Shown here: positions 1 to 64,000 of the stretch, one piece after another
How the letters are laid out: each line of letters opens with the position of its first letter
Numbering within the stretch: position 1 is the stretch's first letter
DNA from: Candidatus Heimdallarchaeota archaeon
GTDB lineage: Archaea > Asgardarchaeota > Heimdallarchaeia > Heimdallarchaeales > Heimdallarchaeaceae
Direction of reading: 5' to 3'
Length of the DNA stretch: 64,000 nucleotides
Assembly: GCA_019057815.1 (NCBI GenBank)
Contig: JAHLWR010000006.1
Location: forward strand, 96,001 to 160,000
Program-made: the position numbers and the translations under genes
Notes under the pieces: model-generated
What the model was told of the DNA's origin: nothing
The model's database searches: none
Seen by the model: only the letters and a program-made list of their open reading frames with translations

Positions 1-229
1 GTTGTTCATGTATTTGTCGTGTAACTTTATTTAAAACTTCATTAAAACTCAATATGCCCCACCTTTAACACTCAACAATGTACAAACTATATAGAAACAA
101 TAGCTCTCCTTTTACATTTAATGGTAATAGGCAAATAGAGATGAAAAAACGTATTATTTATATCTTTTGTTTTAAACCACGAGCCGGTTTCTTTATACAA
201 AGAAAACTATTAATCTTTAGAAAAAGGAT

Positions 230-778
230 CTAACCAGCTTTTCTTAGGTAATAACCTCTATCAAATGGTTTTTGTTCATAACCTTTAATAAAAACAGTAT
301 TAGGTTCTACTTCTATTAGATTCCGAGAACTAATCTGTGCCTTACCTACACCATAATGTAGTCCATCTTTACCAATTACTATAACTGTGTCATTTTTATT
401 AAATTCTCCAAAAGCCTTCTTAACATTACTTGTAAAAATAGGTTTTCCATAAAGGAATTGGTCGGTTTTTATTTGAACAATTTTGGAAGTGAAGTCTTTC
501 ATCAAACTAGATCCTTCTACTTCAAGTTGAAATTTATTTTCCCAAATACTACCTAAAGGAATGCCAGCTGAGAACACTTTCACTCTAAGAGCTGATAATA
601 TTTGGTTGACTTTTTTGTTAACTACAAATACCTCTTTTGTTTTTCCTTCCTTAATCCACAAAAACCATTTTTCCAATTCTTTTAATGATGCTTTTCCGAA
701 ATATTTTTCGAAAAACGAGTAGATTATTTCCTTTTCTTTCTCATCACTTCGTTGAAAAACAACTTCGTTTTGCATCAT
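230..778 (-). CDS. NIP7-like PUA-domain ribosome biogenesis protein
   Basis: SAGIPLG, QFLYGKPIF and DTVIV..GVG PUA pattern, C-terminal DRGYYLR; overlaps the upstream Nop2-like gene. Confidence 0.8.
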   Translation of the reverse strand: MMQNEVVFQRSDEKEKEIIYSFFEKYFGKASLKELEKWFLWIKEGKTKEVFVVNKKVNQILSALRVKVFSAGIPLGSIWENKFQLEVEGSSLMKDFTSKIVQIKTDQFLYGKPIFTSNVKKAFGEFNKNDTVIVIGKDGLHYGVGKAQISSRNLIEVEPNTVFIKGYEQKPFDRGYYLRKAG

Positions 779-1740
779 ATTTTCACCATTTTTACTATAA
801 AAAAGCCTTCTCCATTTGTTTTATGTGGGTAGAGGCGTTTAGCTTTGCTCAATTCAGGATTTATTTGGTAATCTTTGAACTTTGTCAATCCTGTATCTCC
901 ACAAATTTCTATTGTTTTAAGCTCTAAATCTGCTATCTCAAGTACCTTAGAAATAACAATTTCATTTTCTTCAATTTCAAGAGAACAAGTACAATAAACT
1001 AGTTCTCCTCCTGATTTCAAAACTTCTAGAGCTTTACTTAGGATTTCTATCTGGTATCGATTGAAATTTGTGAGATCGGTTAGAGTCTTTGATGATTTTC
1101 TTGTGTGATCTGTAATAATGATACCTGAACCCGAACAAGGAACATCTAGTAAAATTTTATCAAATTTAAGATTAAGTTCTTTAACACCTCGTGCATCCAT
1201 ATTTAAAACAATTGTATTTGCAACTCCCATTCTTGATAGATTCGCTTTTAAGGATCTGCAACGTTTTGAACTTATTTCAATTGCAACAATAGTGCCTTCA
1301 TTTTTCATTATCTGAGCTAAATGAGATGTCTTTCCTCCTGGTGCAGCTGTAAAATCGCCCACTAATTCGTTTGATTTAGGATTAAGTAACATCGCAGGGT
1401 ATAGAGAATTTTTTCCTTGTAGCATATAATATCCATTAAGATACTCAGGAGTGGCTCCTAGAGGAAAAGGTGATTCTAATACTTCTCGTCCCTCTGGTAA
1501 GTGTTCATCGATTTTTTTTAATTTAATGCCCTTTTCGTGTAATTTTCGTAAAATTTTGCTAAATGGTGCTCTTAAACTGTTTAACCTTATTGTTTTAGGA
1601 AGTTTTTTTTCATTAAAAAGAAGTAATCTCTTTGTACTTTCAGTACCCAACATTTCAACATAGCGTTCAATCATATACGGGAGATAACCATATTTGTCAC
1701 CTAAATCATATACGTCTGCATGGTTATCGTTTGGTGTCAT
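775..1740 (-). CDS. NOL1/NOP2/Sun family RNA m5C methyltransferase
   Basis: AAPGGKT, DVPCSGSG (motif IV Cys), YCTCS (motif VI Cys), EGFF. Confidence 0.95.
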   Translation of the reverse strand: MTPNDNHADVYDLGDKYGYLPYMIERYVEMLGTESTKRLLLFNEKKLPKTIRLNSLRAPFSKILRKLHEKGIKLKKIDEHLPEGREVLESPFPLGATPEYLNGYYMLQGKNSLYPAMLLNPKSNELVGDFTAAPGGKTSHLAQIMKNEGTIVAIEISSKRCRSLKANLSRMGVANTIVLNMDARGVKELNLKFDKILLDVPCSGSGIIITDHTRKSSKTLTDLTNFNRYQIEILSKALEVLKSGGELVYCTCSLEIEENEIVISKVLEIADLELKTIEICGDTGLTKFKDYQINPELSKAKRLYPHKTNGEGFFIVKMVKI

Positions 1741-1825
1741 TACATTTTCATTCGCTTTAAGATGTTTAACTTTTTCCTCTCATAGTTAAAGTATAAAAAC
1801 TACCTATGTATTTTACATTACAGAG

Positions 1826-2902
1826 ATGAATAGCGTTAATAATGAATTCAAACACATTGTGATGCCACAAATGCTATCTTTGGGAGCTAATATGTTGCAA
1901 AGTTTGCCAGAGATTATTGATCGTTTATCACTTGGTAACAATATTCTATTAATAACAGATGATTACCTTAGAACAAGACTTGCAAAAGATGTAGAAAGTA
2001 TTTTAGAAGATAGTGCGAAAAATGTTACTGTTAGTATTATTAAAGACAGTACTCTTGAAGAAGTAGATTCTCAATCAGAAATATTGCAAGAAGCTAAAAC
2101 AGAATTTGTCTTGGGTTTGGGTGGAGGAAGACCTATTGACATTGCAAAATTAATTTCTTTTAAAGCGAATCAAAGGTTTATATCTGTTCCAACAATTTGT
2201 TCTCATGATGGTATTGCAAGCTCGAGAGCATCAATAACTGGAAGTGGAAAAAAACACTCTATTCAAGCGCTTCCACCTATTGCTGTAGTTGCCGATACTA
2301 AAATATTGGATCAATCACCTTATCGTTTTTCAGCAGCTGGATGTGGTGATATTCTCTCAAAAAAAACTGCTATAAAAGATTGGCTTTTAGCTCATCGTTT
2401 AAAAAATGAACCAATAAGTGAGTACTCAATAGCACTTTCTCAGATGACTGTTACTTTAATCACTGAAAATGCTGATGTTATAAGAAGTCAAGTAGAAGGA
2501 TACACTAGAATTGTAATTAAAGCTCTCCTTAGTAGTTCTTTAGCAATGTGCGTTGCTGGTTCTTCAAGACCAGGGAGCGGGTCAGAACATATGTTCAGTC
2601 ATGTATTAGACGCCATAGCTGTAAAGCCTGCTCTTCATGGAGAACAATGTGCTCTTGGTACTCTAATAATGGCTTATTTACATGATTTGGACTGGAAAAA
2701 TATTAGATTAATTATGCAAAAGATTGGACTCCCCATTAAAGCAAAGGATTTGGGTCTATCTGAAGAAGAAGTGATTGAAGCTCTTAAAACTGCTCATTCT
2801 ATAAGACCTGAACGCTTTACAATTCTTGGCAAGGAAGGGTTAACTCATAAAGCAGCTATTCGTGCAGTCGAAACAACTGGAATAATAGAAGATATATCGT
2901 AA
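1826..2902 (+). CDS. egsA: sn-glycerol-1-phosphate dehydrogenase
   Basis: GGGRPIDIAK, PTICSHDGIAS, SGSEHMFSH, HGEQ motifs. Confidence 0.95.
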   Translation: MNSVNNEFKHIVMPQMLSLGANMLQSLPEIIDRLSLGNNILLITDDYLRTRLAKDVESILEDSAKNVTVSIIKDSTLEEVDSQSEILQEAKTEFVLGLGGGRPIDIAKLISFKANQRFISVPTICSHDGIASSRASITGSGKKHSIQALPPIAVVADTKILDQSPYRFSAAGCGDILSKKTAIKDWLLAHRLKNEPISEYSIALSQMTVTLITENADVIRSQVEGYTRIVIKALLSSSLAMCVAGSSRPGSGSEHMFSHVLDAIAVKPALHGEQCALGTLIMAYLHDLDWKNIRLIMQKIGLPIKAKDLGLSEEEVIEALKTAHSIRPERFTILGKEGLTHKAAIRAVETTGIIEDIS

Positions 2903-2943
2903 GGGACAATATTAAAAAAGTCAAGTCTTAAAAATGTCTCAGA

Positions 2944-3381
2944 ATGGTTATTACGCTCGTAGAAAAAAACATAGCAAAAATTGGATATATATTTACACAT
3001 GTTGGAGAAACACAAACCTGTGAATTTTGCCTATTGAGGCATGTTTGTATCGATTCGCTTGAAAAAAACAAATCTTATACAATAAAATCCATTATGGGGA
3101 AAGAACATACTTACTTAATTGATGATAGTAAAATGATAGTGTGTAATGTTGAAGAAGCTAATTATAAGATAACCATTCAAAACACAAAATTTTTGGACAA
3201 TATTGTTATAAAAAGAGCATCCATTAATTGTAAAGAAGTTATTTGTGAATATTACGAAAACTGTTTGCATCCAAATTTTGAGGAACAAGCCAAGATAAAA
3301 ATAATAAGGAAGATTAAAAAAATCAAGTGCCCACTTGATTTAAATCTGATTCTTATTGAAGCCAGAAAAATAGACGAATAG
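2944..3381 (+). CDS. UPF0179 family Cys-rich protein
   Basis: ITLV start, CxxCxxxxxC, later CxxxxCxxxxxC and CP; typical neighbour of egsA. Confidence 0.8.
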   Translation: MVITLVEKNIAKIGYIFTHVGETQTCEFCLLRHVCIDSLEKNKSYTIKSIMGKEHTYLIDDSKMIVCNVEEANYKITIQNTKFLDNIVIKRASINCKEVICEYYENCLHPNFEEQAKIKIIRKIKKIKCPLDLNLILIEARKIDE

Positions 3382-3382
3382 T

Positions 3383-4081
3383 TCATTCTATTTCAAAGCT
3401 TTCAATGAAAGTAACATGGGTATATTTTTTACTAATTTCACCAAGATCACGAGCTACTCCTGCTCGTGTGAATTGAATGAATTCCATGAAGCGAGTAAAT
3501 TTTGGGAGTTCAACTATGAGTTTTTTATCCTTAATTTTAATGATGGCTTCGGAGAAATCTACACCTGGAAGTCTTTTTTCTAATAGGCAGATAAATTGCT
3601 CCTTGATATCATCTATCTTCTTTACAACTTCTACTTCATATATTAAATCGATGCCTGCTAAATCGTGATTAAAATCAACCTTCACTCTACTACTAGATAC
3701 CTTCTGAATTGTACCTCTTTCACCGTTAAGTTCAACTTTAAGCCCTTCTTTTGGTTTAATTGACAATCTTTGGAATTCTCTTCTTTGTATTAGCCTGATT
3801 TTTGATCTATCACGCAATCCAAAACCCTTTTTCGCTTCCAGACTTATAGTTTTTTTCTCTCCTTCTTTCATGCCTATTAATTGTTCTTCCAATCCCACAG
3901 GCAACCAGTTTTTTCCTAAGATGACTGTAAACGGTCTGTAAATGACTTTTTCATCATAAATGTTTTCGCGTTTTGCAATATCCTCGGAAGTAGTGTCAAA
4001 TACCTGATTCTCTTGTTTTTTTCTGCCTGTATAATTGATTTTTACCATATTACCTGCTGTAAGTGTAGTCATTAAATTCAC
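3383..4081 (-). CDS. Long-type FKBP peptidyl-prolyl isomerase (SlyD-like)
   Basis: VKINYTG, FDTT, GLEEQLIGM, VDFNHDLAG; archaeal C-terminal extension. Confidence 0.93.
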   Translation of the reverse strand: MNLMTTLTAGNMVKINYTGRKKQENQVFDTTSEDIAKRENIYDEKVIYRPFTVILGKNWLPVGLEEQLIGMKEGEKKTISLEAKKGFGLRDRSKIRLIQRREFQRLSIKPKEGLKVELNGERGTIQKVSSSRVKVDFNHDLAGIDLIYEVEVVKKIDDIKEQFICLLEKRLPGVDFSEAIIKIKDKKLIVELPKFTRFMEFIQFTRAGVARDLGEISKKYTHVTFIESFEIE

Positions 4082-4129
4082 TAGTGTATAATCTTCGTTA
4101 ATTATAGTTTGTGCGAATGTATATTTAAA

Positions 4130-4816
4130 TTATGTTTTTTGTAATCTATTAATATTCTTTATTTGTTGGAAAATTCTTTCGTAATCAGAATCGATGCATT
4201 CGGAATCTAGCCCACTGATAAATGACTTTAGAATTACACACTTCCTATGAGCAAGATTTTTTGTAATACGAAAATGCATATGCGAAGGAAGTTTAAACAA
4301 TTTCTCATAAAAATGTTCTTTTGCCTTCTTCAAATCACGTTTGTGTTCAATGCTATAGCTTATTGTACGATACAAACCTATTGATCCTAATGCATCGAGA
4401 GCATCTGCATCTTGGAGAATCTTTGCTTCCTTTGTTTTCGGTTCAATCTCTTTACTATAACGATGAGATAGAATAGCTTCACTAACTTCTTTTATTAACG
4501 GCTCTAAACCCCTTTTCTTTAAGAATTCAGAAACAATCGCTGCGCTAACTTCTGCATGGCATTTTCCAGTTTTTTTCTCAACAATTCTCCCCACATCATG
4601 AAATAAAGCTGCAAGGATTACTACATCTATAGCTCCTCCCAGTTTCTTAGTTAATTTAATACACGTGTTTGTAACTCGAATTGTATGCTCAAGTGAATGT
4701 GAATCACTACTTTCGTCTTCTGCAAATTTATCTACAACGTAGTTATATGCCTCCAGTATTATGCTGGTAAATTGATTGTGATCTGAAAAATATTTTATTC
4801 TGTGTCTTTTTAACAT
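4130..4816 (-). CDS. HD-domain phosphohydrolase
   Basis: H..EH..RV, AALFHDVG, HA, SHR, QDADALDALG. Confidence 0.92.
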   Translation of the reverse strand: MLKRHRIKYFSDHNQFTSIILEAYNYVVDKFAEDESSDSHSLEHTIRVTNTCIKLTKKLGGAIDVVILAALFHDVGRIVEKKTGKCHAEVSAAIVSEFLKKRGLEPLIKEVSEAILSHRYSKEIEPKTKEAKILQDADALDALGSIGLYRTISYSIEHKRDLKKAKEHFYEKLFKLPSHMHFRITKNLAHRKCVILKSFISGLDSECIDSDYERIFQQIKNINRLQKT

Positions 4817-4819
4817 TAT

Positions 4820-5467
4820 TTACATCTCTTTAATGTCGTGAATGTTGTAGATTTTTCCTGTAACAGTGTAAAGCTCATCAATAGATATAATCGCATAATT
4901 TCCTATTGTAACCGGTCCTGGGTTGATTAGAACACAATCATTAATTCTTGATATTACTGGTGACTCATGAATGTGTCCCGCAATATGAAGGAAAATGTTA
5001 GTATATTTTTCAAGAACATTTCTTACTACCAACGAACCTCGGTGTTTGTTAAGTGAAACTAAATCTGTTTCTGTTCCATATGGAGGAATATGGGTAATTA
5101 AACAAACCTTTTCCTTCCTTCTATGTAATTTTTTTAAAGAAGCTTTTTTTATTTTGGGTTTATGTGTTCCAAAACCCAAGACTGTAAAGAAATCTAGTTT
5201 ATAGAAGTGAGACTCTAATAGAGTTGCCGGTGATGAAAACGTTTTATCTACTTTTGGGTCACAATTCCCTAGCACGAAGTAAGTTTTTGCGATGTACTTT
5301 GTTATTAAATTAAGAACATTTTCAAGATCATTAATCGTTCCAAAATTTGTTATATCTCCTGCGATAAAACAGAAATCAATACCTTTCTTCTGGTTTCTTT
5401 CCAAAATAGACTTTAAGGCAATCACCTGTCCATGTATGTCTGAAAGAATTAAAACCGTTTTTTGCAA
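4820..5467 (-). CDS. Calcineurin-like metallophosphoesterase
   Basis: SDIHG, GDIT, GNCD, THIPP, GHIHE, NPG. Confidence 0.92.
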   Translation of the reverse strand: MQKTVLILSDIHGQVIALKSILERNQKKGIDFCFIAGDITNFGTINDLENVLNLITKYIAKTYFVLGNCDPKVDKTFSSPATLLESHFYKLDFFTVLGFGTHKPKIKKASLKKLHRRKEKVCLITHIPPYGTETDLVSLNKHRGSLVVRNVLEKYTNIFLHIAGHIHESPVISRINDCVLINPGPVTIGNYAIISIDELYTVTGKIYNIHDIKEM

Positions 5468-5479
5468 TAAATCACCTTA

Positions 5480-6109
5480 TTATAGATAAGAAAGTTCCAG
5501 GAACACAGCTACACCTGAATATTGAAATTGCCCTGCTGTAGTGTCGAAGCTCCACAACTCAAAAACAACTTTAAATTGATTATTTTCTCCTAAAAATTGT
5601 TTTATATTCTCATTTACATATAACGAAATTAATGTAGGTCCCCAGATATAATCTGCTTCAATAGTTTTCGCTACTTCTTTCTCTGCTTTGGTTGCTGAAG
5701 GAAGAATTTTTTCGAAAGTGTTTTGAGCATATAACATGTAACACTCTGAAGGTGGTACAGCGAAATCTAAACTTATTATTTGTGAAAGTTCTGTAATTTT
5801 AACTCGAACTTCGTAATAGTTAACTTTACTACCATAATTTTTCACCATGAAAAATATGGTTTCATTTTGATCTGTATTAATCACAGTAGGATAATTCGTA
5901 GCCAAAAAACTATTTTCTGTTGAATCATACATAAGTAAAGATAATTCAGAAAAATCATTTTCAGGGAGTGAAGTGAAGAAAACCGCAGCAAATGTTGCTA
6001 CAATAACTAAACTAGTGAAAACTATAGCGAACTTTACAATGTTTTCTACTTCTCTTTTTCTAAACATTATTTTTGAATTTTTATTTATGTCCAGTTTAAT
6101 TTTTTTCAT
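5480..6109 (-). CDS. Single-pass membrane protein resembling the C-terminal half of DUF1616
   Basis: One N-terminal TM, then FSELSLL...ATNYP..I and V.N...YEVRVK. Confidence 0.6.
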   Translation of the reverse strand: MKKIKLDINKNSKIMFRKREVENIVKFAIVFTSLVIVATFAAVFFTSLPENDFSELSLLMYDSTENSFLATNYPTVINTDQNETIFFMVKNYGSKVNYYEVRVKITELSQIISLDFAVPPSECYMLYAQNTFEKILPSATKAEKEVAKTIEADYIWGPTLISLYVNENIKQFLGENNQFKVVFELWSFDTTAGQFQYSGVAVFLELSYL

Positions 6110-6641
6110 TCGCTTTCTTCACTTCCGTGTCAGGATAAATAATCTGGAGTTTACCATATTCCTCTTGTTGTTTTTCTTTATACCATGGATAAATCTTCTT
6201 TTTAGTTATAATCCCAAGAAAAACAAGGACTGCACCACCACATACTCCAATTATGGTATTGATGATTTTTTTATTATTTCTTTTTGTGTCAATTAGATTA
6301 TTGATATCGTCAGTAAGTTCATTTAATTGTGATATCGCAAGGTTAGCTTTTCCAATTGCTGTAGTATAGTTTCCGTCTTGAAAAGCTATGTCTGCTTCTT
6401 TAATTATATCTAAAACGTTGTCTGCTACCAGAACACTAGCTTTGATTTCTATGTTTTGCAGATAAGCTTGTTCCAATAATATTATAACCTCAATCAACTT
6501 TTCTTGTGCTTCTTGAATTAGATTCTCAGCTTCTAATTGTGATTGTGCCTGCGTAGTTTGTAAAAATGCAAGCGATATGAAGATCGATAAAATGATAGTA
6601 TTTTTTACAAAAGTGTGAAGTTTTTGCGAATAATGGTTCAT
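6096..6641 (-). CDS. Membrane-anchored helical-bundle protein
   Basis: Signal peptide-like N-terminus (…TTQA), amphipathic helices, C-terminal TM followed by KKK. Confidence 0.65.
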   Translation of the reverse strand: MNHYSQKLHTFVKNTIILSIFISLAFLQTTQAQSQLEAENLIQEAQEKLIEVIILLEQAYLQNIEIKASVLVADNVLDIIKEADIAFQDGNYTTAIGKANLAISQLNELTDDINNLIDTKRNNKKIINTIIGVCGGAVLVFLGIITKKKIYPWYKEKQQEEYGKLQIIYPDTEVKKANEKN

Positions 6642-7300
6642 TCTTTTTCGCCTTTCTTTAAAATAACTTTGTTAAAAACTGTTTCAAGTTTTCCAGAACC
6701 AATTAGAATTCGTAAGGCAGAAGATAAAAGAAGTAATACAATAGTAACTAAGCCTATAGATACAACAAAAGAATAATCATCAATCACCCAATAAGTATCA
6801 AGCGATATCCCGGTGAAAATGACGATACCGATATTAACCCCGAGAGCTAATAATATTCTCTCAAATTGATCTATTGTCTCGTACAATTTTGGGAAAAGAA
6901 GATTAGCAAAGGTCCATCCAGGGATGAAAAGGCAAAACAACAAACCAATTATCGTGCGTAAAAAAATGACAGGGGAATCCCTTTGGACTAAAAGAACTAG
7001 TGGGAAAAAAATTAGAGTAAAAGATAATATGACCCAGAATTCAACTGAATAATAATGGAATCTTAAGAAGAAATTTCTTAAAGTAGAAGGAAGATTTCTT
7101 TCAATTCTAGTGGCACCTAAATGTATCTTTTTTTCCTTCTCCATCTGTTGAATTGCACCATATATCTCAGTTTTCTCTAAATCAGTCTTTTTTTGAACAA
7201 GATGAACCAATCTTCTTACAGTGTTAGGGCGCTCATCCCTTAGAGTATCCTGAATCAATTGCTTAGTTTTTGCTGTTTTTCCTGTCATATCTTCAAACAC
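6638..7300 (-). CDS. Membrane protein with HTH-like N-terminus and DUF1616 N-terminal TM region
   Basis: R..IGLLF.LFIPGW....LFP, ERILLALG; about 4 TM helices. Confidence 0.7.
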   Translation of the reverse strand: MFEDMTGKTAKTKQLIQDTLRDERPNTVRRLVHLVQKKTDLEKTEIYGAIQQMEKEKKIHLGATRIERNLPSTLRNFFLRFHYYSVEFWVILSFTLIFFPLVLLVQRDSPVIFLRTIIGLLFCLFIPGWTFANLLFPKLYETIDQFERILLALGVNIGIVIFTGISLDTYWVIDDYSFVVSIGLVTIVLLLLSSALRILIGSGKLETVFNKVILKKGEKE

Positions 7301-7363
7301 TAATCGCGATGGAATAAAAAAATGTTTTTGAGGTGTTAAAATAATTGAGCGACAAATTTGCTT

Positions 7364-8536
7364 CTATTCCTCTATTTTAGCCAACGCTTCTTTAAGAGCA
7401 TCAGTTTTATCAGTTCTTTCCCATGTGAAATCAGGATCCTCTCTACCGAAATGACCATAAACTGCCGTTTTCTTGTAAATGGGTCTCTTTAAATCCAATT
7501 CTTTTATTATGGAACTTGGTTTGAAATCGAATACTTGATTGAATGCTTTTCTCAGTTTTTCAATAGATACTTTCTCGGTTCCAAAACAATCTATATTAAT
7601 TGCAAGGGGTTCTGGTACCCCAATTGCGTATGCTACTTGCACTTCACATTTGTCTGCAAGACAAGTGGCTACAATATTTTTAGCGGCGTAACGAGCATAA
7701 TAAGATGCTGATCTATCTACCTTTGAAGGGTCTTTCCCTGAAAATGCTCCTCCCCCATGACTATCAACTCCACCGTAGGTGTCAACGATTATTTTTCTTC
7801 CCGTTAAACCTGAATCTCCTTGGGGTCCACCTATAACGAATCTGCCTGTTTTGTTGATGAGAATCTTTGTTTTCTCATCTATCATCTTTTCTGGTATAAT
7901 TGGCATAATTACTTTTTCTATGATTCCTTCTTCGATTTCTTCTATTGTTACATCTTCTGTGTGTTGTGCAGCAATAACAATGGCATGCACTCTTATGGGC
8001 GTTCCATTATTATACTCTACAGTCACTAAACTTTTTCCATCTGGTCTGAGAAAAGGTAAAATGCCTTTTTTTCTTACTTCTGCCAGCTTTTGAGTTAATT
8101 TGTGAGATAACACAATTGGTAGAGGCATATATTCGGGCGTGGTATTTGTAGCATATCCAAACATAATCCCTTGATCACCAGCTCCTTGTTGTTCAGAGCC
8201 ACTTCGTTTAATCCCTTGAGCTATATCTGATGATTGAGAATGAATAACATTAATTATGGCACAACCTCTGTAATCAAAACCAATCGATGAATCATCATAT
8301 CCAATTTCTTTGATAGTTTCTCTGACAATTTTCTGATAATTAATATTGATTGCATTTGTTGTAATCTCTCCCCCTATAACAACTAGTCCAGTTGTGACAA
8401 AAGTTTCACAAGCAACATGAGCATCAGGATCTTCTTTCAGTATTGCATCTAAAATAGCATCAGAAATTTGATCACACACTTTGTCTGGATGACCTTCTGT
8501 TACACTTTCACTTGTAATAAATCTTCTTGTACTCAT
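7364..8536 (-). CDS. metK: S-adenosylmethionine synthetase, bacterial/eukaryotic type
   Basis: [52 protein letters not shown]. Confidence 0.98.
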
Positions 8537-8673
8537 TCTCTAGGCAGCTCCGTCTTACTCATATCTCAAAATGAGTTCGTATACTATAAAATAATTATGT
8601 TCTATAAGATTTGGTGTATTAGAAAAATTTTGCCAAGATAATTTGTATTCTGTTTCAGATTTTTCTCTTAACC

Positions 8674-9336
8674 TTAACTATCTATGTTTGTAAAATCTGA
8701 CATCATTCTCAGCCCCATAATTGATTCAGCTAATTCCTCTTTTGAAGGAATATCAATTGGATTGGGATTCCGAGCTATGTTGGCTAGTTTTGAAGACACT
8801 TTTTCAATTTCATAGAGGTATCTACGGCTTTGACCTTTTTCTAGTAAATCATCTCTGATATCAGCAAGATATTTTGAAATTTTCATTAAATCTTTAAACA
8901 AATCTTGGCTTTCTTCAATTAGCTCTAGAAGATAATCAAAACCTTCCTTCAAAGAACCCTTTTTCGGGTTCAAAGTGTCTTCTAAGTGATTTTCTAAGCT
9001 TTCCACAAGTTTTCGTTCACAGCTTTCACGTTGAGTCTCTCTCTCAACATTGTTTTTTTCAACTACTGCAGTATAAAGGTGTTTAAATGTTTGCTCCAGC
9101 ACTTCTTTGGATTGAAGTTCAGGAATAAGGTGTATTAATTCAGTTTTCATTAGAATTCTTCTTTCATTTTTAAGAAAATAATTATAATCTATTTTGGAAA
9201 TCTTATCTTCTGCTACCAATTTTTTAATTTCTTTTCGAAATGACACTCTGTTTCCTAAACCCTTCCAAAATGAGGGATTAATATTTTGCTTTATTGTGTC
9301 TGAAAGTTCATCTAAGGTTGTCTTTGATGAAGGCAT
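8674..9336 (-). CDS. Hypothetical alpha-helical protein
   Basis: 220-aa ORF filling the gap, charged helical composition, no recognised motif. Confidence 0.6.
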   Translation of the reverse strand: MPSSKTTLDELSDTIKQNINPSFWKGLGNRVSFRKEIKKLVAEDKISKIDYNYFLKNERRILMKTELIHLIPELQSKEVLEQTFKHLYTAVVEKNNVERETQRESCERKLVESLENHLEDTLNPKKGSLKEGFDYLLELIEESQDLFKDLMKISKYLADIRDDLLEKGQSRRYLYEIEKVSSKLANIARNPNPIDIPSKEELAESIMGLRMMSDFTNIDS

Positions 9337-9446
9337 GAGTAAACCTTTCTATTCTCGTTAATAAGAGTTTCTTCCTTTGAAAATGTAGTGAATATTCTGT
9401 TATTTTATCACAAAACATATCAATACAAATATTTTAGTGAATACAG

Positions 9447-10169
9447 ATGAAAAACACTGTTGGGGTTCTGTTTTGTGGTGGAAAAGGAATAAGAATGAGA
9501 CCCCTTACCTATTATATCCAAAAAGTTATGCTTCCTATTTCAGGGAAACCAATTCTGGAACATATTCTTATTTACTTCAAGAAGCATGGTGTTACTGATT
9601 TAATCCTCCTTGTTGATCATATGAAAGAACAGATTCAAGGATATTTTGATAATGGTGAGAGATGGGGTTTAAATTTATCCTATGTTCCCGATAAATCTGG
9701 ACCAAAAGGAACAGGAACAGCCTTGTTAAATGCAAAACAATACATTAAGGGTCGTAGAGTCATTGTTTATTATTCAGATATTATTACAGATGCAAACTTA
9801 AATGAAATGATACAATATCATCAAAACCACGGGAAATGGGCAACAATTCTAGCTACTCGAGGATGGCAAATAAGAGTTGGAACAGCTGAAGTTGACGAAA
9901 ATCAATATGTTAAGAGTTTTAAAGAAAAACCAAAATTAGAATTGCTAGTTAATACAGGGATTAGCATCCTAGAACCAGTAATTTTCGATTATCTGAATGA
10001 ATTTGATTCAAATATTAGCATAGATTTATCAAGAGATATTTTTCCTAATTTTGTAGAGAAAAAGCAAATGAAGGCTTATATTCCAAAGAAATGTTATTGG
10101 GAAGATATTGGATCTATAGAAAGGTATGAAAAATTTGATGTTGAGAAAATAAAAGGCATAATGGAATAA
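9447..10169 (+). CDS. Sugar-phosphate nucleotidyltransferase (GCD1/MPG family, no LbH domain)
   Basis: GGKGIRMRPLT...K.MLP, GTG.AL, FKEKP, WEDIG. Confidence 0.9.
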   Translation: MKNTVGVLFCGGKGIRMRPLTYYIQKVMLPISGKPILEHILIYFKKHGVTDLILLVDHMKEQIQGYFDNGERWGLNLSYVPDKSGPKGTGTALLNAKQYIKGRRVIVYYSDIITDANLNEMIQYHQNHGKWATILATRGWQIRVGTAEVDENQYVKSFKEKPKLELLVNTGISILEPVIFDYLNEFDSNISIDLSRDIFPNFVEKKQMKAYIPKKCYWEDIGSIERYEKFDVEKIKGIME

Positions 10170-10198
10170 AAACCTACTTTGTATTGAACGTGATAATA

Positions 10199-10591
10199 AT
10201 GAAACATAGGTTGCTAGATTTGTTAGCGTGTCCAGTAGAAAAAGCGTGGCCACTAAAGTTAGAAGTTGTTGAAGAAATAAAAATATCAGAGGCTGTAAAA
10301 ATCCCTGAGGCAAGCAAAAAAACACAAGTTGTTTGTAATTATTACTGTAATCTCAAAAATTTTTATCTTGTTGAATTGAAAGAAAATGGTTCTGAGATTG
10401 TGAAAGATTTAGAGGACATTAAAAAAGAGGTAACAATAGAAGATTGTAAACACTGTTTTCAAATAGAGATAAATAAAGGAAAACTAATTTGTAAAGATGA
10501 TCCAGATAATCACATCTATGAAGTTAAAGAAGGCATACCTGTTATGTTATCGAAAGAACAGATTGCAGATCTTTATGGGAAAAAGAAATAA
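10199..10591 (+). CDS. Trm112-like protein (long archaeal type)
   Basis: MKHRLLDLLACP ... G.LIC ... YEVKEGIPVML; start refined to ATG 10199. Confidence 0.85.
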   Translation: MKHRLLDLLACPVEKAWPLKLEVVEEIKISEAVKIPEASKKTQVVCNYYCNLKNFYLVELKENGSEIVKDLEDIKKEVTIEDCKHCFQIEINKGKLICKDDPDNHIYEVKEGIPVMLSKEQIADLYGKKK

Positions 10592-10596
10592 AAGTG

Positions 10597-10845
10597 TTAG
10601 AAAATATTTCCAACCTGCATTAGGATTTCGATGAAATTTCTTTCTTTAATCCTTTTTATTTGGGTTTCAATAGTTTCAACACTGATGGTTGAGTGATTTC
10701 TGTTATTAGATGCATAGCTAAGTGTGTTAGCAAATTCAATGCTGATTTCATGCAATTTGTTATTAATGCTTTCTTCATTTTCAAATATTCTTATTCTTGA
10801 CACATTTTGATATTCGGAACGGGACTGGAGATTTGATGTTACCAT
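10597..10845 (-). CDS. Small orphan protein (82 aa)
   Basis: GGTGA RBS 6 nt before ATG and a TTTATATA box at 10896-10889 support expression. Confidence 0.7.
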   Translation of the reverse strand: MVTSNLQSRSEYQNVSRIRIFENEESINNKLHEISIEFANTLSYASNNRNHSTISVETIETQIKRIKERNFIEILMQVGNIF

Positions 10846-10888
10846 TTTATATCACCTTTTCTTTGCATGATACTTCAATCAAGGGCCA

Positions 10889-10896
10889 TATATAAA
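10889..10896 (-). promoter_or_regulatory. TATA box (TTTATATA) of the 82-aa gene
   Basis: Consensus archaeal TATA about 45 nt upstream of the ATG, leaving room for a short leader with the RBS. Confidence 0.6.
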
Positions 10897-10939
10897 TGCT
10901 CTAATATTTATTTCATAAAATGTAAGTCGATTTTGTAAT

Positions 10940-10963
10940 GTTATTTACAATATTGTAAATAAC
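10940..10963. promoter_or_regulatory. Perfect 24-bp palindrome GTTATTTACAATATTGTAAATAAC (candidate operator)
   Basis: Checked base by base: identical to its reverse complement; intergenic. Confidence 0.6.
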
Positions 10964-11010
10964 TTCTGATGTTGCCTTAAAATTATTGTCTAATAAAGGA
11001 AAAAAGAAGA

Positions 11011-11265
11011 TTATTGCTCTTTTTTTACTTTCTTGTATACTTTATATGAAAAATGTGCTATCTCAACCAAGATTCCTATTGACAATAGTATATTTACTGT
11101 AATTATTCTCCCTTGAAAATCTTCAAAAGAGTATAAAAATCTTTGAAAGGTGAGAAATATTGCGTATGCTATTAGAATCAATAGAATCATAAGTAATTGT
11201 AGAGTGAGAGTTTTATCAAGAAGCGTTATTCGTTGTTTTTTATCTAAATTATCTTCTGTTACCAT
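11011..11265 (-). CDS. Small two-TM membrane protein
   Basis: GAGGT RBS before ATG 11265, just after the mutL stop; two hydrophobic segments. Confidence 0.7.
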   Translation of the reverse strand: MVTEDNLDKKQRITLLDKTLTLQLLMILLILIAYAIFLTFQRFLYSFEDFQGRIITVNILLSIGILVEIAHFSYKVYKKVKKEQ

Positions 11266-11275
11266 TACTATTACC

Positions 11276-13117
11276 TCACTTGTAATCTCTAAGGAAAAGC
11301 TCTTCCAAATATTTAGCGTTAAGGATAATAAGTGTTGGTCTGCCATGTGGGCACGCATATGGATCTTTTTGCTTTAATAACTGTATTATCAATGACTCAG
11401 CTTGATGTAAATTAATGCGGTCCCCAGCTTTTATTGATCTTTTACACGCAAATAATGAAATAATTTCTTTGATAAAACTCATATCTTTTAAGTCAATTTC
11501 TGCTCGAATTTCAGTTGCATAATTTTTGAAAATATCTACAACATCTTTTGCTGCTAGGACGGAGATTGTTTTTCCAAGTATTGAGGGTATTGAACGGATT
11601 ACCACTTCTCTTCTTCCAAAGATATCAACATCAAAACCAAAAGTTTTGAGTTTTTCTTTCAATTCATTATATAGTTCTATTTCTGAAGGTTTTATCTCAA
11701 TTGAAACTGGAGCTAACAATTGTTGAACAGCAATTTTCTTATTTTCAATTTGATAAAGGTATTTAAGATAATTTATTTTTTCATGTGCTGCATGTTGATC
11801 ACATAAAAGGAGTCCTTCTTGTGTCTCAGCAATAATATATGTGTTTTTTATTATTCCTAATACTCTTATGGTCCTCCTCTCTTCTGTTTGGGGATGTATG
11901 GGCGATTTTTTCTCTGTTTCTTTGTGTATGTATTTCTGAAGGGGTTGGTCTCTTTTGCTAATAAGCTGAAAGGATGATTTCTCGAATGATGTTACAGAAC
12001 CTGACTTTAGTGATATTGGTGGCTTAGTTTCTAGTCTTTCTGTTGAAGTCGGAGTGGTTTTAATAAACTGAGTCTGCGAATGGGGATGTTCAACCCTTTC
12101 AAAAACCTTCAACCCACTTTTCTCTAGACTTTCTCTAACACCTGTTTCAACAAGACGAAAAATTTTAGTTTCATTATTGAATCGTACTTCCCTTTTAGTG
12201 GGATGAACATTTACATCTATTTCATCAGCTGGTAGATTTATAAACAGAAATACGATGGGAAACCTTTTATCAGGCATTGAAGTTCCATAGCCTTTTAAAA
12301 TAGCATTTGTAATTATTTTATCTGTTATGGGTCTATTATTGATGTGGATGTAAATGTAATCCCTAGATTTTCGTGAGTATTCAGGTTTAGTAATGTACCC
12401 TTTAAGAAAATATGATTCTTCCATATTGTTGACGGGAAAACAAGCTTTAGCAATGTTGTTGCCAAAAATTGTAGCAATTTGTGAGAGTAAATCACCTTTT
12501 GGTACTGTTATAATACTTTTCTCATTATGTTTAAGCGAAAAAGCAATCTGGGGATGAGACAAGGCTAATTTTGTTACATATTCTGTTATATGGTTGACTT
12601 CTGTAGCTGTAGTTTTCAAGAACTTTTTTCTAACTGGTACATTAAAAAATAGATTTTTCACTAAAATTCGTGTTCCAATGGGAATAGAAGTTTGTTCTTC
12701 TAGAGTGGTTGTCCCCCCTTCGATGATAACATGAGTGCCAAGTTCTTCTTCCTTTGTTCTAGTATAAATATCGACAATTGCTACACTTACAATACTAGAA
12801 AGAGCTTCACCTCTGAAACCTAATGTATGAATAGCAAACAGATCATCAGCCGTTTTGATTTTACTTGTTGTATGTCTTTGTAGCGATAGAATAACATCAT
12901 CATGTGGTATCCCTACACCATTATCGATGATCTCTATCGCTTTTTTCCCCCCTTCTTGGATATTGATTGTTATTTGAGTACTATTGGCATCTATAGAGTT
13001 CTCTATAAGTTCCTTTACTACAGACGCTGGACGCTCTATAACTTCTCCTGCTGCTATTTTACTTATCGTAGCTGTATCAAGCTCAATAACCCGTTTTTCC
13101 ATATATGTAAACCTCAA
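11276..13117 (-). CDS. mutL: DNA mismatch repair endonuclease MutL
   Basis: IAAGEVIERPASVVKELIENSIDA, GFRGEAL, DVNVHPTK, DQHAAHE, ACK, CPHGRP. Confidence 0.98.
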   Translation of the reverse strand: MRFTYMEKRVIELDTATISKIAAGEVIERPASVVKELIENSIDANSTQITINIQEGGKKAIEIIDNGVGIPHDDVILSLQRHTTSKIKTADDLFAIHTLGFRGEALSSIVSVAIVDIYTRTKEEELGTHVIIEGGTTTLEEQTSIPIGTRILVKNLFFNVPVRKKFLKTTATEVNHITEYVTKLALSHPQIAFSLKHNEKSIITVPKGDLLSQIATIFGNNIAKACFPVNNMEESYFLKGYITKPEYSRKSRDYIYIHINNRPITDKIITNAILKGYGTSMPDKRFPIVFLFINLPADEIDVNVHPTKREVRFNNETKIFRLVETGVRESLEKSGLKVFERVEHPHSQTQFIKTTPTSTERLETKPPISLKSGSVTSFEKSSFQLISKRDQPLQKYIHKETEKKSPIHPQTEERRTIRVLGIIKNTYIIAETQEGLLLCDQHAAHEKINYLKYLYQIENKKIAVQQLLAPVSIEIKPSEIELYNELKEKLKTFGFDVDIFGRREVVIRSIPSILGKTISVLAAKDVVDIFKNYATEIRAEIDLKDMSFIKEIISLFACKRSIKAGDRINLHQAESLIIQLLKQKDPYACPHGRPTLIILNAKYLEELFLRDYK

Positions 13118-13172
13118 GAATTGACTTTAAAAGGATTTCATGTAATTAATGTTGTTAAGAAAGAGAAATAAT

Positions 13173-15842
13173 TTATTTTATTTTATTGCACAAAATTCTT
13201 TTAATTTTTATTATTAGCTGATTAAGAACATTTATCGCTTCAATCGGTGATATCTCATCAACATTGATATTGGAAATCTCTTTCATGAGATTATCTTTTT
13301 GTGATTTTTTGATGAGTAAAGTCTCTGTAGATTCTTTCTGAGTTTTCATTTGTCTTTGAGCTAATGATTCTTTGTCATTTTCAGTTTGTGTTTTTTCTTG
13401 ATTACCCAAATGCAATTCTGATAGCATTTTATTAGCGCGCTTTATTACACTATCAGGCAATCCTGCTAAGGAAGCGACATGAACGCCATAGCTCTCATCG
13501 ATCCCGCCTTCTTTAATCTTATATAAAAAGTGGATTTGTCCATTTACATTCTTTACAGACACGTGATAATTTTTGACACGTGGGAGTATTTCTTCTAATT
13601 CTGTCAATTCGTGGTAATGTGTTGCTAATAGAGTTCTTGGACCCTTATTCCCTATATTATTATGAAGGTATTCAGTGATAGCCCAAGCAAGAGACACCCC
13701 ATCAAAAGTAGAAGTTCCTCGGCCAACTTCATCTAAGATTACTAAACTTTTTTCTGTAGCATTGTTAAGGATGTTTGCACACTCATACATTTCGACCATA
13801 AACGTAGAACGATGTTCAATAAGAACATCGTGAGCACCGATTCTTGTGAATATTCTGTCAGTTAATCCTATTTTTGCGCTCTCTGCAGGAACAAAGCTTC
13901 CTATATGCGCCATTAGGGTAATTAGTGCAATTTGTCTAAGATAAGTCGATTTTCCAGCCATATTCGGACCTGTAATTACTAAAACTCTGTTTTTATCTTC
14001 ACCCATCACACAATTATTTGGTATGAATGAAGATGTAGGAAGTATTTGCTCAATAACAGGGTGTCGTCCATTTTTTATTTCTATAATCTCTGTTTCTGTA
14101 ATTTGTGGTTTCACATAGTTATGATATGCAGCGTTCTCAGCAAAAGCTGCCAAAACATCTAATGTTGCGCAACACTGAGCATTTTGTTGAACTTCTGCAG
14201 AAAACTTAGATAATTCTTTAAGTATACTTGTATACAATTCTTCTTCTATGACAAGAATCTTCTCTTCAGCATTCAATATTTTTTCTTCATATTCTTTTAA
14301 TTCTGGTGTAATATATCTTTCCGCATTAACTAGTGTTTGTTTTCTATCATATTCGGGAGGGACTCGATTGATGAAGGATTTTGAAACTTCAATATAATAA
14401 CCAAAAACCTTGTTAAAGCGTATTTTCAGAGTCTTAATTCCTGTTCTTTGTTTTTCACGTGCTTCAAGAGATGTAAGGAACGATTTTCCTCCTTTTTGTA
14501 TCTGACGAAGACTGTCAAGGTCTTCATTGTGTCCATCCCTTATTACATTTCCGTCCTTAAGGCTTGTGGGAACTTCCTCTGCTATTCCTTCATCAATAAT
14601 TCTTGTAAGGTCCTTGAGAGGATTAAGATTCTTTCTAATTTCGTTTAGGAGCGGTGACTTAAAATTTGATAAGTTATCAGTTATAATGGGGATTAATTCG
14701 ATAGAGTTTTTCAGAGAAATTAATTCTCTTGGTCTAACACGACCCAAGCAAACTCTTCCTATTATGCGTTCGATATCACTCATTTTGCTAAGAATTACGC
14801 GCAAATCTTTCCTCATTATTATGGTATTAACAAATTCCTCCGTTGCATCAAGTCTTTCTTCGATTGTTTTTATGTTTAAGTTAGGTCTTAGTAGCCAGTA
14901 AGTAAGAAGCCTTGACCCTGTAGATGTTTTAGTGTTGTCTAATACCTGTCTAAGAGTCCCATTTTCTGAACGATCACGTAAACTTTCAATCAATTCTAGA
15001 CTTCTAACTGTACTATAATCTAATATCATGAATTCTTGTGATATAATTGGGTTAATTTTTGTGATATTAGGAAAGCTTTCACAAAGTTGTGTCTCTTTTA
15101 AGTAGCGTAAGATAGCACCAGCAGCGCCAACTGAAACACTAGAGTCAACAACACCAAAACCCTCTAAACTCAAGACGTTAAAATGATTACAGAGTTCCTG
15201 TTTACCTTGTTCTACATCAAAAAAGCAATCGTTTTTGTATGTAAAAGTGCTTCTGGACATGTCTATTTTTAGATTAAGTCTTTCCCACAAATCTTTTTCA
15301 ACTAAAACTTCTGCTGGATTCAATCTAGTAAGTTCAATTTCAAGCAAGTCTTTGTCATTATAATTTGATATTATGAACTCGCCTGTAGAAAGATCGATTG
15401 CAGAGAGACCTATTTCCATATCTTCACTATTGATTGAGACTAAGTAATTGTTCATCTTGTTTAGGGATTCAGGTTCAGTAATTGTACCACGAGTAATCAA
15501 CCTAACAACACCCCTTTTCACTATTTTCTTAGTAAGTTTTGGATCTTCTAATTGTTCAACAATTGCAACTTTGTAACCTTTTTCAATCATTTTACAAAGA
15601 TAAGAATCTAAAGCGTGATGAGGAACACCAGCAAGAGGCCACTCACTATCAGATGTCTTACGAGAAGTAAGTGTAATATTAAGAGCTTTTGACATCTCCA
15701 CAGCTTGTTCTCGAAACGTTTCGTAAAAATCTCCCAGCCTAAAGAAAATTATGTATTCTGGATATTCTTTCTTAATTTCTATCCATTGTTTTTGCATAGG
15801 TGTTAAAATAGGCTTTATCTTCCTATCGTCGAATCTTTTCAT
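13173..15842 (-). CDS. mutS: DNA mismatch repair protein MutS (MutS1)
   Basis: TPMQKQ, GDFYE mismatch motif, GPNMAGKST, STFMVEM, DEVGRGTST, SYG. Confidence 0.98.
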   Translation of the reverse strand: MKRFDDRKIKPILTPMQKQWIEIKKEYPEYIIFFRLGDFYETFREQAVEMSKALNITLTSRKTSDSEWPLAGVPHHALDSYLCKMIEKGYKVAIVEQLEDPKLTKKIVKRGVVRLITRGTITEPESLNKMNNYLVSINSEDMEIGLSAIDLSTGEFIISNYNDKDLLEIELTRLNPAEVLVEKDLWERLNLKIDMSRSTFTYKNDCFFDVEQGKQELCNHFNVLSLEGFGVVDSSVSVGAAGAILRYLKETQLCESFPNITKINPIISQEFMILDYSTVRSLELIESLRDRSENGTLRQVLDNTKTSTGSRLLTYWLLRPNLNIKTIEERLDATEEFVNTIIMRKDLRVILSKMSDIERIIGRVCLGRVRPRELISLKNSIELIPIITDNLSNFKSPLLNEIRKNLNPLKDLTRIIDEGIAEEVPTSLKDGNVIRDGHNEDLDSLRQIQKGGKSFLTSLEAREKQRTGIKTLKIRFNKVFGYYIEVSKSFINRVPPEYDRKQTLVNAERYITPELKEYEEKILNAEEKILVIEEELYTSILKELSKFSAEVQQNAQCCATLDVLAAFAENAAYHNYVKPQITETEIIEIKNGRHPVIEQILPTSSFIPNNCVMGEDKNRVLVITGPNMAGKSTYLRQIALITLMAHIGSFVPAESAKIGLTDRIFTRIGAHDVLIEHRSTFMVEMYECANILNNATEKSLVILDEVGRGTSTFDGVSLAWAITEYLHNNIGNKGPRTLLATHYHELTELEEILPRVKNYHVSVKNVNGQIHFLYKIKEGGIDESYGVHVASLAGLPDSVIKRANKMLSELHLGNQEKTQTENDKESLAQRQMKTQKESTETLLIKKSQKDNLMKEISNINVDEISPIEAINVLNQLIIKIKRILCNKIK

Positions 15843-15860
15843 TTTTTCCAGCTCTTTGTT

Positions 15861-16679
15861 TTATTTGTACTCATAAAATTGGATTCTTTTTTCAATATAA
15901 AAATCGTAGACTTCTTTTGGTTGTTTTTTAGAATCTGCTGCACTCCACGAATAGATATTCTCTTCTTCCTGTTCTGTTTCTTCAAACCAACTATCTTCTT
16001 CTATAATTTTATTCAGTGAATCAATAATTTTTATTCCTGCGCTTGCCCCAATACGATTTGCTCCAGCATTTATCATTCTAACAGCAGTTTTAGCGTCTCG
16101 TATTCCTCCTGCAGCTTTAACACCAAAGTTTGAATCAACTGTTTTCCGCATGAGTCTTACGTGGTCAACAAAAGCTCCCATTGGACCGAATCCAGTACTT
16201 GTTTTCACAAAATTTGCTCCTGTATTTATTATTAGTTTACAGGCTTTCACTATCTGTTCATCTGTAAGATAACCAGTTTCCAAAATTACTTTTACTTTTG
16301 CTCCACCAGCTGCGTTTACTACTTCTTCTATGTCATTCTTAACGTAATCGTAGTTCCTATTGTGGAAAAATCCCACATTCATGACCATATCTATCTCTTT
16401 AGCTCCCATACTTATCGCTTCTTCTGTTTCAACAGCTTTTGCTTTGGTTGTACAAGATCCTAAAGGGAATCCGATTACCGCTGCTATTTCAACATCTGTG
16501 CCATCTACCTGTTTAAGACAATGAGCAACATAAGAAGAGTTTACACAAACAGCTGTAAATTGATGTTCTATTGCTTCGTGACATAATTTTGTTATATCAT
16601 TTTCTGTCGCATAGGGTTTTAGATTGGTGTGATCGATCATCTTCGCTAATTCATCAGGTGTTATCTTTCTGCTATACAC
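15861..16679 (-). CDS. deoC: Deoxyribose-phosphate aldolase with C-terminal extension
   Basis: IDHTNLKP, VIGFPLG, EIDMV, VKTSTGF, KAAGGIR, RIGAS. Confidence 0.95.
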   Translation of the reverse strand: MYSRKITPDELAKMIDHTNLKPYATENDITKLCHEAIEHQFTAVCVNSSYVAHCLKQVDGTDVEIAAVIGFPLGSCTTKAKAVETEEAISMGAKEIDMVMNVGFFHNRNYDYVKNDIEEVVNAAGGAKVKVILETGYLTDEQIVKACKLIINTGANFVKTSTGFGPMGAFVDHVRLMRKTVDSNFGVKAAGGIRDAKTAVRMINAGANRIGASAGIKIIDSLNKIIEEDSWFEETEQEEENIYSWSAADSKKQPKEVYDFYIEKRIQFYEYK

Positions 16680-16853
16680 AATGAATTGTTTAAAATAAAC
16701 TACAAAAATATTCCTAATATTATGAAATACTCTAGGTTTAACTATATCATACCAAAATAGTTTTTATAAACTTAAAATGGTATTCAATGCCAAAATGTTT
16801 AAAATAGTTTGCTCAGCATTTTGGACAATACAGAATTTATGAGGTTAGTGTTA

Positions 16854-18941
16854 ATGCAGATGACAATTTCAAAACGGAGTTTAATCACATTATCGTTTCT
16901 TTTAATTATGTGCGTTTCCTCCCTTACTGCCTTTAGTATAGGCATGACAAATCCCGAAACAAATTTCAGCGACACTATTCAAGCTAATAGTGTCGCTTAT
17001 CCCGCTAGTGATTTAATACTAAGTGATGTTACTAATTATGTTGCTGAGCTAAATGCAACAGTAAAGTCTAATAGAACTATCTTCCTTGAAACATATGGTG
17101 TCGCATCATTTAACGAAACTATAGTATTTCATAATGTGGGTGAGGATTCAATTAAATACTTCAATTATACTTTGCCCAACATTAACACTGAAAAACTCAC
17201 TTTTATTGCATTTTATATAACAAATGAGTCATGGGCAAATATCTACACAGCAAATGCTTCACGCTCATATGCTTTCAGTAGATATGTAAATTATACAACT
17301 TATAGAGTTCCATTTACACCTACAGGTGCAAATATAGAAATAGATTCCACCTACAATATTAGAGTGCTGGTAGAATTTGCTCAACCTTATGAAGTATCTT
17401 TTGAAGAACATGAGCAATTATTGCATTATCAAGAATATTTAACCCCTCTAATTGACAATGTCCCTATAATTAATGGAACAACACTTGTTAGGAAACAAGG
17501 AGGAGATAGGTTTGAAGATACAAGATACGAAATTACTCCTACAAATGAGACTACAGTTACAGTATACCTTGATGCAGCTTCTGGTACCTTAAAATGGACT
17601 AATATTACACGCGCTTCTTTCAATATTAGTCAATCTTATGAAGATGACTTTTTGATGAATGTGTATTTATCTTCAGTCAGTAATACTCAAGATGTAACTA
17701 GACTGGCCAATACTATGCTCTTTAAGGCAACTGAAGCATATAGAAAAATTGAGATTGACCCATATGGCCTAGTAAGAATTACAGAGAAACAGACAATAGA
17801 ATTTCTAGGTCCAGAGTTTCCAGCGGAAGACGAATTAGACACAATAAACATGTTCGCTCTTAATGCACTTGTTATAGTTTTTCCTCAAAATGTTACAGTA
17901 CTTAATATATTCGATGAAGTTGGAGGATTAAACCTTAAATATATGATGAATGAACAACAAATGTGGGAACGTGGTACGTACAACTTACGTGAAAGCACAT
18001 TCCCCGGACATCAAGGTTTAATCATTTTTCCAAGAACTCCATTATATAAAGGAGATATAATGTGTTTTACAATAGAGTATAAGCTACCCCTTGAAGATGT
18101 ATTATTCAAAGAACAAGGAACTATTAACTATGATCTCAAAATTTCTCCTTATTCCATAATTAACTGGACTATAGATGATCTTACACTAGACATTGTACTT
18201 CCTAAAGGAGCTGTATACCGATATCACACATACAATAATCCTGATCCATATCAACAACTACACGTGAGTTATGAGAAAAAATTCTACTTTGGAACCTTAG
18301 GCTTTAAGAGAATTTTGAATTTCAAAGCTACTGCTTTCTCGGGAAATGATAATACCCCACTCATTATAAACTTCAACTATTCTCGAATGAATGTATGGAT
18401 TACTTACTTAATCCAGATACTAGCTGTTGGGGCTCTAATTGCTGTATATTTAGGTTTTAGGTGGACAAGAAAATTCACTAGAGAAGTTTCAGGTGAAGTG
18501 GATAAAGAATTCATACCTATTGATGAAATAAGAGAATTTGTTAAACAATATGAAGAAAAATTAGGTTTACAAGACAGAATACGTGAAACTAGAGCTAAGA
18601 TTGCTGCTAAGAAACTTAAAACAAGAGAAGGTAAAGAATTACGATTTACACTAGAGAAACGTCTTCGTAAGATAGAAGAGTTACTAAAGACAGCGAAAGT
18701 AAAACTTGTTGAATATAGAGGACGATATAAAGAAGCAGTGCAAAAGGTTGAGATTAATGAAAGAAAACTTTACGAAGAGAGGAGAAACCTAATCATACTT
18801 CAAAAAGAATATCGTACTAAGAAAACAATGACAAAAGAATCATACATACAATTGGTTCGAGAGAGACAACAAACCATTGAGAAACTTAAAAATGATATTG
18901 ATGGAGAATTAGTCAGCTTACGATTATTAACAGAATCCTAG
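16854..18941 (+). CDS. Ribophorin I (OST1)-like oligosaccharyltransferase subunit
   Basis: Signal peptide, N-glycosylation sequons, PRTPLYKG...FTIEY and IVLPKGA (cf. PRFPLFGG / LPEGA), single TM, cytosolic coiled coil; start refined by GAGGT RBS. Confidence 0.8.
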   Translation: MQMTISKRSLITLSFLLIMCVSSLTAFSIGMTNPETNFSDTIQANSVAYPASDLILSDVTNYVAELNATVKSNRTIFLETYGVASFNETIVFHNVGEDSIKYFNYTLPNINTEKLTFIAFYITNESWANIYTANASRSYAFSRYVNYTTYRVPFTPTGANIEIDSTYNIRVLVEFAQPYEVSFEEHEQLLHYQEYLTPLIDNVPIINGTTLVRKQGGDRFEDTRYEITPTNETTVTVYLDAASGTLKWTNITRASFNISQSYEDDFLMNVYLSSVSNTQDVTRLANTMLFKATEAYRKIEIDPYGLVRITEKQTIEFLGPEFPAEDELDTINMFALNALVIVFPQNVTVLNIFDEVGGLNLKYMMNEQQMWERGTYNLRESTFPGHQGLIIFPRTPLYKGDIMCFTIEYKLPLEDVLFKEQGTINYDLKISPYSIINWTIDDLTLDIVLPKGAVYRYHTYNNPDPYQQLHVSYEKKFYFGTLGFKRILNFKATAFSGNDNTPLIINFNYSRMNVWITYLIQILAVGALIAVYLGFRWTRKFTREVSGEVDKEFIPIDEIREFVKQYEEKLGLQDRIRETRAKIAAKKLKTREGKELRFTLEKRLRKIEELLKTAKVKLVEYRGRYKEAVQKVEINERKLYEERRNLIILQKEYRTKKTMTKESYIQLVRERQQTIEKLKNDIDGELVSLRLLTES

Positions 18942-19044
18942 GCTTTTTCTCCTTTTTAAATATCGAGCAAAAATATTTTTGTTAATCCAAAAAAGTTTAT
19001 AAAAACGATAGAGAAGTTAAACCAACATATTTGTAGTGTAGAAC

Positions 19045-19449
19045 ATGCACCTTCAAACTGACGAAGAGAACGCAGAATTACTTAGAGCTGAAGTTCCAGG
19101 ACTAGCTGAAGTATCTTTAGAATTATCTAAATGTCTAAAGGAAGCAAGGATCTTATTGGACAGATTGTTTAATATATGTTCACAATATAAAATTGATATA
19201 GATTTGAACACAGAAGAACAGGGCGAAATATCGCTTAAAGTTGCTTTAGTGACCGATCCTCAACAAATGATTCAATATGCAAAACTTGTTCAACTTGTTT
19301 TTCAACTCAATTATTTTTCTAAAAGCTATTACAAGGCTATTAATAGTAAGAAGCTGCCCCAGATTGTAGAAAAAGAAGCCATTGAAGTGTATAATCAGAT
19401 TGAAACATTTCGCCAGATGATTGAACGAGAATATGTTGCTACAATATAA
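19045..19449 (+). CDS. Hypothetical helical protein
   Basis: 134-aa ORF with an upstream TTTATAAA box; no recognised motif. Confidence 0.6.
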   Translation: MHLQTDEENAELLRAEVPGLAEVSLELSKCLKEARILLDRLFNICSQYKIDIDLNTEEQGEISLKVALVTDPQQMIQYAKLVQLVFQLNYFSKSYYKAINSKKLPQIVEKEAIEVYNQIETFRQMIEREYVATI

Positions 19450-19494
19450 CATTAAGTACAATATTTTTGAGGCATACAAAATATGGGATAAGAT

Positions 19495-20256
19495 ATGATA
19501 TCTACAAAAGAAAATAGAAAATATGATAGACAAATCAAATTGCCTAATTTTGGCATTGAAGGACAAAAAAGGCTTAAATCTAGTAAAATTCTTGTTATTG
19601 GTGCTGGAGGTTTAGGATCAGCTGTTTTGTATTATTTAACCTGTGCAGGTGTAGGGAATATAGGGATTGTTGATCCGGATAAAGTTGACTTAACAAACTT
19701 GAATCGACAAATTCTTTATTTTGAAAGTGATTTAGAAAAAAGTAAAATCTCCTCAGCGATAGAAAAACTTTCCCAATTAAATCCAGATGTCAATTTTATA
19801 AAATACAATCATTCTTTGTTATCAGACAACGCAGAGAAAATCATAAAAGAGTATGACTTTGTTGTTGAGGCTAGTGATAATTTTAAAACAAAATTTTTAG
19901 TAAATGATGTTTGTGTAAAATTGGGGAAACCTTTCGTTATAGGAGGAGTCTTCCAGTTTGAAGGGCAATTGATGACAGTATTACCTAAGAAAACAGCTTG
20001 TTATAGATGTGCATTCAAAGATGCTCCTGAAAAAGGTAGTTATCCAACAACTAGTGAACATGGTATTATGGGTACCACAGCAGGTTTTTTTGGGATTGTC
20101 GAAGCTAATGAAGCAATAAAATATATCGTCTTCAAAGAACCTGAAAAATTGCTGTTAAACCAAATATTATACACTGATCTTCTTCATAATTCTTTCGAAA
20201 CCTTTGCAATTCAAAGAGATGAATCATGTTCTGTTTGTTCAGATATTACTCTCTAA
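19495..20256 (+). CDS. MoeB/ThiF/UbaA E1-like adenylyltransferase
   Basis: YDRQI, GAGGLG, DLTNLNRQ, SDNF, Zn ligands CYRC and CSVC. Confidence 0.93.
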   Translation: MISTKENRKYDRQIKLPNFGIEGQKRLKSSKILVIGAGGLGSAVLYYLTCAGVGNIGIVDPDKVDLTNLNRQILYFESDLEKSKISSAIEKLSQLNPDVNFIKYNHSLLSDNAEKIIKEYDFVVEASDNFKTKFLVNDVCVKLGKPFVIGGVFQFEGQLMTVLPKKTACYRCAFKDAPEKGSYPTTSEHGIMGTTAGFFGIVEANEAIKYIVFKEPEKLLLNQILYTDLLHNSFETFAIQRDESCSVCSDITL

Positions 20257-20315
20257 TTTTTCCTTTATTATTTGACTAAAAACAATTGTTTAAAAACCTC
20301 TTTTGGGCTCGTTAA

Positions 20316-20987
20316 TTGACTGAAATGGAAATAGAAAATGAGACTTTAGATACAAGTGAATATGCTCATTCAACCTTTTTGAGAAGAATAGTTGGTCATC
20401 ATCTCCTCGATTCTAAGAGTTATCAAAGTATGAGCACTGTTTATTTAATAATTATACCAGTAATAATTTTGCTAATTCTAGTTAGTTTAAGACTTGCTAT
20501 TTTTGCATCATTAATAAGCAATATTACATTTGATCCTTCAATAGATGAAGTTTTCAAAAATTTTAAGGAAAGTTACTATATAGCAACCCCTCTATCTTCT
20601 ATATTACAAGTACTATTTTGGGGAGTGATTATGTTTGGGATTTTTCGCTATCTTGGAGGAAAAGGGAAGGTTGGTAAAACTCTAGCTATATATTGTATAT
20701 CCTTAATTCCTGTAGTACTCGGAACAGCAGTTTTACTCATTTTTGCTTCAACACAACCCAGTCTTTTAATAATTTCAAATTCGACAGATTTTGTCATTGA
20801 AGGTTCGTTTAAAGGTTTTACCGGTTTCAATCTAGCAAATAATATTCTAATTCCTATAGTTTACCTTTATTCACATATTATTGCAGCTGTTGGTTTAAGT
20901 GTAGAGCACAAAATTCCCCTTGTAATAGGTGGGTTAGTAACGGGAATGGCCTATATTGCTTCAATGGTTTTTTACTTTTTAGTGTAA
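20316..20987 (+). CDS. Yip1-domain membrane protein
   Basis: About 5 TM helices, LGGKG...KTLAIY..SLIP pattern, GLSVEHKI. Confidence 0.7.
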   Translation: MTEMEIENETLDTSEYAHSTFLRRIVGHHLLDSKSYQSMSTVYLIIIPVIILLILVSLRLAIFASLISNITFDPSIDEVFKNFKESYYIATPLSSILQVLFWGVIMFGIFRYLGGKGKVGKTLAIYCISLIPVVLGTAVLLIFASTQPSLLIISNSTDFVIEGSFKGFTGFNLANNILIPIVYLYSHIIAAVGLSVEHKIPLVIGGLVTGMAYIASMVFYFLV

Positions 20988-21031
20988 ACCCATTAAGCAA
21001 AGCTTTTATTTCACTACTCCTTTTTCCAGTA

Positions 21032-21598
21032 ATGAGTAGCGACAAATTTTTTGTTCATAGTAGCGCTTTTGTGGAAGATAATGTAACCATAGGTGATGGA
21101 ACCAAGATATGGCACCAAACCCAAGTTAGAAAAGGTGCAAAACTTGGGAAAAAATGTATATTGGGTAAATCTGTCTTTGTAGACTTTGACGTCTCAATTG
21201 GCGACAATGTAAAAATTCAGAATTTGGTTTCTGTTTATCATGGTGTTACAATTGAAGACGATGTGTTTGTGGGACCACATGTTTGTTTTACTAATGATTA
21301 TCTCCCCAGAGCCACAAATCCGGATTGGAAACTAGTTGAAACATTAATTGAGAAAGGGGTATCTATAGGCGCGAATTCAACAATTCTTTGTGGAATCACG
21401 CTAGGATCTTACTCAATGATAGGAGCTGGAAGCGTTGTGACAAAAGATGTACCAGCATTTGCTTTAGTTTTTGGAAATCCTGCAAGATTTCAAGGATATG
21501 TATGTTATTGTGGGAGTGTTTTGTTAAAAACAAAAGAAATCCTATCAATTGGAACCATGTTACAATGTGATAACTGCAAAAAAACAGTTGAACTCTAA
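21032..21598 (+). CDS. Hexapeptide-repeat N-acetyltransferase (WbpD-like) with C-terminal Zn ribbon
   Basis: IGDGTKIWH, VKIQN, FTND..PR, IGAGSVVTKDVP, GNPAR, CYC...CDNC. Confidence 0.9.
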   Translation: MSSDKFFVHSSAFVEDNVTIGDGTKIWHQTQVRKGAKLGKKCILGKSVFVDFDVSIGDNVKIQNLVSVYHGVTIEDDVFVGPHVCFTNDYLPRATNPDWKLVETLIEKGVSIGANSTILCGITLGSYSMIGAGSVVTKDVPAFALVFGNPARFQGYVCYCGSVLLKTKEILSIGTMLQCDNCKKTVEL

Positions 21599-21677
21599 GA
21601 AAGGCGAAATTACAACAAAGTTTAAATGTTTATTTTGGAGAAACTAATAATGTCGATAACTGGGGCAAATATGATGG

Positions 21678-21701
21678 TGTTACAAATGTATAAATGTAAC
21701 A
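21678..21701. promoter_or_regulatory. Inverted repeat TGTTACA-N10-TGTAACA upstream of RHH gene
   Basis: 7-bp perfect arms about 55-80 nt upstream of the RHH start. Confidence 0.4.
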
Positions 21702-21754
21702 AATTCTGTACCATTAGTGATTCATAAGTGAACAAGAAAAATAGGTGAACTAGA

Positions 21755-21967
21755 GTGAATTTAATTTCTATCCGACTTCCGAGTGAATTTGTTGAAATTA
21801 TAGATGAAATGGTAATGCAAGGAAAATTTGCTTCAAGATCCGAAGCCATTAGACTTGCACTTAGAGACTATTACCGTGAACACTATTCTAATCGACAATC
21901 AACAGATTTCAGCTTTCCAAATGTGGAATATGCAGCTTATCGTAACATAATCTATAAGGAAGACTAA
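21755..21967 (+). CDS. Ribbon-helix-helix (CopG/CdrS-like) regulator
   Basis: LISIRLP...IDEMV..G.FASRSEAIR.ALRD; GGTGA RBS. Confidence 0.9.
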   Translation: MNLISIRLPSEFVEIIDEMVMQGKFASRSEAIRLALRDYYREHYSNRQSTDFSFPNVEYAAYRNIIYKED

Positions 21968-22130
21968 GGCGTGGTTTGAGGGGTTCAAGCAAAAAGTCTC
22001 CTTTTTTTTTCATAGTTTAGGATAAACGTTATCTTTAACAGAGAGAAGAAGAATTTTTTAATATCTAAACAAAATGTTGATTTGTAGTCACAAGTACAAT
22101 ATTAACTGTTTCTTTACAAGGTGAAATTAA

Positions 22131-23129
22131 GTGGAGAACGATTCCAAACAAAAGCATAAGGTGAAAAATAAAACAACTATTGAATCAGATGATTCTGTAA
22201 AAAAAGTTGACATTTTTTACCAGAATGTAAAGCAAAGTCTTAATCCTATTATGCACTTTGCTAAAAAGAAAATTGTTCGTTATACGCTCTCCTTTCTTAT
22301 TTTGACTATCGTTGTTTATTTTTATGTTCTCTTTGAAAGTAGAGGAACATCAAACCAAGTACATGTATTCTTTTTTGATATGTCCCCCGATTTCTTAGTT
22401 CCTATTGGTTTAGTTCTAGCACTTTTAGCTCTTTTGTATGTTAGTTGGGATGATGAATTCTTTAAAAAATACCGTGGAGCAGGTTTTTTTCTTATCGTAC
22501 TAACAGCTATTTTCTATACTTTTATTTTCACAGGAATTGATCAATATCTATTTGACCTCTCAATAGCAAAGTGGTTAACACGTTTAACAGGAACTATTGT
22601 TACTTCTATACTTATGTTATTTGGGATGAATATAACTGGTACTACTTGGGATTCTGATCGTGGGATAACAATTGTTTCTTTTAATGGTCCAAGCGATGCT
22701 TCAGTCATAGGGATTGACGCTGCTTGCAGTGGTATTCACTCTTTGACAATCTTTATTGTTGTATTTTTTGTTATGATTTTAGAAGCTCGGAAAAGGCTAG
22801 CATGGAATTATAAAATAGCTGTTATAACTCTTTTCGGGATTTTAGGAACCTATTTTGTCAATCTTATAAGGGTAAGCATAATCCTTACAATTGATTATTT
22901 TAAGGGTTGGGATGTTGCAGGGCCAATTCATAATTATCTAGGGTATGTGTTCCTAATGGTATGGATTCCACTCTTCTGGTTTTTTGTACTCTCGTGGGGG
23001 CAAAAGGGAAAATCAAAAAAAGATTTGATGGAAACCATTATTACAGATACAGATTCTGAAAAACCAACAGATACAGAAGTAAAAGAAGATACAACATCAA
23101 AGATGATTCATGACATGGATGCAAATTAA
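22131..23129 (+). CDS. Exosortase/archaeosortase family transpeptidase
   Basis: Multi-TM; catalytic Cys (ACSG), Arg (NLIR), His (IHNYLG). Confidence 0.88.
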   Translation: MENDSKQKHKVKNKTTIESDDSVKKVDIFYQNVKQSLNPIMHFAKKKIVRYTLSFLILTIVVYFYVLFESRGTSNQVHVFFFDMSPDFLVPIGLVLALLALLYVSWDDEFFKKYRGAGFFLIVLTAIFYTFIFTGIDQYLFDLSIAKWLTRLTGTIVTSILMLFGMNITGTTWDSDRGITIVSFNGPSDASVIGIDAACSGIHSLTIFIVVFFVMILEARKRLAWNYKIAVITLFGILGTYFVNLIRVSIILTIDYFKGWDVAGPIHNYLGYVFLMVWIPLFWFFVLSWGQKGKSKKDLMETIITDTDSEKPTDTEVKEDTTSKMIHDMDAN

Positions 23130-23169
23130 AGAGTTCTTTTCTTATATTATGAGTCTGAAAGAAGAAAGA

Positions 23170-24339
23170 CTAACCTAGTATTTTTTCATATATGGTCTGA
23201 GTTGCTGCTGCTGTATTTTTCCATGAGTATCTAAGCGCTATTTCTTTAGATTTCTCTCTAACTTCGATGATTTTCTTAGGATTATTGTAAAGTTCAACAA
23301 TTTTTTCTGCGAAACTATTTACTGTTCTTTTGCAAATACTTATAGTATTATCATGTTCAAAAGTTACAGCATCAGGCGTTGAAACTATTGGTGTCTGACA
23401 TGCTAGTGCTTCCAGTAATGTTAAGTTCATTGCTTCATGACTAGAAGGAAGTAAGAAAATATCAAGAGAGCTGTAAAAACTGCTTTTTTTACTGTCACCG
23501 TGGATATAATCCATTACTTCAATGTTTTTGGAAAGATTGTATTTTTCGGTTAGAAAATCGATTTTCTTTGTAACATTAGAGAAATCTCCTGCAAGGAGTA
23601 GTTTAACTTTAGGTACTTGTTCTTTCACTTTACTCAATATAGGAAACAATAACATCGTTCCTTTTGCAACCATCAATCGCCCCATATACCCTAAGACAAG
23701 ATCATCTCCTTTTTTCTCGTAAGTTTTTTGATCTGTATAATGTATATTTGTCATGTCAACACCATTTGATATGACAGCAATCTTACTTTCTTCAATCTGA
23801 TAGTGTTGGATGAGTTCATTTTTAATGACATCGCTTACTGCAATAAGGTGGTTCGCTCTTTGTAATAGTTTTTCTTCTATTTTCTTCAACCAAGGAAAAG
23901 CAAAAAACAATCGTTTCTCAACCCAATTTAAAGATGAAAACGATTCTCCTTGTATTCCCCTTCTTTCCCTTGTAAAAGTTGTATGAATTGTTTCTACGAT
24001 AGGATACTCGTTTTTAATGCCTTTTGATGCAAGGAGATTCATGTTTCCATGTACAATTGTTGGCTTTATTCTGTCAACTTCCTTCCTTGATTTTTTCCAA
24101 TAACTACGAGAATAGAAAAATTTGGATTTCGATGTTTCTACTAATTGCAAATTAAAGGGATATTCTTCAACTTCCTGTCTAGATTTATCATTTCGAAGCG
24201 CACAAATAATGTGCGATTCCCATTCTCCTAACTTCACTAAAGCTTCTGCTAAACGTGAACAATAAACCCATGTCCCACCTTTTTTGTACTCTTGGGTGAG
24301 CATACATACTGATTTACTGTTCATTTTTTGTTCCTCCAC
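23170..24339 (-). CDS. Glycosyltransferase family 4
   Basis: GG, AVS, NGVD, GRL..KG, EX7E (EAMNLTLLE), YSW. Confidence 0.92.
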   Translation of the reverse strand: MEEQKMNSKSVCMLTQEYKKGGTWVYCSRLAEALVKLGEWESHIICALRNDKSRQEVEEYPFNLQLVETSKSKFFYSRSYWKKSRKEVDRIKPTIVHGNMNLLASKGIKNEYPIVETIHTTFTRERRGIQGESFSSLNWVEKRLFFAFPWLKKIEEKLLQRANHLIAVSDVIKNELIQHYQIEESKIAVISNGVDMTNIHYTDQKTYEKKGDDLVLGYMGRLMVAKGTMLLFPILSKVKEQVPKVKLLLAGDFSNVTKKIDFLTEKYNLSKNIEVMDYIHGDSKKSSFYSSLDIFLLPSSHEAMNLTLLEALACQTPIVSTPDAVTFEHDNTISICKRTVNSFAEKIVELYNNPKKIIEVREKSKEIALRYSWKNTAAATQTIYEKILG

Positions 24340-25234
24340 TTACTAGTGAGCTCTGATTTAGTGTTGGCCAATTTTTTTTAGATTTAAAGAGTGATGAATG
24401 TGTTATTAACTTCATATCATATTTCATAGCTTTTTCGATGATTTTTGATAATACTTTTTTCATTTTGACAGGTTCAAATATTGCATGTACATAAAGGCAA
24501 ACATAATTCTTTCCTTGATCAATGTATTCTCTAAATCGTTTTTTATAGAACCTTTCTATTTTTTCCGTTGAATAACCTCGCTGTAATAGTTGTTCTATTG
24601 TAGGTTCTGTTACAGGAAATTGAATTACTGATTTTTCTTGTTCCTTTTTTTCATCATTTTCGTATTTTAAGTAGAATGGGTGAGGATAGCAAAAATCAGC
24701 TGCAAACTCAAAACCCTTATCGTTTAATATTTGAAAATAGTATGGATTTACAATAAAATTTGGAGATGCATTTCCTCTGGGAAATTGGTCAAAAACCTTA
24801 TGAAATTCTTGTTTTGTAGCTTCAAGAAAATATTCAGTTTGTTCTTGATTGAATGAGCTGAAATGCCTGCTCCAGTTAATATGATTATAACCATGAGCAT
24901 AGAATTCTACCATTTCGTTTTTTTCATACTCTCTCAATTGTTTTGCTTCTTTCATTCCAATATATTTAGATGGTAACACGATTCCACGCAAAATATCCTT
25001 CCAATGATTCCTATTTAATATTGAAATCCTTCTACCTAAAACTTTCTCCTTCTCCTTAAGTATTCGAAATATATTCCTCCCAGTTGCATATTTTCCCATA
25101 CTCAAGTAAAAACTTGTAGGACACTCGTGTTGGTTTACAAAATAGACGGTCTTTGGAATACCTTTTTTTATTCCTTCAAAAGTATCTACGTCGACTCTTA
25201 AACAGAAATTTGTTTCAGTTTGCATTACTTTCAC
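24314..25234 (-). CDS. ArnD-like NodB/CE4-fold deformylase/deacetylase
   Basis: LRVDVDTFEG..KGIP, SFYLSMG..TGRNIFR, HGYNH..W, VHA..E match the ArnD pattern (LRIDVDT..G..EGVP). Confidence 0.8.
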   Translation of the reverse strand: MKVMQTETNFCLRVDVDTFEGIKKGIPKTVYFVNQHECPTSFYLSMGKYATGRNIFRILKEKEKVLGRRISILNRNHWKDILRGIVLPSKYIGMKEAKQLREYEKNEMVEFYAHGYNHINWSRHFSSFNQEQTEYFLEATKQEFHKVFDQFPRGNASPNFIVNPYYFQILNDKGFEFAADFCYPHPFYLKYENDEKKEQEKSVIQFPVTEPTIEQLLQRGYSTEKIERFYKKRFREYIDQGKNYVCLYVHAIFEPVKMKKVLSKIIEKAMKYDMKLITHSSLFKSKKNWPTLNQSSLVSGGTKNEQ

Positions 25235-25244
25235 ATTTTTCTCT

Positions 25245-26465
25245 TTATTTTTCTAAAGCTCTTAAGTAAATTTGCTCTATTTCTTCAGCCTTTTTCTCCC
25301 ATGAGTAGTGTTTTAATATTTCTTCATTTCCATTCTTCGCCATTTCTTCAGCTTTCTCATTTGATTGTAGAATCTCAAGTGTTCCCTTGGCAATTTCTGC
25401 AGGATTCATTGAGGGGACTAGCACACAATTTTTCCCGTAGTTTGAAATTTCTCTTATACCCGGGATATCAGAAGCTACAACTGGTTTTCTCATAGCCATT
25501 GCTTCTAGAACACTTATGCTCGATGCTTCTACAATGCTCGGTACAACAACAACGTCTGCTGCGGAGAGATATGAAGGTATAGTAGAATTAGGTAACATTC
25601 CTATCAGTTCAACATTAGATTCAAGATTCAGATTTTGCACTTCTCTCTGAATTGTTAATTTTTCTGGACCGTCTCCAATTATTATCAATTTTGAAGTAGG
25701 GAATTCCTCAATTATTTTCTTGAAAGCTTTAGTTAAAAATAAAACACCGTTTTTCACCACTAAACGACGCGTAGTCATTATTATTGGTCCTTTTTCATCT
25801 ATAAGCTTCTCATTAGGTTTAACATTTGAGTTGAATTTCTTTGTGTCTACTCCATTAAGAACCGTTAAGATTTTGTCGTGAAATTTCGGTTTGGACCAAC
25901 TTTTTACTAGATTTGCAAATTCGTAATCCGTATGAATCTGGTAGTGACATTTTTTTGTTAGTAAAGGTGCTAATCTACGTTCCATAGATCTGTATAAACC
26001 AGCAACAAAACGGTTTTTGGTTAAATGTTTCCAGTGTTTATAGTAAGAACCATGAATCGTGTTGATAATTTTTGCTCCTCTTTTTTTCCCTAGTAAGTAA
26101 GCAGCTAATCCTGAAGAATAAATGTGTCCGTGGAATATGTCGAAATCCTCCCATTCTTTCAATTTTATGGATTTAATTGCTACTTTAGTTAAGAAAAATA
26201 ATTGGCGTAAGAATTTCAATTGTTGTGGATCATAAGCTCTCCGAATCAATGAACAAAAGTCGAGTCTCTGGATATCAATACCTTCTAACTGTTTTTTTTC
26301 TTCATTGTCCGGAATCGCCCCAGTTATGTACGTGATTTTATGTCCTCTTCGAGCTAGTTCCTTTGAAAGGTTATAAGCATGTAACTCTACTCCTCCTCCA
26401 ATACTTCCTGCATCGTCAGGACCGAGTTCGAATAAAGTTGCTATATGTAAGGGCATTGATTTCAC
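25245..26465 (-). CDS. Glycosyltransferase family 4
   Basis: GGGVE, TIHG, NGVD, RL..KNG, GDGP, EX7E (EASSISVLE), YSW. Confidence 0.93.
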   Translation of the reverse strand: MKSMPLHIATLFELGPDDAGSIGGGVELHAYNLSKELARRGHKITYITGAIPDNEEKKQLEGIDIQRLDFCSLIRRAYDPQQLKFLRQLFFLTKVAIKSIKLKEWEDFDIFHGHIYSSGLAAYLLGKKRGAKIINTIHGSYYKHWKHLTKNRFVAGLYRSMERRLAPLLTKKCHYQIHTDYEFANLVKSWSKPKFHDKILTVLNGVDTKKFNSNVKPNEKLIDEKGPIIMTTRRLVVKNGVLFLTKAFKKIIEEFPTSKLIIIGDGPEKLTIQREVQNLNLESNVELIGMLPNSTIPSYLSAADVVVVPSIVEASSISVLEAMAMRKPVVASDIPGIREISNYGKNCVLVPSMNPAEIAKGTLEILQSNEKAEEMAKNGNEEILKHYSWEKKAEEIEQIYLRALEK

Positions 26466-27460
26466 TTTTCATTTGATTTGAATATTTCTTGTAAGATGCC
26501 AATACTCCACCATATATGACCAATTATATACATGATTGGAAGTAAATAGAGAAATTTTGCTTTTTTATATTTAATAGTTAGAATGACTGAATAAAATAAC
26601 AAAATCACAATATACAACCCCACATATCCACTGAAAATATATAACAATATGTGCTGGATAAAGGAGCATATTCCAAATAAGAAGCTTATTCCAAGTAAGA
26701 TTAGTGTGATGTAATGTAGTGGTGGTATTAAGTGCCAGAACTCTAAACCTGTACGATGAACTCTAAAGAATTGTATTTTGCCTTTTGCATATTTTTTCGA
26801 TTTATTTCGTAGAGATTTGAAGTTTTGGGGTCTTTGATGAAATACAACTGCATCTGGTGTAAAGAAGAGGAGATACCCTTTTCGGATTAACCTGAAATTA
26901 ATATCTGTATCTTCCGCAGTTATTAGAGATTCATTGAAAGGCATCACTTCTTCTAGATATTCTTTCTTGTATGCAACATTACATCCTGCTGCACTACTGA
27001 CATATCTTTTCTTTTTGTTGAAAATACTTTGAGACTGTTCAGACCAACTTCCACCTATAAATGATTGGTATACCGCACTTACTGCTTTCCCAAAGGTGGA
27101 TTCATTTGGATATTCAATATTGGGACCCGTTATAGCTACTACTATTCCTTCATGTTCTTCAGAAAATGCTTCAACTAAAGTCTCAATCCAATCTTCCTTT
27201 GCAATACAGTCAGAATCAGTAAAAATAATGATTTCTCCTTGAGCTTGTAGAATTCCAACATTACAAGCAGCTGCTCTTGAACCTCCATTCTCAAACAAAA
27301 TCTTACAACCAAACTCTTCAGCTATTTCAACGGTTTCATCTTTTGAATGTCCATCAATTATGATGATTTCATCTGGCTTTTTTGTTTGATTTTGAACAGA
27401 TATAAGGCATTCTTTCAATGTTTTTGCGTTATTGTAGGTTGGAATGAGAATAGATATCAT
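26462..27460 (-). CDS. Glycosyltransferase family 2 with C-terminal TM helices
   Basis: ISILIPTYN, IDG.S.D.T, DSD (DxD), EDTD, hydrophobic C-terminus. Confidence 0.93.
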   Translation of the reverse strand: MISILIPTYNNAKTLKECLISVQNQTKKPDEIIIIDGHSKDETVEIAEEFGCKILFENGGSRAAACNVGILQAQGEIIIFTDSDCIAKEDWIETLVEAFSEEHEGIVVAITGPNIEYPNESTFGKAVSAVYQSFIGGSWSEQSQSIFNKKKRYVSSAAGCNVAYKKEYLEEVMPFNESLITAEDTDINFRLIRKGYLLFFTPDAVVFHQRPQNFKSLRNKSKKYAKGKIQFFRVHRTGLEFWHLIPPLHYITLILLGISFLFGICSFIQHILLYIFSGYVGLYIVILLFYSVILTIKYKKAKFLYLLPIMYIIGHIWWSIGILQEIFKSNEK

Positions 27461-27462
27461 TG

Positions 27463-27990
27463 TTAAGTATCACTCTTTGAAATAATTATATCTTCTTCAA
27501 GCAAAAAATGTTTCCTCTTATAGCCACCAGTTTCATACATAACTTGTTGATATTCATGGATAGTTTGGGGACTATTTTTGAGCATTTGAACCACAATTTC
27601 CTTTATCTGTTGCCTCAATTCTTCTGTACCTAATTGTTCTGTTAACGGACAATACCATGTTAACCATCTCACAGAATATTCGTTTTCATTTTTTTTCTTT
27701 AATTTGAGAAAGATTGGAAAAAATTTACAATCTAAGGGTCGGTGATTATATATAGAGCACAATCCTTTCTCTGTTAGAAAATAACAGTCTTTGGTATCAC
27801 CTTTTTTGCTGACTACAAAAATGGGCTTTTTGTACGTGCCAATATTTAATATCCAATCTCCACCAACTGTTTTTTCTTTAATTATCTTAATGTCCTCAGA
27901 AGTTAAGCCTGGAGGAGTACTTCTACAACACTTACTACCGCAATTAGTTCTACATATTTCGATGCCTGATTCTTTTCTCATTTCACACAC
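27463..27990 (-). CDS. YkgJ-family (CxxCxxCC-type) Fe-S/Zn protein
   Basis: CRTNCGSKCC, CYFL...GLCSIY..RP..C..FP. Confidence 0.88.
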   Translation of the reverse strand: MCEMRKESGIEICRTNCGSKCCRSTPPGLTSEDIKIIKEKTVGGDWILNIGTYKKPIFVVSKKGDTKDCYFLTEKGLCSIYNHRPLDCKFFPIFLKLKKKNENEYSVRWLTWYCPLTEQLGTEELRQQIKEIVVQMLKNSPQTIHEYQQVMYETGGYKRKHFLLEEDIIISKSDT

Positions 27991-28005
27991 TACTTCCTGA
28001 CAGAA

Positions 28006-29277
28006 CTAGCTAAATTGAAAGGCTTCATTAACCATAGTTTCTAAATTATCTGCTGATTTGATGATTTTTAATAAACCAGATTCTTGTAATTCATAGACAG
28101 CTGGTCGAGGATATCCAAATTGCTCACTCATTGAAAGTGTGTATGCTCCACAGTTTAAAATTACAAGATAATCTCCTTCCTCAATTTTGAAATCAACTGA
28201 TTCATTTGATAAAACGTCAACAGGAAGGCATAAAGGCCCACCTATGCGGCAATATTGTCCTTTTCCTTTATCTTGCATTGGAAGGACTCCATAATTGGTA
28301 TACCGCATAGGAATTAGAGTGTTGGCACCAATGTCTGTAAATGCCCATTTTCTCCCCCAAGTTTTTTTTGTTCTCAACACTTTAGTTATAGCGATGAAGC
28401 TGTCTCCAACAAAATAACGCCCAAGTTCAAAAATGATCAATTTATTGTCAATATTAGAAATTATATCAGTTATTTGGGATCCTAATTTCTCTAAACTAAA
28501 CCCATTAGATTCTAATTCAGAGCGTGAAGTTAAACCTCCACCTAAATTGATTTCTTTAATTAGAATTCTGTGGTTTTGTTCTAGTTCTTTGATATAATCA
28601 TCTAGAAATCTTAAAAGCTCTTCATAAAAACTGTGAGACGCAATATTGGTTCCAACATGGACATGAACTCCTAAAGGTTCTAAGAATGGGCTTTCGCTAG
28701 CATATCTGTAAAGTTTTACAGCACGCGCAAAATCTATTCCCAGTTTACTGTTCTTTTTAATTAACATTCTTTTTTCTGTTTCTTTTCTTAAATTAGGGTG
28801 TATTCTGACTGTAACGTGTTGAATTTTATCACTTTTTTCCGCTATTTTTTCTATCAGTTTTAATTCATTAATCGAATCAACATTTACTCTATCAATCCCT
28901 AAATCAGATGATAATTGCAATTCTTCCTCAGTTTTAGCAGGTCCATTGAAGATAATATCTTTAGCGTTAAACCCGCATTTCTCAGCAAGTTTTAATTCAA
29001 ACATGGACATAACTTCAACACCCATACCAACATTTTTAGCTACTGATAGCACTCTACCAAGATAATTGGATTTTACTGCATAAGAAATCATTAAATTCGA
29101 TATATTCTTTGATAAAGACACTTTAAGATGATTATAATTATCTTCAAAATGTTCAGGTAAGAAAACAAAGAAAGGCGTTTTTATATTCTTAGTACTGCTC
29201 TCAATAGATGCTCCACTAGCATAAAGAACATTGTTTTTGTATGATAAATATGAATATTTCTTCACTAAATTTTTCAT
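28006..29277 (-). CDS. Fold-type III PLP decarboxylase (LysA/ODC/BtrK family)
   Basis: YAVKSN (PLP Lys), FNGPAK, HVHVG, NLGGG, ELGR, GPLCLPVD, GAY. Confidence 0.9.
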   Translation of the reverse strand: MKNLVKKYSYLSYKNNVLYASGASIESSTKNIKTPFFVFLPEHFEDNYNHLKVSLSKNISNLMISYAVKSNYLGRVLSVAKNVGMGVEVMSMFELKLAEKCGFNAKDIIFNGPAKTEEELQLSSDLGIDRVNVDSINELKLIEKIAEKSDKIQHVTVRIHPNLRKETEKRMLIKKNSKLGIDFARAVKLYRYASESPFLEPLGVHVHVGTNIASHSFYEELLRFLDDYIKELEQNHRILIKEINLGGGLTSRSELESNGFSLEKLGSQITDIISNIDNKLIIFELGRYFVGDSFIAITKVLRTKKTWGRKWAFTDIGANTLIPMRYTNYGVLPMQDKGKGQYCRIGGPLCLPVDVLSNESVDFKIEEGDYLVILNCGAYTLSMSEQFGYPRPAVYELQESGLLKIIKSADNLETMVNEAFQFS

Positions 29278-29457
29278 TACTTTCTACCTAAACAGACCTT
29301 ACTGAGTTTTTAATATATGACAATTGTGTTTATCTGCTTAATTAGTTTGTTTACTTCTAGTAATTTAGTTTAAAATAGCATAGAATTTTCCATTTAAGTT
29401 TTATCAGTTTATCGTTCTAGCCACTAGATTTTTGAATGAAATTTCTTTCAGTATATT

Positions 29458-30621
29458 ATGGACAGACAACAAATTCAACTTCAACTGTCCGAAGTTCAAG
29501 ATAAAGTACTTTTAAGCGAGGGTGTACGAGGACTACTCAAATTTTTAGCTGTTATTGATCGCTTTCCAAATTCGGGAATACGAAGAATATCACGAGAAAC
29601 AGGTTTTCCAGTTCCTATTTGCGTCGCAATAAGAAATGAGTTCGTAAAGAAAGGTTGGTGTAAGAAAGGTAACGGAACTGTTGTGACTTCTGAAGGAAAA
29701 GATATTTTTCTATTTTTCAGCTCGCAGAATACAAGTTTTAGATGTGGAAACTGCGAAGAATATGGTGTGTTTTTCCCATTAAAGAACTATGAAAAAGAGT
29801 TAGAATTAATTAAGAAGTACACCCAATTAAGAGGACAACCAGATACAAAAATAGATCAGTCTTTCGCTACATCTCGAACTAGTCTATATAGAGCGCTCTA
29901 TATGATTCATAACTATGATCTGTTTTCAGGTGATTTTGCTTTAGTAGGTGATAGTGATTTAACAAGCATTGCAATCTCTCAATTTATCCCGAAATCTTCG
30001 AGAATAACGGTGTTTGATATTGACTCTAAACTTGAAAATATTATTAACACTGCAAACAAGGAACTTTCAAACAAGATTGAGTTTGTAAAACACGATTTGT
30101 ACCAACCTATACTAGAATCTTATCATGGAAAGTTTACGTGTATACATACAGATCCACCTTATACCAAGCAAGGATGTAAATTATTTATATCGAGAAGTGT
30201 AGATTTGATTAACAAAAAAACAGGTGGAGCAATATATTTGTCTTTTGGGAATAAACCACCAGTTGAAATGAAACAAATACAAGAAGATCTTCTAAAAATG
30301 GGTTGTGTAATAACTAATATTCTCCCTAATTTCAACAAATATATTGGTGCTCAAAAACTAGGCGGTGTTTCGACCTTTTATAGATTACAAGTTATTCCTT
30401 CAGCAATCCCTATCATAGATGGTAGATATGAAGGTATGCTTTACACAGGGGAAGTCAACCCCACTATTAGAAAATATAAATGTCAAAATTGCAATAGGAC
30501 AACAACTGTTGGAATTACAGAAGAGTTTTCAACAATTGAAGAGCTAAAAAATAAAGGGTGTCCCAAGTGTAAGATGAGCTCTTTTACAAAGATTAGCGAA
30601 AAAAAGAGGGAAGAATTTTAA
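29458..30621 (+). CDS. BpsA/DUF43-family SAM-fold aminopropyl- or methyl-transferase with C-terminal Zn ribbon
   Basis: DQ...T..T...R, VGDSDL.S, VFDID, TDPPYT..G...F.SR, CQNC...CPKC. Confidence 0.82.
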   Translation: MDRQQIQLQLSEVQDKVLLSEGVRGLLKFLAVIDRFPNSGIRRISRETGFPVPICVAIRNEFVKKGWCKKGNGTVVTSEGKDIFLFFSSQNTSFRCGNCEEYGVFFPLKNYEKELELIKKYTQLRGQPDTKIDQSFATSRTSLYRALYMIHNYDLFSGDFALVGDSDLTSIAISQFIPKSSRITVFDIDSKLENIINTANKELSNKIEFVKHDLYQPILESYHGKFTCIHTDPPYTKQGCKLFISRSVDLINKKTGGAIYLSFGNKPPVEMKQIQEDLLKMGCVITNILPNFNKYIGAQKLGGVSTFYRLQVIPSAIPIIDGRYEGMLYTGEVNPTIRKYKCQNCNRTTTVGITEEFSTIEELKNKGCPKCKMSSFTKISEKKREEF

Positions 30622-30647
30622 AACCATTAGAAGCTATTATTGTTATA

Positions 30648-31325
30648 ATGAGGATATTTGAGACTATCCACCCAATAATGGGTGTGGGTAATTCTTATTT
30701 AATTTTACGTGAAGCTGAATGTGTTTTAATAGATACGGGATACTCCAGAAGTGCAAAAAAAATAATTAATGCAGTGAAATCATTTGCCTCTGATAGACCT
30801 CTTGCAACAATAATAGTAACCCATGCACATCTTGACCATATTAGAGGGTTGGAAACACTGAGTATCCTATTTGGAGCAGAAGTAGTTGTTCATAAAGATG
30901 AAGGCAATTTTATAATGAAATTAGAAAAATTTCCTCGCGCACAAGGATTTTTGTCAAATATTGTCACAAAATTAACTGAGTTAATGTCTCCCCCCCCATA
31001 TCCTATTGATCGTGTGGTAACAAATGGAGAAGTAATACATGGACTGAAAATTATACATGTCCCGGGGCACACCCCGGGTTCAATAGCTTTGCTGGACAGC
31101 GTGACTGGTGTATTGTTCTCGGGTGATGCAATTACAACTAATAATAAAGGCTCTAAGATCTTGCCACCCCACAGACTGTTTTGCATTGATATTAAAGAAG
31201 CTAGGAAATCTGCATTACGGTTAATAAATGACACTCAACCTAGTGCAATATTACCTGGACATGGAAAACCAATTTTGGATCCAGAGGAGCACATGTCGGC
31301 ATATAAAACTAAGTTTGGTGGATGA
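30648..31325 (+). CDS. Metallo-beta-lactamase-fold hydrolase
   Basis: IDTG, THAHLDH, PGHTPGS, GD, PGHG. Confidence 0.93.
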   Translation: MRIFETIHPIMGVGNSYLILREAECVLIDTGYSRSAKKIINAVKSFASDRPLATIIVTHAHLDHIRGLETLSILFGAEVVVHKDEGNFIMKLEKFPRAQGFLSNIVTKLTELMSPPPYPIDRVVTNGEVIHGLKIIHVPGHTPGSIALLDSVTGVLFSGDAITTNNKGSKILPPHRLFCIDIKEARKSALRLINDTQPSAILPGHGKPILDPEEHMSAYKTKFGG

Positions 31326-31329
31326 TTTC

Positions 31330-32976
31330 GTGACCAAAAAATCATTCGTAACATTCCTGATTCTAAGTGAGATTATCGCACTATTTCTAATCCTGTTTTT
31401 TAATATTGGAATGTTTGGTTTTGATGCTTACATCCATCTCCAATACTGCAGCGCGATTTTAGAGAACAAACATATTTTACAACTAAGTATAGCAAAGAGT
31501 TATTATGACTTCGTAGGCTTCCATATCTTTATTTCTGCTATCGCTTCTTTAACAAGTATCCCTGTATCTGCAATTTATAAATTTGCGAGCGTAATCGTGC
31601 CTATATTGGTTTTTAATCTAACAATAATCGCATTTATTCGTCATGTTGAAAAGAAAAGGAAAGGTTACATTTCAAATGGTATTAATTTACAATACTTGTC
31701 ACTTGTTCTCTTGTTTCCTTCTTTGATAGGAATCCAGATGTTTTTTGGTCGACCAAACTCTCTTGGTATCGCATTTTTTAGTCTTTGTCTCTATCTTTAT
31801 CTGTGTAAAACAAAAAGTTTCAAATCTCAATTATTGGCAGGATTGTTAGTTATTGTCACTGTAAAAATTCATCATTTATCTGCTATATTCTTACTACCTG
31901 TTATATTCTTTACAAGTATATTTTTAGCAAGTAATTACAAAACTATATTGTCTTTAATCTACACTTTTCCAGCGGTTATAGTCGTAAATACAATTCTTGA
32001 TTCAAGAGAGTTTAATATTGTTAACTTTTACTTATCAAAAAATGAAAATTATGTCATTTTTTATGATATTTTTATCTCAAATCTTGCTGTTTTTCTAATT
32101 GTATGGTTAGCATTAACTTTGTTAGGATATATCGTCCGTTCAAAATATCAAGAAAAGGTTGTTAACTTCTTTGCACAACGTAAATTGAGTAGAAAATTAT
32201 TTATTTTATTTATCGGAAGTATAACAATATTAGAAGTTGTGGGGTTGTATCTTTACACAACTCAACTTTCATCGTGGTATATCAGTGTTGAATTAACAAT
32301 CTTATTTATTTTAAGTGGAATAGCTTTGTTACCCTCAAATAATGTCAGGAATTCTCTTTTTACTTTAGGGTTCATCTTTTATGGTTTAACCGTTGTGTTC
32401 TCTCTTGTTTTCAGTTCTACACAGCACGAGCTTTCATGGATTGCTCCAAGAACTTTTATTTTCGCGATTATTTTCTTTAGTATTTTATCATATGTATCTA
32501 TTTCAGACTTTCTTATCTTTTTGAAGAAAAAATGGGTGGTATTATTTATACCAATTCTTCTTTTCAATGTGTATGTAAGTTTTTCTTATATTGGTAGTCA
32601 TTACATTCCAGAATATAATCTGAATAATAGTTACGAGAATTTAACTTTCGCTTACTGGATTGAAGCAAACACTAACACTTCTACTTTTACAGCTAGCATC
32701 CCTTTTTCTATAGCGAAATTTATTGATGGTGTTGATATTTATAGACTGCAAGTGTTGCTAGATATACATTCCACTATCTCGCAGAATACTATTAGGTTAA
32801 CATCTTCGTATCTAACGTATATTACAATTGGAGCAACAATGGATCAATGGTTGGGCTCACCTTTACGTCTTTCTTCAGAAAATATAACCTATTACATAAA
32901 TACATTATATTATAATCAACCAACTTTTCACTGTATACTTAGCAATGGGAAAAACTGTCTCATGTACAATTGGTGA
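31330..32976 (+). CDS. Polytopic GT-C-like membrane glycosyltransferase
   Basis: About 12 TMs; GFDAYIH in the first loop after TM1 (cf. DxYxH of GT-C enzymes); soluble C-terminal domain; start refined to GTG 31330 after the MBL stop. Confidence 0.6.
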   Translation: MTKKSFVTFLILSEIIALFLILFFNIGMFGFDAYIHLQYCSAILENKHILQLSIAKSYYDFVGFHIFISAIASLTSIPVSAIYKFASVIVPILVFNLTIIAFIRHVEKKRKGYISNGINLQYLSLVLLFPSLIGIQMFFGRPNSLGIAFFSLCLYLYLCKTKSFKSQLLAGLLVIVTVKIHHLSAIFLLPVIFFTSIFLASNYKTILSLIYTFPAVIVVNTILDSREFNIVNFYLSKNENYVIFYDIFISNLAVFLIVWLALTLLGYIVRSKYQEKVVNFFAQRKLSRKLFILFIGSITILEVVGLYLYTTQLSSWYISVELTILFILSGIALLPSNNVRNSLFTLGFIFYGLTVVFSLVFSSTQHELSWIAPRTFIFAIIFFSILSYVSISDFLIFLKKKWVVLFIPILLFNVYVSFSYIGSHYIPEYNLNNSYENLTFAYWIEANTNTSTFTASIPFSIAKFIDGVDIYRLQVLLDIHSTISQNTIRLTSSYLTYITIGATMDQWLGSPLRLSSENITYYINTLYYNQPTFHCILSNGKNCLMYNW

Positions 32977-32982
32977 TTACTT

Positions 32983-34134
32983 ATGACCCCCTTACGTATC
33001 GTTCAAGTGACACCTTTTTTTGGTTACAGACAATATGGTGGAACAGAGCGCTTTGTTATGAATTTGTCTGAAGAACTAGCTGATAGAGGACATCACATCG
33101 ATGTTTTTTCCACAAAACATTCAACAGAAATCCCTTATCAAGAATATTATAAGAACTTAACAATTCATAGGTTTTATAGCCCAGTAAATTTTTTTGGTAT
33201 AAATCCTGCTTGTATAATGTTACATAAATTATTGAAAGTTAAAGAAATTGATGTTTTTCATGTACATTCTTATATCTATTTTACAAGCATTCAAGCTGCA
33301 TTAGCGAAACTATTCAGGAGAATTCCTATTCTTTTGCATATTCATGGTGGGATTGGACGTCCACCCTATAAGACGAGCATGTTGCGTCATTTTGCCAAGC
33401 TATTTTATGATCAGACTTTTGGTAGTTTTGTATTACATCAATCAGATCTTATTGCCTCAGTAAGTGCTTGTGATGCTGAAATATTGAAAATTTCCGCTCC
33501 TAAGAAAAATGCTAGTATTTTTATTATTAATAATGCTATTAATGTAGAAAATTTTCCTGAAGTAACTCCAAGAGTGCAAGATAATTTTGTTGTAACATAT
33601 ATAGGAGATCTTGAACCTTGGAAGGGCGTTGTATATTATGCCCGAGTGATTAAAGAAGTATTGAAGAATAACAAGAAAGTAGTTTTTTGGTTTATTGGAA
33701 GCGGTTCTCTGTCCTCATCACTTCAAGATTTCTTCAAAGGTCAACAAAGGGTAAAATTCTTTGGCACTGTTAACCACAAAACAATACCTTCATTATTATC
33801 AAAGACTAATTTACTTGTTCACCCCAGTTACTGGGAAGGTTCTCCAACAACAATTATTGAAGCAATGACTATGGGTATCCCTATAATTGGGTCAAAAGTT
33901 GGAGATATTCCACGTCTTCTTAGATATGGCAAAGCTGGAACTTTATTTGTTGCAGGCAATGAAACCCAACTAAGAGAAAAAATAGAGGATGCGCTTACAA
34001 ATTATGACGAAATGATCTCTACTGCTCAAAAATATCGAAGAGGGTTTAGAGAGGACTTTTCACTCAAAGTTGTTACTGACAAAATCGAAAAATTATATTA
34101 TACACTTAGCACCAAAGAGAACTTAAAACGTTAA
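32983..34134 (+). CDS. Glycosyltransferase family 4
   Basis: GGTE, GHHIDV, HIHG, KG, EX7E (EGSPTTIIE). Confidence 0.92.
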   Translation: MTPLRIVQVTPFFGYRQYGGTERFVMNLSEELADRGHHIDVFSTKHSTEIPYQEYYKNLTIHRFYSPVNFFGINPACIMLHKLLKVKEIDVFHVHSYIYFTSIQAALAKLFRRIPILLHIHGGIGRPPYKTSMLRHFAKLFYDQTFGSFVLHQSDLIASVSACDAEILKISAPKKNASIFIINNAINVENFPEVTPRVQDNFVVTYIGDLEPWKGVVYYARVIKEVLKNNKKVVFWFIGSGSLSSSLQDFFKGQQRVKFFGTVNHKTIPSLLSKTNLLVHPSYWEGSPTTIIEAMTMGIPIIGSKVGDIPRLLRYGKAGTLFVAGNETQLREKIEDALTNYDEMISTAQKYRRGFREDFSLKVVTDKIEKLYYTLSTKENLKR

Positions 34135-34475
34135 ACAGAGCAAATTAATAGACATTGGACTCCAACAGATTTTTAAATAATCATATATCAAATCTATCTG
34201 GAGTGTGATTAAGTGGTCTTATCGAGGGCTTGCGAAATGCTCGTACAATAGCAAATTTGACTTATCTAATCAAGCTATTGAAGATCACAACATTCGTAAA
34301 TATTTGCAATGCTTTTTTATTTCATATGATACTATTAGATTATGTTCTTCAACCAAAATGTTGAGATATCTAAAATTTTTTAGACATGTTCAAAATAGTG
34401 CCAAATCAGTGTTGTCTAACGGAAAAAAATAGTGTTCAAATAAAAAAGTAAGAATCTATAGCGAGGTAATGAAAA

Positions 34476-36194
34476 GTGAGTGAAAGATGGGTAATAACAG
34501 CTGCATGGCCATATGTAAACACAGTACCACATCTAGGTACTATGTTACAATTGTTGAGCGGAGATGTGGTTACTAGATACCACAAATTAAGAAAACATGA
34601 AGTATTGTATGTGAGTGGTAGTGATATACATGGTACTCCTATTGTAGTGGCAGCTGAAGCTGAAGGAATAACCCCAAAGGAACTAGCATTAAAATATCAT
34701 AAAATAATTTTACAATTATTAAAAGACTGGAATATCGAGTTTGATAGATATACAACTACTGGTAATGAAACACACATCACTTTTGTACAAGAATTTCATA
34801 AAAAAATACATGAAAACGGGTATTTTGATCTAAGAGAAACTGAGCAATATTTTTGTGAATACTGTAAAAAATTCCTTCCAGATCGTTTTGTTGAAGGCAC
34901 TTGCCCAACATGTGGTGAAGAAGGAGCAAGAGGAGATCAATGCACCAATCATGAATGTGGAGTAGTACTTAAACCAGTTGACTTAATTAATCCATACTGC
35001 TCAACATGTAATAATACTCCAATTCTAAAAAAAACAGAACATTGGTATTTTGACTTACCCGCATTTTCAGAAGAACTCAGAAAATTTATTGAAGAGAATC
35101 CTCATATCCCCTCTTTTGCAAAAAAGAAAGTTTTGAGCATGATTGATAAAGGGTTAAAAGAACGACCTATTTCAAGAGATATGCAATGGGGGATACCAAT
35201 TGCGCCTATCTTTGGTGAGGAATTCAAGAAAAAAGTCATATATGTTTGGTTTGAAAATGTTTTAGGATATCTTAGCACAGTCAAGTTAATAGCCAAGGAA
35301 CAAGGAAAAACCGATTTATTTGAAAATTTCTGGTTAAATAAGAACACCAAAACCGTTTTCTGTATTGGAAAGGATAATATAATTTTTCATGCATTATTAT
35401 TCCCTGCAATGTTGATGGCGACAAAAGATTCGTATCCACTGCCACATGCAGTAGCAACAACGAATTTCCTAATGTTTAAAGAAGGTCCATTTTCGAAGTC
35501 AAAAGGAATCGGGATATGGGGAGATGAAGCCATTGAAATTGAAAAAGCTGATTATTGGCGTTATTATCTTATTTCGACTAGACCAGAGATGAAAGATACA
35601 TATTTTGATTGGAGAGAATTTGGTAATGCTATTAATGTTGATTTGAATGATGTTATTGGTAATTTTATTCATCGAACAGTTACATTCATCTCTCAACACT
35701 TTGACGGAAAGATTCCTGAAAGAGGAAAGTTAGGAGATGAAGAAGAAAAATTACTTTCAGAAATTGAGAAAAGTGTTCAAGACTATAAGAATGCAATGGA
35801 TTCTTTCAAACTAAAGGAGGCAGCTAACGCAACCCTAGTTTTAGCAAGAAAAGGCAATTTGTATCTCTCAACTACACAACCTTGGCATTTAATAAAAAAA
35901 GATAAAGCGAAAGCTGGGCAAGTGTTGAATATATCTGCAAAAATCGCTGAGACTGTTTCATTGCTTTTATGGCCCATTGTTCCAAGTGCAAGTGAAAAAC
36001 TGTGGGAAGTTATTGGATTTAAGGGTATACCACCAGACACAGGGATTGATTATCTAGATATAAATTTAACTAATGATGGTCAAGAAGTAAAAAAAAGCCA
36101 ACCTATATTTGGAAAAGTAAAAGTAAAAGAAGTGGAAGAAAAATTAACAAAACTAAAGGAAGAAGCAAAAAGGAGAAATGAAAATGGAAGATAA
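34476..36194 (+). CDS. metG: Methionyl-tRNA synthetase (catalytic part)
   Basis: AWPYVN..PHLG, GSDIHG, two Zn knuckles, ISRD..WG, YVWF, GKDN, FSKS. Confidence 0.97.
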   Translation: MSERWVITAAWPYVNTVPHLGTMLQLLSGDVVTRYHKLRKHEVLYVSGSDIHGTPIVVAAEAEGITPKELALKYHKIILQLLKDWNIEFDRYTTTGNETHITFVQEFHKKIHENGYFDLRETEQYFCEYCKKFLPDRFVEGTCPTCGEEGARGDQCTNHECGVVLKPVDLINPYCSTCNNTPILKKTEHWYFDLPAFSEELRKFIEENPHIPSFAKKKVLSMIDKGLKERPISRDMQWGIPIAPIFGEEFKKKVIYVWFENVLGYLSTVKLIAKEQGKTDLFENFWLNKNTKTVFCIGKDNIIFHALLFPAMLMATKDSYPLPHAVATTNFLMFKEGPFSKSKGIGIWGDEAIEIEKADYWRYYLISTRPEMKDTYFDWREFGNAINVDLNDVIGNFIHRTVTFISQHFDGKIPERGKLGDEEEKLLSEIEKSVQDYKNAMDSFKLKEAANATLVLARKGNLYLSTTQPWHLIKKDKAKAGQVLNISAKIAETVSLLLWPIVPSASEKLWEVIGFKGIPPDTGIDYLDINLTNDGQEVKKSQPIFGKVKVKEVEEKLTKLKEEAKRRNENGR

Positions 36195-36534
36195 AAGAAA
36201 GGTAAAACAAGAAAGGATAAGTTTCACTGAATTTCAAAAGATGAAATTAAAAGTTGCCACAATTAAACATGCTGAAGAAATAGAAAAGAGTAGGAATTTG
36301 ATTAAACTAATAGTAGATCTTGGAATTGAAGAAAGACAAATACTAGCAGGAATCAAACAATATTACAAAGCTAAAGATCTAATAGGAAGACAGATCGTTG
36401 TTATTGTAAACCTAGAACCTGCAACATTAATGGGAGAAAAATCTGATGGTATGCTAATGGCTGCGGATATTGATGGAGAGCCCATACTACTTCAACCAGA
36501 GAGAGAAGTTCCACCTGGTACACCAATCAAGTAG
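36178..36534 (+). CDS. Stand-alone MetRS C-terminal / Trbp111-like tRNA-binding OB protein
   Basis: ISFTEF.K..LKVA, RQILAGI, VNLEP..LMG..SDGM. Confidence 0.92.
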   Translation: MKMEDKRKVKQERISFTEFQKMKLKVATIKHAEEIEKSRNLIKLIVDLGIEERQILAGIKQYYKAKDLIGRQIVVIVNLEPATLMGEKSDGMLMAADIDGEPILLQPEREVPPGTPIK

Positions 36535-36773
36535 AATGCAATTAGCCGTTATTATATCTTAACATTTTTTCTCCTTCTCTCCTTACTTCTTTCTCTGAAA
36601 ATGTATTCCTTTGTTTATCACTCCATTTTCAATTTAAAACGAGTAAAATGGTATTTTCGTTGGTTTTGCAAACCCAAAGACTACACCTGGATGATAGCTG
36701 AAGTAAGTTTGATATGTTCGCAGAGTATTACATTAGCTCATAATTAGTCACACAAGAAATAATTAGGTGATAA

Positions 36774-36932
36774 ATGATGAAACTAGTAACAGTTCATCTT
36801 CCAAGTGAATTCCTCCATGACCTTGATGAATTAGTAAGACAAAAAAGATATCCTAATAGAAGCGAATGTATTCGTGTAGCGATTAGAGACTTGCTTAAAG
36901 AAGAAGCATGGACAAAAAGGGCCGCAATCTAA
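36774..36932 (+). CDS. Ribbon-helix-helix (CdrS/CopG-like) regulator, 52 aa, not in the ORF track
   Basis: Manual translation MMKLVTVHLPSEFLHDLDELVRQKRYPNRSECIRVAIRDLLKEEAWTKRAAI; GGTGA RBS at 36766-36770. Confidence 0.92.
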   Translation: MMKLVTVHLPSEFLHDLDELVRQKRYPNRSECIRVAIRDLLKEEAWTKRAAI

Positions 36933-36967
36933 TCATAAATAAGGGCTAGTAGTGCACGTACTTTCTA

Positions 36968-37624
36968 CTATAAGTGAATTTGAAAAGCTCTGATGAACTT
37001 TTCGGGTAGAGATAAGTGTGCTCCTTCTCCTTTTGTTTTTCTTCTCCTGATAGATTCTAGTAAGTCATCAATTGATTCAATTCCTTTTGGACAAATTGTA
37101 TATGCCATTCCTACATCTTGAATTCTATGGGAATCACTTCCCCCTGTTTCTGGTAAATTTTTTCTTCTGGCGAAGTTTTTTGCTCTGTTATTGAAATATT
37201 GGAGCCAACATGAACCATTTTGTGTCTCTACAAAAATTTTTTCTAATTTAAAGATCCTTTTACCTATTCCTTTCCTAGTAACATCAAAAGGGTGGGGTAC
37301 TATCACTTCTCCCCCAAAATCTAGTATGTTTTCAATTGTTTCTTCAATTGAGAGCCTTTTTGGGATGGTGTTTTTAATACCTAAACCAATAATGTGTCCT
37401 TTATTAGTAGAAACCTCAATACCGGGTATTATTAGTAAATCGGTTTCTATTCTTACTTTATAATGAAAATCTGTAGTGTTGTGATCAGTTATAGCTAAAC
37501 CTGATAAACCGCGTCTTTCAGCTTCTTTAATTATACTCTTTGGGTTACTTTTACAATCTCTGGAGTAGTGACTGTGAACGTGTAAATCAAAAAAATCTTT
37601 TTCTTCATTCCTCCAGTTTTCCAT
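36968..37624 (-). CDS. PHP-domain phosphoesterase
   Basis: DLHVHS, ITDHN, GIEV, PHPF, GSDSH; start refined to ATG 37624. Confidence 0.92.
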   Translation of the reverse strand: MENWRNEEKDFFDLHVHSHYSRDCKSNPKSIIKEAERRGLSGLAITDHNTTDFHYKVRIETDLLIIPGIEVSTNKGHIIGLGIKNTIPKRLSIEETIENILDFGGEVIVPHPFDVTRKGIGKRIFKLEKIFVETQNGSCWLQYFNNRAKNFARRKNLPETGGSDSHRIQDVGMAYTICPKGIESIDDLLESIRRRKTKGEGAHLSLPEKFIRAFQIHL

Positions 37625-37640
37625 TCTTCCCCTTCTCTCC

Positions 37641-38297
37641 CTATTCGCTACTCTTATTTTCTTGTTTTTCTTGTTCAAATACTATTCTTTCCAACTCATT
37701 CAAATCTGAAATTGAAGCTAAATCTTCTTCACTGTCTGCTGCAATCCACATTTTTTGTTTATTCTCTTTCAATTCTCTCATTTTACGCTCTATGAAACCA
37801 TAAACTTTGGTGTGTTTCGAACCATTAATTAATTGAATTATTGCTTCTCTAACTATATGCATTTTTTGGAATTCTCCAATTATACTAATAGTATTCCCAA
37901 AAACTGATAGGAAAACACCTGTTGATTGTTCAATAGTGTTTCTTGTTCGTCCCTTTTTTCCAATAACTCTAGATCTTACCTCTTGAAGGGCGCTTGGCTT
38001 TGTACCTATTATATCTCTAATTTGGATTAATTCAAAACCGAAATCTGATCGCATTATCTTATATACTTTATGAGGGCTAAAACCTCTTCCTATAGCTTTA
38101 ACCATATCTCTTGCTTTCCATAAAGCAATAGGATCATCAATTTCATCTTCCATTACCACTAGTACATTACCATTATCGCTGTTGACAATCAATTTGCAAC
38201 CAGTTAGCTCTTCTAGACGCTTCTTTGTAGAACCCTTGGGTCCAATAAGGACAGCTACTCGTTCCATTGGTACTCTAACTAGAAACTCACTGGTCAT
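37641..38297 (-). CDS. KH-domain rRNA processing protein Dim2/Pno1
   Basis: LIGPKG, AIGRGF, RVIGKKG, GSKH..VY; GGTGA RBS before ATG 38297. Confidence 0.93.
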   Translation of the reverse strand: MTSEFLVRVPMERVAVLIGPKGSTKKRLEELTGCKLIVNSDNGNVLVVMEDEIDDPIALWKARDMVKAIGRGFSPHKVYKIMRSDFGFELIQIRDIIGTKPSALQEVRSRVIGKKGRTRNTIEQSTGVFLSVFGNTISIIGEFQKMHIVREAIIQLINGSKHTKVYGFIERKMRELKENKQKMWIAADSEEDLASISDLNELERIVFEQEKQENKSSE

Positions 38298-38301
38298 TAT
38301 A

Positions 38302-39108
38302 TCACCGATCGATTTCATATAATTCTAATCTGGGGTTAGGTTTAACTCCCGTTATTTGTTCAAAAAGGTCACTATTGTTAAGAGTTTTTACGCCCAATGA
38401 TGAGAAGTATCTATTGATATTGCTAACATCACGGTATAAGAAAAATGCTGCTTGAGGATGATCTAGCAAAACAGCTTGAGACACGTCAATTATAATGGGT
38501 TTATTGTTGTGATATAAAATATTGTACTCACTTAAATCAGCGTGTACCAACTTAGCCTCATTGTACATTAGCGATAGAATATCCAGGATTTCTGAGTAAA
38601 CTTTTCCTGGTTTCTTTAAATTCACTTCACGTATGAGTGGGGCCGCATTCTGTTTTTCCCCTATAAAACTCATAATAAGAATATTTTTGTTAACAATTTC
38701 TGGTTTAGGAACAGGAATGCCTGCATTTAACATCCTTTTCAGATTTTTAAATTCCTTTTTTGCCCATGTGTATATGAAAGAATATGTGCCTTTTTTGTAT
38801 TTTTTAAAACGAGGATCACCTTGAACATAAATCCAGTTTCTTTTAAATTCAGCAGTGGTTGTGCGGTAAATTTTAATCGCAAATTCTTCTTTTTTTGAGC
38901 CATATGCGTGATAAACATTAGCTTCTTTACCAGTAGAAATAACAAAACTGATATCCTTGAAAATTCCTTTATTCATTAGCTTTACCAATACCATACTTGT
39001 CTGAAAATCAAATACACTTTCAATGACTTTTCGAGCATTACTATCTTTCTCACGAATCCGCTCTTTGTCAATTTTTCCATCAATTTTGTTAAGATCTTTA
39101 TATGACAT
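38302..39108 (-). CDS. rio1: Rio1 serine kinase
   Basis: STGKEANVY, AIKIY, WAKKEFKNL, HADLSEYN, IDVSQAV. Confidence 0.95.
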   Translation of the reverse strand: MSYKDLNKIDGKIDKERIREKDSNARKVIESVFDFQTSMVLVKLMNKGIFKDISFVISTGKEANVYHAYGSKKEEFAIKIYRTTTAEFKRNWIYVQGDPRFKKYKKGTYSFIYTWAKKEFKNLKRMLNAGIPVPKPEIVNKNILIMSFIGEKQNAAPLIREVNLKKPGKVYSEILDILSLMYNEAKLVHADLSEYNILYHNNKPIIIDVSQAVLLDHPQAAFFLYRDVSNINRYFSSLGVKTLNNSDLFEQITGVKPNPRLELYEIDR

Positions 39109-39339
39109 TGGTGCCTAGGGTCCTCCTTTTCACTTATTGATTTATTTGGCTATAGATTACTATTAGGAGAGTAGGAAGTGCAACTTTGCTATGCCTTTTC
39201 TAATATTTCGTGCTGTTTATAATAAAACTATTGCTTTGGCTGAAAATAAAGAAATATTAAATAAAGTTATAATTGTTTCCATCTATTAAGAAATTTTGTA
39301 CAAAATTACAGTCATGCTTGTTAAAAGGGATGTTTGAAG

Positions 39340-39735
39340 TTAGGAAACAAAATCACCTGGGACATATTTATTAGCAACCAACCACTGTACCTGGTTTTTA
39401 CGGAAACGATGAACTAGCTCTCCTTTTTCATCAGGTTTCATCCCATATAGCGGCATGATTATAACTAAATCACCAATACGACACCACATACGTTTTCTGT
39501 ACTTTCCTGGAATGCGAATTTGACGCGTAAATCCATCCATACATTTAACAAGTAGTATACTAGCACCAAGAATTTGTAATACAATACCAAAAACTTCTCC
39601 TTCCCCTGGCAACTGAGCTCTTATAGCATCTGAATCTTGAGTTACCCAGTCTGAACTAACTTTTCTATATCCCTTGCCTTTCGAAGGTTTTTTGCCTTTC
39701 TTGCCTTTCTTACCTTTCTTACCTTTTTTACTCAC
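39340..39735 (-). CDS. Translation initiation factor aIF-1A with Lys-rich N-terminal tail
   Basis: LP.EGEVFG.V..ILG, CMDG..R..RIPGK.RKRMW...GD; precedes rio1-dim2 as in many archaea. Confidence 0.93.
   Translation of the reverse strand: MSKKGKKGKKGKKGKKPSKGKGYRKVSSDWVTQDSDAIRAQLPGEGEVFGIVLQILGASILLVKCMDGFTRQIRIPGKYRKRMWCRIGDLVIIMPLYGMKPDEKGELVHRFRKNQVQWLVANKYVPGDFVS
39692..39729 (-). repeat. Degenerate 9-bp tandem repeat encoding (KKG)n
   Basis: ttgcctttc/ttacctttc units x4 on the + strand. Confidence 0.8.
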
Positions 39736-39880
39736 ATGAAATCCTCATTTACTATTCTACTGATATTTTAAGAACTCGTCCTTAAAATACTTTTGTTCTA
39801 TTAAGCGGAAATAATGAGTAAATAAAAACTATCTCATATGAGGAAAAACTTTAATGTTTAAACGATTAAACACAACTGCC

Positions 39881-40291
39881 ATGGAATACAAAGATTTGCT
39901 TGCAAGAGCAAGGAAACAACTGCCTGAAAAGGTATTTGAAAAATTCAGATTCGAGATTCCAAATGTTCAATCCGTAATCGAAGGAAACAAAACTTTCGTT
40001 GTTAATCTCAGAGACATTCTAGAGATCATCAATAGAGATGAAAATCACTTCCTTAAATTTCTAGCGGGAGAACTAGCTACATCAGTAACAGTAGAAGGTC
40101 ATAGAGCTATTTTTGCAGGAAAACACGCTAAAGTTACTTTGCAAACATTACTTGAGCGTTATACAAAAGAATTTGTTATCTGTAATGAATGCACAAAGCC
40201 AGATACAATTCTTGAGTCACGTGATAGAATATTATGGAAAGTATGTCACGCTTGTGGCGCACAATCCGCAGTAAAACCCTTAAGAAAGTAA
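39881..40291 (+). CDS. Translation initiation factor aIF-2 beta
   Basis: Y..LL.RA, RFEIP, EGNKT, ELAT, CNEC.KPDT, CHACGA. Confidence 0.96.
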   Translation: MEYKDLLARARKQLPEKVFEKFRFEIPNVQSVIEGNKTFVVNLRDILEIINRDENHFLKFLAGELATSVTVEGHRAIFAGKHAKVTLQTLLERYTKEFVICNECTKPDTILESRDRILWKVCHACGAQSAVKPLRK

Positions 40292-40319
40292 TATAAAATC
40301 CCTTCAAGGTGTTATAATA

Positions 40320-40637
40320 ATGACTTCATTCTTTATGAAAGTACTTAATCAACGTGCAGAGCGCTTGATTACAGCATGTGATGAAGAAATAATGAACATA
40401 CCCTTGATGTCTCATGGTGTTAAAATTTGTGCAACACCAAGATTTTATGGAAATGAGCTTGTTACAGAGTCTGAATTACTTGAGGAAATTAAAGAATGTA
40501 CTTCAGCTAATGTTATAGGTACACGTGTAATAGAATTGCTTCTCAAAAATAGAATGATACATAAAGATGCGATTCTATGGTTAGAATACTCAGATGACAA
40601 AAAAAAGAAAGTGGGACATGCCATTATAATAAAGTGA
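40320..40637 (+). CDS. DUF424 family protein
   Basis: ACDEE, FYG, ANVIG..V. Confidence 0.85.
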   Translation: MTSFFMKVLNQRAERLITACDEEIMNIPLMSHGVKICATPRFYGNELVTESELLEEIKECTSANVIGTRVIELLLKNRMIHKDAILWLEYSDDKKKKVGHAIIIK

Positions 40638-41782
40638 ATGTACATTTCCTCAGAAAAAAAGGTGTAAAACTAATTTCAAGACAATTTTGTGCAATTTGCG
40701 GAACCTCCGAGGATCCTTTTGTTGACAATTTGTGTGAGACATGCTATAAAAAGGAGAAACCATTGGATGTTGAAACCGTCAAACAAGTTGAAGTGGAGTT
40801 ATGCTCATCCTGTGGAACAATGAGAATCCAAGGAAAACGATTTGATCCTGAAGACTTTGCGAATATAGAGGAAGCTATAAGAGAAATAGTTAGAGGTGTA
40901 ATTTTAGAAAAATTAAGGATTGATGGTCCTTACAAACATGATTATTCAGATGATATTGATGAAGAAAAAATTAATTATAAACGATTAAAGCGATTCAATG
41001 TGTCGACAACCATTACTGCGAAACCGCTTGGAGAATTTGGTGAATTCACGGCTATTTTGGATACAAATGTAAACATTAGTCGAATGACTTGTGATACTTG
41101 TTCAAAATATAAAGCTGGTTATTTTGAAGCAATTCTCCAGGTGAGGGGAGAAAATCGCCAAATTACTGAAAAGGAAGAAGCCAGACTAGAAGAACTAATT
41201 AACATAATAATGAAAAAATATGAAGGCTCAAGAATGGCTTACATACTGGAGTATGATATTGATAAAAAAGGTATAACAGCTAAAATTAGTACCAAAATGT
41301 TAGCAGAAGAATTGGCTAGAGCTATCAAACAGAAAACAGCAGGAAAATCTACAACTGCTTATGAATTGAAAACAAAAGCGAGAGATGGAACTGATGTTTA
41401 TCAAAACACTTACTTAGTCAGATTACCTAAATATGCAATGGAAGATGTTATTGAATTCGAAAACGAAATTTGGGTGATTAGAGGTATAATAGAAAACCAA
41501 ATCAAATTAGAATCATTAGAGAATCATATAATCAAGAAATTTGATAGAAGAAGAGTGGAAACAAATGGGAGAAGAAGATTTTACCAAATTGTAGAAAGAA
41601 AGTTTATGGTGATATCCTTCAAAGGAAATCTGGCTACAATAATGGCTATGGATAATTATGAGAACTTTGAAGAGAAAATAGAAAAATTACCGAAAAGTGT
41701 TAAAGAAGGGCAAAGTGTCAAAGGTTTTCTTTATGAAGATAGAAATTATTACTTAACACTTATAGAATCTGAAGATGTCTGA
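40634..41782 (+). CDS. NMD3 family ribosome export/biogenesis protein
   Basis: FCAICG, LCETCY, CSSCG, CDTC, YFEAILQVR, TYLVRLP; C-terminal OB-like part. Confidence 0.92.
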   Translation: MNVHFLRKKGVKLISRQFCAICGTSEDPFVDNLCETCYKKEKPLDVETVKQVEVELCSSCGTMRIQGKRFDPEDFANIEEAIREIVRGVILEKLRIDGPYKHDYSDDIDEEKINYKRLKRFNVSTTITAKPLGEFGEFTAILDTNVNISRMTCDTCSKYKAGYFEAILQVRGENRQITEKEEARLEELINIIMKKYEGSRMAYILEYDIDKKGITAKISTKMLAEELARAIKQKTAGKSTTAYELKTKARDGTDVYQNTYLVRLPKYAMEDVIEFENEIWVIRGIIENQIKLESLENHIIKKFDRRRVETNGRRRFYQIVERKFMVISFKGNLATIMAMDNYENFEEKIEKLPKSVKEGQSVKGFLYEDRNYYLTLIESEDV

Positions 41783-41887
41783 TTTAAAACATAGAACATC
41801 CTCTTCTTTTTGATTCTATGTGAGTTGATTTATAGGAATTATTTCTTCTAGGAATAATTAAAATATCTAATATTGTTAATATAATTA

Positions 41888-42832
41888 ATGAATGAAAACA
41901 AAACCATTGAAGAGAAGATAGTAACTACAATAAAAGGGCATAAATCTCAAGTAAACGACATCTTTACAGATAAAAATTTTGTATACTCTGGTTCAAAAGA
42001 CGGTTTCATTAAGGTATGGGACAAAAAGAAATGGGACGAGAAACATTCTATCTCTGTTGGAAGATGGTGGATAAATTCTATTGTTGTTGATTCACAACAT
42101 GTTTTCATTGGCTCAAGTGATGCTGTAGTTAGTGTTTTTGATAAAAAAAATTGGAAAGATGTAGCAAATTTTAAACATTCAAGATTTTCAACTATCAATT
42201 CAATTTCTATTGATAAAACCTATGTATTTGTTGCTTTAAACGATAGAACAATAAGAATTTGGAACCGTGAAAATTGTGAAGAAGAGCACAAATTGAAGCA
42301 TAAAGCTATTGTTCAATCAGTGTTCTCCAATACTAAGAATCTTTACGTTGCTTTAAGTAATGGAATGGTAAATATTTGGAATAAAAAATCTTGGTCACTT
42401 GAATATACAATACAGCACTCAACCTTTCGAACATTACATTCCATTGCAATTGATAAGAGTTTTATTTTTACAGCAACAAGTAAGGAAATAAAAGTATGGG
42501 ATAAGAAAACAAAAAATTTAGTTGTTAAATTAGATGGAATGAAAGGAATAAAATCAATAATTATTGATGCAGATTATGTTTTTGTGGGATCTAGCGATAA
42601 ATTCATCAGAATCTGGGATAAAAATAGTTGGAATGAAATTCAGCGACTAAAACCCACTAGTAAAATAACCTCTTTGTGTGTTGATGATTTGTATGTGTAT
42701 TCTGGAGATTCTAAAGGGTTCATTACAGTTTGGAAGCATCCTTTATATGATCGAAAAATGAAGCAAAAAGAAACAAAGACGACTAAAAAATCTCCAACAA
42801 AGAAGAAAGTAAAGAAAAAAGAGGAAACTTAG
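41888..42832 (+). CDS. WD40 beta-propeller protein with basic tail
   Basis: GH, repeated SGS.DG.IKVWD / D..IRIW units (about 7). Confidence 0.9.
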   Translation: MNENKTIEEKIVTTIKGHKSQVNDIFTDKNFVYSGSKDGFIKVWDKKKWDEKHSISVGRWWINSIVVDSQHVFIGSSDAVVSVFDKKNWKDVANFKHSRFSTINSISIDKTYVFVALNDRTIRIWNRENCEEEHKLKHKAIVQSVFSNTKNLYVALSNGMVNIWNKKSWSLEYTIQHSTFRTLHSIAIDKSFIFTATSKEIKVWDKKTKNLVVKLDGMKGIKSIIIDADYVFVGSSDKFIRIWDKNSWNEIQRLKPTSKITSLCVDDLYVYSGDSKGFITVWKHPLYDRKMKQKETKTTKKSPTKKKVKKKEET

Positions 42833-42939
42833 AAAATCATTAGATGTCTACTTTTCAACTTTTCACTGATGTAGAGCAAATTTTAAGAGATGTTCAAAAA
42901 TATAAGGAGATATACTATTAAGAATAGATAATTAAATCA

Positions 42940-44406
42940 GTGGTGCTTAGTATTTCAGCTAGTGCAATAATAATTTCTATCTGCTTTATTGTTGTTATAG
43001 TTATTATTTTCACTGAAAAAATAAATAGGGCAGTTGTTACTATTACTGCGGCTTTAATTACTTACTTTACTTTAATATTCATAGAACATCTTGAGTTTTC
43101 AACACTCGTTGATTTATTAATTGGAACAAAAGATGATGGTTTTGTAAATTTACATACACTAATTTTGATTGTGGGGATGATGTTCATTGTACAGATTTCT
43201 GATGAAGCAGGTCTTTTTCAATTCATCGGAGTTCTTGCAATAAAAATGTCAAAAGGAAAACCAATAGCTTTAATGGCAATATTGTGCACTTTATCTACGG
43301 TTTTTTCTGCTGTTATAAGTAATATTTTAGCTGTTATGATTCTAATACCTCTTACTATAACAATATCAAGAATGCTGAATATTGATCCGACACCTTTTAT
43401 CTTAACAGAAGCTATAATGGTTAATGTCGGTGGAACCTTCTTTTCTATTTCATCAATACCTAATATATTAATTGTGACTGATACTGGAATTAGTTTCAAT
43501 GAATTCTTTATCAACGTTGGGTTGTTTTCATTGCTTGTAGCTGGTTTAACACTGTTATTTTTTATTTTTCTCTATAAAAAAGAATTGAAACCCCCTACAA
43601 AAGGCATGGTTAGTACTTTAAAAGAATTCAATGTTTGGAACTTTGTGCAGAATCGTCGTTTATTATATGCGTCAATGTGTTCTATAGTTGTTCTTATGAT
43701 TTCATTCGTTGCTATTCCTTCCGATATTATTCCTCCTGATATTATCGCATTAACAATTGCTATGTTTCTAACACTTTTTAGCACTTTTAATGGTTTAAAC
43801 CCAAAAACAATAATACAAAAATTTGATTTTGAATTGCTCTTCTATCTATTAGGAATTTTTGTGGTTGCAGGAGGGCTAGAAGTTACTGGAGTAATTGACA
43901 TTATTGGAGGAGCTCTGTTCAGGATTGGTGCTATAAGCCCCTTCCTTAATGTAATAGTAATAATATGGGCTGCTGCGTTTCTAAGTTCCTTAATTGATAA
44001 TATTCCAATAACAAAAATTATGATCCCAGTCGTGGGGCTTATGTCAGACCCTAAAACTTCAACTCCAAATCAAAATTATTACGCACTAAGTTTTGGAGCT
44101 AATTGGGGAGATAATTTAACACCAATGGGTGACAATATTTTAGTTATGAATATAGCTGAACAACATAAACGACCTATAAAAATGAAGGCTTTTTGGAAAT
44201 TAGGTTTTACAACTACAATTGTCCAACTAATTTTAGTAACAATCTATTACACTGTAATCTATTATACAATCATTGGAATTACAATAATATTGACTATAAT
44301 TATCCTACTTGGAACAGTTTTTATATTTTCAAAGTATGGTAATGAACAGACAAAAAGAATAATTGAAAAAACCTTTGCAAAATTTAGAACTAAAGTAATA
44401 GGGTAG
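42940..44406 (+). CDS. ArsB/NhaD/SLC13 (IT superfamily) permease
   Basis: About 12 TMs; SA.ISN, N.GG...SIPN, SS.IDNIP, GAN.G.N.TP.G. Confidence 0.85.
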   Translation: MVLSISASAIIISICFIVVIVIIFTEKINRAVVTITAALITYFTLIFIEHLEFSTLVDLLIGTKDDGFVNLHTLILIVGMMFIVQISDEAGLFQFIGVLAIKMSKGKPIALMAILCTLSTVFSAVISNILAVMILIPLTITISRMLNIDPTPFILTEAIMVNVGGTFFSISSIPNILIVTDTGISFNEFFINVGLFSLLVAGLTLLFFIFLYKKELKPPTKGMVSTLKEFNVWNFVQNRRLLYASMCSIVVLMISFVAIPSDIIPPDIIALTIAMFLTLFSTFNGLNPKTIIQKFDFELLFYLLGIFVVAGGLEVTGVIDIIGGALFRIGAISPFLNVIVIIWAAAFLSSLIDNIPITKIMIPVVGLMSDPKTSTPNQNYYALSFGANWGDNLTPMGDNILVMNIAEQHKRPIKMKAFWKLGFTTTIVQLILVTIYYTVIYYTIIGITIILTIIILLGTVFIFSKYGNEQTKRIIEKTFAKFRTKVIG

Positions 44407-44414
44407 AAACAAAG

Positions 44415-46103
44415 ATGATGGTAATAAAGACTATTGAAAGAATTAAGAAAACCTTACCTGAAGTTGAACACGTAATTCTATTTTATAATGATGGTACAGT
44501 TTACCAAACAACGTTTGAACAATTCGAAGAATCGGTCAATATACCTAAACTTGGTGAGAATCTATCTGAATTACTCACACATTTACGTACGTTATATTCA
44601 CTTAGTAATTATAAGTTCAAGGGCTTTAATCAACTCCTATTTAATACAGATGATATAAGTGTTTTAATTATAAAACTAGGTGAAGATAGTAACCTTGCGC
44701 TATTTTACCGAACAACCATGGAGAAAGAAGAACTTCAACTAGAATCTATTCAACGTTATCTTGTTAGGATTCAAAAGTTGACAGATATTGGAAGAATAGA
44801 ATTAATAGAACGAGAAATAAAGGCTAATAAAAAGTTTCTTAAGGAGTTACACGGTGAATTAGATAAAAAATTAGAAAAACATAAATCTATACAGAGTCTG
44901 CTGGTAGTATCAACAAATGATCAGAACAACATTGAAAAAATTGAGCAAGATATAGAAGATATAACAATTGAAATTACAAAAAAAGAGAGTGAAGAATACC
45001 TAAAAGATGAACAAATAGAAAAATTAAATGAAAAGTTAAAATCAGAAAAGGAGCAAATTCAGTTAGTTATTCAAGAAATAAAGCTTAAAAAGGAGAATGT
45101 AAGAGATTTAAACAAAAGCTTAAAAGAAAGAAGACAAAAGCTAAGAAACTTAGAAAACATACTTGATGAGGAAAAAGAAGAAGATAAAATCAAGAAGAAT
45201 ATTGAGGAAATCGAAGTTCTAGAAAGCGATATTGAAAAAGCTAAAACGCAAAAGAAAGAGGAAGAAGCCCAATTAGAATCTCTACAGATAAAATTAGAGG
45301 AAGAGGAAAAAAGAATAGTTCAAGCAATTCAATCAAAAAAGGATTTAGAAAAGGAAAAGCAAGAACTATATAAGGAATTGGAAGAGAAAATAGAGAATGA
45401 GAGGAAACTCAAAATCAAGATTGAATTGAAAAAAGATGATGATAAGCTTGAAGAAGTAGAAGGTGAAAAAATAGAACGCTTAAAACTACATATGAAAGAA
45501 GTTAAGGATAGTGCCGCTGAAAAAAATGAACAAATAAAAGATTTGAAAACAAGAGTGGAAGACATAGAAAAGAAAATTGAAAAAATTAAAAAAGACGAAT
45601 GTAATCGATTAAGAGACAAAGAAGACTTAGAAAAATGTATTGAAAATGTAAATGAGAAATTGCTAGATTTAAAAACACAACTAGAAGAAGTAGAAGTAAA
45701 CGAGAAAAAAGCGAATAAATTAGAGAAGGAAATAGAGAAATGCAATGACGAAATAAAAAATTATCAAGAAACTGTTAGGCATAACGAAAAAACCGAACCA
45801 AAGGCGAAGGAGCAATTAAGTGAGTTGCAGGATCAAGTGGAGAAGGAAAGAGGGAGAATAAATCGAGCAGAGCAAGAAGTAGATCTTAAAGATAAACAAA
45901 TACAAGAATTATATCGACAAGTAGAAGCAGAAATAGAAATACAGAAAGTTCTTATCGATAGACAAGATAAAGAAAGTGAATATAGGAAATCTCGAAAAAT
46001 ATCAGAAGAAATAGATGATTTGAATAATGAGATTAAAACTGTGAGAGAGGCTATAAAAACTAATCTTGAAGAAATAGAAGAATTGGAAAAGAAATTAGAA
46101 TAG
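44415..46103 (+). CDS. Roadblock/profilin-like N-terminal domain fused to a long coiled coil
   Basis: VILFYNDGTVYQT...LLFNTDDISVLIIKLGEDSNLALF beta/alpha pattern, then about 430 aa of E/K-rich heptads. Confidence 0.6.
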   Translation: MMVIKTIERIKKTLPEVEHVILFYNDGTVYQTTFEQFEESVNIPKLGENLSELLTHLRTLYSLSNYKFKGFNQLLFNTDDISVLIIKLGEDSNLALFYRTTMEKEELQLESIQRYLVRIQKLTDIGRIELIEREIKANKKFLKELHGELDKKLEKHKSIQSLLVVSTNDQNNIEKIEQDIEDITIEITKKESEEYLKDEQIEKLNEKLKSEKEQIQLVIQEIKLKKENVRDLNKSLKERRQKLRNLENILDEEKEEDKIKKNIEEIEVLESDIEKAKTQKKEEEAQLESLQIKLEEEEKRIVQAIQSKKDLEKEKQELYKELEEKIENERKLKIKIELKKDDDKLEEVEGEKIERLKLHMKEVKDSAAEKNEQIKDLKTRVEDIEKKIEKIKKDECNRLRDKEDLEKCIENVNEKLLDLKTQLEEVEVNEKKANKLEKEIEKCNDEIKNYQETVRHNEKTEPKAKEQLSELQDQVEKERGRINRAEQEVDLKDKQIQELYRQVEAEIEIQKVLIDRQDKESEYRKSRKISEEIDDLNNEIKTVREAIKTNLEEIEELEKKLE

Positions 46104-46198
46104 GTTAACAAAAATTAAGATTTCTTTCAAAGTACTTTTTAAGATTATTATGAATAACAATGTTTTTTACTATTATCTAGTTCTATTCTTAGATTGCA

Positions 46199-47998
46199 AT
46201 GAGCGAAAAAGAGGATATTTCGTGGGATTTAACTGGTATGTTCTCCAGTACTGAAGACCCTGAAATCAATGAAACGATGGAAACTCTAGCAAAACGCGCA
46301 GATGATTTCATAATAAAATACAAAGGAAAAATTTCAACTCAAGGTTTTGCTGCAGAAGATATGTTGAAATTAATCAGTGAATATGAAGATTTCCTTGCTG
46401 ATTTGTTCGAAGTAAATCAATTTGCAAGTCTTTCCTTCTCAGCAAATATGACAATAAAAGAAAACCAAGTTTTGTATAACAAATCAAGGGATTTTTCAAC
46501 TACAATACAAAAAAAATTGACATTCATCGACCTTGAAATTGGACAGCTCTTATGCGATAAGGAAGATATGATTTCTGACCCTAAAATGGGTGATTATAAG
46601 CACTATCTTGAGAAATTAAGTAGAAAACACACATACAAATTGTCAGAGGTTGAAGAACAGCTAGTTCTCGAAAAAGATAGGTATGGAGTGCAGGGTTGGC
46701 ATGAAATACAAAGCAAATGGTTGAATACCAGAATGTTCGAAGTTGAAGTCGAAGGCGAACTCAAAAAACTACCTTATGGTGAGGCAAATGGTTTACTTAA
46801 TCATCCTAATAGAGCAACGAGAAGATCAGCGAATAAATCAATATATGGCTTGTTGGGAAAAGATGAAGAAATTTTTTCAACTGCTATTAGGAATATTTGT
46901 GGAGATTGGGTAACTATTGCTAAAAGAAGAAAATATCCTTCGCAAATGGAACAAAGTCTTTCAGCTAATGATGTAGATCAAGAAACCATCGATAATTTGA
47001 TGAAAGCTATCGAAGATCATGTAGTTCTATATCAAAGATATCTAAAATTAAAAGCAAAAATTATGAACCTACCAAAACTCAGTTGTGAGGACGTAATTGC
47101 TCCTTTACCTGATGCTCCACCAACAACTTACACATGGGAAAAAGCTCAGGAACTCGTCAAGAAAGCTTATGGGAATTTTGATGAATCGTTCTTAGAAGTC
47201 GCAAAAGAAATGTTTGAAAAGAGCCATATAGATGCAAGACCAAGATTCGGAAAAAGGAATGGAGCCTTTTGTTCAACATGGTATAAGGGTAAAACTTCTT
47301 TCATTTTACAGACTTTTACGGGGACGCTGGCAAACATCTACACATTAGCTCATGAATTAGGACATGCAGTACATGGGTATAAGGTAACGAGAAACCAAAC
47401 AATAGTAAACGCAAGGTATCCAATGGTAGCAGCAGAAACAGCTTCAATATTTGGAGAGTTATTGTTAACACGGCTTTTGCTAAGTGAAGCCGAAACTAAA
47501 GAAGAGAAGAAAACCATTCTTTCAAGAGTTCTGGACGGAGCGGGAATGGCACTCTTTCAAGTGAGTTCAAGATTGTGGTTTGAACAGAGTATGTACGATG
47601 CAATAGAAAAAGGACAATTTTTGGATGGTAAGACCATATCCAAACTATGGCTGGCAGGGCGAGATAAGGTATATGGAGACGCAGTAGAGTGGTTTGAGGA
47701 AATGGATTGGGAATGGACAATGAAAGGGCATTATTACATGCCTAACTTCAGATTCTACAATTATCCATATGTATTTGGGCAACTGTTTACCTATGCACTC
47801 TATCAAGTATATCAAAAAGAAGGAGAAGCATTCATTCCAAAATTCAATGCGATGTTGGAAGCAGGAGGAAGTAAGTCGCCAAAAAAAATGGCTGAAATGG
47901 TAGGATTAGATATAACAAAACCCGAGTTTTGGTCGCTAGGAATGAAACAATATGAATATTTTGTAAACGAACTAGAAAAGTTAGTAGAAGATAATTAA
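46199..47998 (+). CDS. Oligoendopeptidase F (M3B)
   Basis: WDL, ID..PR.GKR.GAFC, HELGH zincin motif, AETAS.FGE, H.Y...FY.YPY.FG. Confidence 0.95.
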   Translation: MSEKEDISWDLTGMFSSTEDPEINETMETLAKRADDFIIKYKGKISTQGFAAEDMLKLISEYEDFLADLFEVNQFASLSFSANMTIKENQVLYNKSRDFSTTIQKKLTFIDLEIGQLLCDKEDMISDPKMGDYKHYLEKLSRKHTYKLSEVEEQLVLEKDRYGVQGWHEIQSKWLNTRMFEVEVEGELKKLPYGEANGLLNHPNRATRRSANKSIYGLLGKDEEIFSTAIRNICGDWVTIAKRRKYPSQMEQSLSANDVDQETIDNLMKAIEDHVVLYQRYLKLKAKIMNLPKLSCEDVIAPLPDAPPTTYTWEKAQELVKKAYGNFDESFLEVAKEMFEKSHIDARPRFGKRNGAFCSTWYKGKTSFILQTFTGTLANIYTLAHELGHAVHGYKVTRNQTIVNARYPMVAAETASIFGELLLTRLLLSEAETKEEKKTILSRVLDGAGMALFQVSSRLWFEQSMYDAIEKGQFLDGKTISKLWLAGRDKVYGDAVEWFEEMDWEWTMKGHYYMPNFRFYNYPYVFGQLFTYALYQVYQKEGEAFIPKFNAMLEAGGSKSPKKMAEMVGLDITKPEFWSLGMKQYEYFVNELEKLVEDN

Positions 47999-48199
47999 TA
48001 TCAGTTGTCTCTTTACTATCATTTTGATAACAAAAGAACATGGATTATCTTAAAGGTACAATAAAGGCAAGAATATTGATAATGAGATTTTGTCGTTGTG
48101 TTCTTAGAATCAGCTTCCTAGGGGTGCTAGTAATGCTAGTATCATTTCAAGAACAAACTATTTAAGACAATTAGCTATTAATTTATTAGGTGTTATTGA

Positions 48200-48778
48200 G
48201 TGGATTTTGAACAAGAAAATAACAAAGAAAAAATAGTTGAGAACCTTATAGTTAGTATTAACAATGATCTTGACGATGGTCAACTAAAAGAAATTTTACA
48301 AGAAATTATAAATGAGGATGAAAAGGTTGTTTTACAATTTTCAAAGCAAATAGCAACTAAAATTGATCAAATAAGTAATCTTGACAAAATTGGTTTTTGT
48401 CTTTCCGTTCTTAGTTTAAAAAGTAAGTTGGTATCCTTTTCTGTAGTCAATAATATTGATATTGAAATACTAAAAAATAAAATAGATCAAAATAACATTT
48501 TTAGAATAAGAGACTTAATAATCGCAATAATTAAGATAAGTGAGGAAATAGCCTTACAATTAGTAGGGAATTTGGCTAGGAGAATCGATCAAACGAAAGA
48601 CATGGTGGCTATAGCTTACTGTATTTGCGATATTGAGAAAGTGAGTGAAAAGGTAGCATATGCACTAGTTGACCAAATAGACTTTGAACGTAACTTGAAG
48701 ATGATGAAAGGGAAGGGAGATATTGAACATTTATCTAATCATAAAGGTGGTCACTACTATGTAAGATTTACTGAATAA
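48200..48778 (+). CDS. Helical repeat (HEAT-like) hypothetical protein
   Basis: Three roughly 35-40 aa units starting (K/R)IDQ; AGGTG RBS. Confidence 0.6.
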   Translation: MDFEQENNKEKIVENLIVSINNDLDDGQLKEILQEIINEDEKVVLQFSKQIATKIDQISNLDKIGFCLSVLSLKSKLVSFSVVNNIDIEILKNKIDQNNIFRIRDLIIAIIKISEEIALQLVGNLARRIDQTKDMVAIAYCICDIEKVSEKVAYALVDQIDFERNLKMMKGKGDIEHLSNHKGGHYYVRFTE

Positions 48779-48871
48779 TTAAAGAAATAAATTTTTAATT
48801 AAATATAATTTTAAGGGAGTAATTTAGAAAAAGAGGGTGAGAAGAAAATAAAAAGATATATTCTTTTAGTA

Positions 48872-51800
48872 TTATTTTCTTGATATTCGATCCCATTGTT
48901 TCATAAATTCTTGAACATTAACCCAAGAAATGATCCATCTAGCATTAGATAATGCGTTCTTATTAGTACCAAATGTTGATTGAAAATCATCAAACATTTT
49001 AGACATTGCATTAAATTTATCGCTGATACTTGCTCTTGCTCCTATTTCTCGTAATGATTCCCAAGCATTTACTAGAGCCATCCCTGTCCATAGTTCAAAC
49101 TTATTCCATGGTGTAGTATTGTCATTTATTGCTTTAAGTTGTTTTTCTGAACGTACTAATTCATATAACACATGGTAGAACTTTGCAGTCTCCGAAACCA
49201 CAAATCCTATTTCTCGTCCATTTGCATCTTTTCTTATTAATCTGTTTGGAACCGTTGCAAAGGGGTTTAGTGCTAATTGTATCGCTTTCAATATATTATA
49301 TTCTGTAGTATCTTTTGCAGTATCCTTAATTTTTTCGTCAATATACTCAGCATAACTTAACTTCTTTTGTGTTGATGCTTGTCTGACAGTTTGTCTATAA
49401 TACTCTATAGCAATACTTTCCTTATTTGTTGCTAATTTAACAAAAAGTGGGGTATCATCTTTCCAAACTATCACGTCTTTGCCAAATTCCTGTTCCATTA
49501 TACTTCTACTCACTGGTCTCCATTGTCCCCCATTGGTGATAGCATCATATATTCTGGATATGAATGGGGCGATAAGAATGTTTGCTAGTTTTTTATATTC
49601 AAGTTCATTTAAGATTGAATCTGGACCTCTTCCGAATGTATATCCGTGCTGACCCATACGCATTATTTCTACTATTATATCAATCATTTCTTTTATTGTT
49701 TTAATTTGATCTGTATTTGATATATATTTACCTTCAGAATAATATCTTTTATTAGATAGATAGATTTGGAGGGCACCCTTTAATTCGATTTCATTATCGA
49801 GTATGTCCCTAACAGTTAACTCTTGGGGTGTTAACGTCCCTTTATATATATCATATGTTTGTTTTATTTTCTCATGTGCGTTCTCTTTATTGAAATAATA
49901 AGGCCCAAATTTGCATCTTCTTGGTATTTCATCTTTTAACAGAGCATATTTTAATAACCTCCTCGCACCAGGTATTGACCAACCTAATCTCGTGGGGCTT
50001 CCTTCTTCAGTTTGTGTTCTGAAAGGAGTATCAAATGGCATTTCACCATCATTTCCAAAACTTATACTTTTTGTTTCTATGTTTTCTATTGCATTGATAA
50101 TATACTGATCTAAGGTTCCACCCTTATTATACTCTTTTAAGTATTCTAGTTTTATTATATTAGTACCTTCGGTTTGTATATACTCTTCATTACTTGTATA
50201 AACTTTTGGAGCGTTACTCTTAGTCATTTGTGACATATGTGATATTAAGTCATCTAGACAGATTCGGTCTTCTTCTCCTATTTTTCTCTTTGATATTTCA
50301 AGAAATTGCATAATATTCCCTTGAGAGTTTCTAACCACTATACATTGCGTACTACCACCTGCATACAGTGTTGTTTCAGCTAATCTTATTAAAAGAACAG
50401 TAGATGATACTGCACTTACAAGATTATTTATTTTTCCCATTTCTTCTAATTTCTTTATTTGGTCTTGGAACCTTTTGTTTGTAGTTCGCATATGGGTATT
50501 TTCACTATCTATATTTTTTGTCGATATAGTGATTTTTTCTCCCAACATTTGGTCCATTTCCGAGTCAAAATCCAACGAACCTTGGACATTCATTAACATT
50601 TTATCAGTAGTACTATAGCGTCCTACACTGCTAGTATAGTCAGTAAAAGCATTTGCACCATAAAGAAGTTCTGCTCTAGTCCTTCTACTGCTTTGTGGTG
50701 TTTCAAACATCCCATTTTCATTCGTTTGACGTTGTAATAGTAATGATGTATGTGTATCTACATTTGGTGAATAGTCAAGGTCGGAATGAGCTTTATGTAC
50801 TGTTTCAAACAGATTTAGTTCCCATCCTCTTCTAGTGTTTACGTTATCATAGTAACCATTTGTAAGTCCGTTAATCAATCCTGTTATCATTTGTCTCTCA
50901 AATTGTTCATTTATTGCCATATATTGTTTCGCTACAGAAGATATAGCGGGTAAGTTATTTTCCATGTTTATATCTAGCACTGTTTTTAATTCATCGATTA
51001 TTTGTGCTCTTAGGTTTTGTGCACTATCAGCTAACCACACACTTCCATCTTGTTTGAAAGTATAGTACTTTCCACTTTCTTCAGCATAAAAAATTGCAGG
51101 CGTAACTTGGTATTTTGTTCCATCTTTTGATTTAAATTCTAGTACGTTTCTATGTGTAGGATTGTTTGAACGAACAAATGATTCAGCATGAAGATTTATG
51201 CTTGATGTCTTACCATCAAATTCTACTTCAGTTATCTCTGTAGTTGTACCTGGTAATCTTATTGAATAGACTTCAGTATGGGCTCTATATTTTATCATGT
51301 CAATGTTTGTGCCTAGATTGTCCGAAGAATGAGAAAGATGGAGTCTATAATCGCTGGGGGTTCCTCCGCTATCATACTCAATGATAAAACCATTTTCATC
51401 CCTAATAGGAGCTAATTCTCCTTGTGCAAAAGCGGTTAAATCAGATATAATGGCTTGTTTTTGTAAGTGTTGAATGATATTATACCCAGCATCCGCGTTT
51501 TTAGCATCTAATGCAACAATAAGATCTGCTACTGTCCATCTATTATTTTTTCCTGGGAAGACATCGTATTCTCTCTGTACTGTACCTATAATATTTTTTG
51601 TGTTTAGTGTTCCACCATTAGGTGTAGAATATTGTTTAACGAATAATTCATTTTTTTCTGTTACGCCATATATTATACCCGCATGTCTTAAGAAAGATTG
51701 TGCATCTAGAGATAATTCATTCACAAATATGGTGTTTTTAGTACCAGTCAAATCACTTATGCTGTATTCACCTGAATAACATTTAGCTTCAACGTTTATC

Positions 51801-54800
51801 ATAACATCAATTTGTTCATAAGTTATTGTTGTCTTATGTGTTTCAGAATTATAATGATATGTAGGAATAAGCTTCTTACCTGCTATGAACGCATCTTTAC
51901 CTTGTTTTTCTCCATGATATTTTTGGTCATCGGTTTTTTCAAACAACCATTTCAAGGATTCTGTTGTAACTCTTCCTGTACCATCTACTTCGAAAGAAGG
52001 AATAATATCAGTAACTTTACCATTTTCATCAACTACAGCTCTCAACCAAGGACTTATCAAATCGTTTGAAGGCAAATCTTTTTCCGCACGATCGTGAATT
52101 GTATGTTCGACTTTTTCCATCATTTGTTGTTTTAGAAGTGGTTCTTGTAAGACCATCATATCTCTGTAGAAAGTTGATGCAAAATGTATCTTTTCTTTAG
52201 AACCAGTATGTTCGAATCTGAACTCATAATAAAGGTTCATCATTTCCTGTACTAGGTTTCTAAAACCTATCTTATATATATCATTAGTATTGTATTTTTT
52301 ACTTTTTTTAACCCATTCAATAAAATCTTTATATCCAGCTTGTTCTGATTCCACCCATTTTCCAAACTCCTTCATAGAGACTTTCTGACCAACATTGTTT
52401 AGAAAGTCGTCAGTGATTACTTGTTCGAGATCTTGAGCTTTTTTAATAATGTATAACATATCAAAGAGAGGGGTATTTTCATAATCCTCTGCAGAAGACC
52501 ATTTTATGAAATTATTAACAGGAACATTTCCAGGTATTATTTTATCAAGAGGAATTAGAACCCTACCATCACTTGTAGTTATGAAAGAAGATTGTTTAGA
52601 TGTAGTATCTTTCATTATCCAAATATTTAGAAGTTCATCTTCTGGCTTTGTTCCTGAATCTTCCCAATACCTTTCATGTGCAGACATCCACTCTTTCGTA
52701 ATGTCTCCCTTTTTAACAGTATCTCGAAGCTCTTGAATATACGTTTCGTCATAGATTATTCCACGTGAGGTTACACTTCTAAGATACTGTAGATAGAAGT
52801 TCAGTCTTTCTCTTTCACAAATAGACTCTTTAAAAAGTTCTTTATAAGTAGGCCTTTTTGGTTCACTTTCATCTACAGGATTAACTTTATAGTTTTCTAT
52901 TTCAATACTGCCATCTGTAGGAACATCTGTATTCAAACTAAATTTATAATTAGGTGGTGGTACGTAATGATCCCAATCTTCAATTTCTATACCAAGAGTG
53001 GGCAAGATACTTTCTAGTTCACTTATATCTTGGAGATCATACATCCATTCCATGACATTATGGAACCAGAAAGTATGACCAAATGATTGACCTAATTTCC
53101 AAGCATTATTTCCTCTTAATTTCTGAGGATCCATTCCTGAAACTATTCTCGCTAGTTTTGTCTTGCTCAATGGACGCATCTTGCAGAAAAGTTGTAATCC
53201 AGTCATAACAAGAGCTTCAGGAAGTCCCATTACCCCTCCTAAAACTTTTTGATAAAGCATTTGAGGGAGAAATATACCCCAATTAAGAAATTGCATTACT
53301 GCACTGGCTGTTAGAAGGGAGTAGAGTTTCCTATTTCTAATGGTTTTTTGAATATTCTTGTTGTTTTCCCAAACATCAGAAATAGTTTCGAATCCATCTC
53401 TCACTATCTTCCTTTGGGGATGAACAGGAACAGAAAGTTTAGGAGACAAACCTAAATCTTTCATATCCTCAGTAACTTGACCCATGTATTTCCTCCATGC
53501 TTGTCCATCTTTCAGCTGTTGTTGTAAGACGTTTTGAGCTTCTGCAATTGGATCAGGACCACGACTGACTAATGCAGCAATATCTCCAGGTATTTGAGCC
53601 ATAGCAAGTCTTCGATAAAAATCATCAGGATCAAGGAACATATCTCTGATATCTTGCCATAAAGCAATAATGTCGAATTTAGCTAGAAACATTTCCATTA
53701 CTCCCATAAAAGTAGACTCTCCCATTCCAAGACCAAAACCTCCGGGAAGTATGGCATTATCACTTAATCCCATAAACCACTCATAATGCCAAGTAGAGTC
53801 AGGATTTGATTCATCATCATAAACTTTGTAAATGACTATATCAGATTCTCTTACTGTTCCATCGGGAAGATAATTAGAGGAATTGTTCTTGGTGAAAGGA
53901 ACATAAATAGAACTTGTATTAGCGCCAACAGTTTCACTAATGGAAACCACAAATCCAAGATTGCGTAAAAGTTCAGCTGCTGCTGCAACACGCGTATCAT
54001 TACTCTCCCAATGTTCGTCATCATAAAAACCGATTTCATAATTGCCATTACCTTGTTCTTTTTGAACATACAATCGTGCAAAATTAACTAAAAGAGCCAT
54101 AAAGGCGTTTTCTTCTCCCACTTGCCATTCATGAGAACCAAAATGTTCGTCAACAAATTCAACGTTATGAGCTCTATAATTTAAATGTAATAGTTCATCA
54201 GTATTGGAATTAACAAATGGATATTCATAAACACTTGAACCCCCAGTACATCCCCCGATCGTCAAAACCCAAAACAGTAGAAAAGTAAATTTTCTAAGTA
54301 TAGCTAGTTGAGTATCAGCATCACCGGACATAGATTTAACACCTGCTTTAGCCCATCCAGCAATGGCTTTCCAAGCAATAGTTAATTTCTTCCAAATATT
54401 CTGGAAGAATCCAGAAACACTCTGCCAAGAACGTTCGGCTACACCTTTCAAATAAGCCATTTTATTGTTGAAACTGAGTTCATGGGAGAACAAAACATTA
54501 AATGTTGTTGTAATGAACTTCCAAGCATCAGAGAACCAAGCAACTATTTTATCAATCATCACTTGGAATTGGTAAGTTAGCCCCTCAGCTATGAAATTAG
54601 GATAATTGAGCATATCAAGAACGATCATCCCTACAAAGAGAGCTCCTTCAATCCACAGACCTATAACAAAAGCACTACCTATCATCCCCATAAATGGTAA
54701 CCCAACAGTTGCTAAGTATGGACATACAACAAATCCTACAAGATAAGTAACAAACATTAATCCTGCCATAATCGCATAAGCATCCTTATGTTCCCAAATG

Positions 54801-57800
54801 TTCTGCCAGAAGGTGCTATTAGGAGTGAATAATTCATTAAAGATGAATTTAAAGGCGTTAAAAACTTGTTTTATAGGACAAAGGACTTCTCGTTGAATAA
54901 AATCATGTAATTGTCTATAAAGAGACTTACTTAAAGCTATGAAAGCACCGAAATAGTCGATACTTGTAAGATATTCACTGAGTGTTATACAAGCTTTTGA
55001 TAGAGTTTGTGATGGAGAAAGTGGTCGTGAATCAACATCGTCTACAGTGATATCAGTAATAATAAACAAACCAGTGGAGCTTAATATAGCATCTCCATAA
55101 GAGGATGAGACAGATATTGAAGCTTTACCTATTTCATAAGCGAGAGCATTGCTCCCATATAGAATATGTAGTTGTTTAGTAAGCAAATTTATAGTTATAA
55201 CTCTATTATGGAGAGTTATTCGCATCTGAGAGCCGGAAAAATCAGTGAAGGAGCCATTTTTAATGGTAATTGTAAAACTATCCTTAATTCCCAAATGAAC
55301 ATGTTGCTTGCCTACATCCCAAATTTCAATATCTACAACATTTTGTAGTTCAATATTCATACTGCTTCCAATACTTTGAATATTGAAATCACTTTCTTGA
55401 AGTGTTAAAACGTTAGAGCTTTCGCCCGTAATAGTATTAACAGCTTGAGAAACAAAAATCTCAGTATAACCTAAAATATGTGAATTGTAAGTAGAAGATT
55501 CTAACCCTAAACTCTTCATTTTCGCTAAAGAGTTAGTTTCAAGACCACAAGGAGCAGTGGATTGAACTTCTACCTTCTGAATATATATCTCTTGAGCTTC
55601 ATGATTGGTGGATTGATCATAAATAATTGCTGCAACTACATATCCAACCTTATCAGTATCATCATAATCAGCGACACCTATCCACACCATTCTTGTAACA
55701 TGAAACATGAAACCATCGTAATTGACACTGGAATAGAGATAATCTTTAGAAGTATAAGGTCGTCTAGCAACGTCTGTAGTAGAAGAATAGGGGATGTTTA
55801 ATCCGCCTTTATATTCATCTAGAACTAGATATAACCTGTTTTGTGAGAGTTTTTCAGAAAGGTCCAGACTATAATCGGTAGGACCAGCAAAGGGTATAAT
55901 AGCATCAGTTAATCCTTCAATAGATATAGAGAAGTTGAGAGTTTCACTATTAATTCTATTTAGGAAGAAACTGAAAGAATGGAAACCCTTTCTATGCCAA
56001 GAAGTATTGAAAGTATCTCCAAGATAGGAATCATAAATAGAATAAGGTTCTCCCATTATTTCAAGTTTGAATTTATCATTAGTATCTGTAATAGGAAGCA
56101 AAGTATCAAAAGAAGTACCATTATATGCTGTGGGATAATGAATAGCGACACCATCAACAAAAATAGCAGCAAGTTGATCAATATTTAAGTTAGAATGTAG
56201 TATAAATGAGTAAGGATCAACTATATCAGCTAAAAGGTAGAGATAGAAGGTACATAAAATTTGAGAGTTGTTATCATATTCTTCGATATCTCCAAGAGAC
56301 ATAATATTCCCATATTCGTTGATTTTAGAGCGCTCAAAATATACTTCTGCTTTTGAAACATTGTTAACTAATATATCTCCAGGAAGAGGAACAGCTCGTT
56401 GTAAGAAATCATAAATTCCAAAAGACATAGAATTATTATCATAGAAATTGATCCATGGAGAACCATTGGGTGCCCATTCTCCTTCCATATCAATCCAAGT
56501 ACTAGGTGTAGAGACAACATATTCTGGTATGAAAGTGTTATTTAGTTCATCTCTCTGTAGTTCAATTGAGTTTAATTGAGGGAGAAAGACATGGTCAAGA
56601 ATAACATCTACTTGGAAGAATAGAGTGGTATCAAGAGAGATATTCTGCATACCATGATTCATGACTCTGAAGATAAACCTGGATAACCCACCATAGACAT
56701 GAATTGGAAGAATATGTATTACACTATCATATTCTCCCAGAATAGGTGGTTGATAAGAATACATCGTTGGGATAAGTAGTTCAAATTCCATATTAGTATT
56801 AATGACAAGTGAACCATAACATTCAGAGACAGTTTTAGTCGTGAACGAAAGATAGAAGGAAGTATCGTTTCCAGGATAAATATTGAATAAATCAGTGAAA
56901 TCAATTCTTCCAAGATTATTTGCAGAAATCTCCTTCCAATGTGAAGCAACAGGCATAGATACGCTCTCTAAATCTTCTGAAGGCCAAACAGCTGCAGGAG
57001 GAACATAGAGAGCAAAATTATCAACAAAAATAGAAGAACCAGTATTTGCTGTAATAGAGAGAGGGTAACTTCCAAAAGAGGTATATTTAGCAATGGTATA
57101 ACAATTCTTAACTAAAGCCATGGGTTCTGATGCATCTAATTCTGTAAGGAGATCAATTAATTTAGATTCTCCAACAGGAAGATATTCAACATATTGAAGA
57201 TAAGTGGTAAAAAGAGATTGATAATGGTGCCAAGAATCATCATCAACGATAGTATCATAGATTCTTACGAGTTGATAATCATTAAAACCTTCAGTGTAAA
57301 TTTGCTTATCTAATGAGCTATCTCCTGAAAGAACAAGTTCAATTAAGAGATTCCTTGAATCGTAGTTATAATCATTAATATACATAGCTAGAGTAGGAAT
57401 AGAGATAATAATACTGTCCCCATTTGGGATCTTGTAGTAAATCTCTAATGCTGTAGCTGGTTTGATGTCAAGAATGAAATCACAATAATTATCACCGTTG
57501 AATAACTCTGTTACATTCCCCATTGTTTCATCATTTACAATTGAGATAATATACTCTTCAGGTGAATTGAAATCTATTTTATATATAGAATCGATTAACT
57601 CATCTACATCTTCATCAGGAGCTGTATACAACCAGTCGGTTATTGGTATAGACTCTCCTAAAGCCAACCTATCGAGTTCAATAAGGTTATCAAAATGTAA
57701 AGTATACAAATGTAACCCTACAGTATCAAAATTTTGTAAACTTATTAATATTGGATGGAAACTTGCCATAGGTGAATATTTAACCATTTTTTCACCTATT

Positions 57801-60800
57801 AATTGTCCATCACCATAGACAGTTATCTTTGTAGGACCTAGTAAGGGGTTGGCAAAAACTTGTAAATAACATGTAGTATTAGAATACTCATTAGAGAAGA
57901 GGGGTTCATTAAGTTGGGTGTCATATACCCAATTATCCATATTACAAGTGGTGAAATAACTATTAAGAGTATCAATAATAACTTCTGCTAGAAAGAGCAT
58001 TCCTTTAGTAGCAGATATTTCAATATCGTAGAGATATCCTTCAATAAGGGTAGTATTTTCAGTGAAAGACCAACTTATAGGTTCTTGTGAGTTTTTGGTC
58101 GTGTCGATAATTGTTAATTCTTGATGTGTTTGATTGAAAGAATAAGATAGATCGTAAAAATGCTCATTTAAAAAGATAAAATCTAAGTAACTATTATTGA
58201 AATAGAGATAATTATCAATAATAGAGATGTTGAACAGATTTAAACTATTATAAGAACTAATAAAACTTGCATCAGTGGTACCGTTCATAAGGAATAGAGC
58301 ATTAAAAATATTAAGTGTTGCATTATACATGGTGTAAGTAGAAGAGATAGAGCTCTCATCTAGTAATAAGGAATATTTGCTATCACCTTTCAACCAGTAA
58401 GAAACTTCTCCAGCACCCCATAGTCCTCTACCATAAGCGTAGACCAAGTCACTTGCTTGCATTTTTCCATTTGAAATGTAATCAATATATGCTAAACTAT
58501 TAACAGTTGAAATGGATAATCTTACATCTGCAACAGAATCCATACCAAACATGCCTGTATAATACTTAGTTTCCCGATGTTCATAATCACCGGCTTTCCA
58601 GACAGTAAAAATCACATCTCCGTGATTTACACTAACAGCAACAAAATAGGGTTTATCATATTCGTTAGGATTAATCTCATAAAAGGCATCAACGGTTCTG
58701 TAACCAAAGAAATCTAAACTATAAAGATGATCATCAACATAAGTTCCCCATCCATATCTACTGAAAATAATTTCCCTTTCTTGACCAAGGTTATTTTCAA
58801 TAGCAATCTTGATGTATTTTTCTTTGTCGAAGGAAACAATATTTTGTTGAGGGTTAAGGATTGAAATTATAAAGTTTGTATCGGTATTATCTTGATAAGG
58901 TGTTTCAATAGTTCCATCTAACCACAATCCATCACTTGAAACATGGCTTGAGCCACTATTAAGGTTGACATAATCTCCTGAATCGTTAGCTAAAAGGGGT
59001 GAGATAGAAAGGTAATTGTAAGTGAAATTAGTATTGTTAGCATACAAACCTATTTGTCCTTTACTTCGCATGTCGTAATCTATTTTACTATTATCACCGA
59101 ACCAACCATTATGACACTCATATATTCCATCGTCCAAATATTGAATTTCTAATAATTCTTCAATACCATATCTGGGATAAGTTCTATAAGTCTTAGCGAA
59201 GATATTTAGACTTATTCCTGTTTCTGAAAAAGTTTTAACAATTGTAAGTTTTAAGGGAACTATTATATCTTTATTACCATCAAACGAATTACCAAGTTTA
59301 GTTATTTCATTTAGATACAGGATATCATAAGATGAATCAGAATAATATCTTGCAACGATTAATGACACAGGATAAGTCCAATCATCATAACTGTAGCCTT
59401 TTACAGTAAAACCGACGAAAATGGAATCAAAGAACAAGTTATCTGGATCGCTTTCAGGAATATTAATCATTATTCCTGCTGTAGAATTGTAATAATTCCT
59501 CGGATATACCCCCATTTCAAGTTGTATAACACAATCACCGTAGCTTTGAGTGTTAAGATAAGCAGAAGAATAACCCGTTGAACTATTTTGAACAAGAACA
59601 TAATCATTATTCGAATACATAAAATCACCATAAGTTGGGACGAAGTTATGGTCATATTCTAATTTATCAGGTTCATCAAAATTAAAGATATGTGGAGAAG
59701 TGTCTATATTTTCAGTGATAAAAGATATTTCATCAATAGAAACCATCATGGTTTCATTCACCACAATAGAATATCCACTAATTTGTTGAATGTCATATTT
59801 ATTCAATTCAATTACATCACTAGTAACAAAAGAGATATTTTGACTTTCAATCTCGAAAATAACCTTATCGGAAGTGCCAACAAACATGAATTTGTAAGGA
59901 TTAGTAAAACTGAACTCTTTTTCAAGTTTAATGGGACCTCTTAAAAGAAGATTACCGAAAATTACGTCATCATCGGTAGGGGGTATAAAGACTTTATCTA
60001 ACAAACACATGAATATAGTGATATCCGTTTGAGCCATGAATCCATAACCATATCCAATGAACGTAGAAAGCCAATTTTCGTAGAACATTAGAGGATTAGT
60101 GATTATTAAGTCTCCATGTTCAGTTTCATTGTATTCGACTCCTTCAAGATTGACATATCCTCCTACCCATTCTCCTATTGATGATGGAAGACTTGAAGCA
60201 TTAACTAACCAAGTAGCTTCATATTGATCCATACCTATATCCATACCAAACGAACTAATGTTAATCGCTACAGAACCACCTATTTGTGCAGAATCAATTA
60301 GTCTCCCGCTAAATTTCTTATAATCATCATATGTTAGTAAATGAAGCGAACCGTCCTCATCAACTCCTCTCATAAAGGGTTCTGTACCTACCCATAGCAA
60401 GTAGTTTCCTACATATTGCCATTCTTCCAAAAGAGTTGTAATAAAAGGTCTTCCAAAATGGTCATAGATGTAATATTCTTCTATTAGTTTTGTAGGAATC
60501 TCATCAAAAATAGTAAGAATAACTTGTTTATTAATATTAATCGAATTATTAAACCACTGGATAAATTCTGGATCGTCAGAGTCGAAAGAAATAACTGGGA
60601 CTTCATAAAGTGATTGGATCATTGTAACAAAATCTTGTTCTTCAGCATATCTTTCAGGTGTGCAATGACTTCCAAGCAAAAACGTCAAAATAGTATTAGT
60701 ACTATAGTGCACTCCAACATCTGCTATTGAGTCAACGGTTGATACAACAGAAGAATCGTCGTAATGGAGGTAATTATATCCATAGATTTTGTATATCATA

Positions 60801-63800
60801 AAGTTGCGTAGAAAGATTTTACACGGAGATGTAACCTTAATTGTTATTTCCCCTAAGAGATTATTTGTGAAGGGATAAAGGATCTCGTAAAGATTTTTCT
60901 TAATTGAAACAAAACCTAATGTAGTATCAATATTTGGAGTTATATCAAATGTCATGTTTTCGATAACAAGATAAATTGTTCCTTCAGGGAATTTTTCCTC
61001 TGTCATAATATCAAAGGAGAAAAAGGGATAATTGCTTACATTAAGAGGAGGGATATGCAAAGTTGCTTGGCAAGTTTGTGTAGTTGTGTGATCAATAATC
61101 ATAAGATTGTTGGAAAATTGAATTTCCATTCCAGATGCTGTCCAAAGTGAACTACTAAGTGTTTGTTGAGATAGAAAAATCTCTTTTGTCCACACAGACT
61201 CATCCCATCCAGTAGGAGAAAGATAGCCTTCGAACTCTTCTTCCCATCCAAACATATCAGAAGAATAAACATAATCCTCTTCAGCCTCTGCCCATGATTG
61301 AGGATAGCCTGTTTCCAACATGTAAAGACTGATGGGGATCATTCTATCAATACATATTATTACCTCAAACAATCCATTGTACCCTATAATCATTAATGAA
61401 TGAGTGTAAGTGTCAATATCATTATCCAAGAAAATTATGCCACCAACAAAATAAGCACTATTGATATCAAAAGACTCTCCAATAGGTAGCAAATAGACTA
61501 ACAACTGTAACCTTTCTGTGATATTTTCAAAAGAATAATAGTTTGACAGTGCAGTTATGCTTAATTTTGTTTCTTCCTCTATCCACATATCATAAGAAGC
61601 AATAAAGTTTTGTTCTGTGGGTATTTCCCTACTTAATAATCCTGTCTCATCTTGTTGAGCAGTATTAATCATGATATTACTGATGATAAATTCGTTAGGT
61701 GTAATTATTCCAGTATAAGGAGCAGCTTGAGTGATTCGTAATCCGAAAATGTCAGAATGTAATGAAGGAAGAGATTCTAAATCATAATCAAATGTTTCTG
61801 ATACAGGTATGAAATAATCTCCTCTACAAATCGCAAAAAGAAGATTATCTCCCTTTCTAGCAAACCTAAACCATTTATTTACCTCTGTTATACCATCATC
61901 CTCGTAAGATAAGACAAGTTTGTCATATAGATAGATATCAACTTGTAAAGTGTCATTAAACACCATTAATATCGTAAATACTGTTTGATAAGAATTATCT
62001 AAGAGTTCAATTTTTAAAATCCCAATATTATTATATTCAAGATCGACTAAGGGTTTAAAAGATAGGATAAAATCTTCGACACATATAATATCTTTGAAAT
62101 AGCTTCTACCTCTAAGTCCTTCTGAAGGAGTGTTGAAATTGAATAGAGTTTTAAGTCCTCCAGAATGAGAAAAGGGAACATCATCTGTTGATGTTTCACC
62201 ATAGGTATGAGTTGAAAAGTCATCCATAATTACAAAATCAGTTTCATATATTCTTGGAACAAATTCTGCAACAGTTATTGGAGGAACAGGGTTAGAAACA
62301 GGCATATTTCTTGCATTAAGATAAATTGCATCAATTAACATCGTATGAGCCGTGTAACTTTTAGCTAATTGTTTGAGTTTTATTCTATCAATATTAATAT
62401 TTTCTATTTCATTAGTATATTCGAATATTTTATTGAGTTGATTAGAGGAAATATCGCTGTATATGGAAAGAGTATTCCCTATTCGTTCAATACGAAAAAC
62501 GTTTTGATCAAGTTTTTGACTTGTAACGTATGTATCTTGTTTAATTCCATCAATTAATAAAATGATTTCTATACTACTTTGAGATGTGGATATTATATCT
62601 AGTTGGAATAAATTGTGATGACGGATGGAATTTTCTAATACTAAAGATATTATTCCTTCCGAACCATCAAGTAGAAAAGATAATCTTATATCAAAATAGA
62701 AATCTCTCTGGAACGAGTGTTTGTAAGAGTAAGTGTTGCCATACCAATTACTTTTGTTCACTCCAAAATCAGTTAGAAGTTTTGTTCCATCGATAAGTGA
62801 ATAACTGTTAGTATAATATCCAATACCATTTACATCCCAATTCAAGGTTTGAAAATGGTCATTAATAATGATATGTCCATCAGACCAAGGAGATAAATAA
62901 GCATTAGCAGCAGAGTCACTAAAAACAACATTCCCAAAGGCGAAGGTAATAGGATTATTAGAAGGGTTTGTGGTAATCTCAAGTTTAATATTGTTTATTG
63001 CCTCACTGTTTGAACTTATTGAAATCATGGGTTCAAGCGAATATAAATGCAAAATGTCCGAATATAGCACAACAGATGTTCCACTTTTTGTTATTCGTAG
63101 TGTATTGTAATTTAATATAGTTTTATCAAGAGTAATGGTACTTGTATCAGTATTAGACTCTAAAGTGAATATCATATTTGTTCCACTAAAAACAACTGTA
63201 AGTTTAAGTGTTTCATCATTTAATAAAAGCCTAAATTGTCCAGTATTTAAGTTGGCAATAGCACTCATTAATATATCAATTGTGAAATCGGTATCAGAGG
63301 CATTAAGATTTCTAGTAAATGTTACATTTGCTGTAGTAAGTGAAGGATTAGTGGGAATAATATATAATAAGTCATCTTTATTGCTAATTGAAAAATCTGT
63401 TTCTGCACAGTTTGTATATGTTTCTTCCCATATACCTGATAACCATGCTGGATAAAGATCATCGTTGAATATTGTATTAATGGAAGATGTTTCATAACCC
63501 ATCTTATAATAATATTCGTCAATTATAAGATCGTTAACATAAGCATCGATATAAGGAGTATTCTCATAAGCTGTTTGTTTAAGTTTTATTTCATCGAAGA
63601 TAAGTTCACTAAAAGATAAATCTATAGTAACCAAATCACTCCATGAATCCCTATCATAAAGACTTATTTTACAATCATATTCTTCTTTTACTATCCTGAC
63701 AACATAGTTTAGTATTTTGTTCTCTATTATGTTTTGATAAACGATGGTTTCACCGTGATGTATCATAAGATATGTAGCTTTTGAATTCTCATCAGCATCC

Positions 63801-64000
63801 TGTAAAGTAATCGATATGACATCGTTTCCTCCAGAACTAAGAATAAATGTTTGTTTTCCTTTAAATGCTGGGTATTCTTGTAGTACATCAAAACCATATT
63901 CAATAATTAAATTAGGTGAAAAAGCTTCTTCATGAGTAAGTTCTATACCGTGCCACCCTGTACCATAATCAAATGAAGGTATCAATTGGGAGTTAGATAA
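48872..64000 (-). CDS. Giant (>5040 aa) multidomain membrane/surface protein, 5' end outside the window
   Basis: Frame stays open to base 64000 (…LSNSQLIPSFDYG…); lectin-like repeats, central TM cluster, long hydrophilic C-terminal region. Confidence 0.9.
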   Translation of the reverse strand, partial: LSNSQLIPSFDYGTGWHGIELTHEEAFSPNLIIEYGFDVLQEYPAFKGKQTFILSSGGNDVISITLQDADENSKATYLMIHHGETIVYQNIIENKILNYVVRIVKEEYDCKISLYDRDSWSDLVTIDLSFSELIFDEIKLKQTAYENTPYIDAYVNDLIIDEYYYKMGYETSSINTIFNDDLYPAWLSGIWEETYTNCAETDFSISNKDDLLYIIPTNPSLTTANVTFTRNLNASDTDFTIDILMSAIANLNTGQFRLLLNDETLKLTVVFSGTNMIFTLESNTDTSTITLDKTILNYNTLRITKSGTSVVLYSDILHLYSLEPMISISSNSEAINNIKLEITTNPSNNPITFAFGNVVFSDSAANAYLSPWSDGHIIINDHFQTLNWDVNGIGYYTNSYSLIDGTKLLTDFGVNKSNWYGNTYSYKHSFQRDFYFDIRLSFLLDGSEGIISLVLENSIRHHNLFQLDIISTSQSSIEIILLIDGIKQDTYVTSQKLDQNVFRIERIGNTLSIYSDISSNQLNKIFEYTNEIENINIDRIKLKQLAKSYTAHTMLIDAIYLNARNMPVSNPVPPITVAEFVPRIYETDFVIMDDFSTHTYGETSTDDVPFSHSGGLKTLFNFNTPSEGLRGRSYFKDIICVEDFILSFKPLVDLEYNNIGILKIELLDNSYQTVFTILMVFNDTLQVDIYLYDKLVLSYEDDGITEVNKWFRFARKGDNLLFAICRGDYFIPVSETFDYDLESLPSLHSDIFGLRITQAAPYTGIITPNEFIISNIMINTAQQDETGLLSREIPTEQNFIASYDMWIEEETKLSITALSNYYSFENITERLQLLVYLLPIGESFDINSAYFVGGIIFLDNDIDTYTHSLMIIGYNGLFEVIICIDRMIPISLYMLETGYPQSWAEAEEDYVYSSDMFGWEEEFEGYLSPTGWDESVWTKEIFLSQQTLSSSLWTASGMEIQFSNNLMIIDHTTTQTCQATLHIPPLNVSNYPFFSFDIMTEEKFPEGTIYLVIENMTFDITPNIDTTLGFVSIKKNLYEILYPFTNNLLGEITIKVTSPCKIFLRNFMIYKIYGYNYLHYDDSSVVSTVDSIADVGVHYSTNTILTFLLGSHCTPERYAEEQDFVTMIQSLYEVPVISFDSDDPEFIQWFNNSININKQVILTIFDEIPTKLIEEYYIYDHFGRPFITTLLEEWQYVGNYLLWVGTEPFMRGVDEDGSLHLLTYDDYKKFSGRLIDSAQIGGSVAINISSFGMDIGMDQYEATWLVNASSLPSSIGEWVGGYVNLEGVEYNETEHGDLIITNPLMFYENWLSTFIGYGYGFMAQTDITIFMCLLDKVFIPPTDDDVIFGNLLLRGPIKLEKEFSFTNPYKFMFVGTSDKVIFEIESQNISFVTSDVIELNKYDIQQISGYSIVVNETMMVSIDEISFITENIDTSPHIFNFDEPDKLEYDHNFVPTYGDFMYSNNDYVLVQNSSTGYSSAYLNTQSYGDCVIQLEMGVYPRNYYNSTAGIMINIPESDPDNLFFDSIFVGFTVKGYSYDDWTYPVSLIVARYYSDSSYDILYLNEITKLGNSFDGNKDIIVPLKLTIVKTFSETGISLNIFAKTYRTYPRYGIEELLEIQYLDDGIYECHNGWFGDNSKIDYDMRSKGQIGLYANNTNFTYNYLSISPLLANDSGDYVNLNSGSSHVSSDGLWLDGTIETPYQDNTDTNFIISILNPQQNIVSFDKEKYIKIAIENNLGQEREIIFSRYGWGTYVDDHLYSLDFFGYRTVDAFYEINPNEYDKPYFVAVSVNHGDVIFTVWKAGDYEHRETKYYTGMFGMDSVADVRLSISTVNSLAYIDYISNGKMQASDLVYAYGRGLWGAGEVSYWLKGDSKYSLLLDESSISSTYTMYNATLNIFNALFLMNGTTDASFISSYNSLNLFNISIIDNYLYFNNSYLDFIFLNEHFYDLSYSFNQTHQELTIIDTTKNSQEPISWSFTENTTLIEGYLYDIEISATKGMLFLAEVIIDTLNSYFTTCNMDNWVYDTQLNEPLFSNEYSNTTCYLQVFANPLLGPTKITVYGDGQLIGEKMVKYSPMASFHPILISLQNFDTVGLHLYTLHFDNLIELDRLALGESIPITDWLYTAPDEDVDELIDSIYKIDFNSPEEYIISIVNDETMGNVTELFNGDNYCDFILDIKPATALEIYYKIPNGDSIIISIPTLAMYINDYNYDSRNLLIELVLSGDSSLDKQIYTEGFNDYQLVRIYDTIVDDDSWHHYQSLFTTYLQYVEYLPVGESKLIDLLTELDASEPMALVKNCYTIAKYTSFGSYPLSITANTGSSIFVDNFALYVPPAAVWPSEDLESVSMPVASHWKEISANNLGRIDFTDLFNIYPGNDTSFYLSFTTKTVSECYGSLVINTNMEFELLIPTMYSYQPPILGEYDSVIHILPIHVYGGLSRFIFRVMNHGMQNISLDTTLFFQVDVILDHVFLPQLNSIELQRDELNNTFIPEYVVSTPSTWIDMEGEWAPNGSPWINFYDNNSMSFGIYDFLQRAVPLPGDILVNNVSKAEVYFERSKINEYGNIMSLGDIEEYDNNSQILCTFYLYLLADIVDPYSFILHSNLNIDQLAAIFVDGVAIHYPTAYNGTSFDTLLPITDTNDKFKLEIMGEPYSIYDSYLGDTFNTSWHRKGFHSFSFFLNRINSETLNFSISIEGLTDAIIPFAGPTDYSLDLSEKLSQNRLYLVLDEYKGGLNIPYSSTTDVARRPYTSKDYLYSSVNYDGFMFHVTRMVWIGVADYDDTDKVGYVVAAIIYDQSTNHEAQEIYIQKVEVQSTAPCGLETNSLAKMKSLGLESSTYNSHILGYTEIFVSQAVNTITGESSNVLTLQESDFNIQSIGSSMNIELQNVVDIEIWDVGKQHVHLGIKDSFTITIKNGSFTDFSGSQMRITLHNRVITINLLTKQLHILYGSNALAYEIGKASISVSSSYGDAILSSTGLFIITDITVDDVDSRPLSPSQTLSKACITLSEYLTSIDYFGAFIALSKSLYRQLHDFIQREVLCPIKQVFNAFKFIFNELFTPNSTFWQNIWEHKDAYAIMAGLMFVTYLVGFVVCPYLATVGLPFMGMIGSAFVIGLWIEGALFVGMIVLDMLNYPNFIAEGLTYQFQVMIDKIVAWFSDAWKFITTTFNVLFSHELSFNNKMAYLKGVAERSWQSVSGFFQNIWKKLTIAWKAIAGWAKAGVKSMSGDADTQLAILRKFTFLLFWVLTIGGCTGGSSVYEYPFVNSNTDELLHLNYRAHNVEFVDEHFGSHEWQVGEENAFMALLVNFARLYVQKEQGNGNYEIGFYDDEHWESNDTRVAAAAELLRNLGFVVSISETVGANTSSIYVPFTKNNSSNYLPDGTVRESDIVIYKVYDDESNPDSTWHYEWFMGLSDNAILPGGFGLGMGESTFMGVMEMFLAKFDIIALWQDIRDMFLDPDDFYRRLAMAQIPGDIAALVSRGPDPIAEAQNVLQQQLKDGQAWRKYMGQVTEDMKDLGLSPKLSVPVHPQRKIVRDGFETISDVWENNKNIQKTIRNRKLYSLLTASAVMQFLNWGIFLPQMLYQKVLGGVMGLPEALVMTGLQLFCKMRPLSKTKLARIVSGMDPQKLRGNNAWKLGQSFGHTFWFHNVMEWMYDLQDISELESILPTLGIEIEDWDHYVPPPNYKFSLNTDVPTDGSIEIENYKVNPVDESEPKRPTYKELFKESICERERLNFYLQYLRSVTSRGIIYDETYIQELRDTVKKGDITKEWMSAHERYWEDSGTKPEDELLNIWIMKDTTSKQSSFITTSDGRVLIPLDKIIPGNVPVNNFIKWSSAEDYENTPLFDMLYIIKKAQDLEQVITDDFLNNVGQKVSMKEFGKWVESEQAGYKDFIEWVKKSKKYNTNDIYKIGFRNLVQEMMNLYYEFRFEHTGSKEKIHFASTFYRDMMVLQEPLLKQQMMEKVEHTIHDRAEKDLPSNDLISPWLRAVVDENGKVTDIIPSFEVDGTGRVTTESLKWLFEKTDDQKYHGEKQGKDAFIAGKKLIPTYHYNSETHKTTITYEQIDVMINVEAKCYSGEYSISDLTGTKNTIFVNELSLDAQSFLRHAGIIYGVTEKNELFVKQYSTPNGGTLNTKNIIGTVQREYDVFPGKNNRWTVADLIVALDAKNADAGYNIIQHLQKQAIISDLTAFAQGELAPIRDENGFIIEYDSGGTPSDYRLHLSHSSDNLGTNIDMIKYRAHTEVYSIRLPGTTTEITEVEFDGKTSSINLHAESFVRSNNPTHRNVLEFKSKDGTKYQVTPAIFYAEESGKYYTFKQDGSVWLADSAQNLRAQIIDELKTVLDINMENNLPAISSVAKQYMAINEQFERQMITGLINGLTNGYYDNVNTRRGWELNLFETVHKAHSDLDYSPNVDTHTSLLLQRQTNENGMFETPQSSRRTRAELLYGANAFTDYTSSVGRYSTTDKMLMNVQGSLDFDSEMDQMLGEKITISTKNIDSENTHMRTTNKRFQDQIKKLEEMGKINNLVSAVSSTVLLIRLAETTLYAGGSTQCIVVRNSQGNIMQFLEISKRKIGEEDRICLDDLISHMSQMTKSNAPKVYTSNEEYIQTEGTNIIKLEYLKEYNKGGTLDQYIINAIENIETKSISFGNDGEMPFDTPFRTQTEEGSPTRLGWSIPGARRLLKYALLKDEIPRRCKFGPYYFNKENAHEKIKQTYDIYKGTLTPQELTVRDILDNEIELKGALQIYLSNKRYYSEGKYISNTDQIKTIKEMIDIIVEIMRMGQHGYTFGRGPDSILNELEYKKLANILIAPFISRIYDAITNGGQWRPVSRSIMEQEFGKDVIVWKDDTPLFVKLATNKESIAIEYYRQTVRQASTQKKLSYAEYIDEKIKDTAKDTTEYNILKAIQLALNPFATVPNRLIRKDANGREIGFVVSETAKFYHVLYELVRSEKQLKAINDNTTPWNKFELWTGMALVNAWESLREIGARASISDKFNAMSKMFDDFQSTFGTNKNALSNARWIISWVNVQEFMKQWDRISRK

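Follow-up and report, generated by a model that had tools for sequence, protein, structure and literature searches.

A second archaeosortase type co-varies with putative glycan-building genes at a composite locus in Heimdallarchaeaceae

The window analyzed here is a 64,000-nucleotide stretch of a Candidatus Heimdallarchaeota genome. The locus of interest within it, 22131–34134, comprises 11 open reading frames, all verified in coordinates and strand, preceded by one small reading frame. Profile scores upheld the domain calls of an initial annotation (exo/archaeosortase, three GT4s, a GT2 with transmembrane (TM) helices, YkgJ, PLP decarboxylase, BpsA-like and MBL proteins). Seven of the genes fall into two blocks, L and R, around a conserved backbone:

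21755..21967, +: ribbon-helix-helix (RHH)-like small ORF, 70 aa, upstream of the sortase; conserved backbone, outside the variable set
22131..23129, +: second-type archaeosortase, 332 aa, ~6 predicted TM helices; block L; TIGR04178, 42.8 bits
23170..24339, -: GT4a glycosyltransferase, 389 aa, no TM; block L; PF13439 and PF00534
24314..25234, -: ArnD-like CE4 deacylase, 306 aa, predicted cytoplasmic; block L; NF011923, 89 bits
25245..26465, -: GT4b, 406 aa, forming a conserved pair with the ArnD-like gene; block L; GT4 domain
26462..27460, -: GT2 glycosyltransferase, 332 aa, two C-terminal TM helices; block L; PF00535, 112.7 bits
27463..27990, -: CxxCxxCC (YkgJ-type) metal-binding protein; backbone module; PF03692, 43.1 bits
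28006..29277, -: fold-type III PLP decarboxylase (Orn/DAP/Arg type, LysA/BtrK-like); backbone module; PF02784 and PF00278
29458..30621, +: BpsA-like amine-modifying transferase; backbone module; PF01861 (BpsA_C), 140.7 bits
30648..31325, +: MBL-fold hydrolase; backbone or accessory; PF00753, 105 bits
31330..32976, +: orphan 12-TM membrane protein, 548 aa; block R; TM prediction, invariant residues
32983..34134, +: GT4c, 383 aa; block R; PF00534 and PF13439

The minus-strand operon runs from the decarboxylase through YkgJ, GT2, GT4b and the ArnD-like gene to GT4a, and its five junctions are, in that order, gaps of 15 and 2 nt, an overlap of 4 nt, a gap of 10 nt and an overlap of 26 nt. The divergent plus-strand operon (BpsA-like, MBL, membrane protein, GT4c) has gaps of 26, 4 and 6 nt. 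The sortase gene converges on the minus operon, ending 40 nt from GT4a, and is not co-transcribed with the glycosyltransferase genes. The RHH-like ORF recurs at the same position in genomes G004, G023 and G003 (59–76% identity, tblastn). Domain searches found neither a chain-length regulator nor export genes at the locus, and its genes include no flippase (Wzx), no initiating phosphoglycosyltransferase, and no acyl carrier protein, ligase or FemAB-like transferase for joining an amine to a sugar.

We compared 83 Heimdallarchaeia genomes, 53 sortase-negative and 30 sortase-positive, the latter not being independent counts because all belong to one family. Judged by gene order and homology, the locus is composite: in one Heimdallarchaeaceae lineage (genera g1, g2 and g5), block L (sortase, GT4a, ArnD-like, GT4b, GT2) and block R (12-TM protein, GT4c) flank the backbone module and either continue its two operons or converge on them. 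The backbone lies between the hexapeptide transferase/RHH genes and MetRS. At the orthologous site of G004 the order is ThiF, Yip1, hexapeptide transferase, RHH, then YkgJ and decarboxylase on one side and BpsA-like and MBL on the other, then MetRS, with neither block L nor block R. Sortase, ArnD-like and 12-TM genes are likewise missing from the closed genomes G005 and G006, and housekeeping identities place the sortase-less genera as far from the window genome as g5. Across ~26 genomes the sortase gene is convergent, lies 1–2 kb from the ArnD-like gene and shares a contig with the BpsA-like and 12-TM genes, at 40–55% protein identity; the proposed synteny of sortase and GT/ArnD-like genes thus holds in essentially every relative having the sortase. 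The flanking housekeeping genes are syntenic across genera too. By this comparison, the seven flanking genes share one pattern of presence and absence across their two separated blocks.

The backbone has a different distribution. The decarboxylase, the only LysA-like gene of a genome in which DapF was not found, scored 246.6 bits against lysA (cut-off 297.9) and 153.6 bits, also below cut-off, against the exosortase-A-associated family TIGR03099; its PDB matches include LysA 2P3E (185 bits) and BtrK (137 bits). Orthologs at 57–58% identity occur in G004 and G005, both without sortase or glycosyltransferases, and the YkgJ gene adjoins them in each. The BpsA-like protein, with orthologs in 30/30 other family genomes, sortase-less ones included, matched BpsA 5XNC at 96.8 bits; in the alignment GDDD becomes GDSD and DPPE becomes DPPY, and the C-terminus carries a Zn-ribbon-like CxxC...CxxC. 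The MBL gene is present in G004 and G003 and missing from the G023 (g5) locus. On comparative grounds, decarboxylase, YkgJ, BpsA-like and MBL genes are an older four-gene module of predicted amine metabolism. It is independent of the sortase and glycosyltransferases, because sortase-less G004 carries it by itself at the orthologous site and G005 has three of its four genes on their own.

The sortase scored 42.8 bits against the exo/archaeosortase signature TIGR04178 (cut-off 23), and the Cys-Arg-His triad recognized in the initial annotation (Cys199, Arg247, His267) is invariant across 23 clade members. Of the curated subtypes, ArtC (TIGR03762) scores highest in 21 of these 23, the window sortase itself reaching 40.9 bits, far under the cut-off of 100. 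It has no match to the heimdallarchaeosortase model NF045528, which the genome's other sortase paralog (contig C23), present in 80/83 genomes, matches at 253 bits. Orthologs of the window enzyme occur in 27/30 other genomes of the family, with G004–G006 lacking it. Homology and co-variation indicate that it is a second, unnamed archaeosortase type, nearest ArtC, added to the universal curated heimdallarchaeosortase. The sortase homolog of the outgroup G001 has no glycosyltransferase neighbours.

A matching sorting signal was detected. The genome encodes 236 C-terminal TM-plus-basic tails, and E-[FY] is enriched ahead of their TM helix (51 versus ~19 in control windows). The candidate signal is PEF-CTERM-like—P-V-x-[PAV]-E-[FY], a TM helix and a basic tail—and lies on secreted beta-helix proteins. 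One tail reached 18.7 bits against PEF-CTERM (TIGR03024; cut-off 23), and the xE[FY] tails fall short of the Heimdall-CTERM (NF045529) cut-off. Profile A5, built on the signal only and trained on sortase-positive genomes only, gave full-length matches (E<1e-3) in 23/30 sortase-positive genomes (13/20 outside training) versus 0/53 sortase-negative ones. Homologous proteins of sortase-less genomes lack the motif; G003, which has the sortase, gave only a marginal match. The anticipated C-terminal signal family therefore exists and tracks the window sortase. The 15 residues before the C-terminal TM helix are rich in ST, TT, TD and TE dipeptides (ST, 64 versus 14 in control windows). Dozens of beta-helix surface proteins with predicted Sec export, whose C-termini combine P-V-x-(P/A/V)-E-(F/Y) with a TM helix and a Lys/Arg tail, are the likely substrates; these tails could also be processed by the universal heimdallarchaeosortase.

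Within block L, the ArnD-like identity of the deacylase was confirmed by sequence and predicted fold. NCBIfam NF011923 matched at 89 bits over residues 10–288, near full length; the sole PDB sequence match was ArnD 8T0J, with DVD and HxxxH motifs aligned; and the AF2 model (pLDDT 83.5) had ArnD as its top Foldseek match (E 2.8e-16, TM-score 0.69/0.77). The deacylase and the three GT4s have no predicted TM helix or signal peptide and are therefore predicted to act in the cytoplasm. The closest curated matches of GT4b are UDP-GlcNAc-using GT4s (BshA 124 bits, MshA 84 bits), all below cut-off, as are the exosortase-A-associated stp1-3 models against the first two GT4s (70–105 bits). The adjacency of GT4b and the ArnD-like gene is retained in outgroup family f2 (G001; 45% and 30% identity), on a different contig from the sortase homolog of that genome. 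GT4a has syntenic orthologs (46% identity) in G023 and G003, and GT4c a 59% ortholog directly after the membrane protein gene in G023; both are absent from the G004 locus. The GT2, with TM helices at 250–268 and 279–297, has orthologs 60–62% identical in G023 and G003. Its earlier ArnC-like label proved unspecific (23.8 bits; cut-off 529): the protein is not specifically of the ArnC, GtrB or DPMS type, and among solved GT2s it comes closest to chondroitin synthase and GalT1.

The 12-TM protein likely starts at 31330 (548 aa), since alignments with homologs begin at residue ~35 of the 582-aa ORF. An invariant GFDxYxHxQY loop follows TM1, and ~135 aa at the C-terminus form a non-membrane domain. 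Among 1.84e9 representatives the protein matched only its own family and one weak outlier; DUF6541 matched weakly in 5/25 family members, and no similarity to STT3/AglB or ArnT/PMT_2 was detectable. ESM look-alikes are GT-C-type clusters, some auto-named 'dolichyl-phosphooligosaccharide-protein glycotransferase'. The gene occurs in 26/30 other family genomes and is absent from G003–G006. We regard the protein as a candidate GT-C-like transferase, ligase or polymerase.

We propose that the seven block genes constitute one accessory cell-surface system. The sortase, by analogy with its family, would cut substrates at the tail motif via a Cys199 thioacyl intermediate. GT4b would add an amino sugar to a lipid-linked acceptor in the cytoplasm, the ArnD-like deacylase would then remove its N-acyl group, and GT4a, GT4c and the membrane-anchored GT2 would extend the lipid-linked glycan, which the 12-TM protein may handle at the outer face as transferase, ligase or polymerase. 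To the sortase–substrate step, the glycan-building steps and the unity of the seven genes, taken jointly, we assign a probability of roughly 0.55. An amine-bearing glycoconjugate may serve as the sortase acceptor, as the initial annotation had suggested. The most likely coupling, which we put forward tentatively and as speculation, is that the free sugar amine of the lipid-linked glycan resolves the sortase acyl-enzyme, so that surface proteins would end amide-linked to a glycolipid or glycan. The exosortase-plus-glycan theme is known; the variant here is undescribed in Asgard archaea, for which we found no such system in the literature, in agreement with the earlier statement. The co-variation of a sortase, six sugar-building genes and a matching tail makes the locus a good candidate for learning what such enzymes attach proteins to.

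Several known systems provide precedents. Bacterial exosortases of PEP-CTERM systems (EpsH, XrtA) likewise sit in EPS loci among GT4 (PF00534) and CE4 (PF01522) genes and serve multiple secreted substrates with motif-TM-basic tails (PMC1569441); curated XrtA-associated GT4 and PLP-decarboxylase families are the best-type matches of the window genes. Here, however, the genes sit in a single-membraned archaeon; PrsK/R/T regulators, chain-length/export, FemAB-like and ACP/ligase genes are lacking, the deacylase is ArnD-like and outside the PEP-CTERM-locus deacetylase subfamily, and the decarboxylase is part of a module of its own. The speculative step has a precedent in the type IX system with its Wbp/Vim linking sugar, in which the Cys transpeptidase PorU amide-links the new C-terminus of its cargo to a glycolipid sugar amine (PMC7468200). 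That amine needs the CE4 deacetylase VimE and dedicated glycosyltransferases, resembling the window gene set, and the same paper carries the idea over to exosortase loci. PorU, in contrast, is a gingipain-family protease unrelated to exosortases, its anchor is LPS in the outer membrane, and the amine is on a seryl/glycyl group added by VimA, of which no homolog occurs here. In Haloferax and Methanosarcina, artA-pssA-pssD synteny led by the same logic to an amine-lipid acceptor model (PMC7157517). The coupling suggested above draws on the analogy with ArtA and archaetidylethanolamine, but what is proposed to accept ArtA substrates is the headgroup of a phospholipid and no glycan.

Among archaeal relatives, ArtC/PEF-CTERM (TIGR03762, TIGR03024; Haft et al. 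2012, cited in PMC5244752) is alike in its P-E-F-like tripeptide, TM helix and basic tail and in having many substrates per genome with N-terminal signal peptides. The window system differs in its relaxed tripeptide (P/A/V/S)-E-(F/Y), below-cut-off enzyme and signal scores, restriction to Heimdallarchaeaceae and fixed position beside a glycan gene set. Heimdallarchaeosortase/Heimdall-CTERM (NF045528, NF045529) shares superfamily, organisms and tripartite signal type, but its curated enzyme is the near-universal C23 paralog. The Gram-negative Arn pathway (ArnC/ArnD/ArnT) supplies the closest solved relative of the deacylase and also combines a membrane-anchored GT2 with a large polytopic membrane protein; ArnA, ArnB, ArnE and ArnF are absent here, the membrane protein lacks ArnT/PMT_2 similarity, and the locus has three GT4s where the Arn pathway has none. 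Of the GPI-like comparison drawn initially, the GT4-then-deacylase order stands, matching the first two GPI steps. It is an analogy, not homology, because PIG-L (LmbE fold) and GPI8, the caspase-like transamidase, are unrelated to the CE4/ArnD-like deacylase and exosortase.

Other explanations were weighed against the proposed system. The seven-gene set could make a surface glycan, EPS or, through Arn-like charge remodelling, a cationic glycolipid, co-regulated with but chemically separate from a sortase that only trims or releases proteins associating non-covalently with the glycan. We consider this possible, if rather unlikely. It was the original view of bacterial PEP-CTERM/EpsH systems, in which EPS loci house 90% of EpsH genes although knocking out EpsH left EPS production unaffected (PMC1569441); the ArnD-like fold, suggesting an Arn-type lipid-linked amino sugar with a known role in charge modification, and the convergent sortase gene are in keeping with it. 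However, it leaves unexplained why the sortase, beyond the glycosyltransferases, was gained or lost with glycan genes in two blocks, and the locus lacks the chain-length, Wzx and export functions. Dedicated protein glycosylation, with the 12-TM protein as an oligosaccharyltransferase placing a lipid-linked oligosaccharide on Ser/Thr-rich stalks of the sortase substrates, at sites apart from the cleavage, appears unlikely: the dipeptide enrichment before the TM helix and the glycotransferase-named look-alikes argue for it, but the missing STT3/AglB or PMT_2 similarity and the lack of an evident place for a de-N-acylase argue against it.

The initial proposal that all 11 genes, backbone included, build an amine- or polyamine-bearing glycolipid for the sortase is not supported by the comparison and is quite improbable, since the backbone occurs alone in sortase-less relatives (4/4 genes in G004, 3/4 in G005). 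The MBL gene is missing at the G023 locus, and the locus studied here has nothing to join amine to sugar (acyl carrier protein, ligase or FemAB-like transferase). In its favour, curated exosortase-A-associated PLP-decarboxylase and GT4 families exist, although the matches are below cut-off; the nearest decarboxylases of solved structure include BtrK-type enzymes; and the glyco genes, appended to both backbone operons in the window lineage, therefore share their divergent promoter region. Least probable, in our judgment, is that sortase and glyco genes are neighbours only through general gene-order conservation in the family. The synteny, across genera, of the flanking ThiF, hexapeptide transferase, RHH and MetRS genes, the derivation of all evidence from one family and the solitary G001 sortase homolog would fit such a view, but against an unchanging backbone the two separated blocks, sortase included, come and go as a whole, the sorting signal follows the same distribution, and sortase–glycan neighbourhoods recur in unrelated lineages (PMC1569441).

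To define the gene content of the locus, we re-examined every gene call. All open reading frames (ORFs) proposed by the initial annotation were found at their coordinates, and their domain assignments were borne out by Pfam and NCBIfam, the GT-C and ArnC-like labels apart. The window corresponds to positions 96001-160000 of contig C16; its genome comprises 3.74 Mb and is 95% complete, and homologs of the locus carry the annotation Heimdallarchaeaceae/Heimdallarchaeota. The minus-strand operon is as tight as had been described: the first three genes, from the decarboxylase to GT2, are spaced 15 and 2 nt apart, GT2 and GT4b overlap by 4 nt, 10 nt separate GT4b from the ArnD-like gene, and the latter overlaps GT4a by 26 nt. 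The locus is bordered by a hexapeptide transferase gene and a small RHH-like ORF on one side and by the MetRS gene on the other.

Genes of the sortase locus (window coordinates, strand, description)
21755-21967, small RHH-like ORF, locus boundary together with the hexapeptide transferase
22131-23129, plus, sortase, 3′ end 40 nt from the convergent GT4a
24339-23170, minus, glycosyltransferase GT4a, last gene of the minus operon
25234-24314, minus, ArnD-like CE4 deacylase, minus operon, gene 5
26465-25245, minus, glycosyltransferase GT4b, minus operon, gene 4
27460-26462, minus, GT2, minus operon, gene 3
27990-27463, minus, YkgJ-type CxxCxxCC protein, minus operon, gene 2
29277-28006, minus, PLP decarboxylase, first gene of the minus operon
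29458-30621, plus, BpsA-like protein, first gene of the divergent plus operon
30648-31325, plus, MBL protein, plus operon, 26-nt gap after the BpsA-like gene
31330-32976, plus, 12-TM membrane protein, plus operon, 4-nt gap after the MBL gene
32983-34134, plus, glycosyltransferase GT4c, plus operon, 6-nt gap after the membrane protein gene

At the MetRS border, the synthetase (572 aa) is encoded apart from its C-terminal tRNA-binding domain (118 aa, PF01588), the two ORFs overlapping by 17 nt (34476-36534). A frameshift, an error of assembly or a true split could each account for this; in three genomes of the family (G004-G006) MetRS is a single fused open frame of 685-700 aa.

Synteny was reconstructed from genome-search coordinates, and the loci were compared by tblastn. 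In all family genomes whose contigs permit judgement, the sortase has an ArnD-like ortholog 1-2 kb away in convergent orientation, and the BpsA-like and membrane-protein orthologs follow along the same contig. The linkage of sortase to glycosyltransferase and ArnD-like genes on which the initial annotation was built is thus conserved in these genomes. Genome G023 (genus g5) carries the order ThiF, hexapeptide transferase, RHH, sortase, GT4a, ArnD-like, GT4b, GT2, YkgJ and decarboxylase, followed divergently by BpsA-like, membrane protein, GT4c and MetRS, and the left arm of G003 (genus g2) is identical in order to that of G023. The orthologous site of the sortase-less G004 reads ThiF, Yip1, hexapeptide transferase, RHH, YkgJ and decarboxylase, then divergently BpsA-like and MBL, then MetRS, with no other genes. 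G005 retains the BpsA-like gene divergent from decarboxylase and YkgJ in a different context, with an amino-acid kinase gene next to them.

Because the G004 site holds this module without the remaining genes, the cluster is composite: instead of the single 11-gene unit proposed earlier, it consists of a four-gene backbone (PLP decarboxylase, YkgJ-type, BpsA-like, MBL) and seven genes in two separate blocks, namely sortase, GT4a, ArnD-like, GT4b and GT2 on the left and the membrane protein and GT4c on the right. The contrast between G004 and G023 does not merely reflect distance, since both are about equally remote from the window genome (identities for G004 versus G023: MetRS 65% vs 70%, hexapeptide transferase 74% vs 69%, decarboxylase 58% vs 60%, BpsA-like 51% vs 54%). 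The two physically separate blocks are present or absent jointly, a co-variation to be read with the caveats that the sortase-positive genomes are all kin and that the flanking genes are syntenic as well.

As a third caveat, the outgroup genome G001 (family f2) encodes a sortase homolog without glycosyltransferase neighbours and, on a different contig, a GT4b ortholog (45%) adjoining an ArnD-like gene (30%); the GT4b-ArnD-like pair looks like the ancient core of the glycan set. The RHH gene was rejected as a sortase-specific regulator because it belongs to the conserved backbone. In genus g2 an additional 411-aa polytopic membrane ORF lies between sortase and GT4a (locus L069, G003:C28, 3704-4939); it has no Pfam match and may have been added to the locus as a flippase-like component.

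Profile comparison placed the window sortase in the exosortase/archaeosortase family, matching the signature TIGR04178 (family PF09721) at 42.8 bits (cut-off 23). All 23 members of its clade match this signature and 21 of the 23 match ArtC, the window protein scoring 40.9 bits against ArtC (TIGR03762), under the 100-bit cut-off. The Cys-Arg-His triad, noted earlier as intact in the window, proved invariant in the 23 sequences (C199, R247, H267), as are Arg220 and Asn244; six TM segments are predicted.

The window genome contains two exosortase-family genes. The paralog on contig C23 scores 252.8 bits against the heimdallarchaeosortase model NF045528 (cut-off 130 bits), and its type is present in 80 of the 83 genomes of the class. 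Neither the window sortase nor any of the 23 clade members matches NF045528, and on these profile results the window sortase is a second type, without a name. Among 30 other genomes of the window's family, 27 encode an ortholog of it (genera g1, g2 and g5); G004 (g3) and the closed G005 and G006 (both g4) lack one. Two sortase systems exist side by side in Heimdallarchaeaceae. Beyond the family, homologs comprise the one in G001 (40% identity) and a weak match in G047 (family f5). In G017, a 2.8-Mb MAG with 5% contamination, the sortase-ArnD-like arrangement occurs twice (contigs C65 and C82), which may reflect strain heterogeneity or true duplication.

To characterize the sorting signal, six-frame ORFs were scanned for proteins of at least 150 aa ending in a hydrophobic helix and a Lys/Arg tail. 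The scan yielded 236 proteins, 211 of which also carry an N-terminal hydrophobic segment. Curated models stayed under their cut-offs in the window genome, with Heimdall-CTERM reaching at best 22.6 bits (cut-off 24) and PEF-CTERM (TIGR03024) 18.2-18.7 bits (cut-off 23), the highest value on an IPEFQ-family member; custom tail alignments were therefore used instead.

Two large tail families emerged, one of the form YYSFTVSE(V/I)IPEFQ-TM-QRRKK (family A, 11 members) and one of the form DLYPLDEP(A/V)EY...-TM-ISKK (at least 23 members, 62 HMM matches). Both sit on beta-helix-repeat proteins with common signal peptides, which argues that the tails are exchangeable modules. Secreted beta-helix-repeat proteins of the window genome with near-identical N-terminal signal peptides end in either the IPEFQ-type or the YPLDEP...AEY-type tail (e.g., C1:196504-196668 and C24:103322-103486), which suggests that sorting tails are swapped as modules between paralogs; similar Heimdallarchaeaceae surface proteins may thus exchange C-terminal sorting modules.

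Across the scan, 51 of 236 tails contain E-[FY] within 15 residues ahead of the TM helix (EF 26 vs 8 and EY 25 vs 11 in control windows). The preceding residue is mostly P, V or A, and 22 cases fall outside the two large families. In other genera the tails follow the same plan: the beta-helix domain closes (DLYPL) and is followed by a linker, the motif P-V-x-(P/A/V)-E-(F/Y), the TM helix and a stretch of basic residues. Homologs of these proteins in G004-G006 and family f7 retain linker, TM and basic tail and lack the tripeptide.

Family A in its entirety was rejected as a sortase tracker because its N-terminal part is a domain repeat found also in f5, f7 and G004-G006; within it, only the signal part separates sortase-positive from sortase-negative genomes. 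A profile of this part alone (A5, 33 positions; full-length match with E<1e-3) matched 23 of 30 sortase-positive genomes, including 13 of the 20 outside training, and 0 of 53 sortase-negative genomes, where the best matches (E at least 1.7e-3) covered only the TM and basic part. The C-terminal signal family anticipated by the initial annotation therefore exists and tracks the window sortase among genomes. G047, the sole positive genome outside the family, is also the sole f5 genome with a weak match to the window sortase (33% identity, at a contig end). Its strong LPIPEF-TM-KKRK tail is unique among f5 genomes. These two features of G047, at C169:9428-9730 and C232:2063-2215, could mean that the system occurs a second time in a distant lineage, or they could stem from contamination (7%).

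Since the signal tracks the sortase genomes and ArtC is the enzyme assigned to PEF-CTERM in a passage of PMC5244752 citing Haft 2012, the window sortase would most likely serve a relaxed PEF-CTERM-like signal, differing from the PEF-CTERM/ArtC pair in that enzyme and signal both fall under the curated cut-offs (100 and 23 bits). From this correlation we infer that xE[FY] belongs to the window sortase and not to the C23 paralog, leaving PGF-, GF- or PF-type tails to the universal heimdallarchaeosortase. A giant minus-strand ORF of more than 5000 aa (48872-64000, extending beyond the window) was excluded as a substrate because its C-terminus bears no TM sorting tail.

Among the glycan genes, the ArnD-like assignment held up well, with 89 bits over residues 10-288 of NF011923, below the equivalog cut-off of 382, and a fold closest to ArnD. 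A PDB sequence search returned Salmonella ArnD (8T0J) as the sole match (E 1e-11), with RVDVDT aligned to RIDVDT and HGYNH to HAWDH, and D15, D17, H114 and H118 do not vary across 26 homologs. The AF2 model (pLDDT 83.5, pTM 0.84) found the same structure as top Foldseek match (E 2.8e-16, TM 0.69/0.77), as the initial annotation would predict, and generic CE4 deacetylases ranked behind it. The locus encodes no ArnA, ArnB, ArnE or ArnF.

The ArnD-like protein and the three GT4s have neither a TM helix nor a signal peptide, which places their chemistry on the cytoplasmic face; a lipid- or nucleotide-linked substrate would fit better than an exported polymer. GT4b best resembles UDP-GlcNAc-using retaining GT4s (BshA 124 bits, MshA 84 bits, all under cut-off); the bacillithiol, mycothiol and GPI pathways follow a scheme in which a GT4 acts first and a de-N-acetylase next. 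The proposed ArnC likeness of GT2 did not survive comparison (NF007986, 23.8 bits vs a cut-off of 529): with two C-terminal TM helices, the protein is like ArnC, GtrB and DPMS in architecture alone, shows no specific likeness to any of them, and has chondroitin synthase and GalT1 as best solved relatives.

The membrane protein (548 aa, 12 predicted TM segments, C-terminal domain of ~135 aa) has an invariant GFDxYxHxQY loop after TM1 that includes D32. The D32 loop, predicted helices and tail match the GT-C layout (acidic residue after TM1, 11-13 TM, C-terminal outer domain), a necessary but not sufficient feature. The protein is an orphan: in a profile search of 1.84 billion representatives, nothing beyond its own family was recovered except P0100, an outlier without annotation (hhalign 95%). 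DUF6541 scored under threshold in 5 of 25 family members. Look-alikes by ESM features were GT-C-type clusters at 0.98-0.99, with automatic names including dolichyl-phosphooligosaccharide-protein glycotransferase and RgtA-D-like and PMT_2 tags on 12% of members. A PDB profile search gave no match, and hhalign against two PMT_2 proteins gave <1%, a weak test because the PMT_2 side consisted of single sequences. The AF2 model built with 25 homologs was poor (pLDDT 48.9), and VIA on it returned generic helical bundles, in the noise, with the GT-C CeDPY19 at Z 7.0. The evidence for a GT-C enzyme is thus soft.

Several precedents bear on how sortase and glycan genes might be coupled. Bacterial EpsH genes lie among EPS genes in 90% of cases, with GT4 and CE4 families sharing their phylogenetic profile, and EpsH knockout left EPS unaffected (PMC1569441). 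The ArtA model, in which archaetidylethanolamine uses its amine to resolve the thioacyl intermediate, arose from the synteny of artA with pssA and pssD (PMC7157517). In the T9SS, PorU forms an amide bond between cargo and a linking sugar; the amine of this sugar depends on the CE4 deacetylase VimE, and the authors suggest the same arrangement for exosortase loci (PMC7468200). Because of these three precedents, we regard as the most likely coupling, itself still tentative, one in which a de-N-acylated sugar of a lipid-linked glycan would be the sortase acceptor. In its full form, to which we give a probability of roughly one in four, the second sortase would join dozens of xE[FY] surface proteins to a glucosamine-type sugar through its free amine, the sugar being part of a lipid-linked glycan that the co-varying GT4/ArnD-like/GT2/12-TM set makes.

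Two rival explanations are serious: the glycan genes may make a separate surface glycan, or they may be dedicated to glycosylating the Ser/Thr-rich stalks of the sortase substrates. If the acceptor reading is true, the archaea closest to eukaryotes would possess an exosortase-based equivalent of both GPI anchoring and the T9SS linking sugar, and the locus would provide the first defined acceptor for an exosortase-family enzyme other than that of ArtA. Its likeness to eukaryotic GPI synthesis is limited to the order of steps: the locus has no PIG-L or GPI8 homologs and encodes instead a CE4/ArnD-like deacylase and an exosortase-family transpeptidase.

The attachment targets of exosortases and of most archaeosortases are still open, though the enzymes occur in thousands of genomes. 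The locus offers a compact natural test case, combining a single sortase, a signal that can be recognised on many substrates and no more than six genes as candidates for the acceptor pathway. These all co-occur while the surrounding genomic backbone stays constant, and close relatives serve as natural 'knock-outs'. Exosortases with glycan genes are an already known theme; what is new is the subfamily to which this sortase belongs, its signal, its pairing with an ArnD-like gene and its occurrence in Asgard archaea. In agreement with the initial annotation, the searchable literature yielded no mention of Asgard sortase signals or of such a locus, and cell-surface biogenesis in Heimdallarchaeia is nearly unexplored.

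The backbone module probably makes or modifies an amine and, judging from its distribution, appears to act whether or not the sortase is present. Apart from its decarboxylase, the window genome has no LysA-like gene; the closest solved relatives of this enzyme are LysA, then BtrK and D-Orn/Lys decarboxylases. A housekeeping LysA role was rejected because the enzyme scores below the cut-off (TIGR01048, 246.6 vs 297.9 bits), no DapF was found in this 95%-complete genome, and the gene is paired with the BpsA-like and YkgJ genes. The decarboxylase/BpsA-like pairing is specific to the window's family and was not seen at homolog loci in f5 or f7.

The BpsA-like protein matches BpsA_C (PF01861) with 140.7 bits and BpsA (5XNC) with 96.8 bits, with GDSD in place of GDDD, DPPY in place of DPPE and CxxC pairs at its C-terminus. 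In-frame stops in its matches were read as natural stops and not as selenocysteine codons, because all three kinds occur and most matches reach the last residues of the query. A second BpsA_C paralog (287 aa, C42:26615-27364 in the window genome) is found in nearly all family genomes and may be the ordinary polyamine enzyme, freeing the window copy for another role.

Follow-up and report, generated by a model that had tools for sequence, protein, structure and literature searches.

At one end of the window, the 64,000-nucleotide stretch analysed here (positions 96,001 to 160,000 of contig JAHLWR010000006.1 in the Candidatus Heimdallarchaeota assembly GCA_019057815.1), we identify a functional gene under purifying selection, as judged from sequence comparisons, that encodes a 5,978-residue protein. 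In it a conserved front of 4,600 residues is joined, at one fixed boundary, to a tail of ~1,380 residues, which as a whole is exchanged or diverges. We tentatively interpret this protein, with a confidence slightly short of even, as the bigger of two giants, encoded on the downstream side of an aloposon-type twin cassette that lost its ParA module, and as a chain made up of an adhesin, a membrane module and an exported polymorphic tail; this three-part arrangement is our leading reading, as yet unproven. In the following, G000 is the genome under study and C16 its contig with the giant gene, while C39, C7 and C38 are other G000 contigs; G001 is a congeneric genome, G007 is Candidatus Heimdallarchaeum endolithica and G004 is the sister species of the latter. 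The features discussed are collected in Table 1.

Table 1. Features of the giant gene and its flank (window coordinates; residue numbers refer to the full-length protein)
Feature	Position	Strand	Basis
Peptidase M3 gene, last gene of the stable flank	46199..47998	+	synteny with G001
Convergent 192-aa ORFan adjoining the tail	48200..48778	+	found in G000 only
Giant gene	48872..64000	-	3' 15.1 kb of the 17,937-bp CDS
Polymorphic tail, aa 4601-5978	48875..53008	-	identity/dS break against G001, sequons
DHYVPPP, aa 4613-4619, last shared motif before the conserved/variable break	52952..52972	-	alignment
Membrane module, aa 4009-4600	53009..54784	-	hydropathy, conservation
Family signature core, aa 4342-4434	53507..53785	-	profile shared across giants
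Signal-peptide-like helix, aa 4168-4190	54236..54307	-	conserved in C16, G007, C39, G005
Hydrophobic cluster, aa 4010-4067, 2-3 predicted membrane passes	54608..54781	-	conserved in four homologs
Ectodomain, aa 39-4008	54785..64000, runs past window	-	composition, sequon count
Short regular beta strands, aa ~3800-3900	55109..55411	-	AlphaFold pLDDT 66-84
At least 3 diverged tandem ~200-aa domains, aa 935-1560	62129..64000, runs past window	-	profile cross-matches

An earlier, sequence-only reading of this stretch had noted an uninterrupted frame of at least 15.1 kb that is open at the window edge. This holds, as the frame runs for 5,042 codons without a stop, and following the contig past the window, as had been recommended, leads to an ATG at C16:162808, 2,808 bp beyond its end. 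The full CDS spans G000:C16:144872-162808 (17,937 bp, minus strand), and its product begins with a basic stretch followed by a hydrophobic signal/anchor at residues 15-38. The residues formerly taken for the start of the protein are not its N-terminus, which lies 936 residues further up (full-length residue number = earlier residue number + 936). Because a GC content of 33% gives ~7.5% stops among random codons, so long an open frame cannot have arisen by chance (~e^-460 by our estimate); frame length, together with a dN/dS of ~0.1 against the G001 ortholog over residues 1-4500, rules out both a chance ORF and a pseudogene.

Aloposons with the twin giants Otus and Ephialtes were described from Ca. 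Heimdallarchaeum endolithica and aukensis as elements with tandem genes for 3,000-6,000-residue proteins, whose chromosomal position differs in related genomes (Wu et al. 2022, PMC8813620). Integration is at a tRNA gene located downstream of the giants, four consecutive genes including a MinD/ParA-like ATPase lie on the upstream side, and no recognisable integrase or transposase is present (PMC8813620). Wu et al. assign the giants no function or topology and do not describe polymorphism of a tail (PMC8813620); no function has been proposed since 2022 for these giants, which are among the largest archaeal proteins, and in the literature that we searched Ephialtes is named only in the original Wu 2022 paper. 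The C16 copy shares with aloposons the tandem overlapping giants (~3,100 and ~6,000 residues, here 3,157 and 5,978), the host family, the patchy distribution and the changing chromosomal position. The 5,978-residue giant is translationally coupled to its 3,157-residue type-I anchored partner through an ATGA with a 4-bp overlap, and a membrane-anchored subtilase precedes both; this trio is also found on C39 and in Ca. H. endolithica. Near full-length homology links the giant to a 6,099-residue giant of G007 (44% identity over 5,814 residues; aligned over residues 20-5684, plus a weak stretch at 5739-5895), which lies in a ParA-carrying 39.5-kb insertion that G004 lacks and that an imperfect direct repeat of ~45 bp borders. 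This alignment and the core signature, whose profile all giants of the family share, place the protein by homology in the Ephialtes-type family; the C39 paralog is 33% identical end to end. The G007 ortholog is not HeimV2, whose published location is between the 16S rRNA gene and tRNA-Arg(TCT) (PMC8813620).

Of the link to aloposons that the sequence-only reading had drawn, the homology and the conserved trio are borne out, but the C16 copy itself has neither ParA nor an integrase, nor is there a tRNA downstream of it. The genes upstream at C16 code for proteins of 105 and 155 residues and the subtilase; the MinD/ParA gene, not found at C16 by tblastn, and its 202-residue companion are missing, whereas the canonical copies on C39, C7 and C38 carry ParA at 79-100% identity. 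The G001 copy retains no more than a 100-bp relic of the 202-residue gene. No tRNA lies downstream of the C16 giants within 48 kb (none was reported by ARAGORN in the whole window or by Rfam in window positions 30000-64000), and no flanking repeat was found, searches for att-like direct repeats around the block and for the G007 repeat motif giving chance-level matches only. Looking beyond the window for an integrase, ParA or terminal repeats, as had been proposed, yielded none at this copy. Nevertheless, the 31-kb block occupies different sites in G000 and G001, with both flanks differing: the downstream flank of the cassette in G001 is syntenic to C38, and an intron-bearing tRNA 115 bp after the M3 gene of G001 marks an empty site; in G000 this tRNA falls on a different contig, past the upstream side. 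These different flanks in a congeneric genome indirectly point to mobility of the C16 copy, and the locus is best described, on sequence grounds, as a ParA-less variant of the already published aloposon kind. That a copy without ParA is under strong purifying selection suggests that hosts can keep the cassette even once the module belonging to the element itself has decayed.

The family is confined to a few Heimdall-group genomes. A search of 1.84 billion representatives with a profile of the core recovered 12 matches, the named ones belonging to Heimdallarchaeaceae or Hodarchaeales; within the phylum the profile is matched in 9 of 301 genomes, all in one order, and the gene occurs in 7 of the 29 sampled genomes of the family, G000 included. 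Within G000 the giants are multi-copy and diverged from one another, and a word-index protein search with the giant found only the paralog in its own genome.

The ectodomain is acidic and rich in N, S, T and Y (Y+I+N+S+D 41%, K+R 5.4%, D+E 13.6%), and its composition matches that of the ectodomain of the partner giant. The Tyr/Ile/Asn/Ser/Asp-rich front seen earlier is confirmed as to composition; its "beta-type" character, like the "globular" one given to the K/E-rich end (K+E 15.6%, likewise confirmed), is seen only in low-confidence AlphaFold secondary structure. BLAST self-comparison found no internal repeats, but unit profiles of three tandem domains, which have no Pfam match, cross-match in register (i-E 1e-6 to 5e-4). 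The sole confidently modelled piece is the set of beta strands directly preceding the membrane module; its similarity to phage spike beta-helices (Z 7.6-7.9) is at noise level. Several Gly-rich hydrophobic helices had been noticed in mid-protein, and these correspond to the membrane module (Gly 8.1%), which comprises a hydrophobic cluster, Trp-rich basic amphipathic helices, the signal-like helix, an acidic ~160-residue loop, the core and another hydrophobic pair. Its hydrophobic segments lie at 4011-4064 and 4168-4186, with weaker ones near 4352-4385 and 4498-4543, and hydropathy and charge, the only basis for its topology, predict a polytopic module. The signal-like helix is preceded by R/K and ends in a lipobox-like IGGC; this internal motif is conserved, but with its topology likewise drawn from hydropathy and charge only, we rejected a classical lipoprotein. 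The core, with the pattern E..F....E ... AL.QD.RD ... F.R ... IP.D, is the only stretch that this protein has in common with the distant giants of C7 and C38 and with the Aloposon2/3-type giants.

Beyond the module the protein changes character. The tail has no hydrophobic segment (K+R 12.1%), and identity to the G001 ortholog, 93-100% over residues 1-4600, abruptly becomes 50-85% over residues 4600-5978 (59% for the tail overall). dS against G001 is 0.38-0.67 in the tail and ~0.12 in the rest, i.e. 3-5 times higher in the tail. At the place aligned with the last shared motif, the C39 paralog has DHYEPPV. A comparable break is seen at three independent loci, namely C16/G001, the Aloposon2/3-type pair G007/G004, and C39/G001 contig C114, with tail dS 3-10 times higher and omega of 0.2-0.5; the suggestion to look for a conserved N-terminus with a swapped C-terminus was answered positively, by a sharp break near residue 4600 that is repeated at two other paralogous loci. 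Family-wide, tail identity to the G007, C39 and G005 homologs is 13-37% per 150-residue window. From end to end the tail alleles can be recognised as homologs, and they are under purifying selection. The raised dS reflects older alleles rather than relaxed constraint.

The tail is also set apart by its N-glycosylation sequons. It contains one N-x-S/T against 12.2 expected (z -3.8), whereas the ectodomain contains 48 against 46.8 expected; the tail alone among the regions tested avoids them. The ten tails of the family have observed/expected ratios of 0.00-0.34. For comparison, proxy sets from G000 gave 0.98 for 519 cytoplasmic proteins and 1.4 for secreted ones, and the lowest value among 165 cytoplasmic chunks of 1,378 residues was 0.14. 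This avoidance indicates that selection acts on the tail, and it is consistent with an exported cargo.

These observations could be accommodated as follows. The Sec signal would place the ~3,970-residue acidic, beta-rich ectodomain outside the cell as a contact or adhesion arm, while the ~600-residue hydrophobic module would hold the protein in the membrane, perhaps as a conduit. Cytoplasm-like in composition, the tail would be made inside the cell and later cross the membrane, possibly after cleavage by the subtilase near the boundary; once exported, it might act on neighbouring cells as an effector, or be used in recognising them, in either case specific to the strain, and the scarcity of sequons would keep it glycan-free during passage. 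In its most specific form, as single-chain contact-dependent delivery in which a 4,000-residue arm and a membrane conduit export a ~1,400-residue strain-specific, glycan-free tail, we consider this proposal possible but doubtful. At ~1,380 residues the tail is far above known delivered toxin domains in size. Its alleles, kept by purifying selection, are also related to each other, unlike the toxin tips of CdiA or Rhs, which have no sequence relationship between alleles.

No toxin or enzyme domain and no conserved downstream partner were found, and the tail alleles are homologous; in these respects the resemblance to contact-dependent or polymorphic toxins that the sequence-only reading had proposed is not supported. 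Searches of the C16 tail and seven homologous tails (Pfam, NCBIfam, PHROGs, PADLOC, PDB sequence) detected no toxin, nuclease or other enzymatic domain; the first four, applied to the whole protein and ten ectodomain slices of 200-380 residues, gave only one weak tape-measure match; a PDB sequence search with the giant returned nothing and an ESM Atlas search with the tail no usable match. The domain-wise modelling and fold search that had been advised produced poor AlphaFold2 models (mean pLDDT 41.1 for residues 4780-5978 and 41.2 for residues 3560-4660, from 6-7-row alignments) and no enzymatic fold, the structure searches from these low-confidence models recovering nothing more specific than helical hairpins of a generic kind (Z up to 8.2; best tail Z 6.0). 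A G.DA ... E.K motif in the tail is kept in four homologs, but the low-confidence model puts a long beta hairpin there, and we rejected a PD-(D/E)xK nuclease. As to an immunity gene, no gene is conserved downstream of the giant: the adjoining ORFan is represented in G001 by only a 44-residue relic with a stop and has no equivalent beside the G007 or C39 copies, the G007 element ending 77 bp after the giant's stop and the C39 copy having other neighbours.

The protein could instead act at the surface as a giant single-chain receptor or adhesin, with an ectodomain that binds a partner cell or a substrate and a variable tail that remains cytoplasmic and couples this binding to strain-specific intracellular partners. 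The K/R-rich, cytoplasm-like tail without hydrophobic segments, and a free-standing 1,207-residue tail homolog in G005, which is soluble, signal-less and surrounded by ordinary chromosomal genes, would, taken alone, suit a domain that never leaves the cytoplasm and so count against export, and continued homology of the tail alleles under purifying selection also suits a receptor. We regard it as unlikely, since the cytoplasmic proteins of G000 do not avoid sequons and every tail does, and it leaves unexplained why recombination has so sharp a boundary and why the alleles diverge so deeply. Quite unlikely, in our view, is that the twin giants and subtilase are machinery of the aloposon itself, forming a cell-cell bridge or entry-exclusion device by which the element is spread or protected and in which the tail sets element specificity. 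Such a role would agree with the giants being constant cargo of elements that have no recognisable integrase or transposase, with weak tape-measure-like matches in the membrane module, and with the Aloposon2/3-type giant having, in its initial 1,000 codons, a dS of ~0 between two species at 88% ANI, which implies recent transfer; but no DNA-handling domain is present in or beside the giants at C16, and the persistence of this copy without ParA under strong purifying selection indicates a host-level function.

A structural protein of the cell envelope or surface coat, with a tail that varies from weak constraint, would likewise have a large, acidic, beta-rich, repeat-containing ectodomain and an anchored partner; it is made improbable by the patchy, multi-copy occurrence of the gene with divergence within one genome, and by the age of the tail alleles and the selection that sequon avoidance indicates. 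Finally, a proviral structural protein, of virion or tail-like type (an analogue of a tail fibre or tape measure), is highly improbable: the match to phrog_58 (tape measure; residues 3980-4165, E 0.003), those of the distant family member P0014 to 11 tape-measure PHROGs (E down to 5e-10; source name "phage tail protein") and the machine-learning tail-fibre predictions in HeimV2 (Wu 2022, PMC8813620) are set against a 31-kb block with no capsid, portal, terminase or other virion genes, matches limited to a hydrophobic, Gly-rich helical stretch, and an N-terminal Sec signal and putative polytopic module that fit a cell membrane protein. With phage tape measure proteins (PHROG 58, 4200, 1272) the giant shares weak profile matches and Gly-rich hydrophobic helices followed by Trp/Phe-periodic amphipathic helices; it differs in that the match covers fewer than 200 of 5,978 residues, no phage context or tail genes are nearby, and it has a Sec signal and a giant ectodomain.

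Returning to the adhesin, membrane module and exported tail, the new handles on these giants are the fixed conserved/variable joint at three paralogous loci and the avoidance of N-glycosylation sites by the tail alone, which together point to a strain-differing tail that crosses the membrane. Heimdall-group archaea are close relatives of eukaryotes, and if confirmed this would mean that the archaea most closely related to eukaryotes have cell-cell interactions that depend on contact and are specific to the allele.

CdiA, Rhs/YD and MafB are very large exported proteins with a conserved front and a C-terminal tip that differs between close strains. The giant differs from them in its single-membrane archaeal host, in having no sequence similarity to them, in lacking both a toxin fold that can be recognised and a conserved immunity gene in the same direction, in its ~1,380-residue tip with mutually homologous alleles, and in its partners, which are a second giant and a subtilase rather than a two-partner, T6SS or other known export partner. 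What it shares with all three is a large, here putatively exported, protein with a conserved front and a fixed boundary followed by a strain-variable C-terminus, older allelic lineages in the tip, and a hydrophobic region that separates the tip from the binding part. If the proposal of single-chain delivery is true, these giants would be for archaea what CDI/Rhs systems are for bacteria, travelling on mobile elements and being reshuffled at a single fixed joint.

The sequence-only reading had described a giant open frame of three zones, and that description survives. The minus-strand frame is unbroken through 5,042 codons to the window edge, and on the contig (C16, the window being its positions 96001-160000) it begins at an ATG right behind an in-frame stop, giving a 5,978-aa product (P0002) in which the three zones are found once 936 is added to the earlier residue numbers. 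The proposed extension past the window edge recovered, besides this start, an N-terminal basic stretch followed by a hydrophobic helix, which is a Sec-type signal or anchor.

The suggested kinship with the giants of aloposon mobile elements is borne out: the giant of Ca. Heimdallarchaeum endolithica (G007; a single contig of 3,326,783 bp) is 44% identical to P0002 over aa 20-5684 and stands in the same trio of a subtilase, a ~3,200-aa giant and a ~6,000-aa giant, which recurs on contig C39 of the present genome (G000). Judged by sequence, P0002 belongs to the published Ephialtes/Otus kind of giant. The ortholog in a congeneric genome (G001) is 94% identical over aa 1-5284, the giant of another relative (G005) 36% over aa 19-4606, and the C39 giant 33% end to end; G000 contigs C7 and C38 carry more distant tandem giants that have only a core near aa 4325-4557 in common with P0002. 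A profile search with this core against 1.84 billion representatives matched 12 proteins, the named ones being from Heimdallarchaeaceae or Hodarchaeales, and among 301 genomes sampled from the phylum it matched 9, all within one order.

The predicted combination of a kept N-terminus and a swapped C-terminus was also found. Family-wide identity per 150-aa window is 25-68% for aa 1-4650 and 13-37% for residues 4650-5978. Against the G001 ortholog the change at ~aa 4600 is abrupt, with DHYVPPP the last motif in common, and as the drop starts within G001 contig C44 a binning artefact is rejected. The break is repeated in two other pairs: the giants of C39 and G001 contig C114 (to aa 4585 identity is 81-100% and for the most part exceeds 90%; beyond, it is 38-75%), and the Aloposon2/3-type giants of G007 and a sister species genome, G004 (89-100% to aa ~4200 and 43-77% beyond, with dS ~0 across codons 1-1,000 but 0.9-1.3 in the tail). 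Because dS is raised in the tails while omega stays below 1, simple relaxation is rejected, and the pattern means that the tails are older alleles recombined onto a common body.

Coordinates of the giant gene, its zones, and associated or neighboring features
Feature	Location	Properties
Giant open frame	window 48872-64000; whole gene C16:144872-162808, minus	ATG at C16:162808
Hydrophobic helix	P0002 aa 15-38	signal or anchor
Zone 1	aa 39-4008	acidic, Y/I/N/S/D-rich; YINSD 41%, K+R 5.4%
Three tandem ~200-aa domains	aa 935-1560 (window 62129-64000 and beyond)	in-register family-profile cross-matches, i-E 1e-6 to 5e-4; no Pfam lectin family match
Fourth ~200-aa domain	aa 1560-1770	marginal match
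Zone 2	aa 4009-4600	hydrophobic, Gly-richer; Gly 8.1%
Zone 3 (tail)	aa 4601-5978	K/E-rich; K+R 12.1%
P0002 vs G001 ortholog, body	aa 1-4600	identity 93-100% (one 100-aa window 81%); dS ~0.12, dN ~0.015, omega ~0.1
P0002 vs G001 ortholog, tail	aa 4600-5978	identity 50-92% (mostly 50-85%); dS 0.38-0.67, dN 0.14-0.29, omega 0.3-0.5
Free-standing tail homolog	G005:C41:16662-20285 (L047/L048)	neighbors: glycosyltransferase, ABC transporter genes, LRR proteins
MetRS	window 34476-36534	two frames, 572 aa + 118 aa (frameshift, assembly error or real split); one 698-aa gene in G007; 9-13 kb from cassette in G000 and G007
CitMHS/ArsB-type permease, 8 nt gap, 562-aa protein	window 42940-46103	562-aa protein: no Pfam match
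Block common to C16 and G001	C16:144834-176177	31.3 kb
Defense-type genes adjoining cassette	C16:176728-189297; C43:266068-270122	HNH, HEPN, Mrr-STAND NTPase, HNH_2, AbiV
ParA-like genes	C39:79751-81272; C7:49631-51023; C38:184256-185609; C8:20986-21804	58-83% identity to the C39 one (C8 copy 58%); on C7 and C38 followed by the 202-aa companion, 69-71% identical; giants downstream of pairs share <25% identity
G007 insert	G007:C1:2397950-2437530	39.5 kb
Direct repeat of G007 insert	L015:2951-2994; L017:2480-2526	imperfect, ~45 bp: TTTTGTCCCGTTTT, about 15 nt, CTTTTAAAAATTTTTC
Intron-bearing tRNA, G001	C30, L038:3452-3560	Rfam 54.6 bits
Its G000 counterpart	C43:265620-265731, minus (L045:3620-3731)
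Dispersed ~110-bp repeat	G007 L015:1279-1389	at least 14 copies in G004 at 91-97%
Dispersed ~300-bp repeat	G007 L015:10633-10925	at least 9 copies at 71-73%
1.5-kb insert, G001	L038:1-1500	between the genes for the coiled-coil protein and peptidase M3; several G000 contigs match at 80-89%, which suggests an insertion sequence

Charge and hydropathy suggest that in P0002 an outside ectodomain is followed by a hydrophobic cluster (aa 4010-4067), a basic amphipathic stretch inside, a signal-like helix ending IGGC, an acidic ectodomain-like loop (aa 4191-4350), the conserved core, basic stretches, a hydrophobic pair and the tail. That the tail is cytoplasmic is favored by its cytoplasm-like composition and by a free-standing G005 protein of 1,207 aa, soluble and homologous only to the tail (32.5% identical to the G005 giant's aa 4984-6208), which lies in an ordinary gene context and has neither signal peptide nor hydrophobic segment. 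The N-x-S/T sequons point instead to export: the P0002 tail has 1 where 12.2 are expected (z -3.8), the tails of three homologs have 1/11.9, 3/12.8 and 2/11.2, and observed/expected ratios are 0.00-0.34 in further family tails and the free-standing homolog (0 against 8.8 expected). The ratio is 1.0 in the P0002 ectodomain, 0.98 in 519 cytoplasmic proxies and 1.4 in secreted proxies of G000, and the lowest among 165 cytoplasmic 1,378-aa chunks is 0.14. Selection against sequons would have a purpose only if the tail encounters the glycosylation machinery outside and has to escape modification, which points to a tail that would be exported.

The earlier likening to polymorphic toxins stands in part: the tail is variable, but no enzymatic or toxin domain was found in the tails of P0002 and seven homologs. 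Structure models and structural searches for P0002 gave nothing usable, and no conserved partner gene was found downstream of the giants. A G.DA ... E.K motif is kept in four homologs; its reading as a nuclease found no supporting fold. Tape-measure matches of P0002 are weak and confined to the hydrophobic helices. In the leading mechanism the ectodomain part would be a contact arm, followed by a membrane module and by a polymorphic tail that is exported. Two independent sequence signatures support this reading; it is weakened because a toxin fold and an immunity gene are missing and the order in the membrane is a prediction.

At C16 a minus-strand gene run codes for proteins of 105 and 155 aa, a 921-aa subtilase (Peptidase_S8, E 3e-40; anchors at the N- and C-terminus), a 3,157-aa giant and, last, P0002, the two giant genes overlapping by ATGA. 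The partner giant carries a signal peptide as well as an anchor at its C-terminus that has a basic tail, and its ectodomain (K+R 0.05, D+E 0.14) equals P0002 aa 39-4008 in composition. On the 3' side follow a convergent 192-aa ORFan, peptidase M3, a coiled-coil protein, CitMHS permease, WD40, NMD3 and MetRS; on the 5' side are a divergent PadR-like gene and then defense-type HNH, HEPN and Mrr-STAND genes. No part of C16:176178-182000 was found in G001.

The suggestion that the giant is cargo of a mobile element finds evidence on both sides. ParA and the 202-aa gene that accompanies it elsewhere are absent at the C16 copy, direct repeats flanking the block do not rise above chance, and no tRNA was found by ARAGORN in the window and 26 kb of contig beyond the giant gene, or by Rfam in window 30000-64000. 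On the other side, the chromosomal position differs in G001, where the flank downstream of the cassette is syntenic to G000 contig C38 and 100 bp of the 202-aa gene survive in the copy as a relic. An intron-bearing tRNA (found by Rfam, missed by ARAGORN; anticodon CCA read by eye) lies 115 bp after peptidase M3 in G001 and marks an empty site; with its G000 counterpart on contig C43, we infer that the ends of C16 and C43 join. The G007 ortholog lies within an insert absent from G004 (a 3,081,793-bp genome), where both flanks map to adjoining, overlapping places; this insert, bordered by a direct repeat, codes for PD-(D/E)xK, Dna2-like, PadR-like, wHTH, ParA, DUF4145 and Mrr proteins, the subtilase and both giants. 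The C16 cassette is evidently not fixed in place, and we read this copy as a derivative that has decayed, lacks ParA and sits in a variable island.

Aloposons are defined by giants of 3,000-6,000 aa encoded in tandem, with a tRNA site downstream of them and four genes including MinD/ParA upstream (Wu et al. 2022, PMC8813620). At C39 both ParA and the 202-aa gene are present, and a tRNA-His follows 1.8 kb downstream; the C7 and C38 loci have the same gene pair at 69-83% identity, and the G007 ortholog has ParA ~5 kb upstream. The C16 copy differs from this definition in its tRNA site and ParA module, both lacking, and shares the tandem giants; because two of the three features are missing, we class the C16 element as a variant of the aloposon.
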